In this document: positions 1 to 64,000 of the stretch, in pieces
Layout of the letters: each line of letters begins with the position of its first letter
How positions within the stretch are numbered: position 1 is the first letter of the stretch
NCBI GenBank assembly: GCA_041686075.1
Contig: JAWLEO010000013.1
Span: forward strand, 12,816-76,815
DNA length: 64,000 nt
Direction of reading: 5' to 3'
DNA from: Bacteroidales bacterium
Lineage (GTDB): Bacteria > Bacteroidota > Bacteroidia > Bacteroidales > VadinHA17
Position numbers and translations under genes: made by a program
The notes under the pieces: model-generated
Told to the model about the DNA's origin: nothing
The model's database searches: none
What the model saw: only the letters and a program-made list of their open reading frames with translations

Positions 1-45
1 GATGAACAAATATCAGTCGAACTGGCAAGGACATTGACTGAATAA

Positions 46-507
46 TCAGAACTTAAGTTTCCTGTCTATTTCCCTCTGGGCATCCTTTCGCTTGAGTGTT
101 TCCCTCTGGTCATATTCTTTTTTACCCCTTGCAAGTGCTATCTCAGCTTTGGCTATACCGCGGTCATTTAAAAAGAGCTTTGTCATAATGATGGTAAATC
201 CGCTTTCCTTTGTTTTCCTTTCAAGCTTTTTCAATTCTTTTTTATGCAGCAAGAGCTTCCTTTCCCTCCCGGGCTCATGATTGTTGATATTACCCCACTT
301 ATATTCGGCAATGTTCATCCCCGTAACAAATAATTCACCATTTCTGAACCTGCAATATGAATCAACCAGGCTGGCTTCCCCTGCCCTGATTGATTTTATC
401 TCGGTGCCGGTAAGCTGTATCCCTGCAATATAGGTATCAATAAAGTTGTAATCGCGGGATGCTTTCTTGTTCTTAATGACAATACTATGTTTCTTTTCCT
501 TCTTCAT
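46..507 (-). CDS. smpB: SsrA-binding protein SmpB
   Basis: 153-aa ORF with the typical SmpB pattern (KKASRDY, GTEIKS, basic C-terminal tail). Its start overlaps the upstream ORF stop by 4 nt. Confidence 0.93.
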
Positions 508-1094
508 ACCCTGCCTGCAAATGAAAAATAAATGCCTTCCAGCAATGAACGGCTTATCCAGCTTATGGTAAAATAAAATACCGTTATTGTAAGCAAAGCT
601 ACAATAAAGTATCTTAATAAACTTTGTCCCTTAATATTTTGGACGGTCTTCAAGCCAACATAAAGGATGTAAGCACCGTAAAGTGAAAGTATGTTTATCA
701 GCGCGAGGTCAGGCAAAAACCTGGTTATAAAGACAGTAACAAAGAGGGGCGTAAGGGAATATGTCACCAGTTTAAAATTAAAGGAATAATCCCTGCTTTG
801 TATAAAAGCCGGTGAAAGCTCATTAAGGATCCAGGAAGAAAACAAAACAGTGAGGTAAAAGCTAAAAAATTGCTTTAATGCCAGTATTATGGGAAAAAGT
901 ATTGATAGACCGGTAGGATTATATATTAAAGAACCGGCGAAGGCAGAAAGAGATATTATTATGAGTAGAGGTAAAAGAAAAGATGATTGCACCGTTCCAA
1001 CGGACCTGCTTTCCTCCCTTATCGTTTCCCACGCCTTTACCGGGTGGATAATAATATACCTGGTCCTTTCCCTGAGCATCCGAAGATCTATCAT
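504..1094 (-). CDS. multi-pass membrane protein, Yip1-like
   Basis: 196 aa with a short soluble N-terminus followed by about five hydrophobic helices. The family assignment is from architecture only. Confidence 0.5.
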
Positions 1095-1151
1095 ATAGAT
1101 TGTCTTTTACAAAGCAGCAAAAATAACTAATTTTAAAGAAACAATTCAGGT

Positions 1152-2084
1152 ATGAAAAGCAGCAATTATGATATAGTAATAGTAACCGGACCTACTGCTT
1201 CAGGTAAAACCAGCTTTGCTGCTTTTCTGGCTTTATCAACCGGCGGTGAAATAATAAGTGCGGATTCCAGGCAGGTATACCGCCAAATGAATATTGGCAC
1301 AGGCAAGGATTATGATGATTATATTGTGGAGGGAAAGAAGATACCTTACCATCTTATCGATATTGTTGAGCCGGGTTGCAAATATAGCGTATATGACTAC
1401 CAGAGGGATTTCCTGAGAGTATACAGGAAACTAAGGGAAAGGGATGTTTTGCCGGTAATATGCGGCGGTTCAGGCATGTATATAGATAGCATAGTGAGCA
1501 GGTATAAGCTCATTGAAGTGCCTGTAAATAAAGAACTGAGAAAAAGACTCGCGGATAAATCACTTGCTGAACTGGCCACAATACTTTCGACTTATAAAAA
1601 CCTCCATAACATAAGCGATATAGACGACCGGGAAAGAGCCGTAAGGGCTATTGAGATTGAGGAATATTATCAGAAGAATGACCCCGGTGATGATTATTTC
1701 CCACAGATCAGACCGCTCATACTGGGCATCAGGTTTGAGAGGGATGAAATACGGAAAAGGATAAGCAAGAGGCTGGAGTCCCGATTGCAATCAGGCATGG
1801 TGGAAGAAGTAAAGTCTCTGATTGATAGGGGCGTTTCGGCAGATACTCTTGATTATTACGGCTTGGAATACAGGTATATTAGCCATTATCTCCTGGGGAG
1901 GATCACTTACGATGAAATGAAAAAAAGCCTTGAAACTGCCATACACCAGTTTGCAAAAAGGCAGATGACCTGGTTCAGGGGCATGGAACGGCGGGGCATT
2001 ACCATACACTGGCTCGACGAAGAACTTAACACCCAGCAGAAATTGGATTCAGCGTTAAAACTAATTAATCAGGGCTATGAATGA
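1152..2084 (+). CDS. miaA: tRNA dimethylallyltransferase
   Basis: N-terminal P-loop GPTASGKT, DSRQVYRQMNIGTGK motif, 310 aa. Ends in TGA. Confidence 0.93.
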   Translation: MKSSNYDIVIVTGPTASGKTSFAAFLALSTGGEIISADSRQVYRQMNIGTGKDYDDYIVEGKKIPYHLIDIVEPGCKYSVYDYQRDFLRVYRKLRERDVLPVICGGSGMYIDSIVSRYKLIEVPVNKELRKRLADKSLAELATILSTYKNLHNISDIDDRERAVRAIEIEEYYQKNDPGDDYFPQIRPLILGIRFERDEIRKRISKRLESRLQSGMVEEVKSLIDRGVSADTLDYYGLEYRYISHYLLGRITYDEMKKSLETAIHQFAKRQMTWFRGMERRGITIHWLDEELNTQQKLDSALKLINQGYE

Positions 2085-2124
2085 TGAATATCGGAGTAAC
2101 TAAAATCCTTCATCATTAGCTAAT

Positions 2125-2201
2125 CGACATTCGATATTGCTTCATCCCGATGGCTCGGGATTCAGCGAGCTCACAGCACTCATCTTGAATGCTCGGGATT
2201 C
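2125..2201. repeat. intergenic mosaic repeat block R1
   Basis: cgacattcgatattgc (2125-2140) is the reverse complement of collapsed CGAATNN heptamers seen at 31384-31418. gctcgggattc occurs twice (2153-2163 and 2191-2201). The block lies between convergent miaA and the S9 peptidase gene. Confidence 0.7.
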
Positions 2202-2265
2202 GCGCTGTTCGGTTTATCATTCGAACATTACAAAAGATAAAAACCATTAAAGAATTATCCTCAGA

Positions 2266-4332
2266 TTACTCTTTCAGGTAGGTATCTAACCACTTAAAAA
2301 ACTCTCTCTGCCATATAACTGCATTTTGTGGGCTTGTAACAAAGTGAGTTTCATTATGAAAGAATAGCAATTTACTGGGTACATCGTTCATCTGTGCAGC
2401 CGTGAAAGCTTCAAGGCTCTGTGTATAAGGTATCCTGTAATCGTGTTCACCAACAATAATTAATATTGGAGCCGTCCATTTATCCACATTCAGATGTGGT
2501 GAGTATTGGTAACCCACCGGTTTGGGATCTTCCCAGTATGGTCCGCCGATATCCTTATTCGGGAACCAGAGTTCTTCGGTTGAGCCATACCAGCTTTCAA
2601 TATTGAACATACCGCAGTGTGCTATCAGTGCTTTGAACCTGCCGTCATGAATACCCGCCAGGTAAAAGACTGAATATCCTCCATAGCTTGCACCCACAGC
2701 TCCGAGCCTTTCTTCATCAACAAAAGGTTCAGCAGCCATATGATCAATGGCATCAAGGTAATCCTGCATATTTTTCCCTCCGTAGTCACCTGATATCTGC
2801 TCTCTCCATTCGGAACCGAAACCAGAGTTACCACGCCTGTTGGGGGCAACCACTATATAACCATTTGCGGCCATCATCTGGTAATTCCAGCGATACGACC
2901 ATCCCTGACCCAGCATCCCCTGAGGACCTCCCTTACAATAAAGCAGGGCCGGGTATTCTTTTGATGGATCAAAACCAGGAGGGTAAATAATCCACATCTG
3001 TAAATCCTTCCCATCGCCGGTCTTGATATATCTCTCTTCTGTTTCCCCCATTTTGATATAATCGAAAATATGGTTGTTAACGGAACTTATTATATTCATG
3101 TCACCAGAAGTTGCGGCCACCGTGGCTACCTCGGTGGGCATTGACATAGACTGAATACCCGTGATGACGGTATCTTCCTTAACAACAACAGGGCTGAAAT
3201 TATATTTTCCCTTACTTATTTGTTTTATAGCCCCCGAGGCCAGATCTATATTGAATATCTGGACAGTACCCAGGTAGGGACTGGAGAAATAGATTTTATC
3301 CGCACCGGGTGCCCATATAATATTTTCTATGTTATAGTCCCATCCTTCCGAAGGCCATGATATTGACCGTTCATCAAAATCGTAGATGAATAATCTTTCC
3401 AGGTCCGATTCATAGCCTTCTTCTTCCTGGCTTTGCCATGCTATTTTTGACCCGTCAGGGGAAAATACCGGGTAACGGTCAAAACCTTTGTTTAATTCGC
3501 TGAGGTTTATTGTGCTTTCATCTTCGATCGTGTATAGATATATATCTGTGTTTGTACTTACTGCTGCTTCTTTACCCCTGAGTTTTTTACAGGTATATGC
3601 AATTTTTTTACCATCCGGGCTCCAGCTTATTTCTGACCCGTCAAACCAGGGGGCTGTAGGCGATTCATATTTTTGTCCTTCCATTATATCTTTTGCATCC
3701 TTTACTGCCTCACCATCGAAGGATGCAACAAAGATATGGCTGTAAGAATAATCGTGCCAGTAATTCCAGTGTCTGTACATGAGATCATCTATTATTCTCA
3801 TGTTGGCCAGGGGCATGTCATGTATTTCCCCGGGTGTCGTATCGAGTTTAACTCTCCTGGTGAAATATATCATATCGTCCTGTGGTGATATGGCGTAAAG
3901 CTCAAAATCGCTCAGATTTTCAATTTTCTTTTTTTTACTTCCGTCAGGGTTTATTGTCCAAAGGCTTCCCTGGTTTGTAAAGGCAATTTTTTCCCCCGCC
4001 ATGATCCACGAAGGTGAGCTGCCTCCTTCCTTCGTTAGTTGCACAGGATCCCCTCCCTCGATGGGCAGTGCAAAAATATTTGTTCTTCTTGCTTCATTTT
4101 CAAGCTTATATTCTGTAAGGGTAAAAAGTATGGTCTCACCATCGGGAGAGGGGCATATGTTGCCCATTCTTCTGAACTTCCATAGAATTTCAGGGGTCAT
4201 TCTTCCCCCTTCTTTTTCCTGTTCTGTCAGTTGCAGGTTAAAATCTGCCTGCTCTGTCGTTTCGATATCCTGACAGGAATAACTGATCAGCATCAACAGG
4301 AAAGATGCTGTCAATAAGTAAAAGCGTTTCAT
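2266..4332 (-). CDS. S9 family serine peptidase with N-terminal beta-propeller
   Basis: 688 aa with a signal peptide, several SPDG (PD40-like) repeats, the nucleophile motif GASYGGY, and a C-terminal His region HNETHF. Confidence 0.88.
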   Translation of the reverse strand: MKRFYLLTASFLLMLISYSCQDIETTEQADFNLQLTEQEKEGGRMTPEILWKFRRMGNICPSPDGETILFTLTEYKLENEARRTNIFALPIEGGDPVQLTKEGGSSPSWIMAGEKIAFTNQGSLWTINPDGSKKKKIENLSDFELYAISPQDDMIYFTRRVKLDTTPGEIHDMPLANMRIIDDLMYRHWNYWHDYSYSHIFVASFDGEAVKDAKDIMEGQKYESPTAPWFDGSEISWSPDGKKIAYTCKKLRGKEAAVSTNTDIYLYTIEDESTINLSELNKGFDRYPVFSPDGSKIAWQSQEEEGYESDLERLFIYDFDERSISWPSEGWDYNIENIIWAPGADKIYFSSPYLGTVQIFNIDLASGAIKQISKGKYNFSPVVVKEDTVITGIQSMSMPTEVATVAATSGDMNIISSVNNHIFDYIKMGETEERYIKTGDGKDLQMWIIYPPGFDPSKEYPALLYCKGGPQGMLGQGWSYRWNYQMMAANGYIVVAPNRRGNSGFGSEWREQISGDYGGKNMQDYLDAIDHMAAEPFVDEERLGAVGASYGGYSVFYLAGIHDGRFKALIAHCGMFNIESWYGSTEELWFPNKDIGGPYWEDPKPVGYQYSPHLNVDKWTAPILIIVGEHDYRIPYTQSLEAFTAAQMNDVPSKLLFFHNETHFVTSPQNAVIWQREFFKWLDTYLKE

Positions 4333-4335
4333 ATT

Positions 4336-5349
4336 TTAAGTTTTGGATTTAAGGGCTTCTTTTATCTTTTGGCTCAGTTCTTCGAACAATTCAGGGTTAT
4401 CAGCCAATATTTGTTTTACTGCTTCCCTTCCCTGTCCTAGCTTGGTGTCACCATAGCTAAACCACGATCCACTTTTAGACAGAATATTATGTTCTATGCC
4501 CATATCGATTATTTCACCGGTGCGACTAATACCTTCTCCATACATAATGTCGAATTCGGCTTTACGGAATGGAGGAGCTACTTTGTTCTTAACCACTTTG
4601 ACTCTGGTACGGCTTCCTATTACATCTTCGCCTTCCTTTATCTGGCTTATTTTGCGGATGTCCAGTCTTACCGAAGCATAAAACTTAAGGGCATTGCCTC
4701 CTGTTGTTGTTTCAGGGTTCCCGAACATAACTCCTATCTTCTCCCTCAGCTGGTTAATGAATATACAACATGTATGAGTTTTACTGATATTGGCAGTAAG
4801 CTTACGCAATGCCTGTGACATAAGGCGTGCCTGCAGTCCCATTCTGGAGTCACCCATTTCCCCTTCAATTTCTGCCTTTGGTGTAAGGGCAGCAACAGAA
4901 TCAATGACAACAATATCAAGGGCGCCTGAGCGTATCAGATGGTCTGCTATTTCAAGGGCCTGTTCTCCATTATCGGGTTGAGATATCAAGAGGTTGTCTA
5001 TGTCGACACCCAGCTTTTCTGCATAAAAACGGTCAAAGGCATGCTCTGCATCCAAAATGGCCGCCACGCCTCCTGCTTTCTGTGCTTCAGCAATAGCCTG
5101 GATGGCCAGTGTTGTTTTCCCTGAAGCTTCAGGTCCGTATATTTCAGTAACCCGGCCTCTTGGAATACCCCCTATACCAAGAGCCATGTCAAGGCCTATG
5201 GAGCCGGTGCTAATTGACCGTACATCCTGTACGGCCTGGTCGCCCAGTTTCATTATTGTGCCCTTGCCGTAATCCTTTTCAATTTTGCCCATCGTGATTT
5301 CAAGGGCTTTAAGCTTGTCCTTGTTTATTTCTTTCTTTTCGTTACTCAT
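4336..5349 (-). CDS. recA: recombinase RecA
   Basis: Walker [10 protein letters not shown] and a highly conserved RecA core ([37 protein letters not shown]). Confidence 0.98.
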
Positions 5350-5599
5350 ACTATAGACTTAGGTTGTTTGGTATTATTATTCGTAAAGTTTGTATATCTG
5401 TTCCGCATGCCCGCGGGGATCTACCTTTCTCATCATCCGATATAAGGGGAAAAGGTAAATCATGCTTCTCAGCACAAAGGAACATTCTGGCCTCCCTTAA
5501 GTTCAGCCATAATTCTTATTATTTTTAAATTAAGCGTAAATTTACGAAGTTTGAATCGTATATTGAAAGAAAAATATGTAATTGTTATTAACAACAATT

Positions 5600-7249
5600 A
5601 TGAAGCCGATAAAGTTGAAAATGAGGACTTGGAAATTACTGCAGCTTGTAGTTGTAGTGATCATTTATTGCCAACCTGCATTTACGCAGGATCCTGATTT
5701 TACCCCTGACAGGGATATGGCGGAGAGGGCTTTCAACAGTGAAGATTATATTACGGCACTCAAGCACTACAAAGCCCTCTCGGAAAGGTTCAGCGCCGAT
5801 CCGGTATACAAGTATTATACCGGAGCTTCCATGGTTGAATTAAAGCAAAATCCTGACATGGCTAAAACACTGCTCAGGGAGGCGATTATAAATTCATCTT
5901 CGATCCGTCAGGTGCCATCAAAAGCATGGTATTTCCTGGGAAGGGCATATCAACTGGCAGGTGATTTCGATCTTGCCATTGATGCCTATGATACATATAA
6001 AGAGAATGCCCGCAGGAAGGAAATAAGAGCATTGGGCATAGATAAACTCATTTCAGAATGTGACAGGGGTCTTGGCGATATCCTGGATGAAGAAGTGGGT
6101 ATAGTTGAAGAGGCGCGAGATCAGGAGGAAGAAGATGTTCTTAGTGATAAGGACACTCTGGAAGCTGCTGTTGAAAAGCAAGTGGGTGATGAATATGAAA
6201 TCCTCGCCAGGGAAGCACTCGAATACCAGTTCAGGGCTGATTCACTCTTAAGGCTGGCCGACAGGTACAGGTCTACACTGAATGAATTTTCAGAATCTGA
6301 CAGGCAATCAGTAAGGTCAAAAATCTTATCTCTCGAGCAATCAGCCTTTGAGTATCAGCGAATAGCCGATCAAAAATACAGGGAAGCAGCAGGTTTAGCC
6401 TCTGACAAATATGATGAAAATATGCTGCCTGCCTTAAGGGGTGTTGAAGAAGATATACCTGAAATAGCCGAAGAGAAAGCACCTGATACAAGCATGGTTG
6501 AGCCAGATACTATTAAGCCTGACACAATTACCGAAACAGTAAGGCGGCCTGCGCCGGTTTTGGAAGTGTTCAGTGAAGAATACGGACAACAGGAAACGAT
6601 ATCTGTTAACCCGGAATTGCCCGAAGGTTTGATTTACAGGATTCAGCTGGCGGCATTCAGGAATCCGAAGGAAGCGTCATTTTTTAAAGGCCTGGGACCC
6701 ATAAGCATATACAGGGCTGAGAATACAAATATTAATTTTTACTATGCCGGTATGTTCAGGTCAAAGGAGGATGCAGAACGGGCTCTCGTCAAAGTTAAGA
6801 AGAAAGGCTTTAACGATGCTTTTATTCTTGCATTGATGGATGGTAGCAGGATAAGTATGGAACAAGCAGAACAGCTTGAGAAGAAATGGTCAGATATCAG
6901 TCTTTTCAAGCAGGATACGGTAATTACACGCAGAGAAGCAGAACCAGAAGAACCACCAACTCTTGTATACCGGGTACAGGTGCTGAAAGTCAAAAAGAAA
7001 GTAGAGGACGATAAATTTGAATTACTTGAGAAACTTGCCGATAAAAAAAATTATGATATTTTAGAAACTGCCGACAAGGAGTATGTGTATTTAATTGGAA
7101 AATTTCTTACTTTTGAAAGTGCTGCCGCATATGCAGATCTTCTTTACAGGAATGGCCTGAAAGAATCAAAAGTGGTGGCTTACCTGGGGAATAAAGAAAT
7201 ACCCCTGGAGACGGCAAAGAAATTATTTGAATTGTATTTTGATAAATAA
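5600..7249 (+). CDS. secreted TPR plus double SPOR-domain protein
   Basis: The ORF opens at TTG 5582. ATG 5600 gives a signal-peptide-like start (MKPIKLKMRTWKLLQLVVVVIIY). It has a TPR-like N-terminus, an acidic linker, and two SPOR-like modules (YRIQLAAFRNPKEA, YRVQVLKVKKK). Confidence 0.7.
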   Translation: MKPIKLKMRTWKLLQLVVVVIIYCQPAFTQDPDFTPDRDMAERAFNSEDYITALKHYKALSERFSADPVYKYYTGASMVELKQNPDMAKTLLREAIINSSSIRQVPSKAWYFLGRAYQLAGDFDLAIDAYDTYKENARRKEIRALGIDKLISECDRGLGDILDEEVGIVEEARDQEEEDVLSDKDTLEAAVEKQVGDEYEILAREALEYQFRADSLLRLADRYRSTLNEFSESDRQSVRSKILSLEQSAFEYQRIADQKYREAAGLASDKYDENMLPALRGVEEDIPEIAEEKAPDTSMVEPDTIKPDTITETVRRPAPVLEVFSEEYGQQETISVNPELPEGLIYRIQLAAFRNPKEASFFKGLGPISIYRAENTNINFYYAGMFRSKEDAERALVKVKKKGFNDAFILALMDGSRISMEQAEQLEKKWSDISLFKQDTVITRREAEPEEPPTLVYRVQVLKVKKKVEDDKFELLEKLADKKNYDILETADKEYVYLIGKFLTFESAAAYADLLYRNGLKESKVVAYLGNKEIPLETAKKLFELYFDK

Positions 7250-7288
7250 AAACAGACCGGCTTTATAAAGCAGTGTAAAAAAACCAAG

Positions 7289-7555
7289 ATGAAAGAAAAG
7301 CCATTTGCACATAAAAAAAGAGCCGAAGATAATTACGAATCAACACTCATTTTATTTAATGACGATTACAACACTTTTGACCATGTAATTGAGTCATTGG
7401 TAGAAATATGTGGGCATGATCCCGTTCAGGCTGAACAATGTGCATTAATAGCTCATCATAAAGGGAGTTGTGAAGTAAAGTTCGGAAGAAAAAGGGTTCT
7501 TTTATCAATGCAGACAGGATTGCTTGACCGTAATCTAAGCTGTGAAGTAAAATAA
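7289..7555 (+). CDS. clpS: ATP-dependent Clp protease adaptor ClpS
   Basis: 88 aa with LILFNDDYNTFDHVIESLVEICGHDPVQAEQCALIAHHKG, typical of ClpS. Confidence 0.9.
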   Translation: MKEKPFAHKKRAEDNYESTLILFNDDYNTFDHVIESLVEICGHDPVQAEQCALIAHHKGSCEVKFGRKRVLLSMQTGLLDRNLSCEVK

Positions 7556-7561
7556 TAGCCA

Positions 7562-8044
7562 ATGGAATCGCTCGGTGTAATTATATTCTTGATAATACTC
7601 GGAATTTTGCTTTTCGTTGTTGAGTTCCTTGTTGTCCCAGGTATAACCATTGCAGGTATTGGCGGTGCAATCAGTATTGTTGCAGGTGTAGTGATGGCTT
7701 TCTATTATGAAGGACCCGCAACAGGTCTTATAGTGCTTATCTCAACTGCGGTGTTGATAGGACTAACAGCAGTGTTTATGCTTAAAGCGGGCACATGGAA
7801 AAAATTGATGCTTAATAAAGCAATAGAAGGTAAGGTGGATTTTGTTAGAATGGAGGAAGGGAGAATAAAAATCGGGGATAAAGGCAAATCCATCACGCGA
7901 CTTAACCCAATGGGTAAAGTAATGATCGGAGATGAATATTATGAGGCAAAAACCATGGATAAACTTATTGATCAGAATACAGAGGTTGAAATAGTCAAAA
8001 TAGAATCTAATAAAATAATTGTAAAACCAATAAACACACAATAG
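7562..8044 (+). CDS. NfeD family membrane protein
   Basis: 160 aa with N-terminal TM helices plus a C-terminal OB-like beta domain. It sits immediately upstream of a flotillin-like gene, which is the classical NfeD/flotillin pairing. Confidence 0.8.
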
Positions 8045-8045
8045 T

Positions 8046-9020
8046 ATGAACCCAATAGCAATGTATGTTGTAATTATCGTTGGAGTTATTATCCTTCTCT
8101 GGCTCTTGCTTTATCTTATACCAATAGGATTATGGTTCCAGGCACTGGTGTCAGGTGTCAGGATATCACTGCTTCAACTTATTTTTATGCGCTGGCGTAA
8201 AGTGCCGCCATCTGTAATAGTGGTGGCAATGATTGAAGGTGATAAAGCCGGCTTAAAACTGAACAGGGATGACCTGGAGGCTCACTTCCTGGCAGGGGGA
8301 AGGGTGGCCCAGGTTGTGCATGCCCTTGTGTCGGCAGCAAAAGCAAATATAGACCTGCCTTTCAATATGGCGACGGCAATTGACCTTGCCGGCAGGGACG
8401 TTTTCGAAGCTGTGCAGATGTCAGTAAACCCAAAAGTGATAGATACACCACCCGTGACAGCCGTGGCTAAAGATGGAATACAGCTGATTGCCAAAGCCAG
8501 GGTGACAGTCAGGGCCAATATCAGACAACTGGTTGGTGGGGCAGGAGAAGAAACAGTACTGGCACGAGTGGGTGAAGGTATTGTATCTTCAATAGGATCA
8601 GCCGATACTCATAAAAAAGTACTTGAAAATCCGGACTTTATCTCAAAAGTAGTGCTGGAAAAAGGTCTTGATGCAGGTACCGCTTTTGAAATACTGTCCA
8701 TTGATATAGCAGATATTGATATCGGTAAAAATATTGGTGCTGTACTGCAAATGGACCAGGCAAATGCTGATAAAAACATTGCCCAGGCTAAAGCCGAAGA
8801 AAGAAGGGCAATGGCCGTGGCTCAGGAGCAGGAGATGAAAGCAAAAGCACAGGAAGCACGGGCCAAGGTTATTGAAGCTGAAGTGAAAGTGCCACTTGCC
8901 ATAGCAGAAGCATTCGAAAAAGGAAATCTTGGTGTTATGGATTATTACAGGTATAAAAATATTGAAGCTGATACCAATATGAGGGATTCACTCTCAAAAC
9001 CTGATGATAAGAATAAGTAA
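8046..9020 (+). CDS. floA: flotillin-like protein FloA
   Basis: 324 aa with an N-terminal TM helix, an SPFH-like core, and an Ala/Glu-rich coiled-coil tail ([34 protein letters not shown]). Confidence 0.88.
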
Positions 9021-9059
9021 CACGAATTATCACTAATTTTGATGAATTGACGTGAATAG

Positions 9060-9090
9060 TCCCCTTCGGGAAACCGGGGGGATTTTTTTT
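9060..9090 (+). terminator. putative intrinsic terminator after floA
   Basis: GC-rich hairpin tccccttcgggaaaccgggggga followed by T8. Confidence 0.55.
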
Positions 9091-9157
9091 AATTTCTGAT
9101 AATATATGTGCCCTAAAAAATATATTTAAGTGTATAATATACATTAAATATTTTTTT

Positions 9158-9165
9158 TATATTTG
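9158..9165 (+). promoter_or_regulatory. candidate Bacteroidota -7 promoter box for the arabinose cluster
   Basis: tatatttg matches the TAnnTTTG consensus. It lies about 120 nt upstream of the symporter start. Confidence 0.3.
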
Positions 9166-9288
9166 TCATGTAATCATTGAAATTGAGTAAAAGTCTGTTA
9201 CCATCACCTGATAAGACCGGGGTTTGCAGGAAGGGTATATGCAGGGTACAGCTTTTTCCTGACTTATAATAACTAACTCTGAAACGAA

Positions 9289-10941
9289 ATGACATTAATT
9301 GACTGGATTGTACTCGGACTGTTCTGTCTTGGTTTAATCGGGGTAATTATCTGGGTGGTGAGAAAGGGGGAAGAGACCTCTTCCGATTATTTTCTTGCAG
9401 GACGTGATGCAACATGGATAGCAATAGGTGCTTCCATATTTGCTTCTAATATAGGTTCTGAACATCTTGTCGGGCTTGCCGGCACAGGTGCATCAAGTGG
9501 GATGGCAATGGCCCACTGGGAGATACATGCATGGGTAATACTTATCCTGGGCTGGCTTTTTGTTCCCTTCTATGCAAGGAGCGGTGTATTCACCATGCCT
9601 GAATTCCTGGAAAAAAGATACAACTCGCAGTCCAGGTCCATCCTTTCTATTATTTCTCTTGTAAGCTATGTATTGACAAAGGTTGCGGTCACAGTATATG
9701 CCGGGGGAGTTGTATTTAAAGAAGTCTTCGGCATAGAGTCCATGTTCGGGGTTGATTTTTTCTGGATAAGTGCCGTCGGCCTCGTCATACTGACAGGTAT
9801 ATACACAGTGCTCGGGGGAATGAGAGCGGTACTGGCAACCTCTGTTGTTCAAACCCCGATATTATTAATTGGTTCGATAGTGATCCTTATTATGGGGCTG
9901 GTTAAACTTGGTGGCTGGAATGAGATGATGGAGATATGCCGTGCTGTACCGGTAAACGAGTATGGGGACGATATGACATCCCTGGTGAGATCAGCAAAAG
10001 ATACTGAATTTCCATGGACAGGAGTATTGTTCGGTTCGGCAATAATCGGTTTCTGGTACTGGTGTACTGATCAATACATTGTTCAGAGAGTGCTTTCGGG
10101 GCGCGACCAGAGGCAATCACGGCGTGGTGCCATTTTCGGCTCTTACCTGAAACTGACGCCTGTCTTTATATTTTTAATTCCCGGAATGATAGCTTTTGCA
10201 TTGAATCAGAAAGGCTTAATGGAGCTGACTAATTCTGATGCCGCTTTCCCTGCCCTGATAACGGAATTGTTGCCCATAGGATTTAAGGGAATAGTGGTAG
10301 GTGGTATACTGGCGGCATTAATGAGCTCTTTATCATCCTTATTTAACTCGTCGGCCACACTGTTCACGGTGGATTTCTATAAGAAATACAAGCCTGATGC
10401 CACTGAGAGACGCCTGGTGGTGGTAGGTAGGATTGCAACTGCTGTCGTAGTAATTCTGGGCGTTCTCTGGATACCTGTAATGAGGGGACTGGGGAATGTC
10501 TTATATGAATATCTGCAGGAAGTGCAGTCAATGCTTGCCCCGGGTATAGCTGCTGTTTTCTTGCTTGGCATACTCTCAAAGAAAACTACCCCGGCGGCCG
10601 GTCTTACCGGACTTATCACCGGCTTTACTCTGGGGATGCTTAAATTGGGATTCAAAGTATTCGAAGAAAGTATAGTGCCTGATTCTATCTGGTATAGGAT
10701 ATTTGTCGATACAAATGTATATCATTACGAGGTTGCACTTTTCTTCCTTGTAATAATAGTAATGATGGTTGTAAGCTCATTCACTGAAAAGAAAGATGCT
10801 GAATCGATAAGGGGACTCTACCTTCGTTCTGCAAGTCCTGAACAAAAAGCGATTACCAGGGCAAGCTGGACCAACTGGGACCTTGTCAATTCAGCCATCG
10901 TTATTGCTGTAGTTGTATTATTTTATGCGTATTTCTGGTAG
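9289..10941 (+). CDS. sodium:solute symporter (SSF family)
   Basis: 550 aa with roughly 13-14 hydrophobic helices and the SSF-type N-terminal motif (DYFLAGR, GASIFASNIGSEHLVGLAG). It is the first gene of the ara cluster. Confidence 0.9.
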   Translation: MTLIDWIVLGLFCLGLIGVIIWVVRKGEETSSDYFLAGRDATWIAIGASIFASNIGSEHLVGLAGTGASSGMAMAHWEIHAWVILILGWLFVPFYARSGVFTMPEFLEKRYNSQSRSILSIISLVSYVLTKVAVTVYAGGVVFKEVFGIESMFGVDFFWISAVGLVILTGIYTVLGGMRAVLATSVVQTPILLIGSIVILIMGLVKLGGWNEMMEICRAVPVNEYGDDMTSLVRSAKDTEFPWTGVLFGSAIIGFWYWCTDQYIVQRVLSGRDQRQSRRGAIFGSYLKLTPVFIFLIPGMIAFALNQKGLMELTNSDAAFPALITELLPIGFKGIVVGGILAALMSSLSSLFNSSATLFTVDFYKKYKPDATERRLVVVGRIATAVVVILGVLWIPVMRGLGNVLYEYLQEVQSMLAPGIAAVFLLGILSKKTTPAAGLTGLITGFTLGMLKLGFKVFEESIVPDSIWYRIFVDTNVYHYEVALFFLVIIVMMVVSSFTEKKDAESIRGLYLRSASPEQKAITRASWTNWDLVNSAIVIAVVVLFYAYFW

Positions 10942-10958
10942 ACAAAAATTTATGGGTA

Positions 10959-12455
10959 ATGGATATTTATAAAAATTCTGAAATATGGTTCGTCACTGGC
11001 AGCCAGCACCTTTATGGTGAGGAAACATTAAACAGGGTAAAAGAAGATTCAAAAGTAATAGCAGGCGCCCTCAATGACGATAAGGATATACCTGTGAAGG
11101 TGGTTTTTAAGCCTGTACTGACTTCTGCCCCTGAGATAACAAAAATATGCTCTGAGGCAAATCATGATAATAAGTGTATTGGCCTTATTGCATGGATGCA
11201 TACATTTTCTCCTGCAAAAATGTGGCTTAATGGACTGAAGTTGTTAAACAAGCCTTTATTGCATTTCCATACCCAGTTTAACCGCGACATCCCCTGGGAG
11301 GATATTGATATGGATTTTATGAACCTTAACCAGTCAGCCCACGGGGGAAGGGAATTTGGCTTTGCCGGCTCCAGGCTGAGGCTAGAAAGAAAGGTTGTCA
11401 CAGGGCACTGGAAAGATAAGGAATGCATTGATGAGATTGCCATATGGGCCAGGGCAGCAGTTGCACTTGCCGACACCAAATCCCTGAAGATGGCACGGTT
11501 TGGTGATAACATGAGGGATGTGGCAGTAACAGAGGGTGATAAGGTGTCTGCACAAATAAAGATGAATTATTCCGTTTATGGATACGGTGTGGGTGACCTT
11601 GTAGGAGAATGTAATTCTGTTTCAGATAAGGATATAGAAAAGCTGATAGAAGAATATTACGATTCATATGTAATAAATGACAAAAGTATTCTTACCTCGG
11701 ACTTTTTAATGGATGCAGCACGAATTGAAGCAGGTTTAAGGAACTTTTTGGGAAAGGGTGGTTTCAAAGCTTTTACTACAAATTTTGAAGATTTACATGG
11801 CTTGCCACAATTGCCCGGGCTGGCGGTGCAAAGATTGATGTCGGAAGGCTACGGTTTCGGGGCCGAAGGAGACTGGAAAACATCTGCCCTTATCAGGTCA
11901 ATGAAAGTAATGGCACATGGTCTTGACGGGGGCACATCCTTTATGGAGGATTATACTTACCATTTTGAACCGGGTAAAAATGCTGTGCTTGGGGCACACA
12001 TGCTTGAGATATGTCCGAGTATAAGTGATGAAAAACCCAGGCTTGAGATACATCCTCTTTCCATAGGAGGTAAAGAAGATCCTGCCCGATTGGTTTTTAA
12101 GGCCGGCCCCGCCAGGGGTGTCAATGTTTCAATAATTGATCTGGGTAACAGGTTCCGGCTCTTAATAAATCCCGTCAGGGTCATAGAGTGCCCTGATATG
12201 CCCAGACTGCCGGTTGCCAGTGTGTTGTGGGAGCCTGTGCCCGATCTGAAAACAGCTGCTACCGCCTGGATAATCGCCGGTGGCGCTCATCATACCGGTT
12301 TCTCAACTGCTATTGATAGCCGTTATCTGCACGATTTTGCTTCAATGATCGGCATTGAAACAGTTGATATTGATGAAAATGTAAGAATAGAGGAATTGAG
12401 GAAGGAACTTCGTTGGAATGAGTTGTTTTATCATTTTACATCCGGGATGGCATAG
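10959..12455 (+). CDS. araA: L-arabinose isomerase
   Basis: 498 aa with FVTGSQHLYGEETL at the N-terminus and a conserved AraA core (GFGAEGDWKT, AHMLE). Confidence 0.95.
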   Translation: MDIYKNSEIWFVTGSQHLYGEETLNRVKEDSKVIAGALNDDKDIPVKVVFKPVLTSAPEITKICSEANHDNKCIGLIAWMHTFSPAKMWLNGLKLLNKPLLHFHTQFNRDIPWEDIDMDFMNLNQSAHGGREFGFAGSRLRLERKVVTGHWKDKECIDEIAIWARAAVALADTKSLKMARFGDNMRDVAVTEGDKVSAQIKMNYSVYGYGVGDLVGECNSVSDKDIEKLIEEYYDSYVINDKSILTSDFLMDAARIEAGLRNFLGKGGFKAFTTNFEDLHGLPQLPGLAVQRLMSEGYGFGAEGDWKTSALIRSMKVMAHGLDGGTSFMEDYTYHFEPGKNAVLGAHMLEICPSISDEKPRLEIHPLSIGGKEDPARLVFKAGPARGVNVSIIDLGNRFRLLINPVRVIECPDMPRLPVASVLWEPVPDLKTAATAWIIAGGAHHTGFSTAIDSRYLHDFASMIGIETVDIDENVRIEELRKELRWNELFYHFTSGMA

Positions 12456-12490
12456 TCTGTTCCTTTTGTTAATAAGATTATATATAAAAC

Positions 12491-13195
12491 ATGACTGATT
12501 ATTATGCAGTTCAAGATAAAAATCTGGTAGCAGTTGATTGCGTTATTTTCGGCTATGACATCTGGGATAAGGAATTAAAATTATTGCTGGTAAAGCGAAA
12601 ATTTGAACCAGAGTATGGCAAATGGTCACTGCCCGGTGGCTTTGTCAAGAAAGATGAAGACGTTCTGGATGCTGCTTGCAGGGTCTTACATCAGCTCACT
12701 GGTTTCGAGGATGTGTATATGGAACAATCATATGCGTGGGGTGATGTTAGAAGAGATTCCGGCGGTAGAGTAATAACCATCTCACATTTTGCACTTATCA
12801 AAACTCATGAGCTGGACCCCGTGATGATAGAGGCAAATGCCGCTAACTGGCGTTCGATATCGCGCTTACCTAAGCTGATCTTTGATCATAAAAAAATTGT
12901 AGAACGCGCCCATCAGGAGCTGATTGACAGGATCAAGGTTAAACCGGTTGGTTTTGAACTGCTTCCTGAGAAATTTACCCTGGTGCAACTGCAGGATCTG
13001 TATGAAGCTATTTACCAGAGAAATATCGATAAGAGGAATTTTAGAAAAAAGATAATCTCTATGAACCTCCTTGAAAAGTTGGATGAGAAGGAGAAAGAAA
13101 CTTCAAAGAAAGGAGCTTATTACTACAGGTTCATACCTTCCCGGTATGAAGATTTTAAAAGACAGGGATTCTACTTTAACCTCGACGTTCAATAA
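12491..13195 (+). CDS. Nudix-fold transcriptional regulator, AraR/NrtR-like
   Basis: 234 aa with an N-terminal Nudix fold whose box is degenerate (GGFVKKDEDVLDAACRVLHQLTGF, where REUxEE is replaced by RVLHQL), plus a C-terminal winged-helix-like region. It is embedded between araA and araD, as is Bacteroides AraR. Confidence 0.75.
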   Translation: MTDYYAVQDKNLVAVDCVIFGYDIWDKELKLLLVKRKFEPEYGKWSLPGGFVKKDEDVLDAACRVLHQLTGFEDVYMEQSYAWGDVRRDSGGRVITISHFALIKTHELDPVMIEANAANWRSISRLPKLIFDHKKIVERAHQELIDRIKVKPVGFELLPEKFTLVQLQDLYEAIYQRNIDKRNFRKKIISMNLLEKLDEKEKETSKKGAYYYRFIPSRYEDFKRQGFYFNLDVQ

Positions 13196-13269
13196 AGGGG
13201 ATCATCGAAATGATCAATTGTAATCAACAATTACAAGCATAAGTTTCTGTACTAAAATAAATAATAAAA

Positions 13270-13974
13270 ATGCTTAATAAACTGAGAGAAGAGGTTCTTG
13301 AAGCAAATATCAATCTTTATAAATCGGGTCTCGTAATACATACCTGGGGAAATGTTAGCGGGCTGGATTATGAAAAACAGCTCATTGTTATTAAACCCTC
13401 GGGAATAGAATATGAAAAGATGACAGCCGAGGACATGGTGGTTTTGGATTTTGAGGGAAGGGTGATAGAAGGAAATCTAAAGCCTTCTTCCGATTCTCCG
13501 ACCCATCTTGAAATTTACAGGAACTTCCCCTCCATAGGGGGAATTGTGCATACTCATTCAACACATGCCACGGCATGGGCCCAGGCCGGGATGCCAATAC
13601 CTGCCATGGGTACCACTCATGCCGATCACTTTTACGGCCAGGTGCCATGTACTCGTAAACTTGACCCTGAGGAGGTGAAAAATGACTACGAGCTGAATAC
13701 CGGTAAAGTGATAGTCGAGACCTTCAGTTCACTGGATGCAGATGCAATTCCTGCAGTAATAGTGAATGATCATGGTCCTTTTGCCTGGGGAAAGAATGCT
13801 GCCGAGGCTGTCTATAATGCAATTGCGCTGGAAGAAATAGCCCGAATGGCCATTTTAACTTACTCCCTTGCCGGTTATGACAGGGTGGATCAATACCTGC
13901 TTGATAAACATTATACCAGAAAGCACGGTAAAGACGCATATTACGGGCAGATAGATAAGGATAAAAAGTGTTAA
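13270..13974 (+). CDS. araD: L-ribulose-5-phosphate 4-epimerase
   Basis: 234 aa class II aldolase/epimerase pattern ([26 protein letters not shown]). Confidence 0.94.
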
Positions 13975-13977
13975 GAA

Positions 13978-15642
13978 ATGAGCAAATATGTTATAGGAAT
14001 AGATTTTGGGACATTGTCGGGCCGTTCAGTTCTAATAGATGTCGAGAATGGTAACGAGATAGCCAGCAGTGTCTATGATTATCCTCACGGGGTTATGGAC
14101 AGGGAGCTTCCGGACGGAACCCGTCTTGGTGTCGATTGGGCGCTCCAGCATCCCGATGATTACCTCGAAGTATTGTCAGTTACTGTGCCGGATGTTCTGT
14201 CCGGGGCAAAAGTTGATGCAGGCCAGGTAATAGGACTTGGAATTGATTTTACTGCCTGTACAGTGATGCCGGTGAAAGCCGATGGGAAGCCCCTGTGTAT
14301 AATTGGCAGCTTTGCATCTGAACCAAATGCATGGGTTAAATTGTGGAAACATCATGCAGCACAGCCTGAAGCTAATAAGCTGAATGAGATTGCCGGTAAA
14401 ATGGAGCAGGAATTTCTTCAAAGATATGGAGGTAAAATATCCTCCGAATGGCTGGTGCCAAAAGTGTGGCAAACACTGAATGAGGCAGCCGAAATATATG
14501 AAGAAGCTGACAGGTTTATTGAAGCGGCTGATTGGATTATATGGCAGCTAACGGGTAATGAAAAACGAAATACCTGTACAGCAGGGTATAAAGCCCTGTG
14601 GCACAAGCATGATGGCTATCCTGATGATAACTTCTTCAGAGCCCTGGACCCCAAACTGGCTAACCTGGTAAATGAGAAACTATCATCAGATCTTTACCCC
14701 GTAGGCAGCAAGGCGGGTGAGATAAACCAACGTGCTGCGGAGTTAACCGGACTTAAGGAAGGTACAGCTGTAGCCGTGGCTAATGTCGATGCTCATGTTT
14801 CCGTGCCTGCTGTAGGTATTACATCCCCGGGTAAAATGTTGATGATAGTGGGTACTTCCACCTGCCATATGGTACTGGGCGAAAAAGAGGTTACAGTTCC
14901 GGGTATGTGCGGAGTGGTGGAGGATGGAATTATAGAAGGATATTTTGGATATGAAGCCGGCCAATCATGTGTTGGCGATCATTTTCAGTGGTTTGTAGAA
15001 AATTGTACCCCCCCTGAATATTTCAGTGAAGCCAGGGGAAAAGATATGGATATCCATGAGCTATTAACTGAAAAAGCTTCATCGCTTAAACCTGGGGAGA
15101 GTGGATTGCTGGCCCTTGACTGGTGGAATGGCAACAGGTCTGTACTGGTTGATGTGGACCTTACGGGCATGATACTCGGCATGACACTGTCTACGAAGGC
15201 TGAAGAGATCTACCTCGCACTTATAGAGGCTACTGCATACGGTACAAGGATGATTATAGATACTTTTCATGAGAATGGCGTTCCGGTTGATGAATTGTAC
15301 GCGGCAGGTGGCATTGCAGAAAAAAATCCTTTCATAATGCAGATATATGCTGATGTGACAAACAGAGAGATAAGAATATCGGGCTCACCCCAGGCCCCCG
15401 CACTCGGGTCGGCAATGTTCGGGGCCGTGGCTGCAGGTAAGGAAAGGGGTGGCTATGCCGATATCTTTGAAGCTGCCAGGGTGATGGGAAAGGTTAAAGA
15501 TATTGTATTCAAACCCTCACCTGGAAAAGTAAAAGTATATGATAAGTTGTATGAAGAGTACAGGATACTTCATGATTACTTTGGAAGAGGCGATAATGAC
15601 GTGATGAAAAGGCTCAAAGAGATAAAGAAACAAATACGATGA
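13978..15642 (+). CDS. araB: ribulokinase
   Basis: 554 aa FGGY kinase with [11 protein letters not shown] at the N-terminus, in ara context. Ends in TGA. Confidence 0.93.
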
Positions 15643-15682
15643 AATAGCATTTTGGATTAACGAAACAAAAAACCAGAATAAG

Positions 15683-17740
15683 ATGTCAAAAATAAAATTC
15701 ATCACTGTTTTACTATTATCAGGACTGATCCTTGTCAACTGTGCTGACAGATCAGGAGAAAAGACTGAAGAAGGCTATACTATTCAGCCAGTGCCTTTCA
15801 CCAGCGTTACGGTTACAGATAATTTCTGGGCGCCAAGGATAAAAACCAATCATGAGGTTACTATTCCCATTGCTATAGAACAGTCAACCATTACGGGGAG
15901 GATAAAGAATTTTGAGATTGCAGGGGGGATGGCAGAAGGAGAATTTTGTTCTTCATACCCTTTTGATGATTCAGATGTATTTAAAATCATCGAAGGAGCA
16001 AGCTATAGCCTTCAAACATTTCCTGATCCTGCCCTGGAAGCAAAACTTGATACTCTGATTGATAAAATCGGCGCTGCCCAGGAAGAGGATGGCTACCTGT
16101 ATACCTACAGGACCATTATGGGTGACGATTCTCACCCCTGGGTTGGCAAAAGATGGAAAAAAACACATTTGTTAAGCCATGAGCTCTATAACCTGGGACA
16201 TATGTACGAGGCTGCAGTGGCCCATTACAGGGCTACAGGCAAAAGGTACTTTCTCGATATAGCCATTAAATCGGCCGACCTCGTGATTGAGGAAATAGGA
16301 TGGGGTAAAATGGAAACTTACCCGGGCCACCAGGAAATAGAAATAGGCCTGGTGAAATTGTATCTGGTCACCGGTGAACAGAAATACCTTGACCAGGCCA
16401 AATTTTTCCTTGATGTGAGAGGGCCTGACGGTGAAAAATATTCACAGTCTCATAAAAAAGTGGTTGACCAGAGAGAAGCTGTAGGACATGCTGTGCGTGC
16501 AGCATATATGTATACGGGGATGGCAGATGTTGCTGCTCTTACCAACGACCAGGAATATGTCAATGCCATAAATCATATCTGGGAGGATATAGTTCACAGG
16601 AAAATGTATGTTACAGGAGGTATAGGTGCTTCAGGTGGTAATGAAGGTTTCGGCGAACCCTATCACCTTCCGAACATGTCAGCATACTGTGAGACATGTG
16701 CCTCAATAGCTAATGTATTCTGGAACCACCGTATGTTCCTTCATCATGGAGAATCAAAGTATTATGATGTTCTTGAACGGACACTTTACAATGCCCTGCT
16801 GTCAGGTGTAAGCCTCAGTGGCGACAGGTTCTTCTATCCCAATGTATTGGAATCGGCGGGTCAGCATAAGAGACAGGCCTGGTTTGGTTGTGCCTGCTGC
16901 CCTTCAAATATATGCAGGTTTATCCCATCTATGCCGGGATACGTGTATGCCAGCAGGGGAGAAGATATATATGTAAACCTTTATCTTGAGAATAATGCCG
17001 AAATAGAAATCGAGGATAATAGGGTGGAAATTGTACAGGAAACTAATTATCCATGGGACGGTGAAATAGAAATAGGTGTAAATCCTGCTGATGAGTCAAA
17101 ATTTGGCCTCAGGTTGAGAATACCGGGATGGGCCCGGGGTGATGCTATTCCGGGAGAGCTGTACATGTTCCGGGACAGTGAAAAGGAAGATATACAGCTG
17201 AGTGTAAACGGTAAAGATTTTAAGCTCATCTTAGTGGATGGCTATGCAGTGATAAGAAGAAAATGGGAAAAGGGTGATATTATAAAGCTTGTGCTACCCA
17301 TGCCTGTTAAGAGAGTAATTGCTGATGAGAGGGTTGAAGCAGACAGAAATAAGTTTTCTGTGCAACGGGGACCACTTATGTACTGTGCCGAATGGCCTGA
17401 TAATGAGAATGGCAATGTGCTGAATCTTGTCTATGACCCTGCTTCTGAAATGCAGACCGAATACCGTGAAGATTTGCTTAATGGTACGTCCGTAATAAAA
17501 ACTGTGGCCTGGCCTGCCAGGAAAACACTTGATAAAGAAATTATACTCGGGGATAAACAGGAATCAGTATTGATTCCTTATCACCTCTGGAATAACAGGG
17601 GCCCCGGTGAAATGAAAGTATGGCTTCCTGATACAGTTAGCGCGGCAAGGCCCACACCGGCACCAAGCACGTCACTTCGCCTCAGGGTTAAGCTGCCGGC
17701 TGAATACTCCAGTGGCATCCACGAGTGGATCGTTGAATAA
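15683..17740 (+). CDS. glycoside hydrolase family 127 (beta-L-arabinofuranosidase-like)
   Basis: 685 aa with a signal peptide/lipobox and the GH127 Cys/Glu cluster (YCETCA and GCACCPSN). Confidence 0.88.
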   Translation: MSKIKFITVLLLSGLILVNCADRSGEKTEEGYTIQPVPFTSVTVTDNFWAPRIKTNHEVTIPIAIEQSTITGRIKNFEIAGGMAEGEFCSSYPFDDSDVFKIIEGASYSLQTFPDPALEAKLDTLIDKIGAAQEEDGYLYTYRTIMGDDSHPWVGKRWKKTHLLSHELYNLGHMYEAAVAHYRATGKRYFLDIAIKSADLVIEEIGWGKMETYPGHQEIEIGLVKLYLVTGEQKYLDQAKFFLDVRGPDGEKYSQSHKKVVDQREAVGHAVRAAYMYTGMADVAALTNDQEYVNAINHIWEDIVHRKMYVTGGIGASGGNEGFGEPYHLPNMSAYCETCASIANVFWNHRMFLHHGESKYYDVLERTLYNALLSGVSLSGDRFFYPNVLESAGQHKRQAWFGCACCPSNICRFIPSMPGYVYASRGEDIYVNLYLENNAEIEIEDNRVEIVQETNYPWDGEIEIGVNPADESKFGLRLRIPGWARGDAIPGELYMFRDSEKEDIQLSVNGKDFKLILVDGYAVIRRKWEKGDIIKLVLPMPVKRVIADERVEADRNKFSVQRGPLMYCAEWPDNENGNVLNLVYDPASEMQTEYREDLLNGTSVIKTVAWPARKTLDKEIILGDKQESVLIPYHLWNNRGPGEMKVWLPDTVSAARPTPAPSTSLRLRVKLPAEYSSGIHEWIVE

Positions 17741-17757
17741 GCTCGTGCCGCAAGGGG

Positions 17758-19032
17758 CTACTTAATGTAAAATTCTATCATCTCCCGTAAGGCTTTCTGG
17801 CACACTTTGCAGAAGCTCTCGGCTTCATTACTTTTCATTCTGCAATCTATTTGTGGTCGGTAGATGCCCTTGGCTGAATAGCCTCCACCTTCAAAAAGGC
17901 CCACCTTGTCCTTATATTCTTCCGTTGGTGGTGTGGGTACGGGGGTGTCTTCATCGATCATATCCTTCCATTTGCTTTCAAAATCGACCAGTGTTGTTAT
18001 GTTGGCCTCCCATGGTTCCACATCCAGGGGATAAAATTCTTCATAGGCAACATCAGATGAATAATACTCGTCGGCCAGCCCCGCAAATCCATGCCCGAAC
18101 TCGTGCACAAAAACCACGGGTGTCAGCGGATGATCGGAAGTGGTACCTGAATAATAATTATACATGCCTCCGCCACCGTACCTTTCACTGTTAATGACCA
18201 CTATGATATTATCATATGGCACCACCGCAGCATAATCCCTCACCGATTTTATGTCAAAGGTGGTAAGGTACCTGGCGAGATCAAATGTGTAAAAGCTGCT
18301 GTTGAGAGCTGTTTTACGGTAAATCCTTTCGCCCGGTATATCAGTGCCCGATTCTTCTGATATAGCATCCACAGCCCAGATATTTATTTTATCAATGTAA
18401 TTTTTAAATGGCTCATATTCAAACAATACCCCGCTTAATCTCTTTACATCTTCGTGAAACTTTGCCATCTCTTCCGAAGTGTAACCTTCGGCTATAAACG
18501 CCAGGTCAACTGCCTGATGATGGTCTTCATTGCCAGATATCAAGACGTATTCAGCCTTCTTAACAGGTTCCCTGCATATAAAATAATCTTCAGGATCAAT
18601 CACCCTCTCATAGACAGTTTCCAGTCTTCCGTCTTTCATGTATTTCTTAAGTACGAACCTGACATCTTTCCTGGGATAGGGGAAGGTAGCTACTTCATAA
18701 AAGGTTCGGCTGATCTTTTTCGCTTCGGCAGTGGTCTGCCATTCCTGGAAAAGTGAACCATAGCCACGTGAGTAAATCAACTTTCCAGATTCAAGATCAT
18801 ATATATAGTAACGAAAATTACCGTACTGGAAGGTATCCACCAGGTTGTTCAGTGACCCCCCGTAAAATGGCTCTTCTTTCATTTCAAGGGGATAAGCTAT
18901 TGTTGTATCGTGATCACCTGCCAGCATGAAATCAAAGCGCAGGCTTTTATCTATAAAATAATCATCAAATCTTACCTGGCCTGTGGCCTGAAGGCTGATA
19001 ATAAACAATAAAAATGTCAATATCTTTCGCAT
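17758..19032 (-). CDS. M64 family (IgA-peptidase-like) zinc metallopeptidase
   Basis: 424 aa with a signal peptide and HEFGHGFAGLADEY. Confidence 0.85.
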   Translation of the reverse strand: MRKILTFLLFIISLQATGQVRFDDYFIDKSLRFDFMLAGDHDTTIAYPLEMKEEPFYGGSLNNLVDTFQYGNFRYYIYDLESGKLIYSRGYGSLFQEWQTTAEAKKISRTFYEVATFPYPRKDVRFVLKKYMKDGRLETVYERVIDPEDYFICREPVKKAEYVLISGNEDHHQAVDLAFIAEGYTSEEMAKFHEDVKRLSGVLFEYEPFKNYIDKINIWAVDAISEESGTDIPGERIYRKTALNSSFYTFDLARYLTTFDIKSVRDYAAVVPYDNIIVVINSERYGGGGMYNYYSGTTSDHPLTPVVFVHEFGHGFAGLADEYYSSDVAYEEFYPLDVEPWEANITTLVDFESKWKDMIDEDTPVPTPPTEEYKDKVGLFEGGGYSAKGIYRPQIDCRMKSNEAESFCKVCQKALREMIEFYIK

Positions 19033-19067
19033 AGTATTTGGTTTTTAGTTTCGGCAGTTCAATAAAG

Positions 19068-20282
19068 TCATTTGAGAAAACTATCTATCCTCTTATCCAG
19101 TGCAGCCTGGTCGGTGGCAAAGGAAGCCAGGCCGGCAAGGTTGAGGAGGGTATCCGGAGCTATTTCCCCTTCGTATATTTTTTCAAGCCATACTGTACGC
19201 ACCGGTATCTTACCGTCATCGGTGATCCTTTGTTTTTCCTTATCGTTAAGGATGGGAAACATATCTTCAAATCCCTCATTGCGCATAATATCTTCAAGTT
19301 CCCCACCCGATCCGGGAGGATTATTACCGATGGACTTTGCAAGTGTGGATAATTTATCATCCACCTTCCAGAACTTATCCATTCCTTCATTTTCAGGATC
19401 GAAAGAGAGGGAGGGTTTATAATCGTGCTTAAGCCTCGATGTAAATGAACCTGTAAGCTTTTCATGGCCTGAAGCTGCCACTTTGGGAGGTATGGTAAAT
19501 ACATCAACACCGGCAAGCATTTCCAGCTGGTCGTGATGCCTGATACTTGCTGCAATAAGTTTTGTGCCAGTTCCCAGTGAAGATCTTATCTGATTAATAT
19601 ATTTCTGTGTTTCAATAACTGTCTTTTCACCTATTCCCGACCCATCACCTATCATGTTATCAGCGACATAGGCTCCTATTCGTCCAAGGAAAACATTAAG
19701 ATAAGCAGGACGGGCTATATTTGCAGCCATTACGTTTTGCCTTGCACTGAATCCGAGTGTGAAATTTATCCTTACTCCTTTTTCTTTAAGTATCCTTGCA
19801 GCCAGGAGTCCCGCAGCCGTATAGGGCACCTTGATAATAAATTTATCAGGGCATATATCCCTGTAGCGCAAAGCATAATTAACGATGTCATCTATGCTGT
19901 AGGAAATGTCAGTATGTAATTCAACGCTCACATAGCCTCCAAACTTTTTTGTGAGCCTTAATCCGTGTCTTGCGTTAAGAATAAATGCCGTTTCCATAAT
20001 CTTCCTATCACGGGGCACAGAGTCAAGTATATCCTGTACCCGTGGAATAAAGTCATCATATATGCCTTTCTGAATAACTTTGTTTATCAGGGTATTGTTG
20101 GTTGTGAGTGCTTCCATTTCACCGCTCCATACACTGAGTGCATCATCCATATCTCCTGTGTCGAGCCAGAGGGTGGTGCCGCAGTTGCGAAGATTTGTCC
20201 AGAAAGGGTCGGTTTTTGCCTTTACTGTTTCTTCGTCTATACCCTTCAATATAAAATCTTTTACTTTACTCTCTAAAGTCAT
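19068..20282 (-). CDS. transaldolase family protein
   Basis: 404 aa with LWLDTGD, SVEL, the Schiff-base lysine context FIIKVPYT, and NFTLGFSARQ. Confidence 0.82.
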   Translation of the reverse strand: MTLESKVKDFILKGIDEETVKAKTDPFWTNLRNCGTTLWLDTGDMDDALSVWSGEMEALTTNNTLINKVIQKGIYDDFIPRVQDILDSVPRDRKIMETAFILNARHGLRLTKKFGGYVSVELHTDISYSIDDIVNYALRYRDICPDKFIIKVPYTAAGLLAARILKEKGVRINFTLGFSARQNVMAANIARPAYLNVFLGRIGAYVADNMIGDGSGIGEKTVIETQKYINQIRSSLGTGTKLIAASIRHHDQLEMLAGVDVFTIPPKVAASGHEKLTGSFTSRLKHDYKPSLSFDPENEGMDKFWKVDDKLSTLAKSIGNNPPGSGGELEDIMRNEGFEDMFPILNDKEKQRITDDGKIPVRTVWLEKIYEGEIAPDTLLNLAGLASFATDQAALDKRIDSFLK

Positions 20283-20290
20283 ATTTCTAT

Positions 20291-21556
20291 CTATCTTTTA
20301 GTTAATAATCGAAAATCGTCACCGGTGGGATTCTGGAATATCCTCAGTCCAAATTCGGGAACAACGGCCAGCAGATGGTCAAAGATATCAGCCTGTATAG
20401 CCTCGTAGTTAGCCCATACCTGGTCATTGCTGAATACATATATTTCAATAGGGAGGCCTTTCTCTGAGGTGGGAAGCTGCCTGACCAGGAAGGTCATGTC
20501 ATTGTGAATTTTGGGATGCTGATGTAGGTAAGCCTGGATATAAGCTCTGAAAGTGCCCACATTTGTCATTCTTCTCCCATTGACCAATACACTGTCGTCA
20601 ATATTGTGTTTCTTATTAAAATCCCTGAGTTCCTGCTCCTTATTTTCAATGTAATCTTTAAGGATTTGTATCTTTTTAAGCTTTTCTATCAGTTCACGGC
20701 TAAGAAATCCTATGCTCCTTATATCAATATAGATTGCTCTTTTGATCCTTCTCCCCCCAGACTCTTCCATACCGGTCCAGTTCTGGAATGATTCCTGGAC
20801 AAGTGCATAGGTAGGTATGGTAAGTATTGTTTTGTCCCAATTTTGCACCTTAACGGTATTGAGAGATATGTCTGTAACCGTACCGTCTGCTCCTCTCGTA
20901 GGTATGGATATCCAGTCTCCTATTTTGACCATTTTGTTGGCTGACAGCTGGACACTGGCAACCAGACCCAGTATGGTGTCTCTGAATATCAGCAGAAGAA
21001 CTGCGGCCATTGCACCAAGACCTGCAACAAGGCTTGTTACGTCCTTTTCGAAAATTACGGAGATCATTATTAAGGCCGCCACCACCCCGATGAAGATGTT
21101 CAATAGCTGGAGGTAACCTTTTATATGCCTGTGTTTAGACACCGGCAGGCGAAGGTATATTTTATGCCATGCATTCACAAAGGAGAACAGGAAGAGCATG
21201 CCGGCAATTATCATGTACAGGAAGGTTAATTTCTGTACAAAAGTGAGCCATCCCGGGTAAGGTTCGAGAGCCCAGCCAGCCATAAGATATATTACCACAG
21301 CCGGGGCAAAGTGCGACAGTCGCCTGAAAACTTTACTCTCCAGGAATATATCGTCCCATGTAAAGCGGGTTCTCCTTATAGCGGTCGCAACAATTTTATC
21401 AATAAAAAACCTGGTAACTATATATGATAACCAGCTTAAGATCACTACTATTATTACGATAATGATTGTTACCAGGAAGACCGACAGGCCGTTACTGAGA
21501 CCCAGCTCCCGGAAAAGGTCTCTCAGGAAAAGGGAAAGATCAAAATCACCAAACAT
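20291..21556 (-). CDS. mechanosensitive ion channel (MscS family)
   Basis: 421 aa with N-terminal TM helices followed by the MscS beta domain (VKIGDWISIPTRGADGTVTDISLNTVKVQNWDKTILTIPTYAL). Confidence 0.9.
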   Translation of the reverse strand: MFGDFDLSLFLRDLFRELGLSNGLSVFLVTIIIVIIVVILSWLSYIVTRFFIDKIVATAIRRTRFTWDDIFLESKVFRRLSHFAPAVVIYLMAGWALEPYPGWLTFVQKLTFLYMIIAGMLFLFSFVNAWHKIYLRLPVSKHRHIKGYLQLLNIFIGVVAALIMISVIFEKDVTSLVAGLGAMAAVLLLIFRDTILGLVASVQLSANKMVKIGDWISIPTRGADGTVTDISLNTVKVQNWDKTILTIPTYALVQESFQNWTGMEESGGRRIKRAIYIDIRSIGFLSRELIEKLKKIQILKDYIENKEQELRDFNKKHNIDDSVLVNGRRMTNVGTFRAYIQAYLHQHPKIHNDMTFLVRQLPTSEKGLPIEIYVFSNDQVWANYEAIQADIFDHLLAVVPEFGLRIFQNPTGDDFRLLTKR

Positions 21557-21613
21557 TATAAGCTAATTTATAGTTTCTCCAAAAATAAGGAATAAAAATG
21601 GAATGATTTACAA

Positions 21614-21830
21614 ATATCCCCTCTTGAAGGGGGTTAGGGGGATATATGCCTGGAATGATGAACAAGGATCCTCCTTTGAACCGAGTAGCACTAGCTTGCT
21701 ATCACAAACTCGCGCTGTCCCGAAGAAGCTAAAGCTTTTCGGCTCCCTGCCTTCCGGCAGGCAGGCTCGAATCGAAGATTCGGGACTCGGTTCCTAATTC
21801 CTAATTCCTAATTAATAATTAATACTTAAT
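21614..21830. repeat. intergenic mosaic repeat block R2
   Basis: Contains the hairpin module cccctcttgaagggggttaggggga (21618-21642) and the 21-nt module tcgaatcgaagattcgggact (21767-21787). A phase-locked heptamer run follows: TTCCTAA x3, TTAATAA, TTAATAC, TTAATCC (21791-21830). It runs into the rlmB stop codon. Confidence 0.9.
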
Positions 21831-22584
21831 CCTTCCCTGCTATCTCATACAGGAGTATTCCTGCAGCAACCGATACATTAAGTGAATCTATGTTGCCAAT
21901 CATAGGCACTGACAGAGCTATATCTGTTATTTCCAATATCTCAGGACTGACACCCCTGTCTTCTGAACCCATTACCAGAACGGCAGGACCGCTTAGATCT
22001 ACAGAGCGGGGTTTATCACCTCCCTTCTCTGAGGCACTGATAATTTTAAGGCCTGAGTTTTTGAGGAAAGAAAGTGTTTTTACCATGCTTTTAACCCTTG
22101 ACACGGGAATCCTGTGAAGGGCACCTGCTGATGTTTTTATGGCCTCGGCATTTATTCTTGCAGCTCCTTTTTCAGGAATAATTATACAATGCACTCCGAA
22201 ACATTCCGCACTGCGGGCAATGGCTCCGAAATTTCGTACATCAGAGATATTGTTCAATGCGAGCAGAAAGGGATCGCTCCCTGATTCATAAATTCCCGGT
22301 AAAAGGGAAAATAAATCATGATACTCTATTTCGGAAAGCCAGGCTATGACTCCCTGGTGATTTTTTTGTGTTATCCTGTTAAGCTTTTCGGCGGGCACCA
22401 CCTGGTAGGGAATTGAGTGCTTTATTAACTTCTCCATAAGTTGGTGGTAAAGCGATCCTTTCAAACCCTTTTTCATTATCAGCCTGTCGATGGTCTTTCC
22501 GGATTCTATGGCTTCAAGCACAGGTCTCAGTCCAAAGATATAGTCGCTTTTGCCCTTCATATCATATCCCTCTAGGATTATCAA
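21826..22584 (-). CDS. rlmB: TrmH/SpoU family 23S rRNA 2-prime-O-methyltransferase
   Basis: About 245 aa with an N-terminal substrate-binding region (GLRPVLEAI) and the SpoU knot motifs (NFGAIARSA, LVMGSEDRGVS, SLNVSVAAGILLYE). The true start is probably the ATG at 22560 (MKGKSDY). Confidence 0.8.
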   Translation of the reverse strand: MIILEGYDMKGKSDYIFGLRPVLEAIESGKTIDRLIMKKGLKGSLYHQLMEKLIKHSIPYQVVPAEKLNRITQKNHQGVIAWLSEIEYHDLFSLLPGIYESGSDPFLLALNNISDVRNFGAIARSAECFGVHCIIIPEKGAARINAEAIKTSAGALHRIPVSRVKSMVKTLSFLKNSGLKIISASEKGGDKPRSVDLSGPAVLVMGSEDRGVSPEILEITDIALSVPMIGNIDSLNVSVAAGILLYEIAGKD

Positions 22585-23884
22585 GCCTGAAAACTATACC
22601 TGAACGCCATGTGCGTATGGCCTCATCCCAGTAAGAGGTTACACTTTCACTTCTGATCAATACATAATCATTCGTGCTGAAAGGATTTTCCCTTTTACTG
22701 AAGGTGAAATACAGATATTCATCTTCTATTTTATATCTTATGCCCCAACCTCTCTTTACCTGTCGTTTCAGGTATCCCCATCTTTCTCCTTCCTTTGTTT
22801 TATAAACCCTGTCAGGTGGGCCATAAATAATGTAAATCATACCCCTGTCCGTTCGCCAGCCTTCTTTATGCGAGGTGAAGAAATAATTGGCATATAAAAC
22901 ACGGTTATAATATATCCTGATTAATTCACGTGAACGTTCGATATTGCCGGTTATATTAAGCCAGAAATCGTCTAATGCTACCTTAATCCTGTCACTGTTT
23001 TTTATTTCCTCTATTTCGTTTTCGTTGCTGAGATAGATTAAGGGATTAATCATGGTTTCCGGTTCTTTCATGCCCGGAAATTCCTCTCCGAAATTAAAAA
23101 TACTGTAGCCTTCCAGCCTGTTGGTATCAGTAGTGCAAAGATAGATTCCTTTGTCTGGAAACATCAGGGGGAGAGTATCGGAATATGCAAGTGAAACAAT
23201 GTTTTCGGCTTCGGTGTCAATACTCCTTGAAGGCATTAACATTGATGGGGGTATGGGGCTGGCACTGTCAGGCTCAAAAAACATGATAAAAAGTGAGTCA
23301 ATGGGGTACCTGTACAAAACATTAACAAATTCATTAGGCCTTAGCACGTTATTGAATAGTTCTATCTTATTGAAATGACCCCGCACTTTGAAGTTATTCC
23401 TGCTCAGGTCAGAGGTTTTATTAAAAGGCAGGTGTGCCTGTATCCTGGTGTCCCTGATGAGATCCCTGATCACCAATTCAGCCTCATATTTTGACCCCGC
23501 AGAGGCACGCATGGGTATTGTATAAGTGTATTGGCGGTTACCTTCCCGCTTCCTTATGTTAACATTGTAAAAGCCGGTATCGACAGCAATTCGGCCCTGT
23601 GACATGTTATATAACTTGTATATTATGATGAGCTCGGCTTTTGGAACACCCTCGGGATTGGCTTCAGAGAAGAAGAGGTCATTGGTGAAAAATTTAATGG
23701 TGAGCTCAGATAAATCTTCACTGACATTATATATCTGGTATCTTGGGTGAATAGGATTCCTTAACGGATTGTATAAATAAGAAAGGTCTCTTAAGTCTGT
23801 TTCTTCCTGTTTAACAGGAACGCACGAGGACAGTATAATAATTCCAGCCAGTATAAAAAATAAATTATTAATCTTTCCCATCAT
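22562..23884 (-). CDS. GWxTD domain-containing protein
   Basis: 440 aa with a signal peptide/lipobox (ILSSC) and the eponymous motif GWRTDRGMIYIIYGPPD. Confidence 0.8.
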   Translation of the reverse strand: MMGKINNLFFILAGIIILSSCVPVKQEETDLRDLSYLYNPLRNPIHPRYQIYNVSEDLSELTIKFFTNDLFFSEANPEGVPKAELIIIYKLYNMSQGRIAVDTGFYNVNIRKREGNRQYTYTIPMRASAGSKYEAELVIRDLIRDTRIQAHLPFNKTSDLSRNNFKVRGHFNKIELFNNVLRPNEFVNVLYRYPIDSLFIMFFEPDSASPIPPSMLMPSRSIDTEAENIVSLAYSDTLPLMFPDKGIYLCTTDTNRLEGYSIFNFGEEFPGMKEPETMINPLIYLSNENEIEEIKNSDRIKVALDDFWLNITGNIERSRELIRIYYNRVLYANYFFTSHKEGWRTDRGMIYIIYGPPDRVYKTKEGERWGYLKRQVKRGWGIRYKIEDEYLYFTFSKRENPFSTNDYVLIRSESVTSYWDEAIRTWRSGIVFRLDNPRGI

Positions 23885-23886
23885 TT

Positions 23887-24060
23887 CTATGTCTTTGTTA
23901 AAAATAGCAAACTTTCTTCGATTATTTCCTCCAGGAAAAGATAAATTCCACCGTTAAATTCCCTGATCTTTCTATTCTTGAACTCATATATTTTATCAGT
24001 AAGCTAGTTCAGAAAATACCTGTCATGTGATACAACAATTAGTGTGCCACCATATTGATG
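23887..24060 (-). pseudogene. 3-prime remnant of an ABC-F type ATPase gene
   Basis: The reverse-strand translation reads HQYGGTLIVVSHDRYFLN*LTDKIYEFKNRKIREFNGGIYLFLEE...KT*. This is an ABC-F C-terminal signature with an in-frame TAG (24004-24006) and no upstream Walker motifs. Confidence 0.6.
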
Positions 24061-24137
24061 ATCAACAAATATAATAAAGTATAATTTCACTCAGGTTGGC
24101 AGATGATTAGCATCATCCCATTTTCCCAACTAATTAA

Positions 24138-24145
24138 TATATTTG
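24138..24145 (+). promoter_or_regulatory. candidate -7 promoter box for the phosphatase/ATPase cassette
   Basis: tatatttg matches TAnnTTTG, 40 nt upstream of ATG 24185. Confidence 0.35.
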
Positions 24146-24184
24146 CAGTATATTTAGGAACTAAAGACAAAAGCTTGCTAATAA

Positions 24185-24991
24185 ATGGATAAGGATAGAA
24201 AAGACTTTGATTCTGTTCTTTTTGCCCAGGCTATGGATGAGCACCTGTCAAGCCTGAGGTATGCAAGCATGATACAGAGATCATTAATGCCCGATACTTC
24301 CTTCCTTTCAGGAATACTTAAAGATCATTTCATATTTTATCTTCCGAAAGATTATGTCAGTGGAGATTTTTATTACGCTAACCAGAATGCAGGTTATACA
24401 GTTATCGCCGCTGGCGATTGTACTGGCCACGGTGTGCCAGGGGCATTGTTATCTATCCTGGGGATAAGTTTTTTAAATGAAATATTGCAGGGAAGAGAAA
24501 TTCTCCGCGCCAACAGGATACTTAACAGGATGAGGGAAAAAGTTATGGGGGCTCTTGATCAGCGGGGGCAGGAGTACGAACAAAAAGATAGCATTGATAT
24601 AGCTCTTTGTGTTTATGAACCATTGAGGTCAGTCATTCAGTATGCAGGGGCTAACAGACCACTGGTAAGAGTTAGTGAGGGTGAACTTACAGAAATAAAA
24701 CCTGATAAAATGCCAATTGGTGTAGCACCCCTGGAGGAAGTATCATTTACCAATCACAGGATAGAAGTAAAGCAGGGAGATCGCTTTTATATGTTCTCAG
24801 ATGGATACCCCGACCAGTTCAGTGAAGAGACAAATAAAAAATTTAAAATAAAAAACTTCAGAGAATTAATAGCACATGCATCAGGATGGAGCATGGAAAA
24901 GCAAAAAAGGCATATTGAAAATATTTTTTACGACTGGAAGGGTAGTACTGTGCAGGTGGATGATGTACTTGTTATGGGGTTTGAAATTTAA
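24185..24991 (+). CDS. stand-alone PP2C/SpoIIE-family serine phosphatase domain protein
   Basis: 268 aa with ASMIQRSLMP, SGDFYY, GDCTGHGVPGALLS, FSDGYPDQF and VDDVLVMGF, so all metal-binding Asp motifs are present. No sensor or TM region. Confidence 0.85.
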   Translation: MDKDRKDFDSVLFAQAMDEHLSSLRYASMIQRSLMPDTSFLSGILKDHFIFYLPKDYVSGDFYYANQNAGYTVIAAGDCTGHGVPGALLSILGISFLNEILQGREILRANRILNRMREKVMGALDQRGQEYEQKDSIDIALCVYEPLRSVIQYAGANRPLVRVSEGELTEIKPDKMPIGVAPLEEVSFTNHRIEVKQGDRFYMFSDGYPDQFSEETNKKFKIKNFRELIAHASGWSMEKQKRHIENIFYDWKGSTVQVDDVLVMGFEI

Positions 24992-24996
24992 AAACT

Positions 24997-27285
24997 ATGA
25001 GATTAACAGCTTTCCGAATAGAAAATTTCAGGTCGATTGTAGATACGGGCATGCAAACAATCTCACCTGATAATATAACTTGCCTCATAGGACAAAATGA
25101 GTCGGGAAAGACATCCATACTTGAAGGACTTCAGGTATTTTCATCCGGGGTGATCTCTGAGGATGTCCTAAGAAGTGACCTTTCACTGCCACGCGTTACA
25201 TGTAGCTTTGAGATACCCCAAGACTATCTGGACAACAAGTTACACCCGGTCAATGATGAATTTGATAAGATAGTAAAATCATTGAATAATATAACTCTTG
25301 TGCGTTCCTGGAAGGCTGACCTCAAATCACAAATGGATATCGGCGGAGAACTACTGGAATATATTGAGGCTTTGAATGAAAGCAGAAAAAAAGAGTTAGA
25401 TGATGCCGGCAACAAGATTATGAATTTCTGTTCTGAACTGGACGATGCAAGGAAACGGAAGGAATCTCTCAACCGTGAACTTCATAACATACAGATGAAG
25501 ATTGATGAACATCCTGCAAGAAAGGGCGGACTCAAATTTTTCAGAAAGAAGAATGCAGTAGTAAAAGACGGTAATGAAAAGACTCTTGATGAACTCAATG
25601 TAGCTTATGAAAAAAATCTCACTGAAATAAGTAAAATCAATTCTTTTCTGGAGGATAAGGCTACCCTGATAAAAGTTGTTGAAGACTGGTTAGAAACAGT
25701 GGCTGAGCTTGATAATATAAACAAAAGACTGGATGAAATTTCTGTAAGGTTGGAGGAAAGACACCAGACCATGACATTGCTATCAGGGCCTTCAATAGCT
25801 GAACTGTCCCGTGGGGAGTGGGAAAGAGTGCTTACTGAATATCAATCTGCAGTTAACAGGAAGGAAGAAGTGGAAAAGGAACGTGACCTGAAAATTTTAT
25901 TGTGCGGTTTTATTTTTGAGGGAATTGATGAAGAAAGGGCGAGGCTTAAGATCCAAAAAATTGAAGATGAAAGAAGACTTGAGTATCATCCCAAAGAACT
26001 GGGCGAGTTACTGTCAGCTGATTGTCCCCATTTTGAGATGTTTGAAGATTTCGGGAGCTTACTTCCCAACCGCATTGATATGGAAGACCTGGTGTCTGAT
26101 AACCAGAATGTGGAAGGATATAAGGCAGCAAGGAATTTCTTGACCCTGGCCGACCTCGATTATACATTTTTTCAGCAGCCCTCATCCCGGATACTCAAAC
26201 AAAAAATTGAAAATCTCAATGCAAAGCTAACACTTGATTTCCAGGATTTCTGGCAGCAATATGTGGGAAAACACAACAAAATAAGGATCAATTTCGAACT
26301 TGACCATTACAGTACCAATCACGGTGATAAAGCAGGAAAGCCCTACCTGGAATTCTGGGTTAAGGATGAAGGAGAAAGATTGTATCCAAAGCAGCGAAGC
26401 CGTGGCGTGAGGTGGTTCCTTTCTTTCTACCTGGAATTGATGGCAGCTTCGCGAAGGGATAAAAAGAAGCTAATCCTACTGGTTGATGAGCCTGGAGTGA
26501 GCCTGCATGCGAGGGCACAGGAAGATGTGCTGAAAGTGTTTGAAGATATAAAGGACGACATGCAGGTAATCTATACAACACATTCACCACACCTCGTTGA
26601 TGTAAATAAACTTCACAGGGTACTCGCCGTGCAAAGAGACGACGTGATAAGTCACAAATCAGCAACGGTAATTCTCGATGCCGCACGTTTAAGTGACGCC
26701 TCTCCCGATACTCTTTCACCCTTGCAGAGCATAATGGGCAATCCCGTTGGCAACCAGGAATTCTCGGTTGATAAATACAATATAATTGTTAATAATGTGG
26801 GCACGTTCTACATGATGAATGCTGCTATGAAGTTGACAGGTTATAAGGGCAGAATACACTTCATTCCTTCAACAGATGCCTCTTCCATACCCCTGATGTG
26901 TAATATACTTATGGGTTGGGGAATGAAATTTGCCGTCTTACTTTTCAATAACGAAAATGAGATAGAGATTGCAAGACAGCTGGAGAAACTGGTCTTTACT
27001 AATCAACCCGGTGAAAATGAGAACATAATAATAATGCCCGAACAATTTAAAAATGCCGAAGACCTGCTGTCGACCCTCGATTTTAAAAATCTGATACTAA
27101 AGACCAGGCAGGGCATTACAGTGTCTAATTCTGAGCATGTTAATATTAATGACCTCCCACGTAATTTTATCCTGAGCAAGTTCCTTGGAGATGTGAAGAA
27201 AGGTAAGATCACAAGAACAGATCTTGATGAGGAATCAAAGGAGAATCTCGTCCTCCTGGTGAATATACTCCAGAGATTTAAATAA
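24997..27285 (+). CDS. SMC/OLD-like ABC-type ATPase with a coiled-coil insertion and an uncharacterised C-terminal domain
   Basis: 762 aa. It has Walker A GQNESGKTS (residues 32-40), a long heptad-rich insertion, signature-like QRSRGVRWFLSF, Walker B LILLVDEPGVSLH and H-loop YTTHSPH. It starts 5 nt after the phosphatase stop. Confidence 0.8.
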   Translation: MRLTAFRIENFRSIVDTGMQTISPDNITCLIGQNESGKTSILEGLQVFSSGVISEDVLRSDLSLPRVTCSFEIPQDYLDNKLHPVNDEFDKIVKSLNNITLVRSWKADLKSQMDIGGELLEYIEALNESRKKELDDAGNKIMNFCSELDDARKRKESLNRELHNIQMKIDEHPARKGGLKFFRKKNAVVKDGNEKTLDELNVAYEKNLTEISKINSFLEDKATLIKVVEDWLETVAELDNINKRLDEISVRLEERHQTMTLLSGPSIAELSRGEWERVLTEYQSAVNRKEEVEKERDLKILLCGFIFEGIDEERARLKIQKIEDERRLEYHPKELGELLSADCPHFEMFEDFGSLLPNRIDMEDLVSDNQNVEGYKAARNFLTLADLDYTFFQQPSSRILKQKIENLNAKLTLDFQDFWQQYVGKHNKIRINFELDHYSTNHGDKAGKPYLEFWVKDEGERLYPKQRSRGVRWFLSFYLELMAASRRDKKKLILLVDEPGVSLHARAQEDVLKVFEDIKDDMQVIYTTHSPHLVDVNKLHRVLAVQRDDVISHKSATVILDAARLSDASPDTLSPLQSIMGNPVGNQEFSVDKYNIIVNNVGTFYMMNAAMKLTGYKGRIHFIPSTDASSIPLMCNILMGWGMKFAVLLFNNENEIEIARQLEKLVFTNQPGENENIIIMPEQFKNAEDLLSTLDFKNLILKTRQGITVSNSEHVNINDLPRNFILSKFLGDVKKGKITRTDLDEESKENLVLLVNILQRFK

Positions 27286-27298
27286 GAATTTTGAATTA

Positions 27299-27432
27299 GG
27301 CTAAGGCTAAGGCTAAGGCTTAGACCGCCGGAGACCGGTTAGGCAGGGATCATCGAATCGAAGATTCGGGACTAGCTTCATAATTCATATTTCATAATTC
27401 ATAATTCATAATTAATACTTAATACTTAATAC
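27299..27432. repeat. intergenic mosaic repeat block R3
   Basis: (GGCTAA)x3 plus GGCTTA at 27299-27322, and tcgaatcgaagattcgggact at 27353-27373 (identical to 21767-21787). Eight phase-locked heptamers follow (TTCATAA/TTCATAT x5, TTAATAC x3, 27377-27432), ending exactly at the stop codon of the convergent gene. Confidence 0.92.
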
Positions 27433-28959
27433 TTATTCTGTCCTGTAAATAGGATAAATATCCTTTGGTATATTTTCATATTCAATGGTGGTGAGATCAG
27501 CTGGCCCGAGACCGGGTGCATCAACTTCGAAAATGGCACCGGCAAGTCCGTTCTCATAAAAACCACGCCTGAAATGAACACGGGATTTAAGAGATATAAT
27601 ATCAATATCATCGATGTTCATGCCGAGATCATCAATTATACCCGCACTGGTTACCTGGTGAAGCTCGGGTGTGATAATTACCGTATTGTTATCTCCAAAT
27701 CTGACCAGGGCTACCTTTTCAAACCTGCCATACCTGTCAAAATATTCAAGGGTACCGTTTATTTCAACCGGTTCACCGGCATATTCATCTGCATAACCTC
27801 CTACCATGATATTAACGCTGTCACCGGCTTTTTTGCCTGACTCCTTCATATGCTCAATAAGCTTTTTGTCTGCTATGGTGGCTATGCAGAAATTCTCTGC
27901 CCCCTGCTTTACCAGTTCGGCCAGTATATGGGTGGAGTTGCCGGTTCGGTCACTGTGATCGGCTAAAACCACAGGTGTTTTACCTGCTTTTGCTGCTTCT
28001 ATGCCCAGGCGAACACCTTCGCTTGTCTTTGGCAGTTTCTTGCCTGCAAATTCATGTCGCACCCTCCATATATAATCGTTCATATCATTTGCTATCCGTT
28101 CAGCCAGTTCCTTGTCATCATTCGTTATAACCATTATTGTTGCCCCAACGTCAGGGACATCGGCATAAGCAAAGCCAAATGCGACAGATACATAAACACC
28201 TGGCATACGATCTTCCCATCGCCTGGCCCTTTCCATTATTTCCATTGCGGGAGAGACACCTGTGCCCTGGTATACGCTAGGTGTAATGACGCCCGGTTTC
28301 CTGGTAACCATCACTGGTTTATAATCACCCCTCAGAGTATTTATCATAAGCCTGCCTGCTCTTTCTCCCTGGCTATAGGTGTCGTAATGAGGGTATCTTT
28401 TAATTATTATAACCCCTGATGCTGCATCGGAGAGCTCATGATCTTCGTTTGCGTGCAGGTCAAGGCTTACTATCACAGGTATATCGCCGGCAACCTCTCG
28501 TATCCTTCTCACTATTTCCGCTTCAGGCTTGGGTATTCCACTTACTGCCATGGCACCATGCAGCGAAAGATATATACCATCATAGGGCCCCTTGGTTCTG
28601 ATATCTTCCTGCATGGCACCGGTGTATTTATCAAATGCTTCCCTTGTTATCCAGCTGCCTGAGGAACCTCCGACTGCATCCCTTGGTGATGTTATTCCTT
28701 CAAGTTTTACTCCACCATACTCCTTTATACGGTCAACAAAGCCCCTTATATATGAATCAGCACTCAGTACCTCATCACCTTCAAGAGGAGGTCCGTAATA
28801 CTCAAATTCATCAATACCGGTGGGCCTCGGACAAAAAGTGCATGTCTCATGCGAAAAAGTAGCTATGCCGATTTTGTAATCATCACTTTTTGATTGTTTT
28901 GTGCTGTCACACGATAGCAGAAAAGAAAGTGTAATGAAAATAACAACTAATTTTTTCAT
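27433..28959 (-). CDS. M81 family metallopeptidase (MlrC-like)
   Basis: 508 aa with a signal peptide/lipobox (LLSC) and the MlrC-type N- and C-terminal domain pattern (FSHETCTF, HGAM, SLDLHAN). Confidence 0.8.
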   Translation of the reverse strand: MKKLVVIFITLSFLLSCDSTKQSKSDDYKIGIATFSHETCTFCPRPTGIDEFEYYGPPLEGDEVLSADSYIRGFVDRIKEYGGVKLEGITSPRDAVGGSSGSWITREAFDKYTGAMQEDIRTKGPYDGIYLSLHGAMAVSGIPKPEAEIVRRIREVAGDIPVIVSLDLHANEDHELSDAASGVIIIKRYPHYDTYSQGERAGRLMINTLRGDYKPVMVTRKPGVITPSVYQGTGVSPAMEIMERARRWEDRMPGVYVSVAFGFAYADVPDVGATIMVITNDDKELAERIANDMNDYIWRVRHEFAGKKLPKTSEGVRLGIEAAKAGKTPVVLADHSDRTGNSTHILAELVKQGAENFCIATIADKKLIEHMKESGKKAGDSVNIMVGGYADEYAGEPVEINGTLEYFDRYGRFEKVALVRFGDNNTVIITPELHQVTSAGIIDDLGMNIDDIDIISLKSRVHFRRGFYENGLAGAIFEVDAPGLGPADLTTIEYENIPKDIYPIYRTE

Positions 28960-29043
28960 GTCATCTTTATTTTTGTGAACAGGCTAAGTTAAAAAATTAG
29001 GATCATATTTACTACCTTGGAACTTTAATAATAAAATTTATAT

Positions 29044-30096
29044 ATGATGAGAAATATAAAAGCTTATGCATTTATCCTGCTGGCTTTGTTGCTTTCAACC
29101 GCCGTGCAGGCACAGGTATACCCGGGTGAAAAGTGGCAAATAGCCAGGGATCCTGATGAATACGGATTTGACCTGGAAAAACTGGAGAAAGCCAGAGATT
29201 ATGCTGATTCAATCAGTACAGCTGCTGTAGTTATAGTGAAATCAGGTGTAATTGTATATGAATGGGGAGAGGTGGATAAGAAATATATGACACATTCAAT
29301 AAGGAAGAGTTTTCTGAGCGCCCTTTACGGAAATTATGTTAAGGAAGGTATTATTGACCTTGATAAAACAGTTTATGAACTGGGGCTGGATGATGAACCT
29401 CCATTGTCAGAGATTGAAAGAACCGCAACACTCAGAGAATGCCTTAAGGCCAGGTCAGGAATATATCATCCTGCATTGTATGAATCTAAACGTATGAAAG
29501 ACCTGAAACCGGAGAGACATACCCAGAAGCCAGGGACTCACTGGTATTATAACAACTGGGATTTTAATGTTTCGGGAACTGCTTTTGAAAAACTAACAGG
29601 AAAAAAAATCTTCCAGGCACTTGAAACAGAAATAGCAAATCCGATAGGTATGGAGGATTTCTCCGCTGAAGATGGTTGGTATGTCACAGGAGAGGAATCA
29701 GTTCATCCGGCCTATCCTTTCATTATCACAGCACATGACATGGCGAGATTTGGCCTGCTTATGTTAAGGAAGGGTAAGTGGAATGATAAACAGCTAATAC
29801 CCGAAGACTGGGTGGAAGAAAGCACACGCTACCACTCAGATGCAAGCCTTTACGGGAGTGATGGTTATGGATATATGTGGTGGGTGGCACGAGATCATAA
29901 TAAATATTCCCACCTGGCCGGGGTAAAATTGCCTGAAGGCACATATTCTGCCAGGGGCGCAGGAGGTCATTACATAGTTATCATTCCGCCGTACGACATG
30001 GTGGTGGTACACAGAGTGGATACCTTTGAAGATAATTCAGTTTCATCAGATGAGTTCGGGAAACTGATGAAGATGATACTTAATGCAAAGGAATAA
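29044..30096 (+). CDS. serine hydrolase, beta-lactamase/transpeptidase-like
   Basis: 350 aa with a signal peptide and an SxxK motif (SIRKS). Confidence 0.8.
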   Translation: MMRNIKAYAFILLALLLSTAVQAQVYPGEKWQIARDPDEYGFDLEKLEKARDYADSISTAAVVIVKSGVIVYEWGEVDKKYMTHSIRKSFLSALYGNYVKEGIIDLDKTVYELGLDDEPPLSEIERTATLRECLKARSGIYHPALYESKRMKDLKPERHTQKPGTHWYYNNWDFNVSGTAFEKLTGKKIFQALETEIANPIGMEDFSAEDGWYVTGEESVHPAYPFIITAHDMARFGLLMLRKGKWNDKQLIPEDWVEESTRYHSDASLYGSDGYGYMWWVARDHNKYSHLAGVKLPEGTYSARGAGGHYIVIIPPYDMVVVHRVDTFEDNSVSSDEFGKLMKMILNAKE

Positions 30097-30161
30097 TGTG
30101 AGAACAAGAACATGAAGACCTTAGTTTTGTTATGACTATAGAACAATTTTTATCGTGAATC

Positions 30162-30638
30162 ATGAAAAGACTTATAGGAATAACATTATTGTTTTTCACA
30201 ATGCTTGCCTATAGTTGCTATGAAATTAATACTGCCGATGATAAAATGACTCTTAATAATCCAATATTGAAATACCTGGCACTCGGCGATTCCTATACCA
30301 TCGGTGAGAGTGTCGATCCTTCCATGAGATGGCCTGTCCAACTTGTTGATAAATTGAGAGAAGACAGTGTCAATATGGCTGATGCCGAAATAATTGCGCA
30401 AACAGGATGGACAACAGATGAACTGATGAACGGAATAAAAAATGCCCAAACAGGTAATGATTATGACCTGGTATCTCAGCTCATTGGTGTAAATAATCAG
30501 TACAGGGAACGTGATATCACAAGACAGGCTTCCAGCGACCCGTCACTGGTAGCCAGTGACGACTTGCATCCCTCCGGCAAAATGTATGCACTGTGGGTTG
30601 ACAGGGTATATTCCCATGTCTACCAATTGTTAAAATAG
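30162..30638 (+). CDS. SGNH/GDSL hydrolase, apparently internally shortened
   Basis: 158 aa. Block I is LALGDSYTIGES, block III-like is LIGVNNQ, and block V is DDLHPSGKMY, but only about 25 residues separate blocks III and V. Confidence 0.65.
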   Translation: MKRLIGITLLFFTMLAYSCYEINTADDKMTLNNPILKYLALGDSYTIGESVDPSMRWPVQLVDKLREDSVNMADAEIIAQTGWTTDELMNGIKNAQTGNDYDLVSQLIGVNNQYRERDITRQASSDPSLVASDDLHPSGKMYALWVDRVYSHVYQLLK

Positions 30639-30644
30639 AACAAC

Positions 30645-31313
30645 ATGAATAAGAGGTTGCTGGCAATAGGAGATGTACATGGTTGCTTCAGGCAACTGTA
30701 TAGCCTCCTAACCGAGATTATCAATCTTAACATGGAGGATAAGCTTATAATGTTGGGTGATTATATTGACAGGGGACCTGAAAGTAAACAGGTGCTCGAC
30801 CTGATAATGGAACTTATATCTGAAGGATACGATATCTTGCCCCTGATGGGCAACCATGAGGACATGATGAGGAATGCACCAAGGAGTAATATGGATAACT
30901 ATAACTGGATGCTGAACGGGGGAGGTGAAACCCTTGACAGCTTTGGTGTGTCATCAGCTGGTAATATCGATAAAAAATATCTGGATTTCGTGTCAGCATT
31001 GTCTTTATATCATATCATTGATAATTATATTTTTGTTCACGGAGGATTCAATGACGATATTGACGATCCATTTTCTGACGAATACAGCATGCTTTGGGAA
31101 CGAAGGTTTGAATATAATTCACCGGTATTTTACGGGAAGACAATAATTCATGGACACCGGCCACATTCTCTTGCAGAACTCAGGGAACAGATGAAACATA
31201 AACCTTCAATTATCAATATCGATACCGGCTGTGTATATGGTAAGGATTACGGACTTGGTGACCTTACAGCTATAGATCTCTATTCAATGAAGTTATACTC
31301 TGTAAACTGCTAA
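30645..31313 (+). CDS. metallophosphoesterase (PPP-type Ser/Thr phosphatase/ApaH-like)
   Basis: 222 aa with GDVHGC, GDYIDRGP, GNHE and HGH motifs. Confidence 0.85.
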   Translation: MNKRLLAIGDVHGCFRQLYSLLTEIINLNMEDKLIMLGDYIDRGPESKQVLDLIMELISEGYDILPLMGNHEDMMRNAPRSNMDNYNWMLNGGGETLDSFGVSSAGNIDKKYLDFVSALSLYHIIDNYIFVHGGFNDDIDDPFSDEYSMLWERRFEYNSPVFYGKTIIHGHRPHSLAELREQMKHKPSIINIDTGCVYGKDYGLGDLTAIDLYSMKLYSVNC

Positions 31314-31383
31314 GCCCTCACCTCTATTATCTCACTATAACTTAAACAGTAAATATCTAGGGTGTTAGGCTTGTTCTGAATTT

Positions 31384-31590
31384 CGAATATCGAATAACGA
31401 ATGACGAATGTCGAAGTAGTTTAGGACAAGACAAGTGGCTGCATGATTTCAGATTTAATTCTCATTGTTGCAGAGGTTTTATTGCTTAGATTGGTTCGCA
31501 TATCGCATATCGCATATCGCCTCTCATTTTCCCCTCTCCATTCCTTGCTACCACCTACCAGTTAATAAATCATAATTCATCATTAATACT
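31384..31590. repeat. intergenic mosaic repeat block R4
   Basis: Heptamers CGAATNN x5 (31384-31418) and TCGCATA x3 plus variants (31496-31523). Next comes a module ending in attccttgctaccacctaccagttaataaatcataatt (31540-31577), then TTAATAC directly before the stop of the convergent gene. Confidence 0.92.
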
Positions 31591-32805
31591 TCATCTCATC
31601 TCTTCCCTCACCTCATCCAGGTCAATGTAACCTTCTGTGGTGTCAAGCCAGATTTTACCTTTTTCTTCAACAAATCCAAACATTCCGTATTTAATGTCGA
31701 GGATGTCTTCATCAACCCTTTTCTGCATTCTTACGTTATACAGTATAGAATATTCTTCAACCCTATCTCCTCCTTCTTTGTAAAAAATTAGATCAACCTG
31801 TGCCCATTCCTTATCGGGACTGACATCCATAAGTATAATACTCATATGCTCATCATGCCCGAGATTTTTGTATTCATCCAGCCGGGTCTTATCTACAAGC
31901 AATAGTTTCTTAAACCTATCGGTATCAAAATATATCTTTCCGGCATCAGGTTCTTCATCCTCGTATACATTAATTATATCTTCGTTTTTATCAATGCGTC
32001 TTTTTGTATATAAATTGGGTTTGTATATAAATGATAAACCTGATATACAGGTATCATCCCATTCGGAACCCCGGTAAACATTTACTATTTCAATCTTTAC
32101 AAAGAAACTGAACTGAGGTTCCATATCACATGTGGGACACCATTCCTTCCTTTGAAGTATCTCGTCGGCAAATTCTTTTTTAAATGCCTTCTTCAGGGAA
32201 TCCCTGGCGGCAATGGCATTATCCCTGTCGAAAGGCATCCTTAATTTCTGGAAACCCATCTTGTCTTTCAGTTCAATGTTTACGGGACCTCCAATTTGCT
32301 TCAATCTGTATCGTGATGCAATTTCTGTATCGTCTCCTTCAAGGAAGAAACCTGCATATAAGCTAAGCTTTACATGGTGAGGGCGACTATTCATTATATA
32401 CAATCTCTCTGATTTCTGGTAGCCATTGCTTATTGCCAATGTGTCAGGAAAAATTTCCCCTGCTTTTACTATTATATATTCTCCCTTACCATGGCCTTTC
32501 ACACCTTCCACCCAGGCAGTGGCAGGATCATTGTCAAAGAGATTGTGTCCTCCGTATCTTCCAAGTCCCTCATAAGGATTCACGGCTTCAAGCTCTGAGC
32601 TGACTATAAAATGATGTGTAACACCATTTATCCTGATTGCCCTGAAATACATTTCTTCCCATTTCTCTTCTTTTTCCTGCACTACGATCTTCCTTTGAAG
32701 GTATTCGACATGCTTAAGATTGACGCCTGCGGCCTTAATTTTCGCGAACGAAGGAGAATAAAGGGGAAAAATAATAACGCATAGCAGTATTTTTATCCAA
32801 TTCAT
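31591..32805 (-). CDS. secreted hypothetical protein with a discoidin/NADase-type glycan-binding-like region
   Basis: The ORF extends to 32865. The ATG at 32805 gives a signal-peptide start (MNWIKILLCVIIFPLYSPSFA). The motif LFDNDPATAWVEGVKGHGKGEYII resembles glycan-binding jelly-roll domains. The C-terminal half is unassigned. Confidence 0.5.
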   Translation of the reverse strand: MNWIKILLCVIIFPLYSPSFAKIKAAGVNLKHVEYLQRKIVVQEKEEKWEEMYFRAIRINGVTHHFIVSSELEAVNPYEGLGRYGGHNLFDNDPATAWVEGVKGHGKGEYIIVKAGEIFPDTLAISNGYQKSERLYIMNSRPHHVKLSLYAGFFLEGDDTEIASRYRLKQIGGPVNIELKDKMGFQKLRMPFDRDNAIAARDSLKKAFKKEFADEILQRKEWCPTCDMEPQFSFFVKIEIVNVYRGSEWDDTCISGLSFIYKPNLYTKRRIDKNEDIINVYEDEEPDAGKIYFDTDRFKKLLLVDKTRLDEYKNLGHDEHMSIILMDVSPDKEWAQVDLIFYKEGGDRVEEYSILYNVRMQKRVDEDILDIKYGMFGFVEEKGKIWLDTTEGYIDLDEVREEMR

Positions 32806-33039
32806 CTTATTACTTTTTATTAAACGCTTTCTCATATGCTGATAAATGTAAACAAATCGGGTCATAATACCACATTTTGATAAATTACAAAAATAAATTT
32901 TGTTTATATAAGAAAAAAGTGTATATTATTTACATATGTTAATATTTCGTTGAGAGGTGGGATGCTAAGGGGAAAATTAAAAAAGATTATATTATCAATA
33001 AAAACCAGTTGATGAACTGGAACGAATATATAACCAAAT

Positions 33040-34449
33040 ATGGAGGATAAAAAAATGAAATTCAGAAAACAAAAGTTGATCAGGATAGTGATCCCATTAG
33101 TGATAATAATGTTAATAATGGGTTCGTGTAAAAGTAACCAGGCAGAAAAGGAAGCACAAAAATTGCTGGAAAAACAGAGAGCTACTCTTGAAGAGGGCGA
33201 AGAACTGATTGAAGAAGCCTACCTTGAAATACAGGAGTTAAGAGATTCCCTCGATGCTGCTCAGGAAAATCTTGAAGCCAGGCGAGAGCAGGTTGAAGAA
33301 GATATTGAAGCATTGGAATCTGATCGTGAAGAGTATGCAGAAACCCTCAGCGAAGAGAAGGAAGAGGAGCTTGCTCAACAGAAGGCTGATTTGCAGTCAA
33401 GGCTCAAAGAAATAGAAGATAGTATTTCCTTTGTACAGGCTGAACGAGATTCTGTTCAGAAACAAATGGATACTTTAGATATAAAAGAACAGCAGCTGGA
33501 AGAGCAGAAGAAAGTTTCCACGGAGAAACTTATTACAGGTATCGACGACATTGATAACCGCCTGGATGAGATTGAAAAACAGAGACTCGTAAAACTTAAT
33601 GAGACTGAGATCAATGAACAGAAAATAGAGCTGGCCAGGAAAAAAATTGAACTTCTGGAAGATGAGAAAAACATTTATCAGAGAGAAAAGAACGAGATAT
33701 TGAAAAAGAATGGTGATGAGGCTGAACTGGAGAAGTATGACCTTAAAATAAGTAAGATTAACAGCTATCTTAATGAAGAGCAGAATAAGATAGAAAATGC
33801 TGAAAGCAATATAAAATCCCTGCAGTCATGGATAAATGATGCCGATGCTCTGAAAGAAAGGCTCAGGAACATGATGTCCTCAGAGTACGATAGGGATGAA
33901 ACTATCGATGAATTCACAAAGCAAGAAATAAATAGGCTGGAAAGGGAACGTCAAGCCCTGAATAAGGAACTGGAGGACCTTAATAATTTAAAAACCAGCC
34001 TGTCCGAAAAGAGAGCTTCCCTGAATGAAAGGCTGGTATCCCTTGAAGAGGAGGCTGAACTGGTTAAAAGCAGGGAGTTGTCCGAAATACTTGATGAAAG
34101 AGCCGGTATTGAAGAACAGGAGGTCCAGCTGGCAGAACGTGAAAAAAAAATGGCTAAGGAAAAGACAGCCCCCGAGACTCTAGAAGAAGTCACGGAGTTG
34201 GATCCGGGATCAGATGAGCTTAAGTCGATTGAGGAATCTATTGAACTTAAGAGGAAGCAAATCGATATACTCCGTTCAGAAATTGCAGAAGATGAAGCCC
34301 AGCTGGCAAAAGAGATGGCTGATATTGAAGCACAACGGTCGAAAAATGTCAGGAATGTAACCTGGACTGTAATAATACTTGTAATAGTAGGCATTGTAAT
34401 AATTGGTATTCTCTACGCCCTTGGCAGGCGTAGCAGGAAGCAAAGCTAA
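33040..34449 (+). CDS. long acidic coiled-coil protein with an N-terminal lipobox and a C-terminal TM anchor
   Basis: 469 aa. It has a signal peptide ending in LIMGSC, about 400 residues of E/K/L-rich heptads, then VTWTVIILVIVGIVIIGILYALG followed by RRSRKQS. Confidence 0.7.
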   Translation: MEDKKMKFRKQKLIRIVIPLVIIMLIMGSCKSNQAEKEAQKLLEKQRATLEEGEELIEEAYLEIQELRDSLDAAQENLEARREQVEEDIEALESDREEYAETLSEEKEEELAQQKADLQSRLKEIEDSISFVQAERDSVQKQMDTLDIKEQQLEEQKKVSTEKLITGIDDIDNRLDEIEKQRLVKLNETEINEQKIELARKKIELLEDEKNIYQREKNEILKKNGDEAELEKYDLKISKINSYLNEEQNKIENAESNIKSLQSWINDADALKERLRNMMSSEYDRDETIDEFTKQEINRLERERQALNKELEDLNNLKTSLSEKRASLNERLVSLEEEAELVKSRELSEILDERAGIEEQEVQLAEREKKMAKEKTAPETLEEVTELDPGSDELKSIEESIELKRKQIDILRSEIAEDEAQLAKEMADIEAQRSKNVRNVTWTVIILVIVGIVIIGILYALGRRSRKQS

Positions 34450-34519
34450 AGACGGATCCGACCCTTCAGAACAAGGGATTCGTAGAGAAAAATAATAATA
34501 AACAAACAAAATAAATATC

Positions 34520-35164
34520 ATGACAAAAAAAGCTAAAGCGAAACAAAAAGAAATAAGTGGAAAAGTGAAAAAAGAAGCGAAAAAGGTTAAGAAAACCACT
34601 GAGAAAGAGGCTGAAAAGGCTAAGAAAACAGCTGAGAAAAAGGCTAAGGAAACGGCTGAGAAAGCACAAAAAAAAGCCGAAGAAGTTAAAGAAGAATTTG
34701 AAAAATCATCCGATGACATCCAGGAGAATCTCAGAAAAGCAGGTGAGTCGATATCCGAATCAAGCTTCTGGGAGGAGACCGGTGAAAACATATCCGAAGG
34801 AGCTAAAATAGTGGGAGATGAAGCCCGGACCATCGCAGAGAAAATCTCTGCATATTCCGAAGTTCTCTTTGGCAAAATAAAGGACAGGTCATCAGAGGCT
34901 TTTAAATCCGGACTTGACCTGACCCGCGAGGGAGCTAACAGGGCACAGGCTGCTGCAGATGAGTTAAGAGATAATATAGAAGTCGGCAGGCTTAACAGGC
35001 AAAAAAAAGAGGTGGCCACCCAGCTTGGTATGAAATTTTACCTGGAAGTGAAAAATAATGATAATAAAGTTCCTGATAACATCCTCAGGAAAAGGGTTTT
35101 TATGTCACTTCTAAAAGAATTGGAAAATATTGATAAAAAAATATTGGAGTTGAAAGATGAATAA
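34520..35164 (+). CDS. Lys/Glu-rich hypothetical protein
   Basis: 214 aa with no signal peptide. The N-terminal region has reiterated AEKxAKKT units. Its stop overlaps the next start by 8 nt. Confidence 0.55.
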   Translation: MTKKAKAKQKEISGKVKKEAKKVKKTTEKEAEKAKKTAEKKAKETAEKAQKKAEEVKEEFEKSSDDIQENLRKAGESISESSFWEETGENISEGAKIVGDEARTIAEKISAYSEVLFGKIKDRSSEAFKSGLDLTREGANRAQAAADELRDNIEVGRLNRQKKEVATQLGMKFYLEVKNNDNKVPDNILRKRVFMSLLKELENIDKKILELKDE

Positions 35165-35633
35165 AATAAAAATTAAACTTAAACATATTATTAATGCAAC
35201 GATAATTGCCTGGATCATTATCTGGCTATATTATCTTATTTTTAACTGGGACGTTTTTAGCATTAACCTGAAAACTGATCTTGGCTTTGCAGTCATAGGT
35301 GGTTTTCCCTTTGTATTTTTCTTTATAGTTGGACTTTTATTTCTTATCTTGATCAAGTACTTTGACAGTGCAATCGCTGCCAGGAAACTGTCAGACGAAA
35401 AAGACCTGAAGAATAAGATAGCATTACTTGAAAAGGATATTGAAGTACTGAAGCTTAAGGAAACACTTTTCAAGATGCAATCGGAAGAGATGAGCAGGAG
35501 TAATGCAAACCTTAGTGCTTTGCATCGGAAGCTGGATGAAATAACTTCACAGATGGAGAGTGAAAAGGGAAAATCGGGGGAAACTGATTCTTCAAACGAG
35601 GAGGAGGATAAGAAAAGCAAAAATAACAAATGA
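35157..35633 (+). CDS. LapA-domain-like membrane protein with a coiled-coil tail
   Basis: 158 aa with two N-terminal TM helices, then a coiled coil and an acidic tail. An ATGA overlap joins it to the MlaD gene. Confidence 0.5.
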   Translation: MNKIKIKLKHIINATIIAWIIIWLYYLIFNWDVFSINLKTDLGFAVIGGFPFVFFFIVGLLFLILIKYFDSAIAARKLSDEKDLKNKIALLEKDIEVLKLKETLFKMQSEEMSRSNANLSALHRKLDEITSQMESEKGKSGETDSSNEEEDKKSKNNK

Positions 35634-36634
35634 AAATCCGTACCCAGAAAGTAAGGCTCGGAGTGTTTATTTTTTTAAGCGGTGCATTACTCGTTGTACT
35701 TGTATTGTATTTCGCGGTAAACAAGCTATTTGAAAAATCAGATATTTATTATGTAGCCTATCATGATGTATCAGTTAGCGGGCTTGAAGTGGGAAGCCCG
35801 GTAAACTACTTGGGAATAAAGATTGGTACAATATCGAATATATTCATTGATCCACAGGATATTAATTCTATAATCGTAGAACTGTCATTGCAGCCTGGAA
35901 CGCCAATTAAGAAAGATGCGTATGCCGATATTGTTTCGCTTGGCATAACCGGGCTTAGGACAATCGAAATAAGGGGAGGAAGCAACGAAGCCGATTTCCT
36001 CAAACGAGGCGAATTCATTAAGGCAGGCAGGTCTGCATCCCAGGAAATAACGGGCAAGGCCAGTATAATTGCGGAAAAAGCAGAAAATGTGATTAATAAC
36101 CTCCAGCTTTTTACAGAGCCGGAGAATATGGATAAATTTTCCGATGCTGCAGAAAATATTAATACACTTGCAGCACAATTGAATACAACAACACAGGTAA
36201 TAGATACCCTGGTAAAAGAAAACAGGGCCGGGGTAAGGGAAGCTGTATTGACTGCTAACCTGGTGGCTAATCGACTGGATACATCCGCTATAAGCCTGGG
36301 CAAGGCAATAACCAGCTTAAATAACATTATCCAGAGTGATACCTTGCAACAGATTGTTGGTAATGCTTACATTCTGTCACAGCATCTGGAGGAAACAAAT
36401 CTTAAATTATTTATAAGTAATCTGGCTGAGATCAGTAAACAAACCAGGGAATTGCTTTATAAGATCGACCAGGAACTGGATGTAAATAGCCAGGAATTAA
36501 GTGAAAGCGTGAGATTGCTAAGAGTGACACTGTCTAACCTGGAAGAAACTTCAAATAGAATAAATTCAGATCCCTCTATACTGTTGCGAGGCTACGGCGA
36601 TAAAAATATTCCCGATAAGCGATTGAAAAAATAA
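35630..36634 (+). CDS. MlaD/MCE family substrate-binding protein
   Basis: 334 aa with an N-terminal TM helix, an MCE domain (GLEVGSPVNYLGIKIGTI) and a long helical C-terminal extension. Confidence 0.85.
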   Translation: MKIRTQKVRLGVFIFLSGALLVVLVLYFAVNKLFEKSDIYYVAYHDVSVSGLEVGSPVNYLGIKIGTISNIFIDPQDINSIIVELSLQPGTPIKKDAYADIVSLGITGLRTIEIRGGSNEADFLKRGEFIKAGRSASQEITGKASIIAEKAENVINNLQLFTEPENMDKFSDAAENINTLAAQLNTTTQVIDTLVKENRAGVREAVLTANLVANRLDTSAISLGKAITSLNNIIQSDTLQQIVGNAYILSQHLEETNLKLFISNLAEISKQTRELLYKIDQELDVNSQELSESVRLLRVTLSNLEETSNRINSDPSILLRGYGDKNIPDKRLKK

Positions 36635-36680
36635 ATGACCTGTTGAAAAAGACTCTGACAGGCTTATTGAAAAATTTATT

Positions 36681-37307
36681 ATGAGACTATTTATACTAAC
36701 TGTGATAAGCTTCATCCTCATGCTAACATCATGCGTGGCAGAAAAAAACATAATGAGGAAATACTATACCCTTGAAATACCTTCGGATGCATATGCCACA
36801 GCATCCGATACATTATGGACAATTCCCGGCAAATGTGAAATTGGGCGTGTAAATATAAATCCTGTTTGTGAGTCAAACCAAATAGTTAATCGTAATAAAT
36901 CTCATGAAATAACATATTATAGGTACCATCGTTGGGCGGTGCGACCTGATGATGCTATAAGAGAATTGTTGTCGGAATATTTGCAGAACAGGAAGCTTTT
37001 CGACAACGTATCCACCAGGTTTGCTATGTCAGTGCCTGACTACAGGTTGAAAACAATGGTGAAGGACCTGGAGATAATTGAAAATGATAAATCATTTTCA
37101 GCTCATGTAAACATCGACTATATCTTAACTAAAAATATTAACGACAGTGTCCTCGTCAGTCACCGGGCCGACAGGATTGAACCTCTTAAACACAAGGATA
37201 TGAATCTTTTTGCCCAGGCAGTAAGCAGTATACTGATAGAAGAACTCGAAGTATTCGCAAAAATGTTAAGAGAGAAGGAAGAAATATTCTATAGTGAGGA
37301 GCAGTAG
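36681..37307 (+). CDS. ABC-transport auxiliary lipoprotein (PqiC/DUF330-like)
   Basis: 208 aa with a lipobox (LMLTSC) and a YYTL start of the mature domain. It sits between the MlaD and MlaE genes. Confidence 0.55.
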   Translation: MRLFILTVISFILMLTSCVAEKNIMRKYYTLEIPSDAYATASDTLWTIPGKCEIGRVNINPVCESNQIVNRNKSHEITYYRYHRWAVRPDDAIRELLSEYLQNRKLFDNVSTRFAMSVPDYRLKTMVKDLEIIENDKSFSAHVNIDYILTKNINDSVLVSHRADRIEPLKHKDMNLFAQAVSSILIEELEVFAKMLREKEEIFYSEEQ

Positions 37308-37338
37308 TAATTATTTATCCTGAAAAATATCACCCGAA

Positions 37339-38451
37339 GTGGCCGGAAGAAAAAATAATCAAACTTTTTATAAACTCGAAAATGACATACTTGAATTAAA
37401 GGGAAGGTTTACAATCAAGGAACTTAATGAATCATTATATGAGGTGGAGAAAGCCCTGGGTGAATTCAATAATCCTAACCTTACTATTGACCTGGATCAA
37501 CTTACTTTTATTGATAGTGCCGGTGTAACTGCAATATATTATTTGCATGACAATATGACCGGAAAAGGGATAAAAGTGGAAATAAGAGGTGGGGTAGAGG
37601 ATATTAAAAGAAAGCTTGAATTGTTTGCTCAGGATGAAAAAGCGGCAGAGGGTACACCATTCAGGGTAGGATTTTTTGAGAAATTGGGAAGCGGTGCAGC
37701 ATATGTTTATAAAGAAATTATAGCTACCTGGTTTCAGCTGGCAGCTGACATTACTTACTGGTCGGTAATCGATCTCTTTCACAGGCATACACGAAGGAAG
37801 GGTGAATTTGCAAACCAGGCGGTTCTGATAGGTGTTAATGCTGTGATGATTGTCGGTGCTATGTCATTTGTTATCGGGCTTGTGCTGGCCTTGCAATCAG
37901 CAGCTCAATTGCGCTCATTCGGGGCAAATGTATATATAGTCGACCTTACCGTTATAGCAATGATGAGCGAGATGGGCCCCCTCATAACAGCAATTATGGT
38001 AGCCGGGAGAAGCGGATCATCAATAGCTGCTGAAATTGCAACAATGAAGGTAACCAACGAAATCGATGCATTAAGAACAATGGGGCTTAATCCGGTACGC
38101 TTTATTATAGTACCTAAAATGCACGGTGCACTTATTACACTGCCTTTTCTCACCATTATAGCCGATGTCCTGGGTATAGCAGGAGGCTTGGTAATCGCAG
38201 TTAATGCGCTGGGGATATCACCAATGGTGTTCATACACAGGATGGAGGAGGCATTCCATATGAAAGATGTACTTTTTGGTATAATCAAAAGCTTTGTTTT
38301 TGCTTACCTCATCGTTATCACAGGCAGCTACTTTGGTTTTAAAGTAAAACAGGGAGCTGATGTGGTGGGTAAAGTGACTACACTGGCCGTGGTGGTTGCC
38401 ATTTCACTCGTAATAATTGCAGACAGTATAATGGGCCTTATTTTTTACTAG
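37339..38451 (+). CDS. STAS-domain-fused MlaE-type ABC permease
   Basis: GTG start. The N-terminal ~100 aa are STAS-like (LTFIDSAGVTAIYYL), followed by an MlaE permease core (MSEMGPLITAIMVAGRSGSSIAAEIATMKVTNEIDAL). Confidence 0.85.
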   Translation: MAGRKNNQTFYKLENDILELKGRFTIKELNESLYEVEKALGEFNNPNLTIDLDQLTFIDSAGVTAIYYLHDNMTGKGIKVEIRGGVEDIKRKLELFAQDEKAAEGTPFRVGFFEKLGSGAAYVYKEIIATWFQLAADITYWSVIDLFHRHTRRKGEFANQAVLIGVNAVMIVGAMSFVIGLVLALQSAAQLRSFGANVYIVDLTVIAMMSEMGPLITAIMVAGRSGSSIAAEIATMKVTNEIDALRTMGLNPVRFIIVPKMHGALITLPFLTIIADVLGIAGGLVIAVNALGISPMVFIHRMEEAFHMKDVLFGIIKSFVFAYLIVITGSYFGFKVKQGADVVGKVTTLAVVVAISLVIIADSIMGLIFY

Positions 38452-38470
38452 AATTATAGATTGTTTTTGT

Positions 38471-39217
38471 ATGAATACCGAGAAGGTGATAAGAGTCAAG
38501 GGACTGACAGCAATCATTGATGATAAAGTGATTCTGTCAGATATCAGTTTTCATGCCAATGCCGGGGATGTAAGCGTTATACTGGGAAGCAGCGGATCAG
38601 GCAAGACGGTTTTACTTAAACACCTCCTTGGTTTATATCCAAGTGCCCGGGAAGCCGTTTCGGTAATGGGACTGAATCCGTCATACCTGGAAGAAGAGGA
38701 AGAGAAAGAATTTTATACCAAACTAGGGGTTTTCTATCAAAATGGCGCCCTCTTAAATTCACTAACGGTGGGTGAGAATGTTGCGCTCCCTCTGCAACAA
38801 CATACTGATCTCCCCCCTGATATGATTAAAAGACTCGTAAAGCTTAAGTTAAAACTGGTAAACCTCCAGGGCTCATATAATATGTTTCCATCCAGCCTTA
38901 GCGGGGGCATGCTTAAAAGGGCAGCTCTTGCCAGGGCAATCATAATGGACCCTCCAATACTTTTCTGTGATGAACCGGGTTCAGGACTGGATCCTGTATC
39001 CCTGGCTTCTCTTGACAACCTAATACTCGACCTTCAAAAACTCCTGGGTATTACGGTTATTATGATAACGCATGAAGTATCAAGTATATTCAGGGTAGCC
39101 GACAGGATAATATTTATTGATGAGGGGAAAGTGATTTTTGAGGGTACACTTAAAGAGGCACTTAAATCGGAAAATAAAGCCTTGAAAGAATTTTTCCGCA
39201 AAGGAAGAGGGGAATAG
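38471..39217 (+). CDS. MlaF-type ABC transporter ATP-binding protein
   Basis: 248 aa with Walker A GSSGSGKT, signature LSGGMLKR and Walker B LFCDEPGSGLD. Confidence 0.9.
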   Translation: MNTEKVIRVKGLTAIIDDKVILSDISFHANAGDVSVILGSSGSGKTVLLKHLLGLYPSAREAVSVMGLNPSYLEEEEEKEFYTKLGVFYQNGALLNSLTVGENVALPLQQHTDLPPDMIKRLVKLKLKLVNLQGSYNMFPSSLSGGMLKRAALARAIIMDPPILFCDEPGSGLDPVSLASLDNLILDLQKLLGITVIMITHEVSSIFRVADRIIFIDEGKVIFEGTLKEALKSENKALKEFFRKGRGE

Positions 39218-39399
39218 TCTTGATTATCAAATAGACAGGACAAATTGGCATTATTTGTGAAAAAATGTCTGCCCTGAAAATCCGCATAATAATTTATCTT
39301 ATATAATAATAGGTGGTTGATATACAGTAATATATATCTGACTGTGTATGGTAATATCTCCGGGTTTACCCTTGTCATGGTATATAATTTGTTGATTTA

Positions 39400-39900
39400 T
39401 TGATGAGTATAAATATGTCTAACCAAAAAATGAAGGAGGATTTAGCTATGACACTGAAAAAGTATGAAAACAGAATGTTCCCATCGTTTCCTTCATTTCT
39501 TGACAGATTTTTTGAAGGAAACCTGATGGATTGGAATTTATCGAATTTCGCAGAACTCGATTCAACCTTGCCTGCAGTTAATGTCAGGGAAAACGATAAT
39601 GAAACTGTTATCGAACTGGCAGCACCGGGAATGAAGAAGAGTGATTTTAATGTGAATTACGATAACGGGAGGTTAACAATTTCATCCGAGAAAAAGGATG
39701 AGAAAACTGAAAAAGAAGGCGAAAAGGTTACCCGTCAGGAGTTTAATTATCAGTCGTTCCAGCGTTCATTCAACGTGCCTGAGAATCTGGTTGACACTGA
39801 TAAGATAAATGCAAAATACTCCGATGGCATTCTTCATGTAACATTACCTAAACGTGAGGAAGCAAAACCCAGGCCTTCGAAAGAAATCAAAATATCATAA
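39400..39900 (+). CDS. Hsp20/alpha-crystallin small heat-shock protein
   Basis: Alpha-crystallin core (PAVNVRENDNETVIELAAPGMKKSDF ... AKYSDGILHVTLPK). The real start may be ATG 39448 (MTLKKYEN), which is preceded by aaggagg. Confidence 0.9.
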   Translation: MMSINMSNQKMKEDLAMTLKKYENRMFPSFPSFLDRFFEGNLMDWNLSNFAELDSTLPAVNVRENDNETVIELAAPGMKKSDFNVNYDNGRLTISSEKKDEKTEKEGEKVTRQEFNYQSFQRSFNVPENLVDTDKINAKYSDGILHVTLPKREEAKPRPSKEIKIS

Positions 39901-39940
39901 CATCATGTCATCGGGGCTGTATCATAAGTACACCACCTCA

Positions 39941-40064
39941 CCCCTGACACTCACTTTGTTCGGTCAGGGGTATTCCTACTCTGAAGAGGAGGAGAAATGT
40001 ATGACTTTGAATATCAATCATTTCCCCTCCTTTTTAAAGGAGGGGTGTCCCGAGTACTCGGGAC
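39941..40064. repeat. cluster of GC-rich hairpins downstream of hsp20
   Basis: cccctgac...gtcagggg (39941-39970), cccctcc-tttttaaa-ggagggg (40024-40045), and a perfect 18-nt palindrome gtcccgagtactcgggac (40047-40064). Confidence 0.85.
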
Positions 40065-40124
40065 GGGGTGGTTTTGGTACTTATGAGACAGCCCTATTGA
40101 TTTTTATAGAAAGGAGGACTTAAA

Positions 40125-41639
40125 ATGAAAAAGTATGGCCTATTAATTTTATCCGCCATATTGGGAAGTGCTTTAACCCTTGGCTCTTTTTTTCTTTTCA
40201 ACCTCAATGGCAAAGAGTCGGTAAGGGTTGAGCATATAAGCGGTGCACCTGTAGTTGGCGCAGCTTATACAGTTAACAATGAGGGCGATATAGTTCCCCT
40301 CGAATTTACCGATGTGTCGGCAGAAGTGATGCCCGCAGTGGTACATATTAAATCCACACAGATGAGAAGGGTGTCAGGTGGTCAGTACAGGAATATCCCT
40401 GATCCTTTCAGGGAATTTTTCGATGATGATATCCTGGAGCGCTTCTTTGGCCCTGACTTGAACCCTCGGCAACAGGAAGAAGGTGGACTTGTTCCAAGAG
40501 TGGGTTCCGGATCAGGGGTTATTATCAACTCGAATGGCTATATCGTAACTAATAACCACGTTGTAGAAAATGCTGACGATATAGAAGTGACGCTGTACGA
40601 TAATAAGGTCTATAAGGCAAGAGTTATAGGCACAGATCCCTCAACGGACCTTGCACTTATACAGATAAAAGAAAAAGACCTGCCTTATTTACCAATGGTG
40701 AACTCTGATAATGTAGAAGTAGGAGAATGGGTACTGGCAGTAGGTAATCCTTTTAACCTTAATTCAACGGTGACAGCCGGAATTGTCAGTGCCAAGGCAA
40801 GGAATATCAATATTTTACGGAATCAGAATGCAATTGAATCCTTTATACAGACAGATGCAGCCATTAATATGGGTAACAGCGGGGGTGCACTCGTAAACCT
40901 GCAGGGCGGACTCATTGGTATAAGTACCGCCATTGCCAGTCCTACAGGTGCCTATGCAGGCTATGGGTTTGCAGTGCCATCCAATATAGTTTCCAAAGTT
41001 GTTGAAGACCTTATTGAGTATGGCTCGGTTCAGAGAGGCTATCTGGGCTTGATGATACGAAGCGTTGATGGTAATCTTGCAGAAGAAGAGGACCTCGAGC
41101 TAACACAGGGCGTTTATGTCGATAGTATAACGGCCGAGAGTGCTGCCGGTCAGGCAGGTATCAGGGTTGGTGACGTTATTACGGAAGTGGATAACTCTGA
41201 AGTTAAGTCTTCGGGTGCGTTGCTCGAAATGATAGCCCGTAAACGACCGGGTGATAAAGTAAATCTAAAAGTGAACCGCGATGGTAAAACAAGAGATTTT
41301 ACTGTAGTCCTGAGATCCCGCGAAGGAACCACCGAGATGGTGAAACCCGAACAGGTTGCAGTACTGGAGAAACTTGGAATTGAAGTCGAAGATATAGACG
41401 AAAGTACTGCCAATCAACTGGATATCCAGGGTGGTGTGAAGATTACCAACCTATATTCCGGCATACTCAGGAACACTACGAATATCAGGGAAGGATATAT
41501 TATCACAAAAGTTGATGGTAAACAGGTAAATTCAAGAGATGAATTTATCAGGATAATGAAGGGCAAAGAAGGCGGTGTGATGTTCGAGGGAGTCTATGAA
41601 GATTACCCCGGAGTATATTACTATGCCTTTGGAATGTAA
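40125..41639 (+). CDS. periplasmic serine endoprotease DegQ/HtrA family
   Basis: 504 aa with catalytic triad contexts TNNHVV, DLALIQI and GNSGGAL, followed by two PDZ-like regions. Confidence 0.93.
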   Translation: MKKYGLLILSAILGSALTLGSFFLFNLNGKESVRVEHISGAPVVGAAYTVNNEGDIVPLEFTDVSAEVMPAVVHIKSTQMRRVSGGQYRNIPDPFREFFDDDILERFFGPDLNPRQQEEGGLVPRVGSGSGVIINSNGYIVTNNHVVENADDIEVTLYDNKVYKARVIGTDPSTDLALIQIKEKDLPYLPMVNSDNVEVGEWVLAVGNPFNLNSTVTAGIVSAKARNINILRNQNAIESFIQTDAAINMGNSGGALVNLQGGLIGISTAIASPTGAYAGYGFAVPSNIVSKVVEDLIEYGSVQRGYLGLMIRSVDGNLAEEEDLELTQGVYVDSITAESAAGQAGIRVGDVITEVDNSEVKSSGALLEMIARKRPGDKVNLKVNRDGKTRDFTVVLRSREGTTEMVKPEQVAVLEKLGIEVEDIDESTANQLDIQGGVKITNLYSGILRNTTNIREGYIITKVDGKQVNSRDEFIRIMKGKEGGVMFEGVYEDYPGVYYYAFGM

Positions 41640-41645
41640 TTAAGA

Positions 41646-41713
41646 CCGCTGGCGCGGATCTCCAGCCCTGTCCGCCGTAGCTCTGCGGAGGCGGGATCCG
41701 TGCCAGGCTACGG
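41646..41713. repeat. GC-rich intergenic repeat modules
   Basis: ccgctggcgcggatct (41646-41661) and cgtgccaggctacgg (41699-41713) recur in the same order at 44903-44917/44955-44969 and 45011-45025. Confidence 0.8.
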
Positions 41714-41793
41714 TGGACAAAACAAAATAACCCTGATATGCTGGGCTTGAAACTGAATAACACTGGTGCAATCTCAAGAAAAGGGAGGTAATT

Positions 41794-44700
41794 ATGAAAA
41801 TCCGTGTTGAAATAAGAAAAGTAATGCTGGCTTGCATCGCCTTACTGATGACAGTATCGCTACCGGCCCAGTACTTTGGAAGAAATAAACCGGGATATAA
41901 GAAGTTTGATTACCAGGTTACCCGGACACCTCACTTCGAGCTTTATCACTACCTGCAGAATGACACCCTGGTAGAAAAATATTTATCCTGGATGGAAGAA
42001 TGGTACAAATTGCATCAGACAATATTCAGAGATACCTTTGAAACAAGAAATCCACTGATTCTTTATAATACTCATGCCGACTTCCAACAGACAAATGCTG
42101 TTTCCAGCCTGATAGGAACAGGTACAGGAGGTGTAACAGAGGGCCTGAAAAACAGGGTTGTAATGCCCTTTTCAAAAACATTTAAACAGACCGATCATGT
42201 CCTGGGCCATGAGCTTGTACATGCCTTCCAGTTTAAAAAACTTACACGTGCTGACACAAGTAAGAATTATTCTATCAGGAATCTGCCTTTATGGATGATT
42301 GAAGGTATGGCCGAATATCTATCGATCGGGAGCGTAGATCCAAACACTGCTATGTGGATGAGAGATGCCCTGGTAAATGATGATTTTCCAACCCTTGAGC
42401 TTCTGACAAAAAGACCATCGGAATATTTCCCCTACAGGTACGGACACGCTTTTTGGGCTATGGTCGGTAAAACCTGGGGCGATACCATCATTATGTCCCT
42501 GTTTGAAAAAACAGCCCAGTACGGGTATCAAATTGCTATAGATTCGGTTCTCGGTATATCCAGCAGTACTTTTTCCTCTCTCTGGGAAAGCGTTACACGT
42601 AACCATTTTGCCAGCTACCTTAGAAATACCAGGATAGAGCCGCTTGGCGACAGGTTAATATCTTCACAAAACGGGGGCAGGGTCAACATATCACCTGCAA
42701 TAAGCCCCGGCTCCAAATATATTGCATTCTTTTCAGATAAGGATGTTTTTACATTCGACCTGTACCTGGCCGATGTAGAATCGGGAGAAATTATTAAAAA
42801 ACTCGCCAGCATATTGAAAAATAATGATTTTGATGATTTTAATTTTATTGAGTCCGGGGGAACATGGTCACCTGATGGAGAAAGGTTTGCATTCGTGATA
42901 ACTGAAAAAGGAGTCAGTAAACTTGCTATTGTTGATGTTGATAAAGCAAAGATAATTAGAGAGATTAAAATGGATGGTATACTTTCCTTCTCCAATCCGG
43001 CATGGTCGCCTGATGGTGACAGGATTGTATTTTCGGGACTGGTGGAAGGGCAGTGTGACCTTTACATTTATAATATGGAAACAGGCGATATCAAAAAAAT
43101 TACCGATGATCCACTGGGGAATGTACACCCTGCCTGGTCTCCTGACGGTAAGAATATAGTGTTCTCACAGGAGATAATCAATAATGAAGAAAGTAAAAGA
43201 AAATTCAGTTTTGCACTAACAGTTATTAATCCTGACACAAAAGAAAAAAGAGTGTTTGATGTATTTGACGGGGCCAGGAATCTCAATCCTTTCTTTTCAC
43301 CTGACAATAATTCAATTTTCTTTATATCGGACGCAGACGGCTTCAGAAATTTATACAGGTATGATATACCTGACAATTCTGTATACCGCCTGACGAATTT
43401 TTCCACAGGCATCAGTGGTATTACACAGATGTCACCCGCTATAAGCAGGGTGCATTCAGATGATATAATAGCATATACATATTATAATAAGAACAATTAC
43501 GAGATCTTTCTTGCAAATGACAGTATATTCGACCCTGAAAGGGTGTCTGCCGACAATATCGATATGGGTGCAGCCACATTGCCACCGCTGAGAACCAGGA
43601 CAAAATTACTTATCGATACAAACCTCTTTGTAAGGGATACAGAATATAAGTTGAAGGAAGATTCAATCGAGGATGTCCCGTATAAAGCGAAATTCAAACT
43701 TGACTATATATCAAATTCAACCGGTGTGGGAGTTTCTGCCAGCCAGTATGGCAGCATTATGCAAGGTAGTGTCAATATGCTCTTTAGTGATATAGTTGGA
43801 AATAACCAGCTCTTTGCTTCACTGGCCCTGAATGGTGAGATCTATGACTTTGGTGGTCTGTTTTCCTATATTAACCAGAGAGGGATGCTTAAATGGGGAG
43901 CCACGGTATCACATATCCCTTACCGTAGCGGATATATGGATGTTGTGCTTGATACTGTTTCTATTTATGGTGACACAGTGCTTGCTAATAACTTCAGGCT
44001 TAATTATATAAGAATGTTTGAGGATAATATCTCACTTTTTGCCTATTATCCTCTTTCCCAGACAAGGAGGTTTGAGGCTGGCGCATCATTTTCATGGTAT
44101 TATTTCAGAATAGACAGGTTTAATAATTATTACACCGATACCGGTGTCAGGTTATTCGGAACAAGAGAGAAACTACCAGCACCGGATGGAGGAAATTACC
44201 AGCAGGTCAATGTCGCATATGTTGAAGATAATTCCTATTTCGGAATGACATCTCCGATGCAGGGACACAGATCCAGATTCCAGCTAACCAAATATTTTGG
44301 TGAGATCAAAATGTACACAGCTCTTCTTGATTACAGAAAATACTGGTTTATTAATCCCTTTGGCATTGCTTTTAGAACTTACCATTATGGGAGGTATGGA
44401 CCGGGCACACGTGATGAGATGCTTTCGCCTCTTTACATAGGTTATCCATGGTTAATAAGGGGTTACGAGAATCTTTCATTCACATCAAGCGACGATAATG
44501 TCCAGAATGGCTCCTTTAATATTTCTCACCTCAGTGGTTCCAGGCTGCTTATTAGTAATCTTGAGCTGAGGATCCCAATAACAGGAGTGGAGCAACTGGC
44601 GCCAATAAAGTCCGGCCGCTTTTTTACCGATCTTAATCTCTTTTTTGATGCCGGACTTGCATGGAATAAGGATAGTGACGTTAGTTTTGAATGGAACCCG

Positions 44701-44859
44701 GAAACATTTGAAAAGCGTATACCTGTGTACAGTACCGGTGTGTCAGTCAGGCTTAACCTGATGGGAGTTATTGTCCTTGAACCCTACCTTGCCGTTCCCT
44801 TCCAGAACGGTGGATTTGATAATATTTCATTTGGCTTTAACCTGACACCTGGATGGTAA
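41794..44859 (+). CDS. outer-membrane fusion protein: MA-clan metallopeptidase-like domain, TolB-like PD40 propeller, Omp85-type beta-barrel
   Basis: 1021 aa with a signal peptide, then HELVHAF followed by WMIEGMAEY. It has at least five PD40 motifs (WSPDGERFAF, AWSPDGDRIVF, AWSPDGKNIVF, FSPDNNSIFF). The C-terminal Omp85 motifs are LISNLELRIPI, FFDAGLAWN and STGVSVRLNL, with a terminal Trp. Confidence 0.75.
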   Translation: MKIRVEIRKVMLACIALLMTVSLPAQYFGRNKPGYKKFDYQVTRTPHFELYHYLQNDTLVEKYLSWMEEWYKLHQTIFRDTFETRNPLILYNTHADFQQTNAVSSLIGTGTGGVTEGLKNRVVMPFSKTFKQTDHVLGHELVHAFQFKKLTRADTSKNYSIRNLPLWMIEGMAEYLSIGSVDPNTAMWMRDALVNDDFPTLELLTKRPSEYFPYRYGHAFWAMVGKTWGDTIIMSLFEKTAQYGYQIAIDSVLGISSSTFSSLWESVTRNHFASYLRNTRIEPLGDRLISSQNGGRVNISPAISPGSKYIAFFSDKDVFTFDLYLADVESGEIIKKLASILKNNDFDDFNFIESGGTWSPDGERFAFVITEKGVSKLAIVDVDKAKIIREIKMDGILSFSNPAWSPDGDRIVFSGLVEGQCDLYIYNMETGDIKKITDDPLGNVHPAWSPDGKNIVFSQEIINNEESKRKFSFALTVINPDTKEKRVFDVFDGARNLNPFFSPDNNSIFFISDADGFRNLYRYDIPDNSVYRLTNFSTGISGITQMSPAISRVHSDDIIAYTYYNKNNYEIFLANDSIFDPERVSADNIDMGAATLPPLRTRTKLLIDTNLFVRDTEYKLKEDSIEDVPYKAKFKLDYISNSTGVGVSASQYGSIMQGSVNMLFSDIVGNNQLFASLALNGEIYDFGGLFSYINQRGMLKWGATVSHIPYRSGYMDVVLDTVSIYGDTVLANNFRLNYIRMFEDNISLFAYYPLSQTRRFEAGASFSWYYFRIDRFNNYYTDTGVRLFGTREKLPAPDGGNYQQVNVAYVEDNSYFGMTSPMQGHRSRFQLTKYFGEIKMYTALLDYRKYWFINPFGIAFRTYHYGRYGPGTRDEMLSPLYIGYPWLIRGYENLSFTSSDDNVQNGSFNISHLSGSRLLISNLELRIPITGVEQLAPIKSGRFFTDLNLFFDAGLAWNKDSDVSFEWNPETFEKRIPVYSTGVSVRLNLMGVIVLEPYLAVPFQNGGFDNISFGFNLTPGW

Positions 44860-44867
44860 TAGAGACA

Positions 44868-45025
44868 GGCTAAGGCTAAGGCTAAGGCTAAGGCTCCGTC
44901 TTCGCTGGCGCGGATCTGCTCCCCCTTTGAAGGGGGTTGGGGGAATGTTATCTTCGCTGGCGCGGATCTGCTATTGTACGCCATAGCCTGAAAGGCGAAG
45001 GTGGAAGACTCGTGCCACGCTGCGG
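44868..45025. repeat. intergenic mosaic repeat block R6
   Basis: (GGCTAA)x4 starts 9 nt after the stop (44868-44891). The 22-nt direct repeat tcttcgctggcgcggatctgct (44899-44920 and 44951-44972) flanks the hairpin module ccccctttgaagggggttggggga (44921-44944). cgtgccacgctgcgg is at 45011-45025. Confidence 0.9.
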
Positions 45026-45163
45026 CAGATACGGACTATGGCAAATATTGCAGTGAGCTTTTACTATCTGTATGGCTTGAGGGATTATAATAAGGCACTC
45101 AGGTATTGTAAGTGGATTTTCATCGGGTATTTTCGTAAATTTAAGTTCACAAATGCGGGATTT

Positions 45164-45829
45164 ATGTATTTCTTATTTCTGTTCCTGTCGCTGGCCCTTG
45201 GCTACCTCTCCGGAAGCATCAGTTTTGCTGTTCTGATTTCAAAGTGGGTCAAAGGCATTGATATAAGGGCTGTCGGGAATAAAAACCCGGGAACCGCCAA
45301 TGTTGCCAGAGAGGTTGGAATAGGGTGGGCGGCCCTGGTTCTGATAGGAGACCTGGCTAAGGGTGTGCTGCCGCTGGTGTTGGCCAGCTTATTCCTCTTC
45401 CCTGATGATCATTACACAGATTATTTTGCCCTCTTCCTGACAGGTATGTCTGTTATTACGGGGCATTGCTGACCTCTTTACTTCCGGTTCAGGGGTGGGA
45501 GGGGACTCGCCACCTCTATCGCTATCTACATGTTCTTTATCCCTGTGGAATTTTTCGTTACACTGGTAATTGCATTAATCGTGGTGCAGGTATTTTTCAG
45601 GAAAAAAAAGTACTCCCTCGGCATGCTTACTCCTATGGTCTTTGTTCCACTCGCACCTATACTGTTAATCCTGAGTAATCTATTTTTCGATACCCGACTT
45701 TTCAATACGCTCAAAGTGGGGGGCTATCCATGGTATGTACTTGTGGGTGTCATTACCATGTCAGCCTATATTTTTTCCATCAACAGGAGGGTGGTGGTGG
45801 CAAGGGTCACCAGGGACGAAGCAATCTGA
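45164..45829 (+). pseudogene. plsY: glycerol-3-phosphate acyltransferase PlsY interrupted by an in-frame TGA
   Basis: The ORFs at 45038..45472 and 45530..45829 are in the same frame. Read through TGA 45470-45472, the product is ...ITGHC*PLYFRFRGGRGLATSIAIYMFF..., i.e. the conserved PlsY GHxxP...F(K/R)GG(K/R)G motif with the stop at the aromatic position. The likely start is ATG 45164. Confidence 0.8.
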
Positions 45830-45847
45830 TTATCATAAAAATATTTT

Positions 45848-46081
45848 ATGGAACAGGATGTATATCTTATACTGGTCGCGAGCCTGCTTATACTGCTACC
45901 CCTGGTAGCTTCAAGAAATGCCGTGGTGCCAGCAATGGCCTTTCTTGTTTTCATCCTCCTTTCCCTTCCACTTTATTTTGGGATTAATCGCTGGACAGGT
46001 CTTGTATTCATTGTGGTGATTGCCCTGCTGGCATTAACTGCCTGGCTGGCAAAGAGGAAAGGAACTATCCGTCTTCTTTAA
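45848..46081 (+). CDS. small membrane ORF, possibly the N-terminal half of a split polyprenol/diacylglycerol kinase family gene
   Basis: 77 aa with two or three hydrophobic helices. It ends 28 nt before the next ORF, which is in another frame. An A-run lies at the junction. Confidence 0.4.
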   Translation: MEQDVYLILVASLLILLPLVASRNAVVPAMAFLVFILLSLPLYFGINRWTGLVFIVVIALLALTAWLAKRKGTIRLL

Positions 46082-46109
46082 AAAAGCTGAATCCCAGAGA
46101 TTTTCTTCT

Positions 46110-46472
46110 ATGACATCCTTTGTAGTGGCCATATTTATTGTCTTTTTGCTATTTAAGGAAAATGTAGCTTATCTGTGCCTGGTGTTTATCATCTTCGGCG
46201 ACATGGCTGCCAAGTTCATGGGTTTAAAATACGGGAGGATAAAGATAATTCAATCAAGAACCCTTGAAAGTTCACTTGGATTTTTAACCGGATGCCTTTT
46301 GGCGGGCTATATCCTGATGCTGATATTCGGTTTCAGATTTTCCTACCTTGTGATCGGAGCCGCCTGTGCCACCCTCGCAGAACTCTTCTCTTTCGACATG
46401 AATGATAATTTCACTGTCGGCATCCTGACAGGCGGCTGCCTGGCCGCCCTACAATACTTCCAGGTATTATAG
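46110..46472 (+). CDS. C-terminal portion of a CTP-dependent polyprenol/DAG kinase (CdsA-like superfamily) protein
   Basis: 120 aa with FGDMAAKFMGLKYGRIKI and SRTLESSLGFLTGCLLAGY, resembling the catalytic C-terminal half of the family. Its frame stays open upstream to 46038. Confidence 0.55.
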   Translation: MTSFVVAIFIVFLLFKENVAYLCLVFIIFGDMAAKFMGLKYGRIKIIQSRTLESSLGFLTGCLLAGYILMLIFGFRFSYLVIGAACATLAELFSFDMNDNFTVGILTGGCLAALQYFQVL

Positions 46473-46623
46473 CAGGGGGCAGGGAGCGTCAGGGACTCCG
46501 TTTCACTCCGTCTCGCATTTCATCTTTCGCATCTCGCCTCTAGTCTTACCCTCTGCATTCCTTGCTACCACCTACCAGTTAATAAATCATAATTAATAAT
46601 TAATACTTCCCTGCTCCCTGTCC
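46472..46623. repeat. intergenic mosaic repeat block R5
   Basis: Heptamer-phased TCGCNTN units (46513-46547), then a 38-nt core at 46557-46594 identical to 31540-31577, then TTAATAA/TTAATAC/CTCCCTG heptamers up to the TonB receptor stop. The ends are imperfect inverted CAGGGAG-type repeats. Confidence 0.9.
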
Positions 46624-48873
46624 CTAAAACCTTCCCCCTAACTGAAGGCTATAATACCTCTGAGGCTGTATATCACCCGGACGACCCATATATTCGGTGT
46701 TGGTGAGATTTTTTACAGAGAGTGATACATCATAGGTATTGTTAAACCTGTACCTGGCATGGATATCCATCACAAAGTGTCCAGAATTCTTTTCAGACCA
46801 GTAATCATAGAAGCCGGGCAGTATATCCTCCCGGGTAAGCGGATTTAAAAAAACATCATCTATCTCAAGTATCCTGGATTTTATATAACAGCTTAAGCCG
46901 GTTTCAAAATTTTTATAAATAGTAGATATGTTAAATTCAGTGGAATGTTTTCTCCTGAATTTTAAGTATTCACCTGTATTTTTGCCGGTAACAGCATTAA
47001 ACTCGACCGGGTACATGAAAGTATAGCCGCCCCTGATCGTGGTATTAAACGGCCCTAAACTCCTGTTAAGCATAAATTCAAGTTCCGCCCCGTATACTCT
47101 TGAATTCTCAATGTTTACAGGCCGGAACCCGTAACTGTAAGTTTCTGTAACAGGGTCCTCATACCAGCCAAAGACATATTCAATCATATCACTGTATTGT
47201 GAGTAAAAGACTGAGATATCCGCCTGGCCGCTTAATGCATCGGTTGAAATGGCATGTTTTATGCCAACTTCCGAACTCCATCCCGATTCAGGTCTAATCT
47301 CTGTATTTGGAATGATTTTAATAGAACCGACAGTTGTGTAAGCATGTTTCTCAGCTATGGATGGATAACGGTAGCCCTGTCCGAATGAAGCACGGAGAAA
47401 TGTGGCTTCCCTTATCCTCAGGTTCAATCCAAACCTGCAGATAGGAACAAGCTTGTCGGCCTGGCTGTCTAGAATATTTTGCTCTAAGCGAAGACCTCCA
47501 ACTACTTTTAATCTTTTGAATGGCTTAAATTCACCCTGTGAATACCCTGCTATATTTATGCCCTTATGGTCGCCATGGAAATTCGATTTTATTACACTGT
47601 ATTGCTGGTTGACTCCTGATATGAGATTAATTTTTTCAGATATATTATAACTGAACTGGTATTCAGAATATATTGAATGAGAGTCGCTATTGTTATTACT
47701 GTTATTGGGTAGTCTATTGATATTGGTCAGTAAGCGCAACTTTAGATCGTGCTGGAAACGATCATTTTTATTTATTGAAACGAAAGGGTCCAGAGCTACT
47801 GACGTACCCCTGAATTCCATGGCAGTTGACTCATTTTGTTTCAATGCACCGTACTCTGCATCTTCCCAGAGTAGAAAATCAATTTTGCTTGTATATGTGG
47901 CATTAAGTGCAGCTCCGTATGAAAGTGACTTATATCTCTTGCTCTTATGCTTCACATCCAGGTTTATACGGCCGAAGGCTTCGTCATTGAGCCTTCTGTA
48001 GCCATTATCGTTAAAGACCCTTGTGCCTATGCCGATTTGTGTATTATTATATTCCCCAGAATGAGAAAGTGATAAGCTTTGCGTCATCCTGGGTGAATCC
48101 CACCATAGCCAGTCTTTATTTGATGGTTTATCAAAGAAACCTGCCATAAGGGATATTTTGGTAAGGGGTTCAGGCCCGGGCTCGGCTCTTATGAAGTTGA
48201 TAACACCGTTTATTGCTGATGATCCGTATAGCACCGAAGATGCTCCCTTTATTACTTCAATCTGGGCTATATTCTCCATGGGGAGTGTAGCCCACTTTAT
48301 GTTTCCGGCGTCGGTTGACAGGATAGGCAATCCGTCAACCAGGGCAAGCACCCTGCTCCCCACACCGTAACTATAACCGCTGCCTCCCCTTACAGAAGCC
48401 TGTCCGTCCAGGATTTCAATACCGCTTGTTTTATTCAGAATTTCTTCGGCATTAATTGCATGGTGCTGATTAAGAATATAAGGTTTTATGATATCCATTG
48501 ATACGGTCAGTTCTGAAATACGTTGCTCCGACCTGGCTGCAGTTATGACAACCTCATTTATTTCACTGATAAGCGGAATCAGGAAGATATCTGTATTGAC
48601 CGTGTCGTTTGGAGCCAGGTTAAAAGTTTTTGTAAGCGTATTATAACCTACGAACCTGAAAGTAACAACTGTTCTTCCGGGAGATACGCTGAAGGAGAAC
48701 CTCCCACCGCTGTCAGTTGTAGTGCCCCGGTCGCTGCCGTAAATAATATTAACACCCGGAAGGGATTCCCGGGTGGTGGCGTCATAAACCCTTCCCTTTA
48801 TTATGCAATTATTGGCACTCAGTGGCGCATATAAGCATAAAAATAGTATCTGAAGGAAGATGTAAAAACGCAT
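46624..48873 (-). CDS. TonB-dependent receptor with an N-terminal CarboxypepD_reg-like domain
   Basis: 749 aa with a signal peptide, IKGRVYDATTRESLPGVNI, a plug domain (IEVIKGASSVLYGSSAINGVINF), and a C-terminal aromatic residue (GGRF). Confidence 0.9.
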   Translation of the reverse strand: MRFYIFLQILFLCLYAPLSANNCIIKGRVYDATTRESLPGVNIIYGSDRGTTTDSGGRFSFSVSPGRTVVTFRFVGYNTLTKTFNLAPNDTVNTDIFLIPLISEINEVVITAARSEQRISELTVSMDIIKPYILNQHHAINAEEILNKTSGIEILDGQASVRGGSGYSYGVGSRVLALVDGLPILSTDAGNIKWATLPMENIAQIEVIKGASSVLYGSSAINGVINFIRAEPGPEPLTKISLMAGFFDKPSNKDWLWWDSPRMTQSLSLSHSGEYNNTQIGIGTRVFNDNGYRRLNDEAFGRINLDVKHKSKRYKSLSYGAALNATYTSKIDFLLWEDAEYGALKQNESTAMEFRGTSVALDPFVSINKNDRFQHDLKLRLLTNINRLPNNSNNNSDSHSIYSEYQFSYNISEKINLISGVNQQYSVIKSNFHGDHKGINIAGYSQGEFKPFKRLKVVGGLRLEQNILDSQADKLVPICRFGLNLRIREATFLRASFGQGYRYPSIAEKHAYTTVGSIKIIPNTEIRPESGWSSEVGIKHAISTDALSGQADISVFYSQYSDMIEYVFGWYEDPVTETYSYGFRPVNIENSRVYGAELEFMLNRSLGPFNTTIRGGYTFMYPVEFNAVTGKNTGEYLKFRRKHSTEFNISTIYKNFETGLSCYIKSRILEIDDVFLNPLTREDILPGFYDYWSEKNSGHFVMDIHARYRFNNTYDVSLSVKNLTNTEYMGRPGDIQPQRYYSLQLGGRF

Positions 48874-48882
48874 AATTACATC

Positions 48883-49293
48883 TTATTTTGGTATGAACGT
48901 GATCCTGATTGCCAGGTTAACACCTTCTGTTCCGGATGGGAAGATGGTGGTGATCTTAAACGATTGCCAGGTAAGCTCAACAATTTTTGATGTCAAGGGA
49001 AAAGCCAGTGAATCAGAGTCAATGGTAATCTCTGTCTCATTATTCAAAAAATACCAGGTACCGGTGTACTGACCAAAATATCCGGTGCCGTCCGGCCGGA
49101 ATTCAGCATCACCTGCCATTTTCTCAAGCAAGCCCCCCGGCCCCCCTGCCTCCTGTCCGTCTACGAGCAGGCTGTCGCTCGTCCATACCTGTCCGGTAAG
49201 AATTTTGAAACGTTCACTTTTCTCCTCTTTTGTGCATGCAAATACAATAATAGCTGATAACAGTGCCAGGTATATGATATTTAATTTTTTCAT
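48883..49293 (-). CDS. small lipoprotein (lipocalin-like), co-transcribed with the TonB-dependent receptor
   Basis: 136 aa with a lipobox (IVFAC) and a beta-rich mature part. A 9-nt gap separates it from the receptor gene. Confidence 0.55.
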   Translation of the reverse strand: MKKLNIIYLALLSAIIVFACTKEEKSERFKILTGQVWTSDSLLVDGQEAGGPGGLLEKMAGDAEFRPDGTGYFGQYTGTWYFLNNETEITIDSDSLAFPLTSKIVELTWQSFKITTIFPSGTEGVNLAIRITFIPK

Positions 49294-49384
49294 GATCTCA
49301 GGATTTATTAAAACTCGGCACTAAGACAATGAAAATTTAAGAAATTTTGAGATATAATCAAATACCGGCGCTAGAAAATCACTT

Positions 49385-49419
49385 CTTAAATCTGAAATCT
49401 TAAATCTGAAATCTTAAAT
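49385..49419. repeat. heptamer tandem array CTTAAAT/CTGAAAT x5
   Basis: cttaaatctgaaatcttaaatctgaaatcttaaat. This is the same heptamer family (a rotation of AATCTTA) as 61074-61112. Confidence 0.92.
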
Positions 49420-49615
49420 CAAACCCTTAAATATATCTTCCCCATATCTTATTTTTGATATTTAGCTGACAATATTTATCTTAGTGAGGCTGTTTAACCA
49501 AAAAATCGCTGCTATATGGAAACACCCGAAGAAATCAAAAAAGATTCCTCGATGCACGTAGCTTCATAAGACCGGGCCTGGATGAGTGAGTAAGGCCAAA
49601 AGCCGCATCGAAGGG

Positions 49616-49657
49616 CTGCTCCCTGCTCCCTGCTCCCTGCTCCCTGCCCCTTGCCCC
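49616..49657. repeat. heptamer tandem array CTGCTCC x3, CTGCCCC, TTGCCCC, TTGCCTA
   Basis: Six in-phase heptamers, followed by the hairpins acccgcggagcgggt and ccggggtttcaccccgg-type. Confidence 0.92.
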
Positions 49658-49715
49658 TTGCCTAACCCGCGGAGCGGGTAAATAATAATAGCCGGGGTTT
49701 CACCCCCGGATAAAA

Positions 49716-49750
49716 AGTATGTAAAAAAAATCCCTCCCCGCCGCGTGCGG
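49716..49750 (-). terminator. intrinsic terminator of the BNR-repeat gene
   Basis: On the minus strand there is a GC-rich hairpin (ctcccccgcacgcggcggggag) followed by T8, about 50 nt after the stop at 49800. Confidence 0.7.
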
Positions 49751-49799
49751 GGGAGATTTTTATGATCTTTACCCACAGGTATTGCTGTAGATATTGTAA

Positions 49800-52700
49800 T
49801 TACTGCCTGATCAGTTGTGCCCCGGCTTCAACAAACTCTTCCTCAAGATTCTCCAATGAGCCACTGATACTTTCAAGCTCCTCTTTTATCGGCATAAGTT
49901 CTTTTATTCCAATTTCAAGGCTCTGCCTGTGCATGGCTGTAGGTCCGTATGATGTTGAAAGCCCGCGATAGGCTACCCCAAGCCTCATGCGTGGTGTCGG
50001 CGATTGTTTTTCTCCCACTTCGCCTTTGGTACTGTAACCATTGTATTTTATTTCCAGCTCAAGGAGGGCTGAATCGACTTCATATACTTTCTCGAGTAAT
50101 TCTCCCGCCTGCCTCCTGTTCCTGAAGGATGCATTTTTGAGTGCTTCAACCCTCTTTCTTGCCTCATCCATCTTCTTTGACACCTTGCCCAGCTCATAGA
50201 TGAATTCCTCGAGGTTAGCACGGAATTGTTTTACCTCATCATCCGGTACAGGTTCCAGGACATTTTCATACAGGGGCTTAACCGTAAACCTTTGTTCTTC
50301 GCTTAGTTGTTTTACCTCACCGCGACTTACGGCATACATGCTGACGGTATATTCGCCCGGTGTTACCATAAAGCCGTCTGTATTTACTTCCATCTCAGAT
50401 TCTTCTTCAACATCAACCGGCTGTGATGAATAGTGGTTCAATTCCCAGTTGACCCTGTGAAAACCCTTTTTCGCATCGGCCATGACGTGATTAATAATTT
50501 TCCCTTCCGTGTCTTTAACAGTAAAGAGGATAAAAGGCTTGTCTTCTTCCTTTTCCTTTTCCAGTGCATCCCAGCCCGGGAAGGGGATATCTGCTTTATT
50601 CTTATCCAGCTTCTTCTCTTTCTCTACCCTTAGCTCTTTCAGTGAATTGATGTCGTTCTTAAGATAATAGGTAAAGACTGCACCGAAAGGGGGATTGGGT
50701 GCTCTGTAGTCGTTGGCACCGGGGGCAATGGTAACTTCCTTTGGTCTGAAAAGCCAGGGATCTTTTACCGGGAACAACATTGCATCTTTATCAAGCATTT
50801 CCCTGCTTACTGATCTGAGCGGACTTATATCATCAAGAATATAGAAACCCCTCCCGAAAGAAGCTGCTACCAGGTCATTCTCCCTTCTTTGGATCTTAAT
50901 ATCGCGGAAAGAGATGGTTGGCAATCCTCCCTCAAGGGCTATCCATTCATTACCGCCGTCTATCGTAAAATATATTCCGAACTCGGCGGCAGCGAAAAGC
51001 AGCTCTTTTCTTTTATGATCCTGTACGATACGCCATATAAGTGTTCTGTCGGGGATATTGCCGCTTATTGATGACCAGCTCTCACCGGTATCGGTGCTCT
51101 TGATGAGGTAGGGTTTGAAGTCTCCGAATTTATGATTGTCGAGGACTGCATATACCGTATTGGCATCAAAAAGGTCGGCCCTTATATCGTTCACAAAGGC
51201 TGTGGCGGGAACTCCTTTTATCGATGAAACTTCAATTTTTCTCCATGTCTCTCCGCCATTCTCCGAAACCTGTATTATGCCATCATCTGTACCTGCGTAT
51301 AAGAGGCCTTCTTTGATGGGTGATTCAGCCAGAGAAGTAATAGTATTATAGGTTGACATTGCAGATATATCCCAGGGATTATCCCAGCTCTGCTTGCGGC
51401 CCATAATAGGCAGTTCCAGCCTTTCCTGGTTTCTTGTCAGGTCGGGAGAGATGGGCTCCCAGCTGTCGCCCCTGTTATCTGACCTCCATACCCTGTATGA
51501 AGCTGTGTAGATCCTTGCCGGCTTATGGGGGCTAACCAGTATGGGTGTATCCCAGTTAAAACGTTCGTGAGGATCTCCTTCACGTGCCTGGGGCTGGATA
51601 AAAACCTGCTCACCTGTTATCCTGTCGATACGATGGATATGTCCCTGCTGGGATTCTGCGTATACAATACCGGGATTACCCGGTTCTGTTGCCGTCTGGT
51701 GACCATCGGCACCGAGAATGGAGAACCAGTCGGCATTCCTTATCCCTTCCTCGGTATCTGTCCTGGAAGGACCACCGTGTGAGCCGTTATCCTGGGTGCC
51801 TCCGTAGATAAAGTAGAAAGGTTCGGAGTCATCTACTGCAAGCTTGTAATACTGGGTGATCGGGAGGTTGCCCATGAATCTCCAGTTCTCTGTATTGTCA
51901 AAGCTTTCGTATACTCCGCCGTCGGTCCCCACCAGGAGGTAGTCAGGATCATCCTTCCTGAAGTTAATGGAATGACTGTCGCCATGTTTCCTGACTTCTT
52001 TCATCCCGTAGAATGTCTTTCCATGGTCATTAGATACCTGTATGTTATTGTCTACAAGGTAAAGTCTTCCCTCATAATGAGGCGAGGCATACAGTTCCTG
52101 GTAGTAGTGAGGGCCGGTGGCTCCGGATACTGCATCGGATTGTTTCGTCCAGCTTTCGCCCCTGTTCTCCGACATAAAAATACCGCCCGTTCTCCTGTCA
52201 AGCTCTATGGCTGCGTAAATCATATCGTTATTAAAGGGCGAGATTGCCAGACCTATCTTACCGAGATTAGAACCGGGAATACCGGATGTTAGTTTTTTCC
52301 AGTTCTTACCTCCATCATCACTACGGTATATCCCTGAACCGGGTCCTCCTCCCATATAGGCTGCCACATTCCTGTGCCTCTGCCATGTAGCGGCATATAA
52401 TCTCTCGGGGTCTGACGGGTCCATCACTATATCGGTTACACCTGTCCACTCATTTACGCCGAGTACCTTTTCCCATGAGCTGCCACCGTCTGTGGTCTTA
52501 TATAATCCCCTGTCACCACCTTTATTCCAGAGCGGCCCCTGGGCTGCGACATAAACGACCTCAGGATTTTCCGGGTGTACAATTATCTTAGAAATATGTT
52601 CTGATTCTTTTAGTCCCATGTTTTTCCATGATTTGCCGCCATCTTCACTGAGATAGACGCCATCGCCGTAAGCAACATGCCTGCCTCCGATATTCTCACC

Positions 52701-53021
52701 TGTCCCCACCCATACCCTGTTTGGGTTTAAGGGATCAATGGTCACGCATCCTATCGAGTAGGAACCCTGGTCATCAAATATTGGTTTCCAGGTGACACCT
52801 GCATTTACAGTTTTCCATACTCCCCCGGAGCCAACGGCCACATACCAGCAGTTGTCGTCCTGAGGATGGATATCTATGTCGGCAATGCGCCCGGATGCAA
52901 ATGCCGGGCCTATATTGCGGAACTCCAATCCCTTGAATGTTGAGGAATTTAGCTTGCTCCCGGGGTCCTGTGCCACAAGGGAGCAACTGATAAAAAGTAG
53001 CAGTAAACCAAGGTTTTTCAT
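49800..53021 (-). CDS. large secreted BNR/Asp-box repeat (sortilin/VPS10-like) protein
   Basis: 1073 aa with a signal peptide and about nine SxDxGxxW Asp-box motifs (SEDGGKSW, TTDGGSSW, SDDGGKNW, SDNRGDSW, SENGGETW, STDTGESW and others). Confidence 0.85.
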   Translation of the reverse strand: MKNLGLLLLFISCSLVAQDPGSKLNSSTFKGLEFRNIGPAFASGRIADIDIHPQDDNCWYVAVGSGGVWKTVNAGVTWKPIFDDQGSYSIGCVTIDPLNPNRVWVGTGENIGGRHVAYGDGVYLSEDGGKSWKNMGLKESEHISKIIVHPENPEVVYVAAQGPLWNKGGDRGLYKTTDGGSSWEKVLGVNEWTGVTDIVMDPSDPERLYAATWQRHRNVAAYMGGGPGSGIYRSDDGGKNWKKLTSGIPGSNLGKIGLAISPFNNDMIYAAIELDRRTGGIFMSENRGESWTKQSDAVSGATGPHYYQELYASPHYEGRLYLVDNNIQVSNDHGKTFYGMKEVRKHGDSHSINFRKDDPDYLLVGTDGGVYESFDNTENWRFMGNLPITQYYKLAVDDSEPFYFIYGGTQDNGSHGGPSRTDTEEGIRNADWFSILGADGHQTATEPGNPGIVYAESQQGHIHRIDRITGEQVFIQPQAREGDPHERFNWDTPILVSPHKPARIYTASYRVWRSDNRGDSWEPISPDLTRNQERLELPIMGRKQSWDNPWDISAMSTYNTITSLAESPIKEGLLYAGTDDGIIQVSENGGETWRKIEVSSIKGVPATAFVNDIRADLFDANTVYAVLDNHKFGDFKPYLIKSTDTGESWSSISGNIPDRTLIWRIVQDHKRKELLFAAAEFGIYFTIDGGNEWIALEGGLPTISFRDIKIQRRENDLVAASFGRGFYILDDISPLRSVSREMLDKDAMLFPVKDPWLFRPKEVTIAPGANDYRAPNPPFGAVFTYYLKNDINSLKELRVEKEKKLDKNKADIPFPGWDALEKEKEEDKPFILFTVKDTEGKIINHVMADAKKGFHRVNWELNHYSSQPVDVEEESEMEVNTDGFMVTPGEYTVSMYAVSRGEVKQLSEEQRFTVKPLYENVLEPVPDDEVKQFRANLEEFIYELGKVSKKMDEARKRVEALKNASFRNRRQAGELLEKVYEVDSALLELEIKYNGYSTKGEVGEKQSPTPRMRLGVAYRGLSTSYGPTAMHRQSLEIGIKELMPIKEELESISGSLENLEEEFVEAGAQLIRQ

Positions 53022-53094
53022 AGTCTCAGAGTGTTTAGATTTTATATGATTATTTATTTGTTTATTTGCGACTTTTATTTCATGTTATGAAGCA

Positions 53095-53589
53095 CTATTT
53101 TACCCGCATATAATTGACAGTATTTACAGGTTTGTTGTTTACATAATGAGTGATTTCCAACAAATCATGTGATTTAAATGTTCCTTCTGTTCTCTTTGAG
53201 GCTTCTTCAGGATTGGAAATATCCTTATAAGGGAATAAAACATAATTATTCTTTGAAATCCACTGCGCCACCCTTAATTCAACGACATCCCCTCCTTTAA
53301 TCTGGCTAAGACCTATCATTTTATCATGTGTTTTGTCATACGCCCAATTAATTCTTGCCTCCATAACGGTTTTCCCTTTTGTGACATACTTAACATTCGC
53401 ATCAATTCCTGTTCCGTAAGTGGCACAATCCATATAGCCAGTTGTGTCTTTAGCATACTCAAATTTCCATGAGCCTATAAGAGGGGATTGATTAATTAAC
53501 TCAACCTGGTTAAGTTTTGTCTGTCCGGTTTGTGCATGAATTGTACAAACAATAAATAGCATAGTTGAAAATAGAAATACTTTTTTCAT
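53095..53589 (-). CDS. secreted hypothetical protein
   Basis: 164 aa with a signal peptide (FIVCTIHAQ) and a beta-rich body. No recognisable motif. Confidence 0.5.
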   Translation of the reverse strand: MKKVFLFSTMLFIVCTIHAQTGQTKLNQVELINQSPLIGSWKFEYAKDTTGYMDCATYGTGIDANVKYVTKGKTVMEARINWAYDKTHDKMIGLSQIKGGDVVELRVAQWISKNNYVLFPYKDISNPEEASKRTEGTFKSHDLLEITHYVNNKPVNTVNYMRVK

Positions 53590-53691
53590 GATGGTTAGGT
53601 TTTGGTTGATAATTCAAGATACAATAATCTCATTATCAAATCAAATATATTTCTTAACTTGCTCTTATCTAACCATAAAACCTGATTTATT

Positions 53692-54210
53692 ATGAAACGA
53701 ATACTCTATTTACTGCTGGGAATTCTAGTTATTACCTACGCCTGTCAAACTGAGACTGAACTAACCGATGCTGATAAGGATGCTATGGTGCGAGATGTAA
53801 AGCAAGCAAGTCAGGAATTTGTATCTATTATTTCAAGTACCTATGATAATGAAACTTACAGTAAGGTCCTGAATTTTAATGATGAAAACTCTGATAAAAT
53901 GTGGCAAACAGAACCTGTTGCTGCCATCTTTAATATAAATGTTATTAATAAACAGGCAGCTAGCTTTGCAAACCTTGAGTCATGGTTTGAAAATAGAATC
54001 TCAGGTGTGGAAAATATTCAGAAAGCTCATTATTCGGTCTTGTCCGATAAAAAAGTTCTCGAAGTATTAGAAGGTGATTTTTCTATCACTTGGAAAGATA
54101 GTACTGAATCCGGTCCTTTTACATGGGTTGGCACAAATATATGGGCAAAAATAGATGGAGGATGGAAAATTCAATTTGTACACAATTCATTTGAACTACA
54201 ATCAGAATAG
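53692..54210 (+). CDS. hypothetical lipoprotein, possibly NTF2/SnoaL-like fold
   Basis: 172 aa with a lipobox (ITYAC). The fold guess comes only from size and the WKIQFVH-type C-terminus. Confidence 0.45.
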   Translation: MKRILYLLLGILVITYACQTETELTDADKDAMVRDVKQASQEFVSIISSTYDNETYSKVLNFNDENSDKMWQTEPVAAIFNINVINKQAASFANLESWFENRISGVENIQKAHYSVLSDKKVLEVLEGDFSITWKDSTESGPFTWVGTNIWAKIDGGWKIQFVHNSFELQSE

Positions 54211-54513
54211 CATTATATACTTTATAAATGGCTTACTCCCTCAAATCAAAGGAGGAGGATATAGAGCATCACCCCTGGACTTATGTCCGGGGGTTGTTTA
54301 GGCCGTTACAGCTATTATCTCCAAATGGTAGTGATGATCCAGGCAAAATAGATATTCCAAAAATGGCTCATGCGGCATCAAAGATCATTAGAGATGCTTT
54401 TTGTTGGTAAATGTGGGGTAATAGTGGGGAAGTTTAAGAATAAAGACAAAAAGACCACTGCCTTCGGCAGTTCGCCTTTCTTTTTCAGTCAACCATATAA
54501 AAGCAAGCTTTTA

Positions 54514-54915
54514 AGGGAATGTAAGATTACTCACCCTGCTAACGCAGGGTTCGTGATCTTTATTGGGGTTAATTCAAAAGACAAAAAAGTCTCCTTTCAG
54601 TCGGGTTTTATTGTCAGTTAGTCGCTTATGAAAATAAATTTTCAACGCTCCTTCCTTCCAATAAAAAAACCTGACATTTCTGTCAGGGCTTTTTTGGTCT
54701 TTTGTCGGGGTAGTAAGATTACTCGCTCTTCGCTATGCTCATCGCTCGTGATCATTTTGGAGGTTAATTCAAAAGACAAAAAAGTCTCCTTTCAGTCGGG
54801 TTTTATTGTCAGTTAGTCGCTTATGAAAATAAATTTTCAACGCTCCTTCCTTCCAATAAAAAAACCTGACATTTCTGTCAGGGCTTTTTTGGTCTTTTGT
54901 CGGGGTAGTAAGATT
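54514..54915. repeat. about 2.1 tandem units of 195 bp, each ending in a copy of the tRNA-Pro 3-prime terminus
   Basis: 54569-54720 is identical in register to 54764-54915 (offset 195). Each unit carries the terminator hairpin and the 16-nt tcggggtagtaagatt. A third, degenerate junction (gggaatgtaagattactc) is at 54515-54532. Confidence 0.9.
54858..54890 (-). terminator. bidirectional intrinsic terminator downstream of tRNA-Pro
   Basis: 7-bp stem cctgaca/tgtcagg with a 4-nt loop, flanked by A7 and T6. A duplicate lies at 54663-54695. Confidence 0.75.
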
Positions 54916-54974
54916 CGAACTTACGACCCCCTGCTCCCAAAGCAGGTGCGCTAACCGGACTGCGCTATACCCCG
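54900..54974 (-). tRNA. tRNA-Pro (anticodon UGG)
   Basis: The reverse complement folds as a cloverleaf: acceptor CGGGGTA/TACCCCG, D stem GCGC/GCGC, anticodon stem CCTGC/GCAGG with loop TTTGGGA, T arm GTAAG-TTCGAAT-CTTAC. It is 75 nt and CCA is not encoded. Confidence 0.92.
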
Positions 54975-55071
54975 CACTGCCCACCGAAGCTTCAGCGAAG
55001 GTGGGTTTCATCTGCTTTAGCCTAAGTGTAGGCGGAAAACTCATTTTCTTCTGCAAATCTAATAACTCTAT
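54954..55071. repeat. 118-bp direct repeat, copy 1
   Basis: Covers tRNA-Pro nt 1-21, the 47-nt spacer and the last 17 codons of the GIY-YIG gene. It matches 55401-55518 at 112 of 118 positions (counted by hand). Confidence 0.9.
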
Positions 55072-55285
55072 CCCTTTTCTTAAAGCTTTTTAGTAACTGC
55101 TCAACCTTATAGGCTTCTCCTCTTGTCTCAAAATTCTTCCAGTAAATCAACTTCCATGGCTTTCCTGATTTTGTGGAGTTGACCCTTCCTGCATTGTGTC
55201 TCTCCAATCTTGACTCCAGTTTCTCAGTCTGACCAATATAATACTTTCTATTCTTCTCCGATTCAAGTATGTAAACGAAATACAT
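55022..55285 (-). CDS. small GIY-YIG nuclease superfamily protein
   Basis: 87 aa with MYFVYILESEKNRKYYIGQT...RLERHN...WKLIYWKNF...EAYKVEQLLK. Its stop is 47 nt upstream of the tRNA-Pro 5-prime end on the same strand. Confidence 0.85.
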   Translation of the reverse strand: MYFVYILESEKNRKYYIGQTEKLESRLERHNAGRVNSTKSGKPWKLIYWKNFETRGEAYKVEQLLKSFKKRDRVIRFAEENEFSAYT

Positions 55286-55298
55286 TTTCTTAAATCTT

Positions 55299-55421
55299 GT
55301 GCGCTAATCCCGAAAAACACATTCCGCCGTATGGCGGACTGATGTTTTTCGAGGATCCTCGCAAAATCAGTTTTCGCTTCGCGAAAGGTGATTTTGCGGG
55401 ACCGGACTGCGCTATACCCCG
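55299..55421 (-). pseudogene. 5-prime fragment of tRNA-Pro (nt 1-29) split by a 93-nt insertion in the D-loop
   Basis: gtgcgctaa (55299-55307) and accggactgcgctataccccg (55401-55421) together equal 54946-54974. They are separated by a structured 93-nt insert. The anticodon and 3-prime half are absent. Confidence 0.8.
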
Positions 55422-55518
55422 CACTGCCCACCGGAGCTTCAGCGAAGGTGGGTTTCATCCGCATTAGCCTAAGTGTAGGCGGAAAACTCATTTTCCTCTG
55501 CAAACCTAATAACTCTAT
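55401..55518. repeat. 118-bp direct repeat, copy 2
   Basis: See copy 1. It still encodes ...RVIRFAEENEFSAYT*, and both substitutions in that stretch are synonymous. Confidence 0.9.
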
Positions 55519-55637
55519 TGCTATAAGCTAGCCAGCAAAAGCCCCGCAAAAGTATAAAAGCAATTTGGTTTTGCAATGGAATATTTGAAAATTATGAGGG
55601 GACAAGCTATTGAGCATACCCGGGTAAGAGGTGCAGA

Positions 55638-56042
55638 TTATTTTATTTCCGCCTTATATACCTTCAGACACCGGTAATTTACCCAGCTTAATAATAAGAA
55701 AAGGAACAAAAAGAAAACCTGTAAGATTGAAAATGCATCTGAGGATATCGTTAGTATTAATAGTATTATTATGATCCCGGTCAAAATTAAGTTTTGAATT
55801 AAATTAAAATATATCGCCCAGGCTTTCAACTTTGTAAATGCTATGAAAGCAATAATTTTAATCAAAAAGAATATGGCAATAGTTGTTATAATATAAGTAT
55901 TCACAAAATCGAAAACAGTGTATGAATCGCCTGTGAACAAAATGCCAAAAATGAAAAACAAAGGAATAGAAAAAAGCATTCCTGCAAGCTCAATAAGCTG
56001 CCATATTTGTGAGACTATGAATACTGGATTCTTATTTTTCAC
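55638..56042 (-). CDS. hypothetical four-helix membrane protein
   Basis: 134 aa, almost entirely hydrophobic helices, AT-rich codons. No recognisable motif. Confidence 0.45.
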   Translation of the reverse strand: MKNKNPVFIVSQIWQLIELAGMLFSIPLFFIFGILFTGDSYTVFDFVNTYIITTIAIFFLIKIIAFIAFTKLKAWAIYFNLIQNLILTGIIIILLILTISSDAFSILQVFFLFLFLLLSWVNYRCLKVYKAEIK

Positions 56043-56284
56043 GGTACTGCAAATATATATTCAAAACACAAATTAATTAATTTTCTATATTTTTTTATTC
56101 CAAAAAGTAAAAAAGAAAATGTATATTCACCTTTGTACATTTAACTATTAACTGCAAGTTGCTTTCCACATACAATTTTTTTGATCAATAGCTATGTTTT
56201 TGTAATTTGTAAGCTTAATAAACCTGAAACTGTAAGCTTGAGTATGGAAAAACTGCCAGATAAACTAACCGGAAAGAACCAAGT

Positions 56285-59200
56285 ATGAGTGAAGCCATTC
56301 TCGATGCCCTGATACAATTGTTTGCATTGATAGTTGATGTCGACGAGGAAAATGTTGTATCGGAAAGGGAAAAGGAGATAATACGCGCCTTCCTGACACA
56401 GCAACTCAACAGCGAACTGGCTCAAAAGTATATGGGTAGATTCGAGGAATACCTGCTTCTCTTCCATAAGGCCGATTTTTACCAGGATGCAAGCAAGAAA
56501 GAAAAACGTAAGAGCCTGGCAGCTAAAAAAATATGTGATATATGTGAAAAAATAAACGAAGAGCTGCAACATAACCAGAAAGTATTTCTTGTCATTCAGC
56601 TGATAGAGTTTATTTCACATGGTGCAGTTGTATCGAAGAAAGAAGCTAACTTCCTGGAAACAGTTGCCCGTACTTTCAATATACCGGATAACGAATACAA
56701 AAATATCTTTAATTTCATAGTCGGTACTATACACGATATTCCCGAACGGGATAAGATACTTGTTGTTAATAACCTGGAAAAGTACAGGTATGATGATGTC
56801 AAACATAAATACGACCCTAACTTTTCGGGTGAGCTGTACTTCCTCAGGATAGAAAGCACCAGGACATATATCCTGCGCTATACGGGATATGCCGATATTT
56901 ACCTTAACAGTCAGAATATTGTAAGCGGCCGGACGTATTCATTTGAGCATGGTTCATCAATACGAAACCCAACCATCAACACTATATTTTTCACCGATGT
57001 TGTAGGAATGTTCTCCGAGATCTTTGCAAAAGAAACAATATCGGTTATGGCTAAAGATGTAACCTTCTGGTTTAAGAATACCCAGAACGGGATACAGAAG
57101 TTCAATATGCATGCTAAATCAGGCACCCTTGTGGCCGTAATGGGTGGCTCAGGGGTAGGTAAGTCAACCCTTATCAATGTGCTTAATGGCAACCTGAGAC
57201 CGGACAGGGGTGAGGTGTTTTTTAACGGCTATAATCTTAATGACCCGGAGGAGAGAAAAAAAATCAAGGGGATAATAGGCCTGGTACCCCAGGAGGACCT
57301 GCTAATAGAGGATCTTACCGTTTACCAGAACCTGTACTATAGTGCAAAGCTATGCCTTGATAATCTCGATGACGAAGAAATTGAAGAAGTCGTTGATAAT
57401 GTACTTGACCAGCTTGATCTGAAAGACATTAAACATCTCAGGGTGGGCAGTCCACTTAAAAAGGTAATAAGCGGGGGGCAGAGGAAAAGACTTAACATTG
57501 CACTGGAGCTGATCAGGGAACCGGCGGTTCTTTTTATCGATGAACCTACCTCCGGGCTTTCTTCCATAGATGCGGAGAATGTTATGAACCTGCTGAAGGA
57601 ACAAACGGATAGTGGTAAGCTGGTTATAGCTAATATACATCAGCCTTCATCCTACCTCTACAAGATGTTTGATGAAATACTTATACTGGACAAGGGGGGC
57701 TACGAGATCTTTTACGGCAATCCCATGGAAGCCGTAGTGTATTTCAAACGGATGAGCAAACACGCAAACCCGGATGAGGATCAATGTGCCTACTGCGGTC
57801 ATGTGAATACCGATCAGATGCTGCAGATTATTGATGCCAAGGTGGTCAATGAACATGGTAAACTTACAAATACCAGGAAGGTCTCACCGGAAGAATGGTC
57901 GAAACTGTTTGATACACATATATGGTCCAGGCAAAAAAGAAGTATTACCGAAAAGGAAACTATACCTCAAAGCAATTTAAGCATACCCAATAAGATTAAG
58001 CAGATGTTCCTCTTTTTTAAGAGGGACCTTGTGTCAAAACTTGCCAATAAGCAATATTTACTGATAAGCCTCCTGGAAGCTCCCCTTCTGGCACTGATAC
58101 TGGGTTATTTTACAAAATATATTGACATTTCATCTGCCACTCCCGGTGAGTATGTTTTCTATTATAATGAAAACCTGCCGGCATACATCTTTATGTGTGT
58201 TATTGTGGCACTCTTCCTGGGGCTGATAGTGAGCTCTGAAGAAATAATAAGAGACCGCAGGATACTTAAAAGGGAGTCCTTTCTTAACCTGAGCCGCGGA
58301 AGTTATCTTAACTCAAAAGTATTACTCTTATTCATACTTTCTGCCATACAAAGCCTGTCATTTGTTTTAATAGGCAACTATATACTTGAGATAAAAGGGA
58401 TGACAGTTAGTTACTGGTTAATTCTATTCTCAACAAGCTGTTTTGCCAATATGCTTGGGCTGAATATTTCCTCAGGCTTTGACAGGGTCATTACGGTGTA
58501 TGTCTTAATACCCTTCCTGTTGATACCCCAGTTGCTCTTCAGCGGTGTAATAGTTAAATTTGATAAACTCCACAGGTACTTCACCAACTTTGATTATGTT
58601 CCTGTAATAGGCGATATTATGACTTCACGCTGGGCTTACGAAGCCCTTGCCGTCCACCAGTTCAAAGACAACAATTACCAGACATTGATATTCGATAATG
58701 AAATGGATCAGAGTCAGAACTACTGGTATTATTCATATCTTGTACCAGAACTAAAAAAGAAAACGCAGCAATGCAGCATTGCCATTGGCAAGGAACAATA
58801 CCGTGATCACTTTGAAAATAACCTTTACAAACTGACAAGATATGTCGGGTTCTTATTGGATAAATCAGGTATAAACAACAATGAATTAATAGAAAAATAC
58901 AATAGGGAGGATTTTGACACCGCAGTCGCCAGTATGACACTGAAACGATTGGAGGATATAGAAGACTATTTCAGGTCGCAGTTCCTGGCGGCCAGGGATG
59001 CATATAATGAAAATGTAGCTTCAATTGAAGATCAATATGGTCATGATTATTTACCCACTCTTAAGGAAAACCATCATAATGAGAACCTGGCAAATTTCTG
59101 TCTAAACCTCAGGAGCGAAGACCGTATAATTGAAACTGAAAAAAAGATAATCCAGAAAGCAGAACCCGTTTACATGATGCCCACATCAAATTATGGAAGG

Positions 59201-59365
59201 GCTCATTTTTACGCTCCATGTAAAATTCTTGGAAATTTGCACATTGACACATACTGGTTTAACGTACTGGCTATATGGCTTTCAACCCTGATATTATATA
59301 TTACTTTATATACTGACCTTCTGAGAAAATCAATAAATTACTTTGGGCGCAGGGAGAAATTATAA
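56285..59365 (+). CDS. ABCG-type (ABC-2) transporter, fused ATPase and permease with a long N-terminal extension
   Basis: 1026 aa with Walker A GGSGVGKST, signature ISGGQRKR, Walker B LFIDEPTSGL and NIHQPS, then six or so TM helices. About 270 residues of helical and beta-rich sequence precede the ATPase. Confidence 0.85.
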   Translation: MSEAILDALIQLFALIVDVDEENVVSEREKEIIRAFLTQQLNSELAQKYMGRFEEYLLLFHKADFYQDASKKEKRKSLAAKKICDICEKINEELQHNQKVFLVIQLIEFISHGAVVSKKEANFLETVARTFNIPDNEYKNIFNFIVGTIHDIPERDKILVVNNLEKYRYDDVKHKYDPNFSGELYFLRIESTRTYILRYTGYADIYLNSQNIVSGRTYSFEHGSSIRNPTINTIFFTDVVGMFSEIFAKETISVMAKDVTFWFKNTQNGIQKFNMHAKSGTLVAVMGGSGVGKSTLINVLNGNLRPDRGEVFFNGYNLNDPEERKKIKGIIGLVPQEDLLIEDLTVYQNLYYSAKLCLDNLDDEEIEEVVDNVLDQLDLKDIKHLRVGSPLKKVISGGQRKRLNIALELIREPAVLFIDEPTSGLSSIDAENVMNLLKEQTDSGKLVIANIHQPSSYLYKMFDEILILDKGGYEIFYGNPMEAVVYFKRMSKHANPDEDQCAYCGHVNTDQMLQIIDAKVVNEHGKLTNTRKVSPEEWSKLFDTHIWSRQKRSITEKETIPQSNLSIPNKIKQMFLFFKRDLVSKLANKQYLLISLLEAPLLALILGYFTKYIDISSATPGEYVFYYNENLPAYIFMCVIVALFLGLIVSSEEIIRDRRILKRESFLNLSRGSYLNSKVLLLFILSAIQSLSFVLIGNYILEIKGMTVSYWLILFSTSCFANMLGLNISSGFDRVITVYVLIPFLLIPQLLFSGVIVKFDKLHRYFTNFDYVPVIGDIMTSRWAYEALAVHQFKDNNYQTLIFDNEMDQSQNYWYYSYLVPELKKKTQQCSIAIGKEQYRDHFENNLYKLTRYVGFLLDKSGINNNELIEKYNREDFDTAVASMTLKRLEDIEDYFRSQFLAARDAYNENVASIEDQYGHDYLPTLKENHHNENLANFCLNLRSEDRIIETEKKIIQKAEPVYMMPTSNYGRAHFYAPCKILGNLHIDTYWFNVLAIWLSTLILYITLYTDLLRKSINYFGRREKL

Positions 59366-59369
59366 GCTT

Positions 59370-59576
59370 TCATTTACCTTTTAACAGTTCCAGAATCCTT
59401 TTCTCATATTTCTCATCCGCTATCAATGCACCCCAGCCCTGCTGACCCGTAAATAATCCATCATAGGCCGAATCGTGATAATTCCTGATTATATGAGGGA
59501 TGCCTTCACTGTCGAGTATTTCCTTGATTCGTTGTGCTTCAAACTGGTTGTCTAGTGTTAATATTCGCTTGCTCAT
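59370..59576 (-). CDS. small DUF2007-like (putative signal-transducing) protein
   Basis: 68 aa with a beta-alpha-beta pattern and the conserved-looking AQRIKEILDSEGIP. The assignment is from memory of this small family. Confidence 0.5.
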   Translation of the reverse strand: MSKRILTLDNQFEAQRIKEILDSEGIPHIIRNYHDSAYDGLFTGQQGWGALIADEKYEKRILELLKGK

Positions 59577-59583
59577 ATTTTTA

Positions 59584-59615
59584 ATGTTTAGATGTTTAGA
59601 GGTTTAGTGGTTTTT
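59584..59615. repeat. octamer tandem array (ATGTTTAG x2, AGGTTTAG, TGGTTTTT)
   Basis: Lies directly upstream of the start codon of the 59370..59576 minus-strand gene. Confidence 0.8.
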
Positions 59616-59760
59616 GAAGTGTTGAACCGGGAGTAGAATGGCAATTAGGTTTTTCATGAGATTTTGATTAACATTATTAAATAAAAACCAGTTGAAGATA
59701 AAGATTAATATTATAAAAATTAGACGGATTATTCAACTAAAGGTTAAAGCGGGCTTAAAC

Positions 59761-61074
59761 ATGCGAAAAAAATTTATTTATCTGATTGGAGTACTGTTAA
59801 TGTTTTCATGCAGCAAAGGGGATAGGACTGAGAATCCTAATGTCATCCTCATTATGGCTGATGACATGGGTTATGAATGTTTGAGCTGCAATGGCAGCCT
59901 GTCATATAGCACTCCCGTGCTCGATGACCTTGCGGCATCGGGGATAAGATTTACCAACTGCTATTCCCAGCCGCTGTGTACGCCATCAAGGGTGAAGATC
60001 ATGACAGGAAAATATAATTACCGGAATTATGAATATTTCGGCTACCTGGATGAGAGTGAATTCACTTTTGGCACCCTTTTTAAAGATGCCGGTTATGCTA
60101 CCTGCATTGCAGGCAAGTGGCAGCTAAACGGGCTTTCATATAAACTCCCGGGTCATGATGATAAAAGCAGACCCCACCTTTTCGGTTTTGATGAGTACTG
60201 CCTGTGGCAGCTTACGGTACCCGGCAATGAGGGAAACCGCTATGCTGATCCTCTTATTGAAAGGAATGGTGAAATGCTGAAACCGGGAATGGATGAATAC
60301 GGCCCTGATATTTTCACTGATTTTATCATCGACTTTATTAACAGGAAAAAAGAACAACCTTTCTTTATTTATTATCCTATGGTATTGGTCCATAATCCCT
60401 TTGTGCCTACTCCTGAATCTGGTGAATGGGATGATCCTGACTTGAGGCTGGAAAAGGATGATGAGTACTTCAGTGACATGGTCAGTTACACGGATAAGCT
60501 CGTTGGAAGGATAAAATCTTCATTAAAAGAGAATGGGATCTTTGAGAATACGATATTGATATTCACAGGGGATAATGGAACCAACAGGAGTATTACCACC
60601 CAAACAAACTATGGGGCAGTAAGAGGTTTCAAGGGGAATACCACTGATGCAGGGACCAGGGTGCCGCTCGTTATAAGCTGGCCCTCAGTGGTGGATGAGT
60701 CTCTGGTATTTGAGGGACTGGTTGATTTTTCTGATTTCATGCCCACTTTTGCCGACCTGGTAAATACTGAAGTTGAAGCTGATGGATTATCATTTTTGCC
60801 ACTTCTCAGGGGAGGAAAATATGCAGGGAAAGAAGCGATATTCATGCATTATGACCCGCGCTGGGGAGCCAATGTAAATAAATACCGCAACCAGTTTGCA
60901 CGAACAAGGGAATACAAGTTATACCAGGATGGCAGATTCTACTACCTGCCTGATGATGTACTCGAGAATAAGCCACTGCCGGATTCACTGCTGACAGATG
61001 AGCAAGAGTCAATAAAGGGGCAACTTCAAGATCTTATTGATAAAGCCCCGGAATGCAAAGAAACCACCAAATAA
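59761..61074 (+). CDS. sulfatase (arylsulfatase A family)
   Basis: The ORF opens at TTG 59692. ATG 59761 gives a lipoprotein signal (LMFSC). It has the formylglycine motif LCTPSRVKIMTG and the metal site MADDMGYE. Confidence 0.9.
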   Translation: MRKKFIYLIGVLLMFSCSKGDRTENPNVILIMADDMGYECLSCNGSLSYSTPVLDDLAASGIRFTNCYSQPLCTPSRVKIMTGKYNYRNYEYFGYLDESEFTFGTLFKDAGYATCIAGKWQLNGLSYKLPGHDDKSRPHLFGFDEYCLWQLTVPGNEGNRYADPLIERNGEMLKPGMDEYGPDIFTDFIIDFINRKKEQPFFIYYPMVLVHNPFVPTPESGEWDDPDLRLEKDDEYFSDMVSYTDKLVGRIKSSLKENGIFENTILIFTGDNGTNRSITTQTNYGAVRGFKGNTTDAGTRVPLVISWPSVVDESLVFEGLVDFSDFMPTFADLVNTEVEADGLSFLPLLRGGKYAGKEAIFMHYDPRWGANVNKYRNQFARTREYKLYQDGRFYYLPDDVLENKPLPDSLLTDEQESIKGQLQDLIDKAPECKETTK

Positions 61075-61112
61075 ATCTTAAATCTTAAATCTTCAATCTT
61101 CAATCTTAAATC
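61074..61112. repeat. heptamer tandem array AATCTTA/AATCTTC x5.5
   Basis: It fills the whole gap between two convergent genes and overlaps both stop codons. Confidence 0.92.
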
Positions 61113-62397
61113 AGAAGCTGGTAAAGTCCCATCTGCCTCTGAAGGCACGGCTTAACTGGTCATTGGCATAATCATCTTCAATAAACCTTTCATGTGCAGG
61201 AGACCATTTAAGTGCCCTTTCCAGGTCGTAGGCTATATTAACTATATTACAGAGGGAAGCTGTACGGTGACCAATCTCAACATCCGAGACGGGCTTTGTC
61301 CTGTTCTTGACAGCATCTATCCAGTCCTGGTAGTGATTATCGCTTTTATAGAGCCTTACATCGCCTGGAGAAGGTTCTTTTTCTGTAAGTCCTTTAATGT
61401 CGGAGCGGTAAAATTCCCTGCTTATCTCTATCTTACCTTCCGATCCAAGGAATTGCACTGCATTGAATTCACCCCAGTCAGTATGATACATCTCCACGCC
61501 GTTATCATAGATCATCTTCATTCCTCGTTTGGCATGCGGACCCGGAGCGATGAATTCAACAGGTCCGGAAATATCCATTCCCAGTGCCCACTGGGCAATA
61601 TCGAACATATGAGCACCCCAGTCGGTTACATATCCACCGCCAAAGCCACGGTACTCTCTCCATAGTGCCCACCTTGTATCTTCAATTGGAGGGGACAGCT
61701 CCGGGTGATAGCTCCTGTACAGTGAGGGCCCCACCCAAAGGTTCCAGTTAAGGTAATCCGGGGTTTCAACAGGAGGCAATTCGCAGGCCCTGTGGGGATC
61801 GCCAACACTTACATTTATTGTCTTGACATCACCTATATATCCGTTCCTTACCATTTCACAGGCATGCCTGAAATTACGCCATGAGCGTTGCATATTTCCT
61901 GTTTGGAAGACCCTGTTGTATTTACGTGTAGCGGAAACCATTGCCCTTCCTTCTGCTACGGTGAGAGCAAGTGGTTTTTCACAATATATATCCTTGCCTG
62001 CCTTAGCAGCATCCACTGCTATCATGGCATGCCAGTGATCAGGAGTTGCAATGACAACAGCATCGATATCATCTCTTTCCAGAAGTTCCCTGTATAATTC
62101 GTAAGTGTCAACTGCCTGTTTCCCGCCACTTAGTTTTTTGGCATTGGCTTTTTCAGCAGCTTCCTTGAAACTGTTCAGTTTTATTTTGTCCACATCACAT
62201 GCTGCAAGCACAATAGTTTCGGGGCAACCGTTGATCGAGCTTAGTAATCCATAGCTCTGTTTGCCAACGCCTATATATCCGAGATTGATTTTATCGTTAG
62301 GCATTATACGTCCACGGCCGGCCACTACATGACTGGGAATAATGGTCAAAGCTCCTGCACCCAGGGCCGCCTTGCCGATGAAGTTTCTCCGGTTCAT
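61111..62397 (-). CDS. Gfo/Idh/MocA family oxidoreductase with a Tat signal
   Basis: 428 aa with MNRRNFIGKAALGAGAL and a Rossmann motif (LGYIGVGKQS). Confidence 0.88.
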   Translation of the reverse strand: MNRRNFIGKAALGAGALTIIPSHVVAGRGRIMPNDKINLGYIGVGKQSYGLLSSINGCPETIVLAACDVDKIKLNSFKEAAEKANAKKLSGGKQAVDTYELYRELLERDDIDAVVIATPDHWHAMIAVDAAKAGKDIYCEKPLALTVAEGRAMVSATRKYNRVFQTGNMQRSWRNFRHACEMVRNGYIGDVKTINVSVGDPHRACELPPVETPDYLNWNLWVGPSLYRSYHPELSPPIEDTRWALWREYRGFGGGYVTDWGAHMFDIAQWALGMDISGPVEFIAPGPHAKRGMKMIYDNGVEMYHTDWGEFNAVQFLGSEGKIEISREFYRSDIKGLTEKEPSPGDVRLYKSDNHYQDWIDAVKNRTKPVSDVEIGHRTASLCNIVNIAYDLERALKWSPAHERFIEDDYANDQLSRAFRGRWDFTSF

Positions 62398-62571
62398 AGT
62401 AATAGTTTTTGGGGTTTACAATATAAATATAAGATATGTGAGGATTAATTCATCATTTATGAGTAAATAAATACCTGCGGAAATCAAATAATGGCTAATC
62501 ATAAAAAGGACAGGATTTTTATTCAAAATTAAATTCCTAAATTCAGGGGTGTAATAAATAACTTATTTGTC

Positions 62572-63972
62572 ATGACTCCTAATTTGCTCCGCTTATTAAG
62601 TTTTTTCCTGTTGACCTTTTCTTGCATTGCTTCTTATGGACAGAGGGCTGAAATAAATAAAGAAGAATTTGTGGCAAGGAGGTATAAACTGATGGAGAAG
62701 GTTGATGCCGACATGATACTTCTATTCGGTAGGCCAAAGTCTGAAGTTGGCACTCCTTTCAGGCAGGATAATGATTTTTATTATTTTACCGGTATAGAAG
62801 AAGCCGGTTCGGCTCTTATTATGCTGCCTGCATCGGGGCGGTCAATATTGCTCCAACCTGTTTTGTCACCCAGGGAGATATATGTTTCAGGATCAAACAC
62901 ACTGTGCAGTGATAAAGAACCTTCAGAGATAGGATTCGATGACGTTGTTCCTGTATCTGACCTGGATGAGTTTATCGTCAGGAATTGCGGGAGCAGCGGA
63001 TCAGATATTTACATCAGGATATCACCACCTGATGTGGTGAATGGCGGAAGATCAGAGATGGATCTTCATTATGCAAGAGCAGCAAGATCACATTATAATG
63101 ACCAGGTTACATTGAATACTTACCGTGTAAACAAATTAAAGCATCGCTATCCCTACATTAATTTTCATGATGTGGCACCCTTTATTGATGAATTGAGAGT
63201 TATCAAAACAGAGTGGGAGAAAGATATTCTCAGGAAAAACGGCAGGGTATCCGCAGAAGGGGTAAAGGCTGCTATCAAAGCTACAGAGCCCGGCGTGTAT
63301 GAATATCAGATAGAGGCAGCAGCTATGAATGTTATACTGTCGCATGGTGCCCTGGGTCCGGCCTATCCCCCGATCGTAGCCAGTGGACCAAACACATGTA
63401 CATTACACTATGAGAAAAGCTCAAGAAAGACAGAGGATGGTGATCTGCTGCTAATAGATTTTGGCGCATGCATGGACTACATTACAATGGATATCTCGAG
63501 AACATGGCCTGTAAATGGTAAGTTTAGCTACGAGCAAAAGAAAGTTTATACCCTCTTACTTGAAATTCAGAAAGCCTGTATCGAATCGTATAGACCAGGT
63601 GTTAAACGGGAAGATGTGATTGAGTATGTGTATGCAAAATTAGGCTCAATGAAGTTTGATCTGACGGGCCTGGAGAATTATATATCACACTCAATGAAAC
63701 CTCCGGTGGAAAATGGGGAACTCAAAATAGAAAATATAATAAGTGGTTTTGGTCATTTTGTTGGCATGGCAGTTCATGATGTAGGCGTTTATGGTGATGA
63801 CGGACTTAAACCAGGTATGGTGTTTGCAATTGAGCCTGGCTTATACAATCCCGATACCGGAATAGGAATAAGGATAGAAGATACAGTGCTGATAACCGAA
63901 GAGGGTTGTGAAGTCTTATCCAGGGCGGTGCCTAAAGAAATTGACGAGATTGAAAAGTTAATGAAAAAATAA
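62572..63972 (+). CDS. M24 family Xaa-Pro aminopeptidase
   Basis: 466 aa with a signal peptide and metal ligands in LLIDFGACMDYITMDISRTWP, GHFVGMAVHD, FAIEPGLY and IRIEDTVLIT. Confidence 0.85.
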   Translation: MTPNLLRLLSFFLLTFSCIASYGQRAEINKEEFVARRYKLMEKVDADMILLFGRPKSEVGTPFRQDNDFYYFTGIEEAGSALIMLPASGRSILLQPVLSPREIYVSGSNTLCSDKEPSEIGFDDVVPVSDLDEFIVRNCGSSGSDIYIRISPPDVVNGGRSEMDLHYARAARSHYNDQVTLNTYRVNKLKHRYPYINFHDVAPFIDELRVIKTEWEKDILRKNGRVSAEGVKAAIKATEPGVYEYQIEAAAMNVILSHGALGPAYPPIVASGPNTCTLHYEKSSRKTEDGDLLLIDFGACMDYITMDISRTWPVNGKFSYEQKKVYTLLLEIQKACIESYRPGVKREDVIEYVYAKLGSMKFDLTGLENYISHSMKPPVENGELKIENIISGFGHFVGMAVHDVGVYGDDGLKPGMVFAIEPGLYNPDTGIGIRIEDTVLITEEGCEVLSRAVPKEIDEIEKLMKK

Positions 63973-64000
63973 GACGCTTTATATCATGGCAAAGAAAAGC

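Follow-up and report, generated by a model that had tools for sequence, protein, structure and literature searches.

Heptamer arrays that meet stop codons, and a palindromic element nested within them, in the intergenic DNA of a Bacteroidales genome

Tandem arrays of 7-nt units lie between genes of an uncultured Bacteroidales lineage, often running into stop codons, and a palindromic repeat of ~114 nt, here named element E, is nested within such arrays, mostly in register with them. We describe both in a 64,000-nt stretch of DNA (“the window”) and in related genomes and metagenomes. The explanation we favor, at a probability of roughly 0.55, combines slippage-prone microsatellites with a REP/REPIN-like mobile hairpin element, E, that lands in them. 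Both E and the arrays are probably selfish or neutral DNA, and neither has the appearance of a dedicated terminator or RNA gene. Since heptamer arrays near stop codons, heptamers in Bacteroidetes, and tagged REPs have all been published, novelty is limited to the nesting of E in heptamer arrays, which appears to be new and amounts to a local variation on intergenic repeats already known from bacteria.

Many bacterial genomes contain heptamer arrays. Here, a graded series of relatives carries different arrays in the same gaps; array turnover is therefore measurable. A palindromic, REP-like element positioned in register inside microsatellites joins two repeat classes that are usually handled apart, and it provides a concrete target-site hypothesis, i.e., TT^C on the G-poor strand. 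The arrays also matter for annotation: they define or shift stop codons, break short-read assemblies, and can yield false ORF calls in MAGs.

Heptamer arrays are intergenic and lie close to stop codons

In the intergenic DNA of the window, matches peak at lags of 7, 14, 21, and 28 nt, with z = 7.6 for lag 7 relative to shuffled sequences; coding DNA shows a lag-3 peak only. TRF and a period scan together identify nine period-7 runs, all intergenic. Within the window, heptamers are thus in excess over composition and confined to non-coding DNA. Arrays with at least three head-to-tail 7-nt copies occur at many loci, as in the LSSR heptamers of other bacteria, and further arrays are present in the comparison loci L001–L033. 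Seven arrays lie ≤20 nt from a stop codon and none lies ≤20 nt from a start codon; none of the eight divergent gaps contains an array. The arrays and the two genes discussed most below are as follows.

21791–21832, plus strand: heptamer array of six units; in gene sense TAAGTAT TAATTAT TAATTAG GAATTAG x2 GAACCGA
21826–22560, minus strand: rlmB-like SpoU-family rRNA methyltransferase gene (Pfam PF00588, PF08032)
27298–27320, plus strand: AGGCTA hexamer array (x4), 12 nt past the stop codon of an AAA_15 ATPase gene
27377–27432, plus strand: heptamer array of eight units; in gene sense from the mlrC-like stop codon, TAAGTAT x3, TAATTAT, GAATTAT-type x4
27433–28959, minus strand: mlrC-like M81 metallopeptidase gene (Pfam PF07364, PF07171)
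31378–31415, plus strand: GAATATC-type heptamer array, 64 nt past the stop codon of a plus-strand metallophosphoesterase gene
31496–31592, plus strand: composite family B (TCGCATA heptamers, CTTGCTACCACCTACCAG, TTAATAA/ATCATAA/TTAATAC heptamers), ending at the 31591 stop codon
46513–46623, plus strand: second copy of family B plus CCCTGCT-type heptamers, reaching the stop codon of a TonB-dependent receptor gene (46624)
49384–49420 and 49616–49662, plus strand: two arrays in one long gap, TCTTAAA/TCTGAAA and CTGCTCC/TGCCCCT (TRF/period scan)
61072–61113, plus strand: array of exactly six heptamers, TAAATCT/TCAATCT (period scan)

A preliminary description of this DNA had reported arrays that run in 7-nt phase into the stop codons of an rlmB-like and an mlrC-like gene. 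They do so, and Pfam domains back both gene names (SpoU_methylase and SpoU_sub_bind; M81/MlrC_C). The rlmB-side array consists of TTCCTAA x3, TTAATAA, TTAATAC, and TTAATCC as reported, starting 3 nt past a shared 21-mer (see below); its end is at 21832, not at 21830. Its last unit contains the rlmB-like stop codon (21826–21828), which in gene sense is the first triplet of the array. The mlrC-side array (27377–27432) was described correctly, with TTCATAA/TTCATAT x5 followed by TTAATAC x3 and, immediately after, the mlrC-like stop codon (27433–27435). TTAATAC units were also said to sit just before the stop codons at 31591 and 46624. The first of these is 1 nt away; the second is at 17 nt, the spacer being itself made of CCCTGCT-type heptamers. 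The family B copies at 31496 and 46513–46609 align over 97 nt with 87% identity (repeat D4).

At 61072–61113, the array begins with the TAA stop codon of a plus-strand sulfatase gene and ends in TCA, the complement of the TGA stop codon of a convergent GFO_IDH gene, such that the 36-nt convergent gap (61075–61110) is array throughout. More generally, the first triplet of an array is often the stop codon; at least five genes in the window have a stop codon touched by an array, as do genes in relatives. Read in the sense of the gene whose stop codon they touch, arrays are rich in purines and poor in C. The motif AAGTATTAATKATKA is found 0–17 nt past the stop codons of four different genes, compared with 0.08 matches expected. 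The AGGCTA hexamer array recurs at 44867–44895, 7 nt past another stop codon, and in L003, L005, and L033. A 30-nt module at 44899–44972 is flanked by a perfect 22-nt duplication. Beside the window, 19 kb of the same genome contains no array and no copy of E; array density is therefore patchy.

The 21-mer is one hairpin of a longer palindromic repeat

The preliminary description had identified a 21-nt module, TCGAATCGAAGATTCGGGACT, at the rlmB-like and mlrC-like loci. Exact copies are indeed present at 21767–21787 and 27353–27373 (two in the window, 0 expected from 100 shuffles), with no third match in the window even at ≤3 mismatches. At both loci, the 21-mer and the phase-locked array form a true composite, and the loci align without gaps over 79 nt with 82% identity (repeat family D5). 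However, the shared unit is not the 21-nt module itself but a decayed copy of E. The 21-mer is hairpin P2 of this element, most of which is retained at the rlmB-like locus (21694–21794), whereas the mlrC-like locus keeps a 28-nt core only.

21694–21794, plus strand: W1, a decayed copy of E, identified by alignment and as a full-length match to covariance model R1 (27.6 bits, E = 5e-5)
21767–21787, plus strand: 21-mer, hairpin P2 (CTCGAATC-GAA-GATTCGGG), an exact repeat with an ssDNA fold of −5.1 kcal/mol
27346–27373, plus strand: W2, an E core remnant (GGGATCA plus the 21-mer), a 27–28-nt match to all E copies
21617–21643, minus strand: small hairpin module TCCCCTCTTGAAGGGGGTTAGGGGGAT (repeat family D17), with a second copy at 44920–44946
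55306–55402, both strands: variant P1-GGATCC-P2 double hairpin (TCCCGAAAAACA..TGTTTTTCGAGGATCCTCGCAAAATCA..TGATTTTGCGGGAC), R1 scores of 20.8 and 19.5 bits

E consists of a C-rich tail, two inverted hairpins (P1 and P2), and a third hairpin (P3). P1 and P2 flank TTCGAGGATCCTCGAA, a perfect palindrome at the center of what is a REP-type inverted pair. P1 has a stem of ~11 bp with a bulge, opening with C-G pairs, and a loop of 3–5 nt, followed by ATCC. It is preceded by CGTC, and P2, on the opposite strand, by AGTC; CCGTCCCGAA, which includes the CGTC tag at P1, is invariant in nine full-length E copies. The 21-mer is invariant across 14 aligned sequences. Pairing in P1 and P3 is kept through two-sided changes (AGC/GCT vs. 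ACC/GGT vs. ACAAA/TTTGT). As single-stranded DNA, E folds strongly on either strand (z = −3.5 and −4.0). Its ends read GCTCGC... and ...CGGTT, and terminal inverted repeats are not seen at them.

W1 keeps the 5′ tail, P1 (CCGAAGAAGCT..AGCTTTTCGG), P2, and the CGGTT(C) end; P3 is deleted, and P1 and P2 are separated by an additional, inserted hairpin (CTGCCTTCCGGCAG). W2 has lost P1, the tail, and P3, and scores only 14 bits with R1 (model positions 59–75). The likeness of the two loci would exist because each holds a remnant of E without P3, whose GGTT(C) end lies against units of the TTCNTAA/TTAATAC type. The double-hairpin variant at 55306–55402 adjoins a small GIY-YIG gene and a tRNA-Pro. 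We considered this GIY-YIG gene as a general partner of E and rejected it, as no homologue is found near any other E copy.

E is dispersed and nested in arrays

Twelve further distinct E loci were found in Bacteroidales MAGs and metagenomes. The 21-mer is present in five loci of GTDB genomes and 14 metagenome loci (13 distinct), at most of which it is the core of the ~114-nt E sequence. Full-length copies score 88–139 bits with model R1, compared to 27.6 bits for W1. Viral contigs of IMG/VR contain no exact match to the 21-mer, and the 114-nt E has no match in phage and plasmid collections. The modules of E recombine: L005 carries P3 with a module D, and P1-P2 is missing. In L002, a solo E end is associated with an array, and hairpins are nested inside the loops of others at 41643–41712 and in L022.

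E and the arrays differ in their positions relative to genes. The composite had been proposed to be a 3′-end element, and a stop codon bias does hold for the arrays. It does not hold for E, which is also found in divergent and tandem gaps, including upstream of genes in divergent gaps of L002, L003, and L004. Where E is near a stop codon, its GGTTC end points toward the stop codon in 7/8 cases.

When E is excised in silico, the flanking sequences resume the 7/8-nt register (≥75% match) in 7 of 11 copies, as opposed to 1% of randomly placed excisions (P about 3e-12). In 10 of 11 copies, E has the same orientation as the array's G-poor strand. The same 7/8-nt unit is found on both sides of E, as an exact 8-mer in L009 and with 7/8 matches in L012 and L015; a repeated flanking unit of this kind fits duplication and insertion into a pre-existing array alike. 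A search for pairs of filled and empty sites gave no clean example at close range. The ortholog of the W2 gap in L020 contains a full E, with a perfectly conserved 21–24-nt core even though identity in the flanking genes is only ~81%. The orthologous regions of L031 and L033 contain no E.

Arrays turn over between relatives

The arrays are not an assembly artifact, a possibility that the preliminary description had raised: the same arrays are found in two NCBI MAG assemblies and two Logan read-set assemblies. In these four near-identical assemblies of one population, the arrays are identical except for one base, with no variation in unit number. The window differs from GCA_046482335.1 at one position in 21.5 kb, position 27390, which is within the mlrC-side array.

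Unit-number variation between related strains had been suggested as a check, and among relatives the number does vary, with orthologous gaps (95–81% identity) holding different units or copy numbers. GTATTAA is present three times in the window and once in each of L030 and L031. A TTATGAA-type unit occurs five times in the window, at least three times in L030 (where the contig ends in the array), and three times in L031, with one of the units being TTATTAA. The GAGGCGA-type array of the family B locus at 31496 has four units in the window, against 25 in L031. L033 and L020 have wholly different units at the same gap. L008, from the same population as the window, differs in unit number, and leaves the window sequence inside the TTCATAA array for another neighboring gene, giving an mlrC-to-GH20 junction. 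A chimera produced by k-mer assembly across a repeat may account for this junction; Logan contigs end inside arrays, including the one at 61072–61113.

The product of the rlmB-like gene also differs between relatives in its C-terminus. The C-terminal tails in relatives (GKD*, GSRER*, or a 25-amino-acid tail) extend 2, 5, and 25 residues past the conserved GILLYE(I/M)(A/V)G and are encoded by array-like sequence. Comparison of C-termini places the mlrC-like stop codon at the same position in relatives.

Some unit strings are identical or nearly so between loci and genomes. The 25-mer TCATAATTAATAATTAATACTTCCC is common to the window and L002, and the 15-mer AAGTATTAATKATKA described above follows several unrelated stop codons. 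Independent local slippage does not account for these shared strings, which hint at composite copying or selection.

A likely origin for arrays and E

On the reading we favor, heptamer arrays, as well as the octamer and hexamer arrays, would originate and change through replication slippage. They would persist only where a 7-nt register is harmless, i.e., outside coding DNA and mostly outside divergent gaps, which bear promoters. Survival at harmless sites only would thus cause arrays to accumulate past stop codons, reaching the stop codon or supplying it. E, whose layout is that of a REP dimer or REPIN with the addition of a third hairpin, would be a small non-autonomous mobile element. It may insert into arrays between TT and C of the G-poor strand, leaving the register undisturbed, perhaps through a single-strand route like that of HUH/tyrosine transposases. 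Inserted copies would later decay by deletion and nested insertion. No transposase or RAYT gene was found among the 19 window proteins (Pfam), among the Pfam labels of the context loci, or beside E copies, such that the mobility of E is inferred from its distribution alone. Slippage as the engine of turnover, transposition of E, and the lack of a dedicated cellular function are accordingly the interpretive parts of this reading; the anatomy of E, the repeat families, the in-register nesting, the turnover, and the stop codon contact were observed directly. Weighing against this reading are the unit strings shared between loci and genomes, the consistent polarity described below, the perfectly conserved core of E in W2 and L020, the absence of a clean pair of filled and empty sites, and the array-free 19 kb beside the window. 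If it is true, these loci are a well-documented new example and establish no new principle.

Alternative explanations

It is possible, though we consider it doubtful, that transcribed arrays and E have a function in the 3′ UTR or as insulators, e.g., as an mRNA 3′-end stabilizer, a spacer separating stop codon from hairpin, or a directional barrier. Such a function would parallel roles proposed for enterobacterial REPs. It would fit the repeated contact with stop codons in the window and in relatives, and the consistent polarity of both components (the purine-rich, C-poor sense strand of arrays and the GGTTC end of E facing stop codons) could reflect function at the RNA level. At the rlmB-like locus, E and the array sit between the stop codon and a terminator-like hairpin and are therefore probably within the transcript. 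The antisense strand of the arrays is G-less with evenly spaced C, resembling a Rho-loading site; arrays could therefore block convergent read-through, and the convergent gap at 61075–61110 is filled by array. Moreover, published Xanthomonas and Nostoc heptamers have the same stop-proximal, sense-strand bias, and most are transcribed (PMC4692102), while REPs are mostly downstream of genes (PMC3733652). However, the type, sequence, and copy number of units at orthologous gaps change completely among close relatives, E is missing from the L031 and L033 regions, and E is also located upstream of genes. In addition, sense-strand purine loading is genome-wide here, as judged from skews, so array polarity may be mutational.

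A more specific role in termination, suggested in the preliminary description, is not supported by the sequence. Intrinsic terminators require a G+C-rich hairpin with a direct T/U run; no T-run follows the E hairpins, and no structure is predicted in the arrays. A scan for intrinsic terminators found none at the 21-mer hairpin or within arrays, and the region has 10 terminator-like sites compared with 9.4 in shuffles. A separate terminator-like hairpin with a T-rich tail lies farther downstream of E on the minus strand, within the module at 21617–21643 (21632–21618).

We regard as unlikely a second, more far-reaching possibility, that E is an active, non-autonomous single-strand element (of HUH/tyrosine-transposase type or otherwise site-specific) that targets TT^C of pyrimidine-rich units. 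Arrays would then be landing pads, even seeded by target duplications, and the polar composite of array and E would act on transcripts at the 3′ ends of genes, e.g., as a directional barrier to convergent transcription. To our knowledge, no microsatellite-targeting repeat system has been described in Bacteroidales, and this would be a new type of repeat system there.

Still less likely, in our view, is that arrays are protein-binding sites, contingency (phase-variation) loci that tune neighboring genes, or recombination hot spots at which genes are shuffled. We know of no candidate array-binding protein. Differences in unit number among relatives, the recurrence of one 15-mer after several stop codons, and the departure of L008 from the window exactly within the TTCATAA array into a different neighbor gene are all in line with this idea, and a rearrangement role has been suggested for long Gramella heptamer arrays (PMC4679880). 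Arguing against it, arrays are located past stop codons, whereas phase variation acts on promoters or on the 5′ ends of reading frames; unit number is constant among the four near-identical assemblies; and the L008 junction is possibly a chimera.

It is very improbable that E is a structured non-coding RNA gene or a cis-regulatory RNA with the 21-mer as a conserved helix. In favor, its ~114 nt are conserved and include three helices plus a closing stem, folds beat those of shuffles (z down to −3.9), and there are a few compensatory changes. Nevertheless, Rfam 15 gave no match to E or the arrays, whether in the window at gathering thresholds, in a 6-kb region at E ≤ 5, or in seven E-bearing loci at E ≤ 1. 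Folding of the E consensus is about as good on one strand as on the other (−37.4 vs. −35.1 kcal/mol), with a covariation term of about 0, and the strand favored by wobble pairs varies from helix to helix; covariation is not dense enough to identify the functional strand. Copies, some of them fragmented or rearranged into mosaics, are found in every orientation to genes, with no conserved promoter or terminator, and the presence of several decaying copies per genome is typical of repeats, not of RNA genes.

Lastly, although AT-rich intergenic DNA can yield short spurious repeats and short-read assemblers can collapse or mis-join repeats (Logan contigs do end in arrays), chance resemblance or artifact can be virtually discounted given a 21-mer with 0 copies expected, the lag-7 z of 7.6, identical arrays in four independent assemblies, and E in many other metagenomes.

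Comparison with known repeat systems

Heptamers of heterocystous cyanobacteria, known as STRRs, were reportedly described by Mazel et al. in 1990. The comparison with STRRs made in the preliminary description is apt: in both cases, dispersed intergenic tandem heptamers belong to a few unit families that are common to different loci and related genomes. In the lineage described here, unit numbers vary between the genomes. The phylum and the unit sequences differ, and we rejected an assignment to cyanobacterial STRRs proper, since the host is a member of the Bacteroidales and the units are not STRR1-3. Signs of a Bacteroidales host are the GWxTD and CarboxypepD_reg-TonB genes in the window, a Bacteroidales small SRP RNA in L015, and the NCBI names of relatives. 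Tight contact with stop codons and nesting of palindromic elements are not known features of STRRs. Nostoc SDRs, for which PMC3116915 cites Elhai et al. 2008, are reportedly hairpin modules of 20–30 nt apparently inserted in other repeats; they may resemble the 30-nt module at 44899–44972 and the loop-nested hairpins, with a different phylum and different sequences. PMC4692102 also refers to heptamers in Calothrix.

In most genomes, heptamers form the largest class of long SSRs, according to Mrazek 2007 as summarized in PMC4679880. The LSSRs of Xanthomonas (GGGAATC) and Nostoc (GGGGA(T/C)T) cluster ≤50 bp from stop codons or overlap them, in sense orientation, and avoid the gaps between divergent genes (Rehm et al. 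2015, PMC4692102). Like the arrays described here, they are intergenic 7-nt tandems, rare in coding DNA and between divergent genes, stop-proximal, with the purine-rich strand as the sense strand and with a length that is not conserved among related strains. By contrast, the units here are mostly AT-rich (TAAGTAT, GAATTAT, TAAATCT), making a G-quadruplex impossible, many unit types share one register and are interleaved with palindromic modules, and the host is an uncultured Bacteroidales lineage.

An equivalent in Bacteroidota, which the preliminary description had not been aware of, has been published for both components (heptamer arrays in five Bacteroidetes, PMC4679880; CGTC REPs, PMC3733652). 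TAACTGA and other heptamer direct repeats are found in Beggiatoaceae, Cyanobacteria, and the five Bacteroidetes (MacGregor 2015, PMC4679880). As here, a Bacteroidetes intergenic region can have several heptamer arrays, the units give stop codons in three frames, an array can be missing from the same gap in close relatives, and contigs break inside arrays. Those repeats differ in being mostly just upstream of start codons, with a proposed role in translation, whereas here arrays meet stop codons. No TAACTGA unit occurs here, and no palindromic element was described with theirs.

The comparison of the composite with mosaic BIMEs has also proved apt, the 21-mer being one hairpin of a modular palindromic repeat. 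Like REPs, BIMEs, and REPINs (Bertels & Rainey 2011, PMC3116915), E consists of short imperfect palindromes in the 20–40-nt range, paired in inverted orientation and able to form one larger hairpin, that are dispersed in intergenic DNA, mostly past genes, and form mosaics with other motifs. CGTC-tagged REPs occur in Bacteroidetes without a dedicated transposase, with a stem of 8–9 bp that begins with two A-T pairs, a loop of 4–5 nt, and a CCA tail (Di Nocera et al. 2013, PMC3733652). E shares the unpaired CGTC tag, for P1 only; its stems open with C-G pairs, it lacks the CCA tail, and its P1 stem is longer. Unlike in GTAG-tagged REPs and REPINs, no GTAG lies beside any E hairpin, and no RAYT gene is seen. 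E further differs from REPs by its C-rich tail, its third hairpin, and its embedding in microsatellite arrays.

The BrickBuilt MITE of Porphyromonas gingivalis has a 23-nt minisatellite between inverted-repeat ends (Klein et al. 2015, PMC4596501). By its description, it too is a multi-copy intergenic composite in Bacteroidales, with leader and tail modules and a tandem repeat of variable number. The arrangement is reversed: in BrickBuilt, the repeat is inside the element, whereas here the palindromic element is inside 7/8-nt arrays.

Heptamer arrays at stop codons

The 21-mer TCGAATCGAAGATTCGGGACT occurs exactly twice in the window, with no third copy at up to three mismatches and none expected by chance. 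A strict 7-nt register starts 3 bases past each copy and reaches the stop codon of a minus-strand gene, encoding an SpoU/RlmB-type methyltransferase at locus 1 and an M81/MlrC-type peptidase at locus 2. Over a gap-free alignment of 79 nt, the two loci are 82% identical.

Repeat composites in the window
21767-21787 and 27353-27373: exact copies of the 21-mer
21791-21832: array 1, TTCCTAA x3, TTAATAA, TTAATAC, TTAATCC; stop codon 21826-21828 within the last unit
27377-27432: array 2, TTCATAA/TTCATAT x5, TTAATAC x3; stop codon 27433-27435 directly adjoining
31496-31592 and 46513-46609: second composite, 87% identical over 97 nt, ending in TTAATAC-type units at a stop

The preliminary description had reported the repeated 21-mer, the phase-locked heptamers, and TTAATAC units ahead of the stops at 31591 (1 nt away) and 46624 (17 nt away, the gap being made of CCCTGCT-type heptamers). 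All are present, and its sole descriptive error was to end array 1 at 21830.

The window has nine period-7 runs, each of them in intergenic DNA, and few runs of any other period. Intergenic DNA (6.6 kb) has match peaks at lags 7, 14, 21, and 28, with a lag-7 z-score of 7.6 against shuffles; coding DNA has a lag-3 signal only. No structure is predicted in the arrays. Seven arrays come within 20 nt of a stop codon; no array is as close as that to a start, and the eight divergent gaps contain none. This 3′-end bias is drawn from small numbers, and in part from non-independent orthologous gaps, in 64 kb plus ~19 kb of the source genome outside the window, the latter without any array. Read in gene sense, the first triplet of the first unit is the stop codon of the gene touched: TAAGTAT... 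starts at the stops of both the rlmB-like and mlrC-like genes, TAAATCT... starts at a sulfatase stop, and six units exactly make up the convergent sulfatase/GFO_IDH gap with its two flanking stop codons. The 15-mer AAGTATTAATKATKA lies 0–17 nt past the stops of four different genes (0.08 matches expected), and two plus-strand stops are followed by AGGCTA hexamer arrays.

Throughout the window, GC skew and AT skew track gene orientation strongly, giving purine-rich sense strands, and post-stop arrays have the same polarity; their purine richness may be a simple consequence of this skew. At 45038-45829, plsY (glycerol-3-phosphate acyltransferase) seems split by a frameshift or sequencing error: the first ORF covers profile positions 1–78 of 164, stopping after ...ITGHC, with the remainder in another frame.

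The 21-mer as the core of a larger element

Scans with the 21-mer found five loci in GTDB species genomes and 14 (13 distinct) in JGI metagenomes. The repeated module is a real exact repeat but, in most of these loci, only the core of one common ~114-nt sequence, which we call E: GCTCGCTCCCACCAGCCACAATCACC-GTCCCGAAAAAGC-nnn-GCTTTTTCGAGGATCC-TCGAATCGAAGATTCGGGACT-CGCGAGCTCGCCCCGAAnnnnTCGGGGCTCGGTTC. E consists of a C-rich tail, a hairpin P1 preceded by CGTC, an inverted hairpin P2 (the 21-mer), and a third hairpin, P3. The P1/P2 junction is a perfect 16-nt palindrome, TTCGAGGATCCTCGAA, and the outer arms of P1 and P2 (GTCCCGAA/TTCGGGAC) can also pair, as they can in REP dimers, or REPINs. Several copies possibly come from the same genomes, and host range past "Bacteroidales" is by record titles. 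Phage and plasmid collections gave no match to E, nor IMG/VR to the 21-mer.

E and related sequences in the window
21694-21794: W1 (locus 1), full-length, decayed; 27.6 bits, E-value 5e-5 with the covariance model of E; P1, an extra inserted hairpin, P2, and the CGGTTC end, with P3 missing
27346-27373: W2 (locus 2), remnant; GGGATCA and the 21-mer only
55306-55402: variant with a P1-GGATCC-P2 frame
2095-2169: weak E-like stretch

Full copies fold well whether taken as single-stranded DNA or as RNA, and do so for either strand (z −3.0 to −4.0), and pairing of P1 and P3 survives two-sided changes in the diverged copies L001, L022, and L021. The consensus folds equally well on both strands with an almost nil covariation term, Rfam has no matching family, and we regard an RNA gene as one of the less likely readings.

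Position of E relative to arrays and genes

Nearly every E locus has 7- or 8-nt arrays on both sides, with units including CCATTATT, TTCATAA/TTAATAA, TCATCTC, CTTTTAT, TCCTTTT, and TTCAACAA. When E was excised in silico (GCTCGC to CGGTT), register agreement across the junction was at least 75% in 7 of 11 copies and at least 57% in 10, with 1% of random excisions reaching 75% (P about 3e-12). Because this control drew on all positions, not just arrays, it speaks more firmly for E lying inside arrays than for exact preservation of phase. The junction is invariably ...TT/C..., and 10 of the 11 copies are co-oriented with the G-poor array strand. On the Bacteroidales chromosome OY764960.1 (L001, 3467-6531), an E core sits amid ~3 kb almost devoid of convincing genes and dense with differing heptamer arrays, one an ACCGATC array of about 35 units.

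Copies of E occur in convergent (W2, L020, L005), tandem (W1, L021, L018, L012), and divergent gaps (L002, L003, L004); E as such is not a 3′-end element. Of the composite first described, only the arrays show a bias toward stops. In seven of the eight cases where a stop is no more than ~100 nt from E, the GGTTC end with the array points toward that stop. The suggested terminator role finds no counterpart in the 21-mer hairpin or the arrays, neither of which is terminator-like; a separate terminator-like hairpin with a T-rich tail lies at 21632-21618, downstream of E on the gene strand at locus 1.

Remodeling among relatives

GCA_046482335.1 and GCA_964562315.1 hardly differ from the window: over 21.5 kb the only change is at 27390 (T vs A), which falls within an array. 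Orthologous loci were found via MlrC homologues at 95, 91, and 85% identity (L030, L031, L033) and on a metagenome contig, L020, whose common genes are ~74–81% identical at the DNA level. Every orthologous gap compared is remodeled.

Orthologous gaps compared
After mlrC, window: GTATTAA x3, TTATGAA-type x5, E core
After mlrC, L030 (95%): GTATTAA x1, at least three TTATGAA; contig ends inside the array
After mlrC, L031 (91%): GTATTAA x1, TTATGAA x2, TTATTAA x1; of E just GAACCGAGTC; gap 41 nt
After mlrC, L033 (85%): TCGGCAG and GACTGAA/GACTGTG x10
After mlrC, L020 (~81% nt): GAGATGA units and full-length E amid other modules
After rlmB, window: W1 and TTAGGAA/TTATTAA units
After rlmB, L031: GAGAGGC x10, without E
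After rlmB, L033: several other arrays
After the NADase-domain gene: GAGGCGA-type, x4 in the window, x25 in L031; gene absent in L033

A search of the L031 and L033 regions with the covariance model found no E. The check for unit-number variation that the preliminary description had proposed comes out positive between species and negative inside the sampled population. A phase-variation or protein-binding role is among the less likely readings. The MlrC stop falls at the same residue in all relatives compared, and RlmB tails past the conserved GILLYE(I/M)(A/V)G comprise 2, 5, or 25 residues coded by array-like GGGAGCA sequence; thus, arrays both abut and supply stop codons.

Gene content varies in array-rich gaps (window 29044-30096 and 31591-34449 vs L020 and L033): a beta-lactamase-family gene is absent from L020, and an NADase-translocation-domain gene and a 469-aa gene are absent from both. 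Beside mlrC (24185-27285), genes for a SpoIIE/PP2C-type phosphatase and a 762-aa AAA_15/SMC_N ATPase, a domain pairing that resembles some defence-type ATPase modules, are kept together in L020, L031, and L033. Contig L008 (4041-4097; read set SRR31818008) follows the window at 99.95% identity as far as the middle of the TTCATAA array (window 27393), past which a GH20 gene takes the place of the AAA_15 ATPase gene. The window arrangement is present in that read set too (L023), and the junction could reflect either a true rearrangement or a chimeric assembly.

Mosaic modules

As suspected from the start, modules occur in varied combinations in the style of BIMEs. L005 has P3 and a further hairpin module, D, without P1-P2; L002 has a solo E end with TTCATAA TTAATAA TTAATAC at a stop codon; and hairpins are nested inside the loops of others (window 41643-41712, L022). 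A 30-nt hairpin module, present also at 21617-21643, is bracketed at 44899-44972 by the two copies of a perfect 22-nt direct repeat (TCTTCGCTGGCGCGGATCTGCT), an arrangement that looks like a recent small insertion with target duplication.

More small hairpin modules (41643-41712, 40021-40075) are found in gaps or right behind stop codons. The loop of module D (GCTGGCGCGGATCTCCAG...ATCCGTGCCAGGC) holds a second hairpin, and a GTCCCGAGTACTCGGGAC hairpin adjoins a CCCCTCC...GGAGGGG hairpin identical over 26 nt to L002 4371-4396. A 195-nt tandem duplication, 98% identical (54551-54915 and 54899-54974), ends within tRNA-Pro(tgg), exactly where the GCA_046482335.1 contig spanning most of the window stops. 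A 118-nt direct repeat (54954-55518, 96%), holding the tRNA-Pro 5′ part and the 3′ end of a GIY-YIG gene, brackets that gene (87 aa, 55022-55285, minus strand) and the P1-P2-type double hairpin at 55306-55402. The region resembles a ~447-nt cassette with a partial duplication at the tRNA. None of the other E copies has a GIY-YIG homologue nearby.

Possible mechanisms

We favor, at roughly 55%, a two-part account inferred from these patterns. The arrays would be slippage-prone microsatellites, tolerated only where a 7-nt register is harmless, which would explain their absence from coding DNA and promoter-bearing gaps and their extension to the stop codon. E would be a REP/REPIN-like, non-autonomous element that lands inside arrays and decays afterwards. 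No transposase turned up in a Pfam scan of 19 window proteins, among the Pfam labels of genes called at the context loci, or beside E copies. Three observations fit poorly: identical unit strings are common to different loci and genomes, the composite has strict polarity, and no base of the P2 core differs between W2 and L020. They leave room for a transcript-level function, as a stabiliser, spacer, or directional barrier to convergent transcription, which we consider unlikely. Sense-strand purine richness is possibly just skew. An artefact is also among the less likely explanations, and the arrays, being alike in four assemblies, are not the assembly artefacts the preliminary description had allowed for.

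Comparison with known systems

Heptamers are the commonest class of long SSRs in bacteria (Mrazek 2007, as summarised in PMC4679880), and five Bacteroidetes have heptamer arrays, some of them mixed within a single gap (PMC4679880). GGGAATC repeats of Xanthomonas and GGGGA(T/C)T repeats of Nostoc avoid coding DNA and divergent gaps and form sense-strand clusters within 50 bp of, or overlapping, stop codons (PMC4692102), the same avoidance and clustering as in the window. CGTC-tagged REPs occur in Bacteroidetes without a dedicated transposase (PMC3733652); E carries this tag, at P1 only, but breaks their stem rules and lacks their tail, so we do not file it in these families. BrickBuilt of P. 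gingivalis (PMC4596501) is also a Bacteroidales composite of modules and a tandem repeat, with a different architecture. We came across no published account of the E family, or of any palindromic element lying in register within 7/8-nt arrays. Heptamer arrays near stops and tagged REPs are known, and the E family and its in-register nesting appear to be new.

Follow-up and report, generated by a model that had tools for sequence, protein, structure and literature searches.

OLD-family proteins, the archaeal Cran1 apart, are treated as anti-phage defence nucleases, and their classes are distinguished by context: (1) a single gene, (2) a UvrD-like helicase partner (Gabija), (3) a retron reverse transcriptase (RT) and its ncRNA, and (4) the split AriA/AriB form. 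In PARIS, the ATPase holds its effector and then releases it. Phosphatases of the SpoIIE/RsbU type (PP2C) usually depend for their activation on a partner protein or on a domain attached to them (RsbT-RsbU and RsbQ-RsbP, for example), and to our knowledge an ABC ATPase has not been described as a regulator of such phosphatases. Cran1 is an OLD-family ATPase-nickase of Sulfolobales that is inherited vertically and acts in the cell cycle, not in defence (PMC12796447). In this study, we have analysed a locus of an uncultured Bacteroidales lineage in which a stand-alone PP2C phosphatase gene directly precedes the gene of an OLD-type ATPase with a degenerate Toprim domain.

The locus lies in a 64,000-nt stretch of DNA (the window) and consists of two co-directional genes on the plus strand, for which we confirmed the lengths and the spacing given by a first-pass annotation. 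ORF1 (24185-24991) encodes a stand-alone SpoIIE/PP2C Ser/Thr phosphatase of 268 amino acids, recognised through Pfam, NCBIfam and PDB matches, and ORF2 (24997-27285) encodes a protein of 762 amino acids with an ABC ATPase and a Toprim-like domain; the gap between them is 5 nt. Upstream, the box TATATTTG (24138-24145, plus strand), which had already been pointed out, is of the Bacteroidetes -7 promoter type (TAnnTTTG) and ends 39 nt 5' of the ORF1 ATG. Within the window as a whole, the motif by itself occurs about as often as expected (67 matches, 61 expected). In 12 related loci, however, a TAnnTTTG box is found with precisely this 39-nt spacing. Among 142 loci, 23 carry such a box 15-70 nt upstream (background 1.1% per 63-nt coding window); we infer a putative promoter role for the box. 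The reported downstream repeats are also real: between ORF2 and a convergent M81/MlrC peptidase gene, positions 27298-27435 (no strand) carry short tandem repeats of AGGCTA (3.8 copies, 27298-27320), TTCATAA (5.9 copies, 27377-27417) and TACTTAA. Since the window has comparable blocks between other genes as well, these repeats reflect a genome-wide habit and are no feature of the pair.

ORF1 has a SpoIIE domain (Pfam 4e-19, residues 69-264) and no further domain, and its Asp motifs are intact, as the first reading had it. The closest solved structure is the PP2C domain of SiaA (6k4e, 2.5e-26), and the NCBIfam model of the SiaA C-terminal domain matches at 4.7e-42, below its cutoff. Among 147 partner phosphatases, the motifs SGDFY, GDCTGHG, DG..DQ and DD are kept in at least 98%. 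A receiver domain is fused to the PP2C in one lineage, and in another a Reg_prop/Y_Y_Y-SpoIIE sensor phosphatase is encoded 45 nt upstream; both are signalling accretions on the module. No PADLOC model matched ORF1 and, in line with the first-pass annotation, which knew of no such system, we found in the literature no description of a pairing of SpoIIE with an AAA_15/OLD ATPase.

The ATPase of ORF2 (Pfam AAA_15, 9.6e-29) is interrupted by a long insertion. Its N-lobe (residues 1-116; 24997-25344, plus strand), defined by AAA_15, SMC_N and AAA_23 matches and by the AF2 model, carries the Walker A motif GQNESGKT (G32-T39; 25090-25113, plus strand). The C-lobe (residues 341-535; 26017-26601, plus strand), delimited by column conservation and hhalign, carries the signature-like QRSRGVRWFLSF (residues 466-477), the Walker B motif LLVDE (D497/E498; 26485-26490, plus strand) and the H-loop TTHSP (H529). 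All of the ATPase motifs previously listed are present, and 162/162 ORF2 homologues keep Walker A, the DE of Walker B and the His of the H-loop; the active sites of both the ATPase and the phosphatase are under purifying selection. Between the lobes, residues 117-340 (25345-26016, plus strand) form a coiled-coil insertion of about 220 residues in the AF2 model (helices 117-170, 191-259, 274-307 and 312-340, pLDDT about 85-92), from which an OLD-type helical dimerisation insert is predicted. Short-form relatives have no such insertion. The coiled coil is the fastest-evolving part of ORF2, with a mean pairwise identity of 0.42 versus 0.85 for the C-lobe, where 108 of 195 columns are invariant among 80 clade members. 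The C-lobe is followed by a conserved linker (residues 536-590; 26602-26766, plus strand) that contains HRVLAVQRDD and ASPDTLSPLQSIMGN and is modelled with low confidence (pLDDT 29-45), yet has a mean identity of 0.77. Within it, between the ATPase and Toprim-like domains, lies a conserved Ser/Thr-rich loop, ASPDTLSPLQS (567-578), also of low confidence; PP2C-less relatives conserve this DTLSP loop as well, so that it does not mark out the paired forms. Among PADLOC models, ORF2 matched AriA (1e-30, over the generic AAA_15 region only), Old (2e-19) and PtuA/GajA (1e-12 to 1e-15).

The C-terminal part of ORF2 (residues 591-762 plus the stop codon; 26767-27285, plus strand) is a Toprim-like domain in which the catalytic residues are replaced: Asn599 (26791-26793, plus strand) stands in place of the Toprim Glu, and Phe650 and Asn652 (26944-26952, plus strand) in place of the DxD. 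The first-pass annotation had missed both the Toprim nature of this domain and its degeneration. The AF2 model of the domain (pLDDT 86.3) has a beta-alpha-beta-alpha-beta-alpha-beta core, and its top Foldseek match in the PDB, a weak one, is the OLD protein of T. scotoductus, 6p74 (E 4.6e-3, prob 0.98, TM 0.34). Pfam Toprim models gave no match to ORF2. By hhalign, the family profile aligns with P2 Old (prob 94.2%, E 1.1e-7) from within the C-lobe through Toprim strands 1-3, pairing VEG of P2 Old with VNN and DCD with FNN. Together with the OLD-type relatives, these matches bear out the earlier description of ORF2 as OLD-like. Relatives at 25-40% identity keep the canonical Glu and DxD (LEE and DDD at these columns). 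The requirement for the catalytic residues in P2 Old has been stated (PMC10568477), and two-metal catalysis with Asn, Phe and Asn at the triad is unlikely on the basis of sequence. The domain is still constrained, with a mean identity of 0.61 versus 0.42 for the coiled coil. Given its ABC ATPase, its coiled coil and its degenerate C-terminal Toprim, ORF2 is best seen as an OLD-family derivative, and because the catalytic Glu and DxD are replaced it is unlikely to be an OLD-type nuclease.

The two genes are linked far beyond this genome. A PP2C gene lies directly upstream of the ORF2 homologue in 82 of 83 genome loci and, counted over distinct ORF2 homologues, in 145 of 162, in several unrelated neighbourhoods. 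The linkage includes relatives at 38-44% identity whose neighbourhoods are unrelated, and adjacency persists down to about 37% ORF2 identity and across at least five flanking contexts. The order is always PP2C then ATPase, and the intergenic gap is usually 5-25 nt. This pattern supports ORF1 and ORF2 as a genuine functional pair, and effectively refutes the idea, to which we give next to no credence, that they are mere neighbours with unrelated functions. The linkage also goes together with the state of the Toprim triad, which is degenerate in 137 of 145 PP2C-linked homologues versus 3 of 11 unlinked ones (Fisher p 2.5e-7, with kinship ignored, a statistic inflated by shared ancestry in that NFN and KFN represent two large clades). 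The linked homologues have NFN (76), KFN (24), EGN, EGH, EMN and others, and the unlinked relatives mostly E/D/D; for L123, one of the three degenerate "unlinked" cases, a PP2C gene does exist some 1 kb upstream. In the intact-Toprim clade, closely related members differ in this respect: L114/L115 have the PP2C gene, whereas L112/L117 lack it. The co-occurrence of degenerate triads with PP2C linkage, through many different substitutions, reads as the signature of an effector swap.

The first-pass annotation had presented the pair as an isolated cassette, AT-richer than its flanks, acquired by insertion or replacement and possibly a defence or stress module. This picture did not hold. The GC content of the cassette is 40.6% versus 41.7% for the window (33rd percentile of equal-length windows) and its tetranucleotide distance is unexceptional (18% tail), so that its composition is native. 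In relatives down to 55% identity, the pair occupies the same chromosomal site, beside SpoU, GWxTD, acyl-ACP thioesterase and ABC-F genes, and the identities of ORF2, GWxTD and SpoU run in parallel (91/89/84, 74/74/76, 61/59/61 and 55/51/54%). The ABC-F remnant said to mark the insertion is real but narrower than claimed (23929-24060 on the minus strand, 44 codons, instead of 23887-24060); in tblastn with the ABC-F proteins of L001 and L002, it corresponds to residues 488-531 of the orthologous protein at 64-66% identity (E 1e-12). An intact, divergent ABC-F gene lies upstream of the pair in relatives (71 of 83 related loci), and the acyl-ACP thioesterase gene that comes next in them is missing from the window locus; the remnant is a trace of neighbour genes lost in this genome, not of the insertion of the pair. 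Native composition and conserved synteny, both of which that annotation had named as counting against its proposal, are thus what we observed, and the co-occurrence of homologues that it had also proposed to survey is strong.

The immediate neighbours of the pair in the window are housekeeping genes, as are the 67 flanking genes sampled, among which defence families are not enriched. The pair is carried by 251 species-level genomes, all uncultured, and the 80 best-matching loci listed all belong to Bacteroidales/Bacteroidota MAGs. The PP2C-linked form was not found in 2.9 million viral contigs, nor were close relatives found on plasmids; distant short forms do occur on both. Mobile defence-island cargo was rejected as a description of the pair given its native composition, its non-patchy distribution and the lack of defence or mobility genes beside it. 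The data show vertical inheritance of the pair among a large set of Bacteroidales that have not been cultured. Neither in the window nor in the related loci did we find a substrate, kinase or STAS partner conserved beside it: the nearest STAS domain in the window, fused to MlaE, is 10 kb away, and only 8 of 83 loci have a PAS-HATPase_c gene after ORF2.

Based on these results, the reading that we favour, at slightly short of even chances, is a two-protein signalling module, cellular rather than mobile, with an OLD-derived sensor ATPase and the phosphatase as its output. As the pair is fixed and vertically inherited, and ORF2 has lost the nuclease residues of its OLD relatives, it is probable that a sensor of the defence type now signals through a phosphatase instead. 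The conserved ATPase and PP2C motifs agree with such a module, and Cran1 sets a precedent for an OLD-family ATPase with a cellular role. ORF2 would derive from OLD-family ATPase-Toprim nucleases and would have retained the ABC ATPase; its long coiled coil would probably mediate dimerisation, and the Toprim, having lost the metal-binding Glu and DxD, would remain solely for binding or as a scaffold. The output would have passed to the stand-alone PP2C, which has no regulatory domain of its own. The cue sensed by ORF2 would most plausibly be a state of nucleic acid or nucleoprotein, as with other OLD/Rad50-type ABC ATPases, and the ATP-dependent conformational change of ORF2 would switch the phosphatase on or off, or release it, to dephosphorylate Ser/Thr-phosphorylated targets encoded elsewhere. 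This model supposes that the two proteins are in physical contact and that control passes from the ATPase to the phosphatase; the kind of cue and the phosphatase targets are suppositions as well. A more specific hypothesis, which we put forward tentatively as possible, is that an immune-type OLD sensor was domesticated, recruiting a PP2C and losing its nuclease, to become the first known ABC-ATPase-controlled Ser/Thr phosphatase switch. It would link a nucleic-acid or nucleoprotein cue to the dephosphorylation of proteins as a core function in a large uncultured Bacteroidales lineage, and would make up a fifth OLD context class, of which intact-Toprim intermediates are still extant.

The ancestral forms that combine an intact Toprim with a PP2C resemble a conflict system, and the pair could have retained a role in defence. 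In that case the pair would still act against phages or plasmids by abortive infection, ORF2 sensing infection like AriA, GajA or PtuA, the PP2C being a toxic or regulatory effector, and the whole merely fixed in the lineage. ORF2 does belong to the OLD/AAA_15 radiation, in which the bacterial proteins characterised to date serve in defence, and Class 1 OLD genes too are typically found outside defence islands (PMC10568477); the PADLOC AriA, Old and PtuA/GajA matches, the existence of intact-Toprim relatives both with and without PP2C, and the short forms on viral contigs and plasmids point the same way. We nevertheless regard this as doubtful, as inheritance is vertical with native composition and synteny conserved over 55-91% identity, defence genes are not enriched among the neighbours, the PP2C-linked forms are absent from the viral contigs and plasmids searched, ORF1 has no PADLOC match, and the conservation of the C-lobe (108/195 invariant columns) is unusual for arms-race proteins.

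Control could also run in reverse, ORF2 being phosphorylated by a kinase encoded elsewhere and reset or activated by the PP2C, with ATPase action on DNA or RNA as the output. The tight 5-nt coupling and fixed gene order would suit this, as would the strictly conserved ATPase site and the Ser/Thr-rich loop (567-578), but the loop is equally conserved in PP2C-less relatives, no kinase is conserved nearby beyond the PAS-HATPase_c gene of 8/83 loci, and such control would hardly account for the repeated loss of nuclease residues in just those lineages that have a linked PP2C; we consider it improbable. Still less credible to us is a housekeeping role of ORF2 in DNA repair or chromosome maintenance, as an ATPase of RecF/RecN/SMC/Rad50 type and a bacterial counterpart of Cran1, with the phosphatase as accessory cell-cycle regulator. 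Cohesin, condensin and Rad50 heads lead the Foldseek matches of the full-length model, there are weak SMC_N and RecF matches, the pair behaves as core genome, and Cran1 offers a precedent. Membership of the SMC/RecN/RecF family was rejected, however, with SMC_N at 38.0 bits versus a Pfam cutoff of 40 and NCBIfam scores far below cutoffs (RecF 33 versus 172, SMC 22.6 versus 729). The closest sequence relatives are OLD-type, not SMC or RecN; no hinge and no linked Mre11-type partner was found, no kleisin or RecO/RecR gene lies near the pair in the window or related loci, and Cran1 keeps an active nickase, unlike ORF2.

If the favoured signalling module is correct, the pair would add an OLD class defined by its PP2C phosphatase partner, and SpoIIE/RsbU-type phosphatases would gain a new kind of regulator. 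The natural series from intact nuclease, through intact nuclease with phosphatase, to dead nuclease with obligatory phosphatase would offer a concrete, testable case in which an effector is replaced and the sensor of a conflict system enters the core genome, for which the intact-Toprim and dead-Toprim relatives are ready-made biochemical controls.

ORF1 belongs to the same PP2C subfamily as the phosphatases of RsbT-RsbU and RsbQ-RsbP and SiaA of SiaABCD, but unlike RsbU/V/W and SiaABCD the window pair has no linked STAS substrate and no GHKL serine kinase of RsbW/SiaB type. With PARIS (AriA and the Toprim AriB), Gabija (GajA and GajB) and Septu/retron systems (PtuA and PtuB), it shares an AAA_15-type ABC ATPase with a dedicated adjacent partner; here, this partner is a Ser/Thr phosphatase, neither nuclease nor helicase, and the pair is neither mobile nor in a defence island. 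No AriB/DUF4435, GajB or PtuB homologue was found at the window locus, and membership of PARIS was rejected (no DUF4435/Toprim AriB; ORF1 is SpoIIE only). The contexts of the OLD classes are likewise missing from the flanks, which have no helicase, RT or AriB, the partner being the PP2C. Like the OLD nucleases of Class 1 (P2 Old, T. scotoductus OLD), ORF2 has an ABC ATPase with a helical insert followed by a C-terminal Toprim fold; unlike them, it has N599, F650 and N652 in place of the catalytic Glu and both Asp, an insert that, at about 220 residues, greatly exceeds that of short-form relatives, an obligatory PP2C partner and vertical, core-genome inheritance. Like Cran1, it represents an OLD clade that is confined to a single order-level lineage, is passed on vertically and seems to have been recruited to a cellular instead of an antiviral role; ORF2 is bacterial, PP2C-linked and devoid of the Toprim catalytic residues, whereas Cran1 is archaeal, stands alone and has kept its nickase.

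ORF1, a small SpoIIE/PP2C phosphatase gene (24185-24991, 268 aa), and ORF2, an OLD-like ABC ATPase gene (24997-27285, 762 aa), lie exactly where the first-pass annotation had placed them, running in the same direction with 5 nt between them. SpoIIE/PP2C is the sole domain matched in ORF1 (Pfam, 4e-19), and among solved structures the closest is 6k4e, the PP2C domain of SiaA from Pseudomonas (2.5e-26). Alignment of the partner phosphatases encoded at related loci (147 sequences) shows at least 98% conservation of the SGDFY, GDCTGHG, DG..DQ and DD catalytic motifs, and the proteins are mostly 249-292 aa long, so that an extra domain would not fit; the few shorter ones are chiefly truncated by contig ends. 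This agrees with the initial description of ORF1 as a PP2C/SpoIIE domain alone with its Asp motifs kept. The TATATTTG box ahead of the gene is also present at 24138-24145. By itself this single match is weak evidence, because TAnnTTTG is not enriched in the window (67 matches vs 61 expected). Among related loci, a TAnnTTTG box ends exactly 39 nt ahead of the ATG in 12, and one lies 15-70 nt upstream in 23 of 142 (background, 1.1%).

In ORF2, AAA_15 spans residues 1-534 (Pfam, 9.6e-29), with Walker A at 32-39, Walker B at D497/E498 and the H-loop at H529; past about residue 557 no Pfam family was matched, and a PDB profile search for the C-terminal domain gave matches confined to the ATPase segments. 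The AF2 model (pLDDT 71.7) has an ABC head split by long helices (117-340), a linker (531-587) that is highly conserved yet poorly predicted and, C-terminal to it, a beta-alpha-beta-alpha-beta-alpha-beta domain that carries a helical tail. Foldseek with full-length ORF2 was dominated by SMC/Rad50 heads, its longest alignments being to GajA and the T. scotoductus OLD. As this search was uninformative on the C-terminus, we used a domain-only model and a profile-profile comparison with phage P2 Old. For the model of residues 572-762 (pLDDT 86.3), the top PDB hit was the T. scotoductus OLD, a weak match (E 4.6e-3, TM 0.34), with generic flavodoxin-like folds next. The family profile aligned to P2 Old (hhalign, probability 94%, E 1.1e-7) over a stretch that starts at the signature motif, takes in Walker B and the H-loop and extends into the Toprim, pairing VEG with V598-N599-N600 of the window protein and DCD with F650-N651-N652.

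ORF2 has 424 relatives below 1e-30 among 1.84 billion representative proteins, including long forms (756-804 aa, down to 29% identity) and many short forms (570-650 aa) without the long coiled coil. Their alignment settled the nature of the C-terminal domain: the short and several of the long forms carry NN[VI][IL]LEE and [VI][VIL]DDD at the ends of its strands 1 and 3, which are the Toprim Glu and DxD; these columns read I[IV]VN[ND] and LLF-x-N in the window clade. In P2 Old, mutation of the acidic Toprim residues abolishes function (PMC10568477). Based on the motifs of the relatives, the P2 Old alignment, the domain model and this mutagenesis, ORF2 is an OLD-family derivative whose predicted nuclease site is gone. 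The Toprim-like domain is still under constraint, its mean pairwise identity being 0.61 vs 0.42 for the coiled coil (ATPase C-lobe, 0.85).

The history of the pair at this site could be followed through more than 120 full-length ORF2 homologues (756-785 aa, 53-97% identity), all from Bacteroidales/Bacteroidota metagenome-assembled genomes; a scan with one genome per species gave 251 genomes with an ORF2 relative. On three long contigs (74%, 61% and 55% identity), a SpoIIE gene of 268-271 aa is directly upstream of the ORF2 homologue, and the outer genes of the window are shared (SpoU-type methylase, GWxTD protein, acyl-ACP thioesterase, ABC-F); ABC-F is present in 71 of 83 loci examined. The identities of ORF2, GWxTD and SpoU track nearly one to one (91/89/84, 74/74/76, 61/59/61, 55/51/54), as vertical co-inheritance would predict. 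Since relatives keep the pair together with intact ABC-F and thioesterase genes, and since the identities track, the pair is ancestral at the site: it was present before the window genome lost its whole thioesterase gene and the greater part of ABC-F. The first-pass annotation had instead proposed acquisition by insertion or replacement beside a decayed ABC-F gene. The remnant is real, if shorter than claimed (24060..23929, minus strand, 44 codons), and the insertion is ruled out by the relatives that hold all of these genes intact at the same site. The supposed AT-richness of the pair was not seen either (GC 40.6% vs 41.7% for the window, 33rd percentile; ordinary tetranucleotide usage), and a foreign origin was rejected, with windowed GC, GC3 and tetranucleotide distance all unremarkable.

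In relatives, ABC-F and thioesterase genes both lie in the interval that separates the pair from the GWxTD gene (22562-24185 in the window), where the window genome has lost the former almost completely and the latter altogether; a 91% identical relative (L004) has kept ABC-F and likewise lacks the thioesterase. In a Salar de Ascotan MAG (L021, 6001-8287), the ORF2 homologue matches only from about residue 235, in a gene call of 504 aa; the gene is disrupted, or else the long-read assembly carries an indel. The repeat block described after ORF2 is real; short intergenic tandem blocks with 6-7 nt units lie at 21791-21830, 27298-27435, 31378-31520, 44867-44895, 49384-49420 and 61072-61112, with AGGCTA as the unit in two of them (27298 and 44867), and appear to be a habit of intergenic DNA across the genome. 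At 54551-54915, within a low-GC region (33-40% GC at 53-57 kb), lie 1.9 copies of a 195-bp unit (98% identity). At 33040-35164, a 469-aa ORF without a Pfam match is followed by very strong AT skew (0.33-0.37), with 12/24/33-nt in-frame-like repeats at 34579-34663.

The genomic context of the pair points the same way as an ancestral, non-inserted origin. The genes closest to it in the window encode housekeeping enzymes (M81/MlrC peptidase, beta-lactamase-fold protein, GDSL lipase remnant, Metallophos protein). Among 2.9 million viral contigs there are only six ORF2 relatives, distant and short (28-36% identity) and none with PP2C, and a plasmid search gave no sequence covering at least 80% of ORF2. 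A known defence system is ruled out, PADLOC having matched ORF2 in its generic ATPase region only and ORF1 not at all. Across the clades of related loci no third gene is conserved: Metallophos, PAS-HATPase_c, TRAM methyltransferase, Reg_prop-SpoIIE and Peptidase_C26 genes are each clade-specific. Nor is a STAS protein or kinase conserved near the pair in the window and related loci.

Several neighbours can be recorded in their own right. Genes concerned with rRNA or translation recur (SpoU/RlmB-like, TRAM methyltransferase, ABC-F, RlmN), a signal too weak for interpretation. The sole STAS domain seen near the PP2C gene is N-terminal in an MlaE permease (37339-38451) of a Mla-type lipid transport operon (35630-39217, plus strand), 10 kb off and, in other clades, with no linkage to the pair. 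The gene for a calcineurin-like (Metallophos) phosphoesterase (window 30645-31313, plus strand; L001 10352-11011) follows the ORF2 homologue by about 60 nt on the same strand in L001 and L013, and is separated from ORF2 in the window by MlrC-like, beta-lactamase-fold and GDSL genes; in the near clade it may represent an ancestral third gene (10/83 loci). The GDSL lipase ORF (30162-30638, plus strand) encodes 158 aa vs 236 aa in L002, and with matches to residues 5-119 and 195-233 (tblastn), about 75 internal codons appear to have been deleted.

The association of the two genes extends beyond this syntenic group. In 82 of the 83 loci examined, the first gene upstream of ORF2 is the PP2C gene (the lone exception ends at a contig edge), a metagenome scan added 80 further loci, and 145 of 162 distinct homologues are linked, so the co-occurrence on which the initial proposal depended is observed and chance adjacency is ruled out. 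More distant relatives (P0244, P0391 and P0246, 38-44% identity) also have a SpoIIE gene (276-280 aa) directly upstream, in wholly different neighbourhoods (one has a Zn peptidase, RlmN and a XerC-like recombinase, another has PKD and AraC-type genes). No SpoIIE gene accompanies P0265 (short form), P0263 (long, intact Toprim) or P0343 (a 29% relative). We scored the catalytic triad (Toprim Glu plus DxD columns) in strict column register on the 162 proteins, limiting the unlinked group to the 11 with enough upstream DNA. The triad is intact (E/D/D) in 8 and degenerate in 137 of the linked proteins, vs 8 and 3 of the unlinked (Fisher's exact p = 2.5e-7, a statistic that ignores shared ancestry); in one of these 3, L123, a PP2C gene does lie upstream, at a distance of about 1 kb. 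The linked triads comprise the NFN state of the window (N599/F650/N652) in 76, KFN, with Lys at the Glu position, in 24, and about two dozen others (EGN, EGH, EMN, ESS and the like). All 162 proteins retain an intact Walker A, Walker B and H-loop. PP2C is facultative in the intact-Toprim clade, being found in L114 and L115 and in neither of their close relatives L112 and L117. The simplest reading is that a long-coiled-coil OLD with a working nuclease gained PP2C, after which the metal-binding positions would have drifted without restraint and the phosphatase become indispensable.

The best explanation, which we hold tentatively and at somewhat less than even confidence, is an effector swap. 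The OLD-derived ATPase would stay sensor and motor, the Toprim relic would provide a binding or scaffold surface, and the PP2C, without other domains, would be the output, governed in trans by the ATPase. The strict selection on the active sites of ATPase and phosphatase alike speaks for this against a phosphatase merely tuning a nuclease, in which case nuclease loss would leave the pair pointless. PP2Cs of the SpoIIE/RsbU type typically depend on a partner protein or an attached sensor domain for switching (RsbT-RsbU, RsbQ-RsbP). One metagenome contig (L178, 140-3626) encodes an ORF1-like PP2C with a canonical receiver (REC) domain fused to it (396 aa, 76% identity to ORF1); the gene directly after it is an ORF2 homologue of 762 aa, and the MlrC neighbour of the window is present too. 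In the KFN clade (L126, L130-L137, L140, L148, L161, L174 and related loci), two additional genes flank the pair and suggest a four-gene operon: a gene for a Reg_prop/Y_Y_Y-SpoIIE sensor phosphatase (~716 aa) ends 45-51 nt ahead of the small PP2C gene, and a Peptidase_C26/GATase gene begins 35-58 nt past ORF2. The REC fusion and the sensor phosphatase neighbour point to signalling. For this process we infer a cue, targets and a physical ORF1-ORF2 contact; all carriers of the pair are uncultured.

The core-genome behaviour of the pair suggests a cellular role, and archaeal Cran1 is a precedent for such co-option of an OLD ATPase (PMC12796447). A persisting defence role, made plausible by the OLD family pedigree and by the fact that Class 1 OLD genes likewise avoid defence islands (PMC10568477), is rather unlikely, since a vertical, syntenic and highly conserved pattern and absence from mobile elements fit it poorly. 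It would be more surprising still if ORF2 were the substrate of the phosphatase: its candidate S/T-rich loop is equally conserved in unlinked relatives, which rules it out as a PP2C-specific substrate site. An SMC/RecN-like housekeeping ATPase is the least probable of these readings, with ORF2 falling below the curated profile thresholds.

In conclusion, the evolutionary pattern of the pair is clear and testable, while the effector swap as its proposed function rests on inference. We found no description of a SpoIIE/PP2C plus OLD/AAA_15 pair in the literature covered, which excludes the 2020 NAR ABC-ATPase classification, where a prior mention is possible. ORF2 is like the OLD proteins in fold and descent, but the catalytic Toprim residues that define them are missing from it, and it occurs in none of the four class-defining contexts. 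In its proposed working, ORF2 is closest to AriA, PtuA and GajA, which are also partner-holding ATPases, although the chemistry of their partners is different.

Follow-up and report, generated by a model that had tools for sequence, protein, structure and literature searches.

Small GIY-YIG genes are annotated beside tRNA genes in thousands of genomes, without comment. To our knowledge, every characterised homing GIY-YIG enzyme has a DNA-binding domain, and we know of no association of REP/BIME-RAYT or IS200/IS605 systems with tRNA genes of the sort described here. SegB is a free-standing GIY-YIG homing endonuclease in the tRNA gene cluster of T4/T6, and the breaks that it makes promote segmental amplification (PMC2330249; PMC13096335). 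Small proteins of the present kind were given an activity in 2025: SsnA of Neisseria meningitidis, a 94-aa single-domain GIY-YIG protein, cuts single-stranded DNA (ssDNA) a few nucleotides from a hairpin repeat (Chenal et al. 2025, PMC11893778). That paper is silent on tRNA (0 occurrences).

The locus analysed here lies in a Bacteroidales genome (G000), a 3.5-Mb draft MAG of 90 contigs; "the window" denotes the whole 64,000-nt stretch of DNA that was analysed. A GIY-YIG gene stands there between 118-bp direct repeats that contain the 5′ part of tRNA-Pro, as the original prediction had proposed and as the repeat search, ARAGORN and the PF01541 match bear out. The minus-strand order read from the sequence is also the one first given: a GIY-YIG 3′ remnant, a 47-nt spacer, tRNA nt 1–20, an insert, TTAGCGCAC (nt 21–29), 13 nt, the intact ORF, the 47-nt spacer again and the intact tRNA (Table 1). 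The gene is therefore seen, as claimed, between a displaced, disabled tRNA 5′ piece and a complete tRNA. The functional tRNA-Pro is uninterrupted (ARAGORN, Rfam) and is the single tRNA-Pro(UGG) that ARAGORN found in the assembly. An Rfam E-value scan of 53500–57000 returned this tRNA and a sub-threshold chance match to STnc430 only, with no intron family; a group I intron or other known RNA was rejected on that result and on the uninterrupted tRNA.

Table 1. Features of the tRNA-Pro(UGG) locus in minus-strand order (positions are those of the window).
Feature	Position	Strand	Evidence or remark
Motif resembling a promoter, for the tRNA-Pro transcription unit: TTG, 19 nt, TACTTTTG	55547..55576	-	Upstream of the whole cassette; pattern match 55547-55554
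Repeat copy R1	55401..55518	-	113/118 identical to R2; from an earlier, truncated unit of the cassette, at its 3′ end
GIY-YIG 3′ remnant, 15 codons + stop: RVIRFAEENEFSAYT, stop	55469..55516	-	tblastn 93.8% over residues 72-87
Leader copy 1: degenerate hairpin, then hairpin CCCACCTTCGCTGAAGCTCCGGTGGG, then CAGTG	55422..55468	-	Sequence
tRNA-Pro nt 1-20, displaced copy	55402..55421	-	Exact match to intact tRNA
Two-fold symmetric double-hairpin module: TCCCG-stem-CGAGGA / TCCTCG-stem-CGGGA	55308..55401	-	Inverted repeats; in D-loop of displaced tRNA piece
tRNA-Pro nt 21-29, displaced copy (TTAGCGCAC)	55299..55307	-	Sequence; repeat family D8
13-nt nuclease-ORF leader	55286..55298	-	AAGATTTAAG vs tRNA CTGCTTTGGG
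GIY-YIG nuclease gene, single-domain, intact, 87 aa	55022..55285	-	PF01541, E = 2.5e-17
Repeat copy R2	54954..55071	-	Nuclease 3′ end + leader copy 2 + tRNA nt 1-21
tRNA-Pro(UGG), intact	54899..54974	-	ARAGORN TGG; Rfam RF00005, 69.7 bits
Terminator-like hairpin + T-run, after tRNA	54865..54882	-	Second copy at 54670-54687
Two tandem 195-bp units, gene-less	54551..54915	-	Each: last 17 nt of tRNA at start; pseudo-T-arm interrupted by hairpin at end, GATCACGA-hairpin-GAGT/AATC; repeat family D1

By analogy, the closest known kind would be the Ssn family, whose members are ssDNA nucleases that each have a cognate hairpin. Both proteins are single-domain GIY-YIG enzymes of about 90 aa (87 here, 94 in SsnA) with catalytic tyrosines spaced by 11 residues ahead of a glutamate (Y5, Y16 and E62 here; Y6, Y17 and E64 in SsnA). 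As in Ssn systems, a cognate hairpin flanks the gene at the G000 locus and is dispersed in the genome, and the stem base TCCCG..CGGGA is common to the module and to the Neisseria NTS. However, the gene here lies inside a tRNA transcription unit, beside a partial copy of the tRNA tagged with a hairpin; where Ssn has one short hairpin, the module has two long, bulged ones in two-fold symmetry; and there are 16 copies here against hundreds. The published SRM consensus [HGTCWYN(0-2)YYVSBRHN(0-5)WNVSBRGN(0-2)RNCYNB] was rejected as a description of the G000 hairpins, not being enriched over the control (9 matches in G000 vs 16 with the reversed sequence, and none at the locus).

With Seg enzymes the cassette shares the GIY-YIG domain, a free-standing gene among tRNA genes and presence or absence between relatives, and SegB-induced segmental amplification resembles the tandem arrays found here; but Seg proteins exceed 200 aa and have a C-terminal DNA-binding domain, whereas the present protein is 87 aa of catalytic domain only, and the cassette is chromosomal in bacteria (with no match found on plasmids and barely any in phages), lies within one tRNA gene's unit, duplicates part of that tRNA and carries a conserved hairpin. 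Integrase elements (attL/attR) likewise keep the tRNA functional through a partial duplication and are bracketed by tRNA direct repeats; here, in contrast, there is no integrase, the unit is 447 bp, the 5′ rather than the 3′ part of the tRNA is duplicated, the displaced piece has a hairpin inserted and tandem arrays are common. REP/BIME-RAYT and IS200/IS605 systems also combine dispersed palindromic hairpins with one small nuclease-like gene, and on that analogy recognition here is probably on ssDNA as well; their enzyme is an HUH transposase, whereas a hydrolytic GIY-YIG nuclease is unable alone to rejoin DNA.

The 87-aa protein matches PF01541 over residues 1–70 with 63.3 bits (cut-off 22.6), which places it in the GIY-YIG superfamily; profile searches found no other domain and no DNA-binding extension in it. 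TIGR01453 matches residues 2–42 only, below its cut-off, and the closest solved structures, UPF0213 proteins 1ywl and 1zg2, are reached at only E = 2.7e-5. Seven residues (Y5, Y16, G18, R26, H30, N31, and E62) are invariant across 15 relatives. The nuclease is under purifying selection (dN/dS 0.09–0.35 overall and 0.09–0.16 against congeners), and synonymous sites are saturated among the congener genes (dS 1–1.6). Specificity for ssDNA and recognition of a hairpin are putative for this protein, by extension from distant relatives.

The two repeat copies match one another at E = 8.6e-51 in blastn and nothing else in the 3.5-Mb genome, which excludes a chance origin. They lie 447 bp apart and are 96% identical, with 5 mismatches by direct count (113/118 rather than the 112/118 first given). 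The repeat takes in 50 nt of the nuclease gene. Its period is the sum of the parts of one cassette: 447 = 94 (module, TCCCG..CGGGA) + 8 (tRNA nt 22–29) + 13 (leader of the ORF) + 264 (ORF) + 47 (spacer) + 21 (tRNA nt 1–21), the T at 55401 being readable as tRNA nt 21 or as the module's first base. Because the repeat reaches into the gene and its period equals one full unit, as in the congener G013, it is best read, from the sequence, as the overlap between the truncated and the intact unit in a tandem of 1.26 copies of a single cassette and not, as had been thought, as the signature of a single arrival with a replacement 5′ part. The best explanation of the unit is a hairpin-tagged tRNA 5′ piece, the nuclease gene, a leader and a new 5′ stretch of the tRNA, by which a working tRNA is completed; its only ORF is the GIY-YIG gene, and it has no recombinase gene.

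The upstream unit is without its first 71 codons. Its two coding substitutions are both synonymous, as stated before (AGA to AGG and GAA to GAG), and two such sites carry no statistical weight. Its truncation junction, GGCTAGCTTATAGCA/ATAGAGTTATTAG, is common to G000 and its sister species G001. Tandem duplication followed by truncation is matched in parsimony by a second history, in which an intact unit re-enters a locus that held a dead one. The second leader hairpin is in both G000 repeat copies and absent from G001, so the favoured history needs an extra step.

The insert in the displaced piece had been put at 93 nt; it is indeed present, but measures 94 nt and stands exactly between tRNA nt 20 and 21, as a relative bearing C21 shows, in which the sequence reads GG/TCCCG...CGGGA/CTAGC. 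It ends 23 nt upstream of the nuclease ORF start. Folded as ssDNA with the flanking D-stem of the displaced piece, the module gives -40.8 kcal/mol (z = -8.2). The 12-nt hairpin core CGAGGATCCTCG has 16 copies in G000 and 0 in the reversed-pattern control, and hairpins of the module type number 23 against 0; across the family the core is found in 61 of 151 genomes, with 0 for the control in every one. It also occurs in 20 of the 64 family genomes without a nuclease match at E ≤ 1e-8, and the hairpin may on that account be independent of the nuclease. The module occupies the identical tRNA position in all type A relatives, and in 19/19 genomes with a close nuclease relative it adjoins the gene at that position. 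A one-off MITE was dropped as an identity for the insert, since every relative in the clade has the module in that same place of the tRNA. In 36 distinct modules, 1189 Watson–Crick pairs were counted vs 7 G-T pairs; such near-perfect palindromic stems favour a structure at the DNA level, and an RNA-level role is unlikely given the near absence of G-T pairs and the strand symmetry.

Displaced pieces follow the local tRNA exactly over nt 1–20 and at 96% over nt 21–28, and decay past nt 32. The break had been predicted at about nt 29–34, in keeping with the end of the displaced piece (nt 32, extending to about 43 in some lineages); the other constant junctions are at nt 20/21 (the hairpin) and nt 1 (the ORF end). 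There are also relatives in which the nuclease ORF runs on into the tRNA. The 13-nt leader of the ORF is probably, to judge by its better-preserved counterparts in G013, L055, and L060, what decay has left of the displaced anticodon arm. Upstream of the cassette, a block ATTGCAAAACCRAAWTGCTTTTATAYTTTTGCGG is kept in G001, G005, G010, and G012 and slightly diverged in G013, the leader behind it being otherwise variable; its region would function as a Bacteroidota-type promoter. A leader hairpin, CCNCCTTCGCTNAAGCTNCGGNGG, precedes tRNA-Pro in G005, G010, G006, and G013, with compensatory stem changes. Hairpins nested within other hairpins were also observed in leaders.

On the 3′ side of the tRNA lies a further repeat, absent from the original prediction: a 170-nt direct repeat (54551–54720 and 54746–54915; period 195, 98–100% identical) that begins within the last 17 nt of the tRNA. 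In other genera (L046, L047, and L060) and in G005, tRNA-Pro(UGG) is followed by homologous units, and on contig C4 a comparable unit end stands behind tRNA-Met.

As anticipated, congeners differ at the site. The single-contig genome of G013 has two full, nearly identical tandem units with a 384-bp period; G004 has one unit; G001, whose flanks are 91–93% identical to those of G000, has the truncated remnant and no intact gene; G019 has a gene-less hairpin-tagged stump; and the site is cleanly empty in G005, G010, G015, G006, and G011. By the identity of the neighbouring ABC protein, occupied and empty species are interleaved. The survey of other GIY-YIG/tRNA loci likewise came out as foreseen, with partial tRNA duplications at nearly all homologous loci examined. 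Since these duplications are widespread and the congeners vary at the site, the arrangement is not an ancient structure fixed in all relatives. Nor was it caught in the act: the shared junction in G001 and the states of the congeners make the event old, and the 4% difference between the repeat copies and the synonymous divergence among congeners speak against a fresh one.

Nuclease homologues were found in 87 of 151 family genomes, with frequent arrays of up to about 10, and in wider sets a same-strand tRNA lies within 150 nt at 74 of 90 homologous loci, the hairpin-tagged partial tRNA copy usually being on the far side of the gene from the tRNA. The same design recurs at the genes of three tRNA-Pro isoacceptors and of many other tRNAs; across phyla, protein identity is 50–59%. 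In the nuclease tree, clades track tRNA species, side and hairpin type (SH-aLRT 97 for the clade of the window), and module type changes 8 times among 106 tree rows. Elsewhere in G000, tRNA-Asp has a dead cassette, and partial copies tagged with hairpins stand at tRNA-Gln, tRNA-Cys and two tRNA-Met loci; gene-less tandem stumps occur at L111. At the tRNA-Pro GGG and CGG loci the two copies derived from tRNA are both of the local type, against the idea that the tRNA part was imported; import of a 5′ part would fit the tRNA copies no better than local duplication or ongoing homogenisation. In the GGG group, cassette identity tracks that of the upstream flanking protein. Recent horizontal transfer was rejected, as no near-identical cassettes were found across contexts and the best pairs (85–92%) track flank identity. 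The cassette had no match among plasmids and two weak Listeria-phage matches in the phage collection, and neither the remnant junction nor the promoter block had an exact-pattern match in the metagenome contigs scanned.

These results are best explained, with a probability of roughly 0.6, by a 447-bp cassette, selfish or semi-domesticated, that has long been resident and has for the most part been inherited vertically, present as one intact and one 5′-truncated tandem copy between the promoter and the body of tRNA-Pro(UGG), and not by a fresh invasion. The tRNA promoter would drive joint transcription of cassette and tRNA, and copy number would shift through recombination between the tRNA-derived direct repeats, giving arrays or precise loss to an empty site. 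The nuclease may, like Ssn, read its own hairpin as ssDNA and nick nearby; such nicking could stimulate this recombination and, on rare occasions, let the cassette become established in a further tRNA gene. Against copy-number change driven by the repeats, it counts that repeats of 20 nt recombine inefficiently. It is possible, and we propose it only tentatively, that these cassettes form a class of their own among miniature mobile elements. Such an element, with a nuclease as its only gene and a double hairpin that is symmetric and bulged, would enter tRNA genes through ssDNA stem-loops, keep the host alive by leaving the tRNA complete in one copy, use the tRNA promoter, amplify and excise through tRNA-derived repeats, and encode an 87-aa enzyme cutting tRNA-gene or hairpin DNA.

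Active homing, which we consider unlikely, would have the nuclease cut an unoccupied tRNA-Pro gene in the D-loop or anticodon loop and repair, templated by an occupied allele, copy the cassette in, with the displaced piece and the intact tRNA as homology arms; G000 would then be the re-invasion of a locus with a dead copy. Presence and absence at the orthologous site fit this scheme, and an intact beside a decayed copy, together with the dead copy at tRNA-Asp, would make a cycle of invasion, decay, loss and re-invasion. Intact copies are under purifying selection despite frequent relics, the target is regenerated, so that repeated insertion would yield the observed arrays, and both the spread of the design over isoacceptors, other tRNAs and phyla and the continued identity of displaced pieces to the local tRNA are in keeping with homing. 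However, the compared tRNA 5′ part is identical between occupied and empty species, with no immunity polymorphism, so a double-strand cutter would keep cutting its own host. The lack of a DNA-binding domain in an 87-aa protein tells against homing too, as do cassette divergence that tracks the flanks, saturated synonymous sites that leave nothing recent, the absence of a visible imported arm after moves between isoacceptors (both tRNA-derived copies being local) and the near absence of plasmid and phage matches.

That the hairpin module is itself the mobile agent, a small palindrome landing in the loops of DNA stem-loops, with partial tRNA duplications as the survivable outcomes and the nuclease as a passenger or host gene, appears improbable. 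The 16 module copies in G000 do include two near-identical subfamilies away from tRNAs, and the module in genomes without a nuclease match, the gene-less tagged stumps (G019, the tandem ones at L111, and those at tRNA-Cys, Met, and Gln of G000) and the nested leader hairpins would all be expected of such an agent; but the module is beside the gene at one tRNA position in every genome with a close nuclease relative, its type tracks the nuclease clade, the 447-bp unit offers no other enzyme candidate and the Ssn precedent ties this kind of protein to such hairpins. Least probable is an assembly chimera, in which the MAG would join a G001-like allele (remnant and tRNA) to a one-cassette allele through the shared leader and tRNA 5′ sequence. 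A 90-contig draft invites that suspicion, and the last 33 nt ahead of the module are identical in both repeat copies; yet five mismatches separate the copies, k-mers longer than 33 would resolve them, tandem units recur in the single-contig genome of G013 and in many other assemblies, and each junction is seen independently in other genomes.

The association has a fixed anatomy, in which a displaced partial copy with a hairpin in one of its tRNA loops is followed by the nuclease gene and the intact tRNA, and different nuclease clades go with different tRNAs and different hairpins. This nuclease-hairpin-tRNA layout, recurring at many tRNA genes in many bacteria, is unpublished. The pseudo-tRNAs of such loci can mislead tRNA annotation, as at L040, where ARAGORN calls the remodelled copy tRNA-Gly. 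If the enzyme acts on hairpin or tRNA-gene DNA, the cassette would be a simple, assayable system of structure-specific ssDNA cutting and a new, harmless way for selfish DNA to occupy essential genes, and it would explain the tRNA pseudo-copies and small arrays near tRNA genes.

The tRNA-Pro(UGG) locus appears to consist of 1.26 tandem units of a cassette that comprises a hairpin-tagged 5′ piece of the tRNA, a small GIY-YIG nuclease gene, a leader and a fresh tRNA 5′ part; the upstream unit seems to lack everything before codon 72. This reading rests on the intact, tandem, truncated and empty states found among congeners and on the repeat period of 447 nt, which equals one full unit: 94 (double-hairpin module) + 8 (tRNA nt 22–29) + 13 + 264 (ORF) + 47 (leader) + 21 (tRNA nt 1–21). 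The upstream repeat copy (R1) contains the 3′ end of a GIY-YIG gene (15 codons plus stop), the same 47-nt spacer and tRNA nt 1–21, whose final T (55401) could be counted as tRNA nt 21 or as the module's first base, and is followed by the structured insert and TTAGCGCAC (tRNA nt 21–29). R1 and the downstream copy (R2) match each other alone in the whole 3.5-Mb assembly (E = 8.6e-51). Sequence re-reading and a repeat search bore out the layout of repeat, remnant, tRNA pieces and ORF in the original prediction; its general description stands, with corrections to the identity count (113/118 by direct count) and to the insertion point, which a relative with C at nt 21 (GG/TCCCG..CGGGA/CTAGC) places precisely at the boundary of tRNA nt 20 and 21.

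Features of the tRNA-Pro locus and of related loci on other contigs (C-numbers) of the same genome
Feature	Position	Strand	Evidence or remark
Promoter motif, Bacteroidota-type (TTG, 19 nt, TACTTTTG)	55576-55547	minus	predicted; upstream of whole cassette
118-nt direct repeat, R1	55401-55518		repeat search; spacing 447
TAnnTTTG box TAGGTTTG	55501-55508	minus	in remnant (R1 copy)
Second hairpin family (CCNCCTTCGCTNAAGCTNCGGNGG then CAGTG), R1 copy	55422-55451	minus
Module TCCCG...CGAGGA/TCCTCG...CGGGA	55401-55308	minus	94 nt
GIY-YIG ORF	55285-55022	minus	87 aa; Pfam GIY-YIG E = 2.5e-17
118-nt direct repeat, R2	54954-55071		repeat search; spacing 447
TAnnTTTG box TAGATTTG	55061-55054	minus	in last nuclease codons (..VIRFA..); R2 copy
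Spacer (leader) between ORF and tRNA-Pro		minus	47 nt
Second hairpin family, R2 copy	54975-55004	minus
Intact tRNA-Pro(UGG)	54974-54899	minus	ARAGORN; Rfam 69.7 bits
Two tandem 195-bp units	54551-54915	minus	no gene
Dead cassette at tRNA-Asp(GTC)	C2:24040-24250		outside window
Partial self-copies of tRNA-Met (two loci), tRNA-Gln, tRNA-Cys	C9:99945, C10:5640, C4:73906, C12:71370		no nuclease gene
Three copies of another small GIY-YIG gene	C24:1-3700		UPF0213-like

Two long hairpins with a single bulged base apiece, arranged with two-fold symmetry, make up the module; the predicted single-stranded DNA fold of the module plus the D-stem of the displaced tRNA fragment has a free energy of −40.8 kcal/mol (z = −8.2). 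A comparison of 36 distinct modules shows closing bases and core to be invariant, and the interiors vary freely with complementarity kept (1189 Watson-Crick pairs, 7 G-T pairs and 14 single mismatches); a structure at the DNA rather than the RNA level is indicated by the scarcity of wobble pairs and by the symmetry of the strands. The 12-nt palindromic core, CGAGGATCCTCG, has 16 copies in the genome, most of them belonging to two near-identical subfamilies that lie apart from tRNAs. The 15 further copies (contigs C1, C2, C9, C11, C14, C18, C19, C24, C27, C34, C37 and C57) lie inside larger composite repeats full of other palindromes and simple repeats. The core occurs in 61 of 151 genomes of the family, the reversed-pattern control giving no match in any genome, and in each of the 19 genomes that have a close relative of the nuclease; it is also found in 20 of 64 genomes lacking a nuclease match (threshold E ≤ 1e-8), and the module can therefore persist or spread without this gene.

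Nuclease homologues (E ≤ 1e-8) occur in 87 of the 151 family genomes, frequently as tandem arrays that reach about 10 members. Across these family loci and 80 loci of other species from several phyla, a same-strand tRNA lies within 150 nt of the ORF at 74 of 90 loci, most of the others being array-internal copies or at contig ends, and a partial copy of the same tRNA almost always lies on the opposite side of the gene. Two layouts were distinguished in these sets. Type A, that of the window's clade, occupies tRNA-Pro genes (UGG, CGG, GGG), encodes proteins 48–76% identical to the window's, and has the order tRNA nt 1–20, double hairpin, nt 21–32 (to ~43), ~10–15 nt, ORF, intact tRNA. The ORF of most members continues directly into tRNA nt 1 and is terminated by a TAG made up of tRNA nt 22–24, so that the proteins end ...NNF-RGIAQSG; the window's genome (G000) and its congener G004 deviate only through later insertion of a leader hairpin between ORF and tRNA. 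Type B has the order intact tRNA, terminator, ORF and 3′ pseudo-tRNA, in which a hairpin replaces or interrupts the anticodon arm or T-loop. In a tree of 106 proteins, built on a short alignment and with many forks unresolved, clades sort by tRNA species, by side and by type of hairpin; SH-aLRT support for the window's clade (G000, L043, G004, G013) is 97.

The promoter motif is kept in occupied and empty relatives. Since it is predicted upstream of the whole cassette, and one tRNA-Pro(UGG) was found in the assembly, we infer that this tRNA must be transcribed through the cassette unless an internal box acts as promoter. The TAnnTTTG boxes, which precede the tRNA (R2) or the displaced 5′ piece (R1) by 80 nt and have similar counterparts 17–30 nt before the tRNA in G004, G013, L043, L021 and L024, may serve the regenerated tRNA as such a promoter. 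Where a relative's ORF ends within the tRNA, cleavage by RNase P would, speculatively, leave a stop-less mRNA.

Within the genus, G013 (one contig) has two complete tandem units with a 384-bp period and a few differences between them, G004 has one unit at the tRNA-Pro(UGG) site, and G005, G010, G015, G006 and G011 have only promoter, leader and tRNA there; G019, from a different genus, has a hairpin-tagged tRNA stump before the tRNA and no gene. G001, the closest relative (flank 91%, adjoining ABC-type protein 93%), has the identical truncation junction, GGCTAGCTTATAGCA/ATAGAGTTATTAG, then remnant and intact tRNA, without an intact nuclease gene; the truncation is older than the G000/G001 split. 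As R1 and R2 also differ by 4% and synonymous sites of congeneric nuclease genes are saturated (dS about 1–1.6), the arrangement is old, contrary to the original suggestion of an event caught in the act. Two histories agree equally with the data: in one, tandem duplication was followed by deletion, with further deletion in G001; in the other, an intact unit entered a locus already occupied by a dead one. A second leader hairpin, in both G000 copies and missing from G001, slightly complicates the former. The adjoining ABC-type gene divides the genus into two groups, each with occupied and empty species, so several independent losses or gains are needed.

The protein has been kept functional over long times, as dN/dS is 0.09–0.35 in 10 nuclease pairs. 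Inheritance in the tRNA-Pro(GGG) group, where the upstream gene is syntenic, appears mainly vertical, because cassette identity moves with flanking-protein identity (92.5% with 86%, 81–82% with 82–85%, and 69% with 72%). The displaced piece follows the local tRNA exactly over nt 1–20 and at 96% over nt 21–28, lineage-specific bases included, and falls to background beyond nt 32; such near-identity beside a gene with dS > 1 implies that the piece is constrained, homogenised or repeatedly renewed. Both tRNA-derived copies match the local type at GGG and CGG loci; the replacement 5′ part proposed to have arrived with the gene is not visible. Searches for homologues gave none in a plasmid collection and two weak matches only in a phage collection.

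Related relics occur elsewhere in the genome. At tRNA-Asp(GTC), a pseudo-tRNA (nt 1–39, hairpin TCCCGAGGACTCGGGA and a T-arm piece) precedes the first 17–18 codons of a GIY-YIG gene (MKYFVYILRSTKDSSFYK), joined straight to the intact tRNA; this dead cassette is homologous to the intact one of L039. The partial copies at tRNA-Met, tRNA-Gln and tRNA-Cys are hairpin-tagged and lie within ~250 nt of their tRNAs; the block GCGAGAAGTTTATCCTGAGCGAG-hairpin-CGAGTCGAAGG is common to the unit at Met (C9) and the one at Gln. Downstream of tRNA-Pro, the 195-bp units, to which a 170-nt repeat belongs, begin with the last 17 nt of the tRNA, hold two terminator-like hairpins and end in a hairpin-interrupted pseudo-T-arm (GATCACGA-hairpin-GAGT/AATC); homologues follow tRNA-Pro(UGG) in other genera (L046, L047, L060) and in G005. 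They may be a nuclease-less 3′ counterpart of the cassette or a small RNA gene. The second hairpin family, also on C6 (3 copies), C9 and C32, lies directly 5′ of tRNA-Pro in many species, with compensatory stem changes (CCTCC/GGAGG, CCACC/GGTGG, CCGCC/GGCGG) and nested copies in G004, L016 and L023; independent insertion of this family seems possible, because G000 and G004 gained a copy between ORF and tRNA. The C24 genes (~98 aa from ATG, MSRSYVYILKCSDGTYYTGSTKNL...) encode proteins 30–33% identical to the window's and sit in repeated blocks; no tRNA was detected on that contig.

SsnA of Neisseria, a 94-aa single-domain GIY-YIG protein, binds its own hairpin repeat as ssDNA only and cuts a few nucleotides from it, and its gene is flanked by these repeats (PMC11893778). 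By analogy, the nuclease here is probably Ssn-type. The Neisseria repeat, CGTCATTCCCGCGMAVGCGGGAATCYRG, and the module have the stem base TCCCG..CGGGA in common; the published SRM consensus was not enriched in G000. Such a nuclease would nick near the hairpin and stimulate recombination between tRNA-derived direct repeats, which would yield arrays, truncations and precise empty sites and, on rare occasions, let the unit establish itself at a further tRNA gene. Junctions are constant at three positions (tRNA nt 1, nt 20/21, and nt 32 to ~43), each within ~20 nt of the hairpin or D-stem, and fit this geometry. Active homing of the cassette into empty tRNA-Pro genes agrees with the intact-plus-relic pattern and the arrays, but is unlikely for a nuclease without a DNA-binding domain, given that the signal is vertical, that both tRNA copies are of local type and that the tRNA is identical in occupied and empty species (5′ part compared). 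Still more doubtful is the hairpin as the actual mobile agent with the nuclease gene as passenger: gene-less stumps and dispersed copies agree with it, but hairpin type co-varies with nuclease clade. An assembly chimera of two alleles is unlikely, because five mismatches distinguish the repeat copies and a closed genome (G013) carries tandem units.

The cassette is best regarded, by analogy, as an Ssn-type nuclease/hairpin pair, here embedded in tRNA genes. The word "tRNA" does not occur in the Ssn paper, and full-text literature searches turned up no paper that connects partial tRNA duplications with small GIY-YIG genes. Some pseudo-tRNAs remodelled by hairpins (L040 in G108, L042, L099) are annotated as genes by ARAGORN, among them a "tRNA-Gly(TCC)" that is a tRNA-Val body with hairpin TCCCGACTTCCAGTCGGGG as anticodon arm, and a "tRNA-Stop(TTA)". 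Hairpin-remodelled cassettes can corrupt tRNA annotation.
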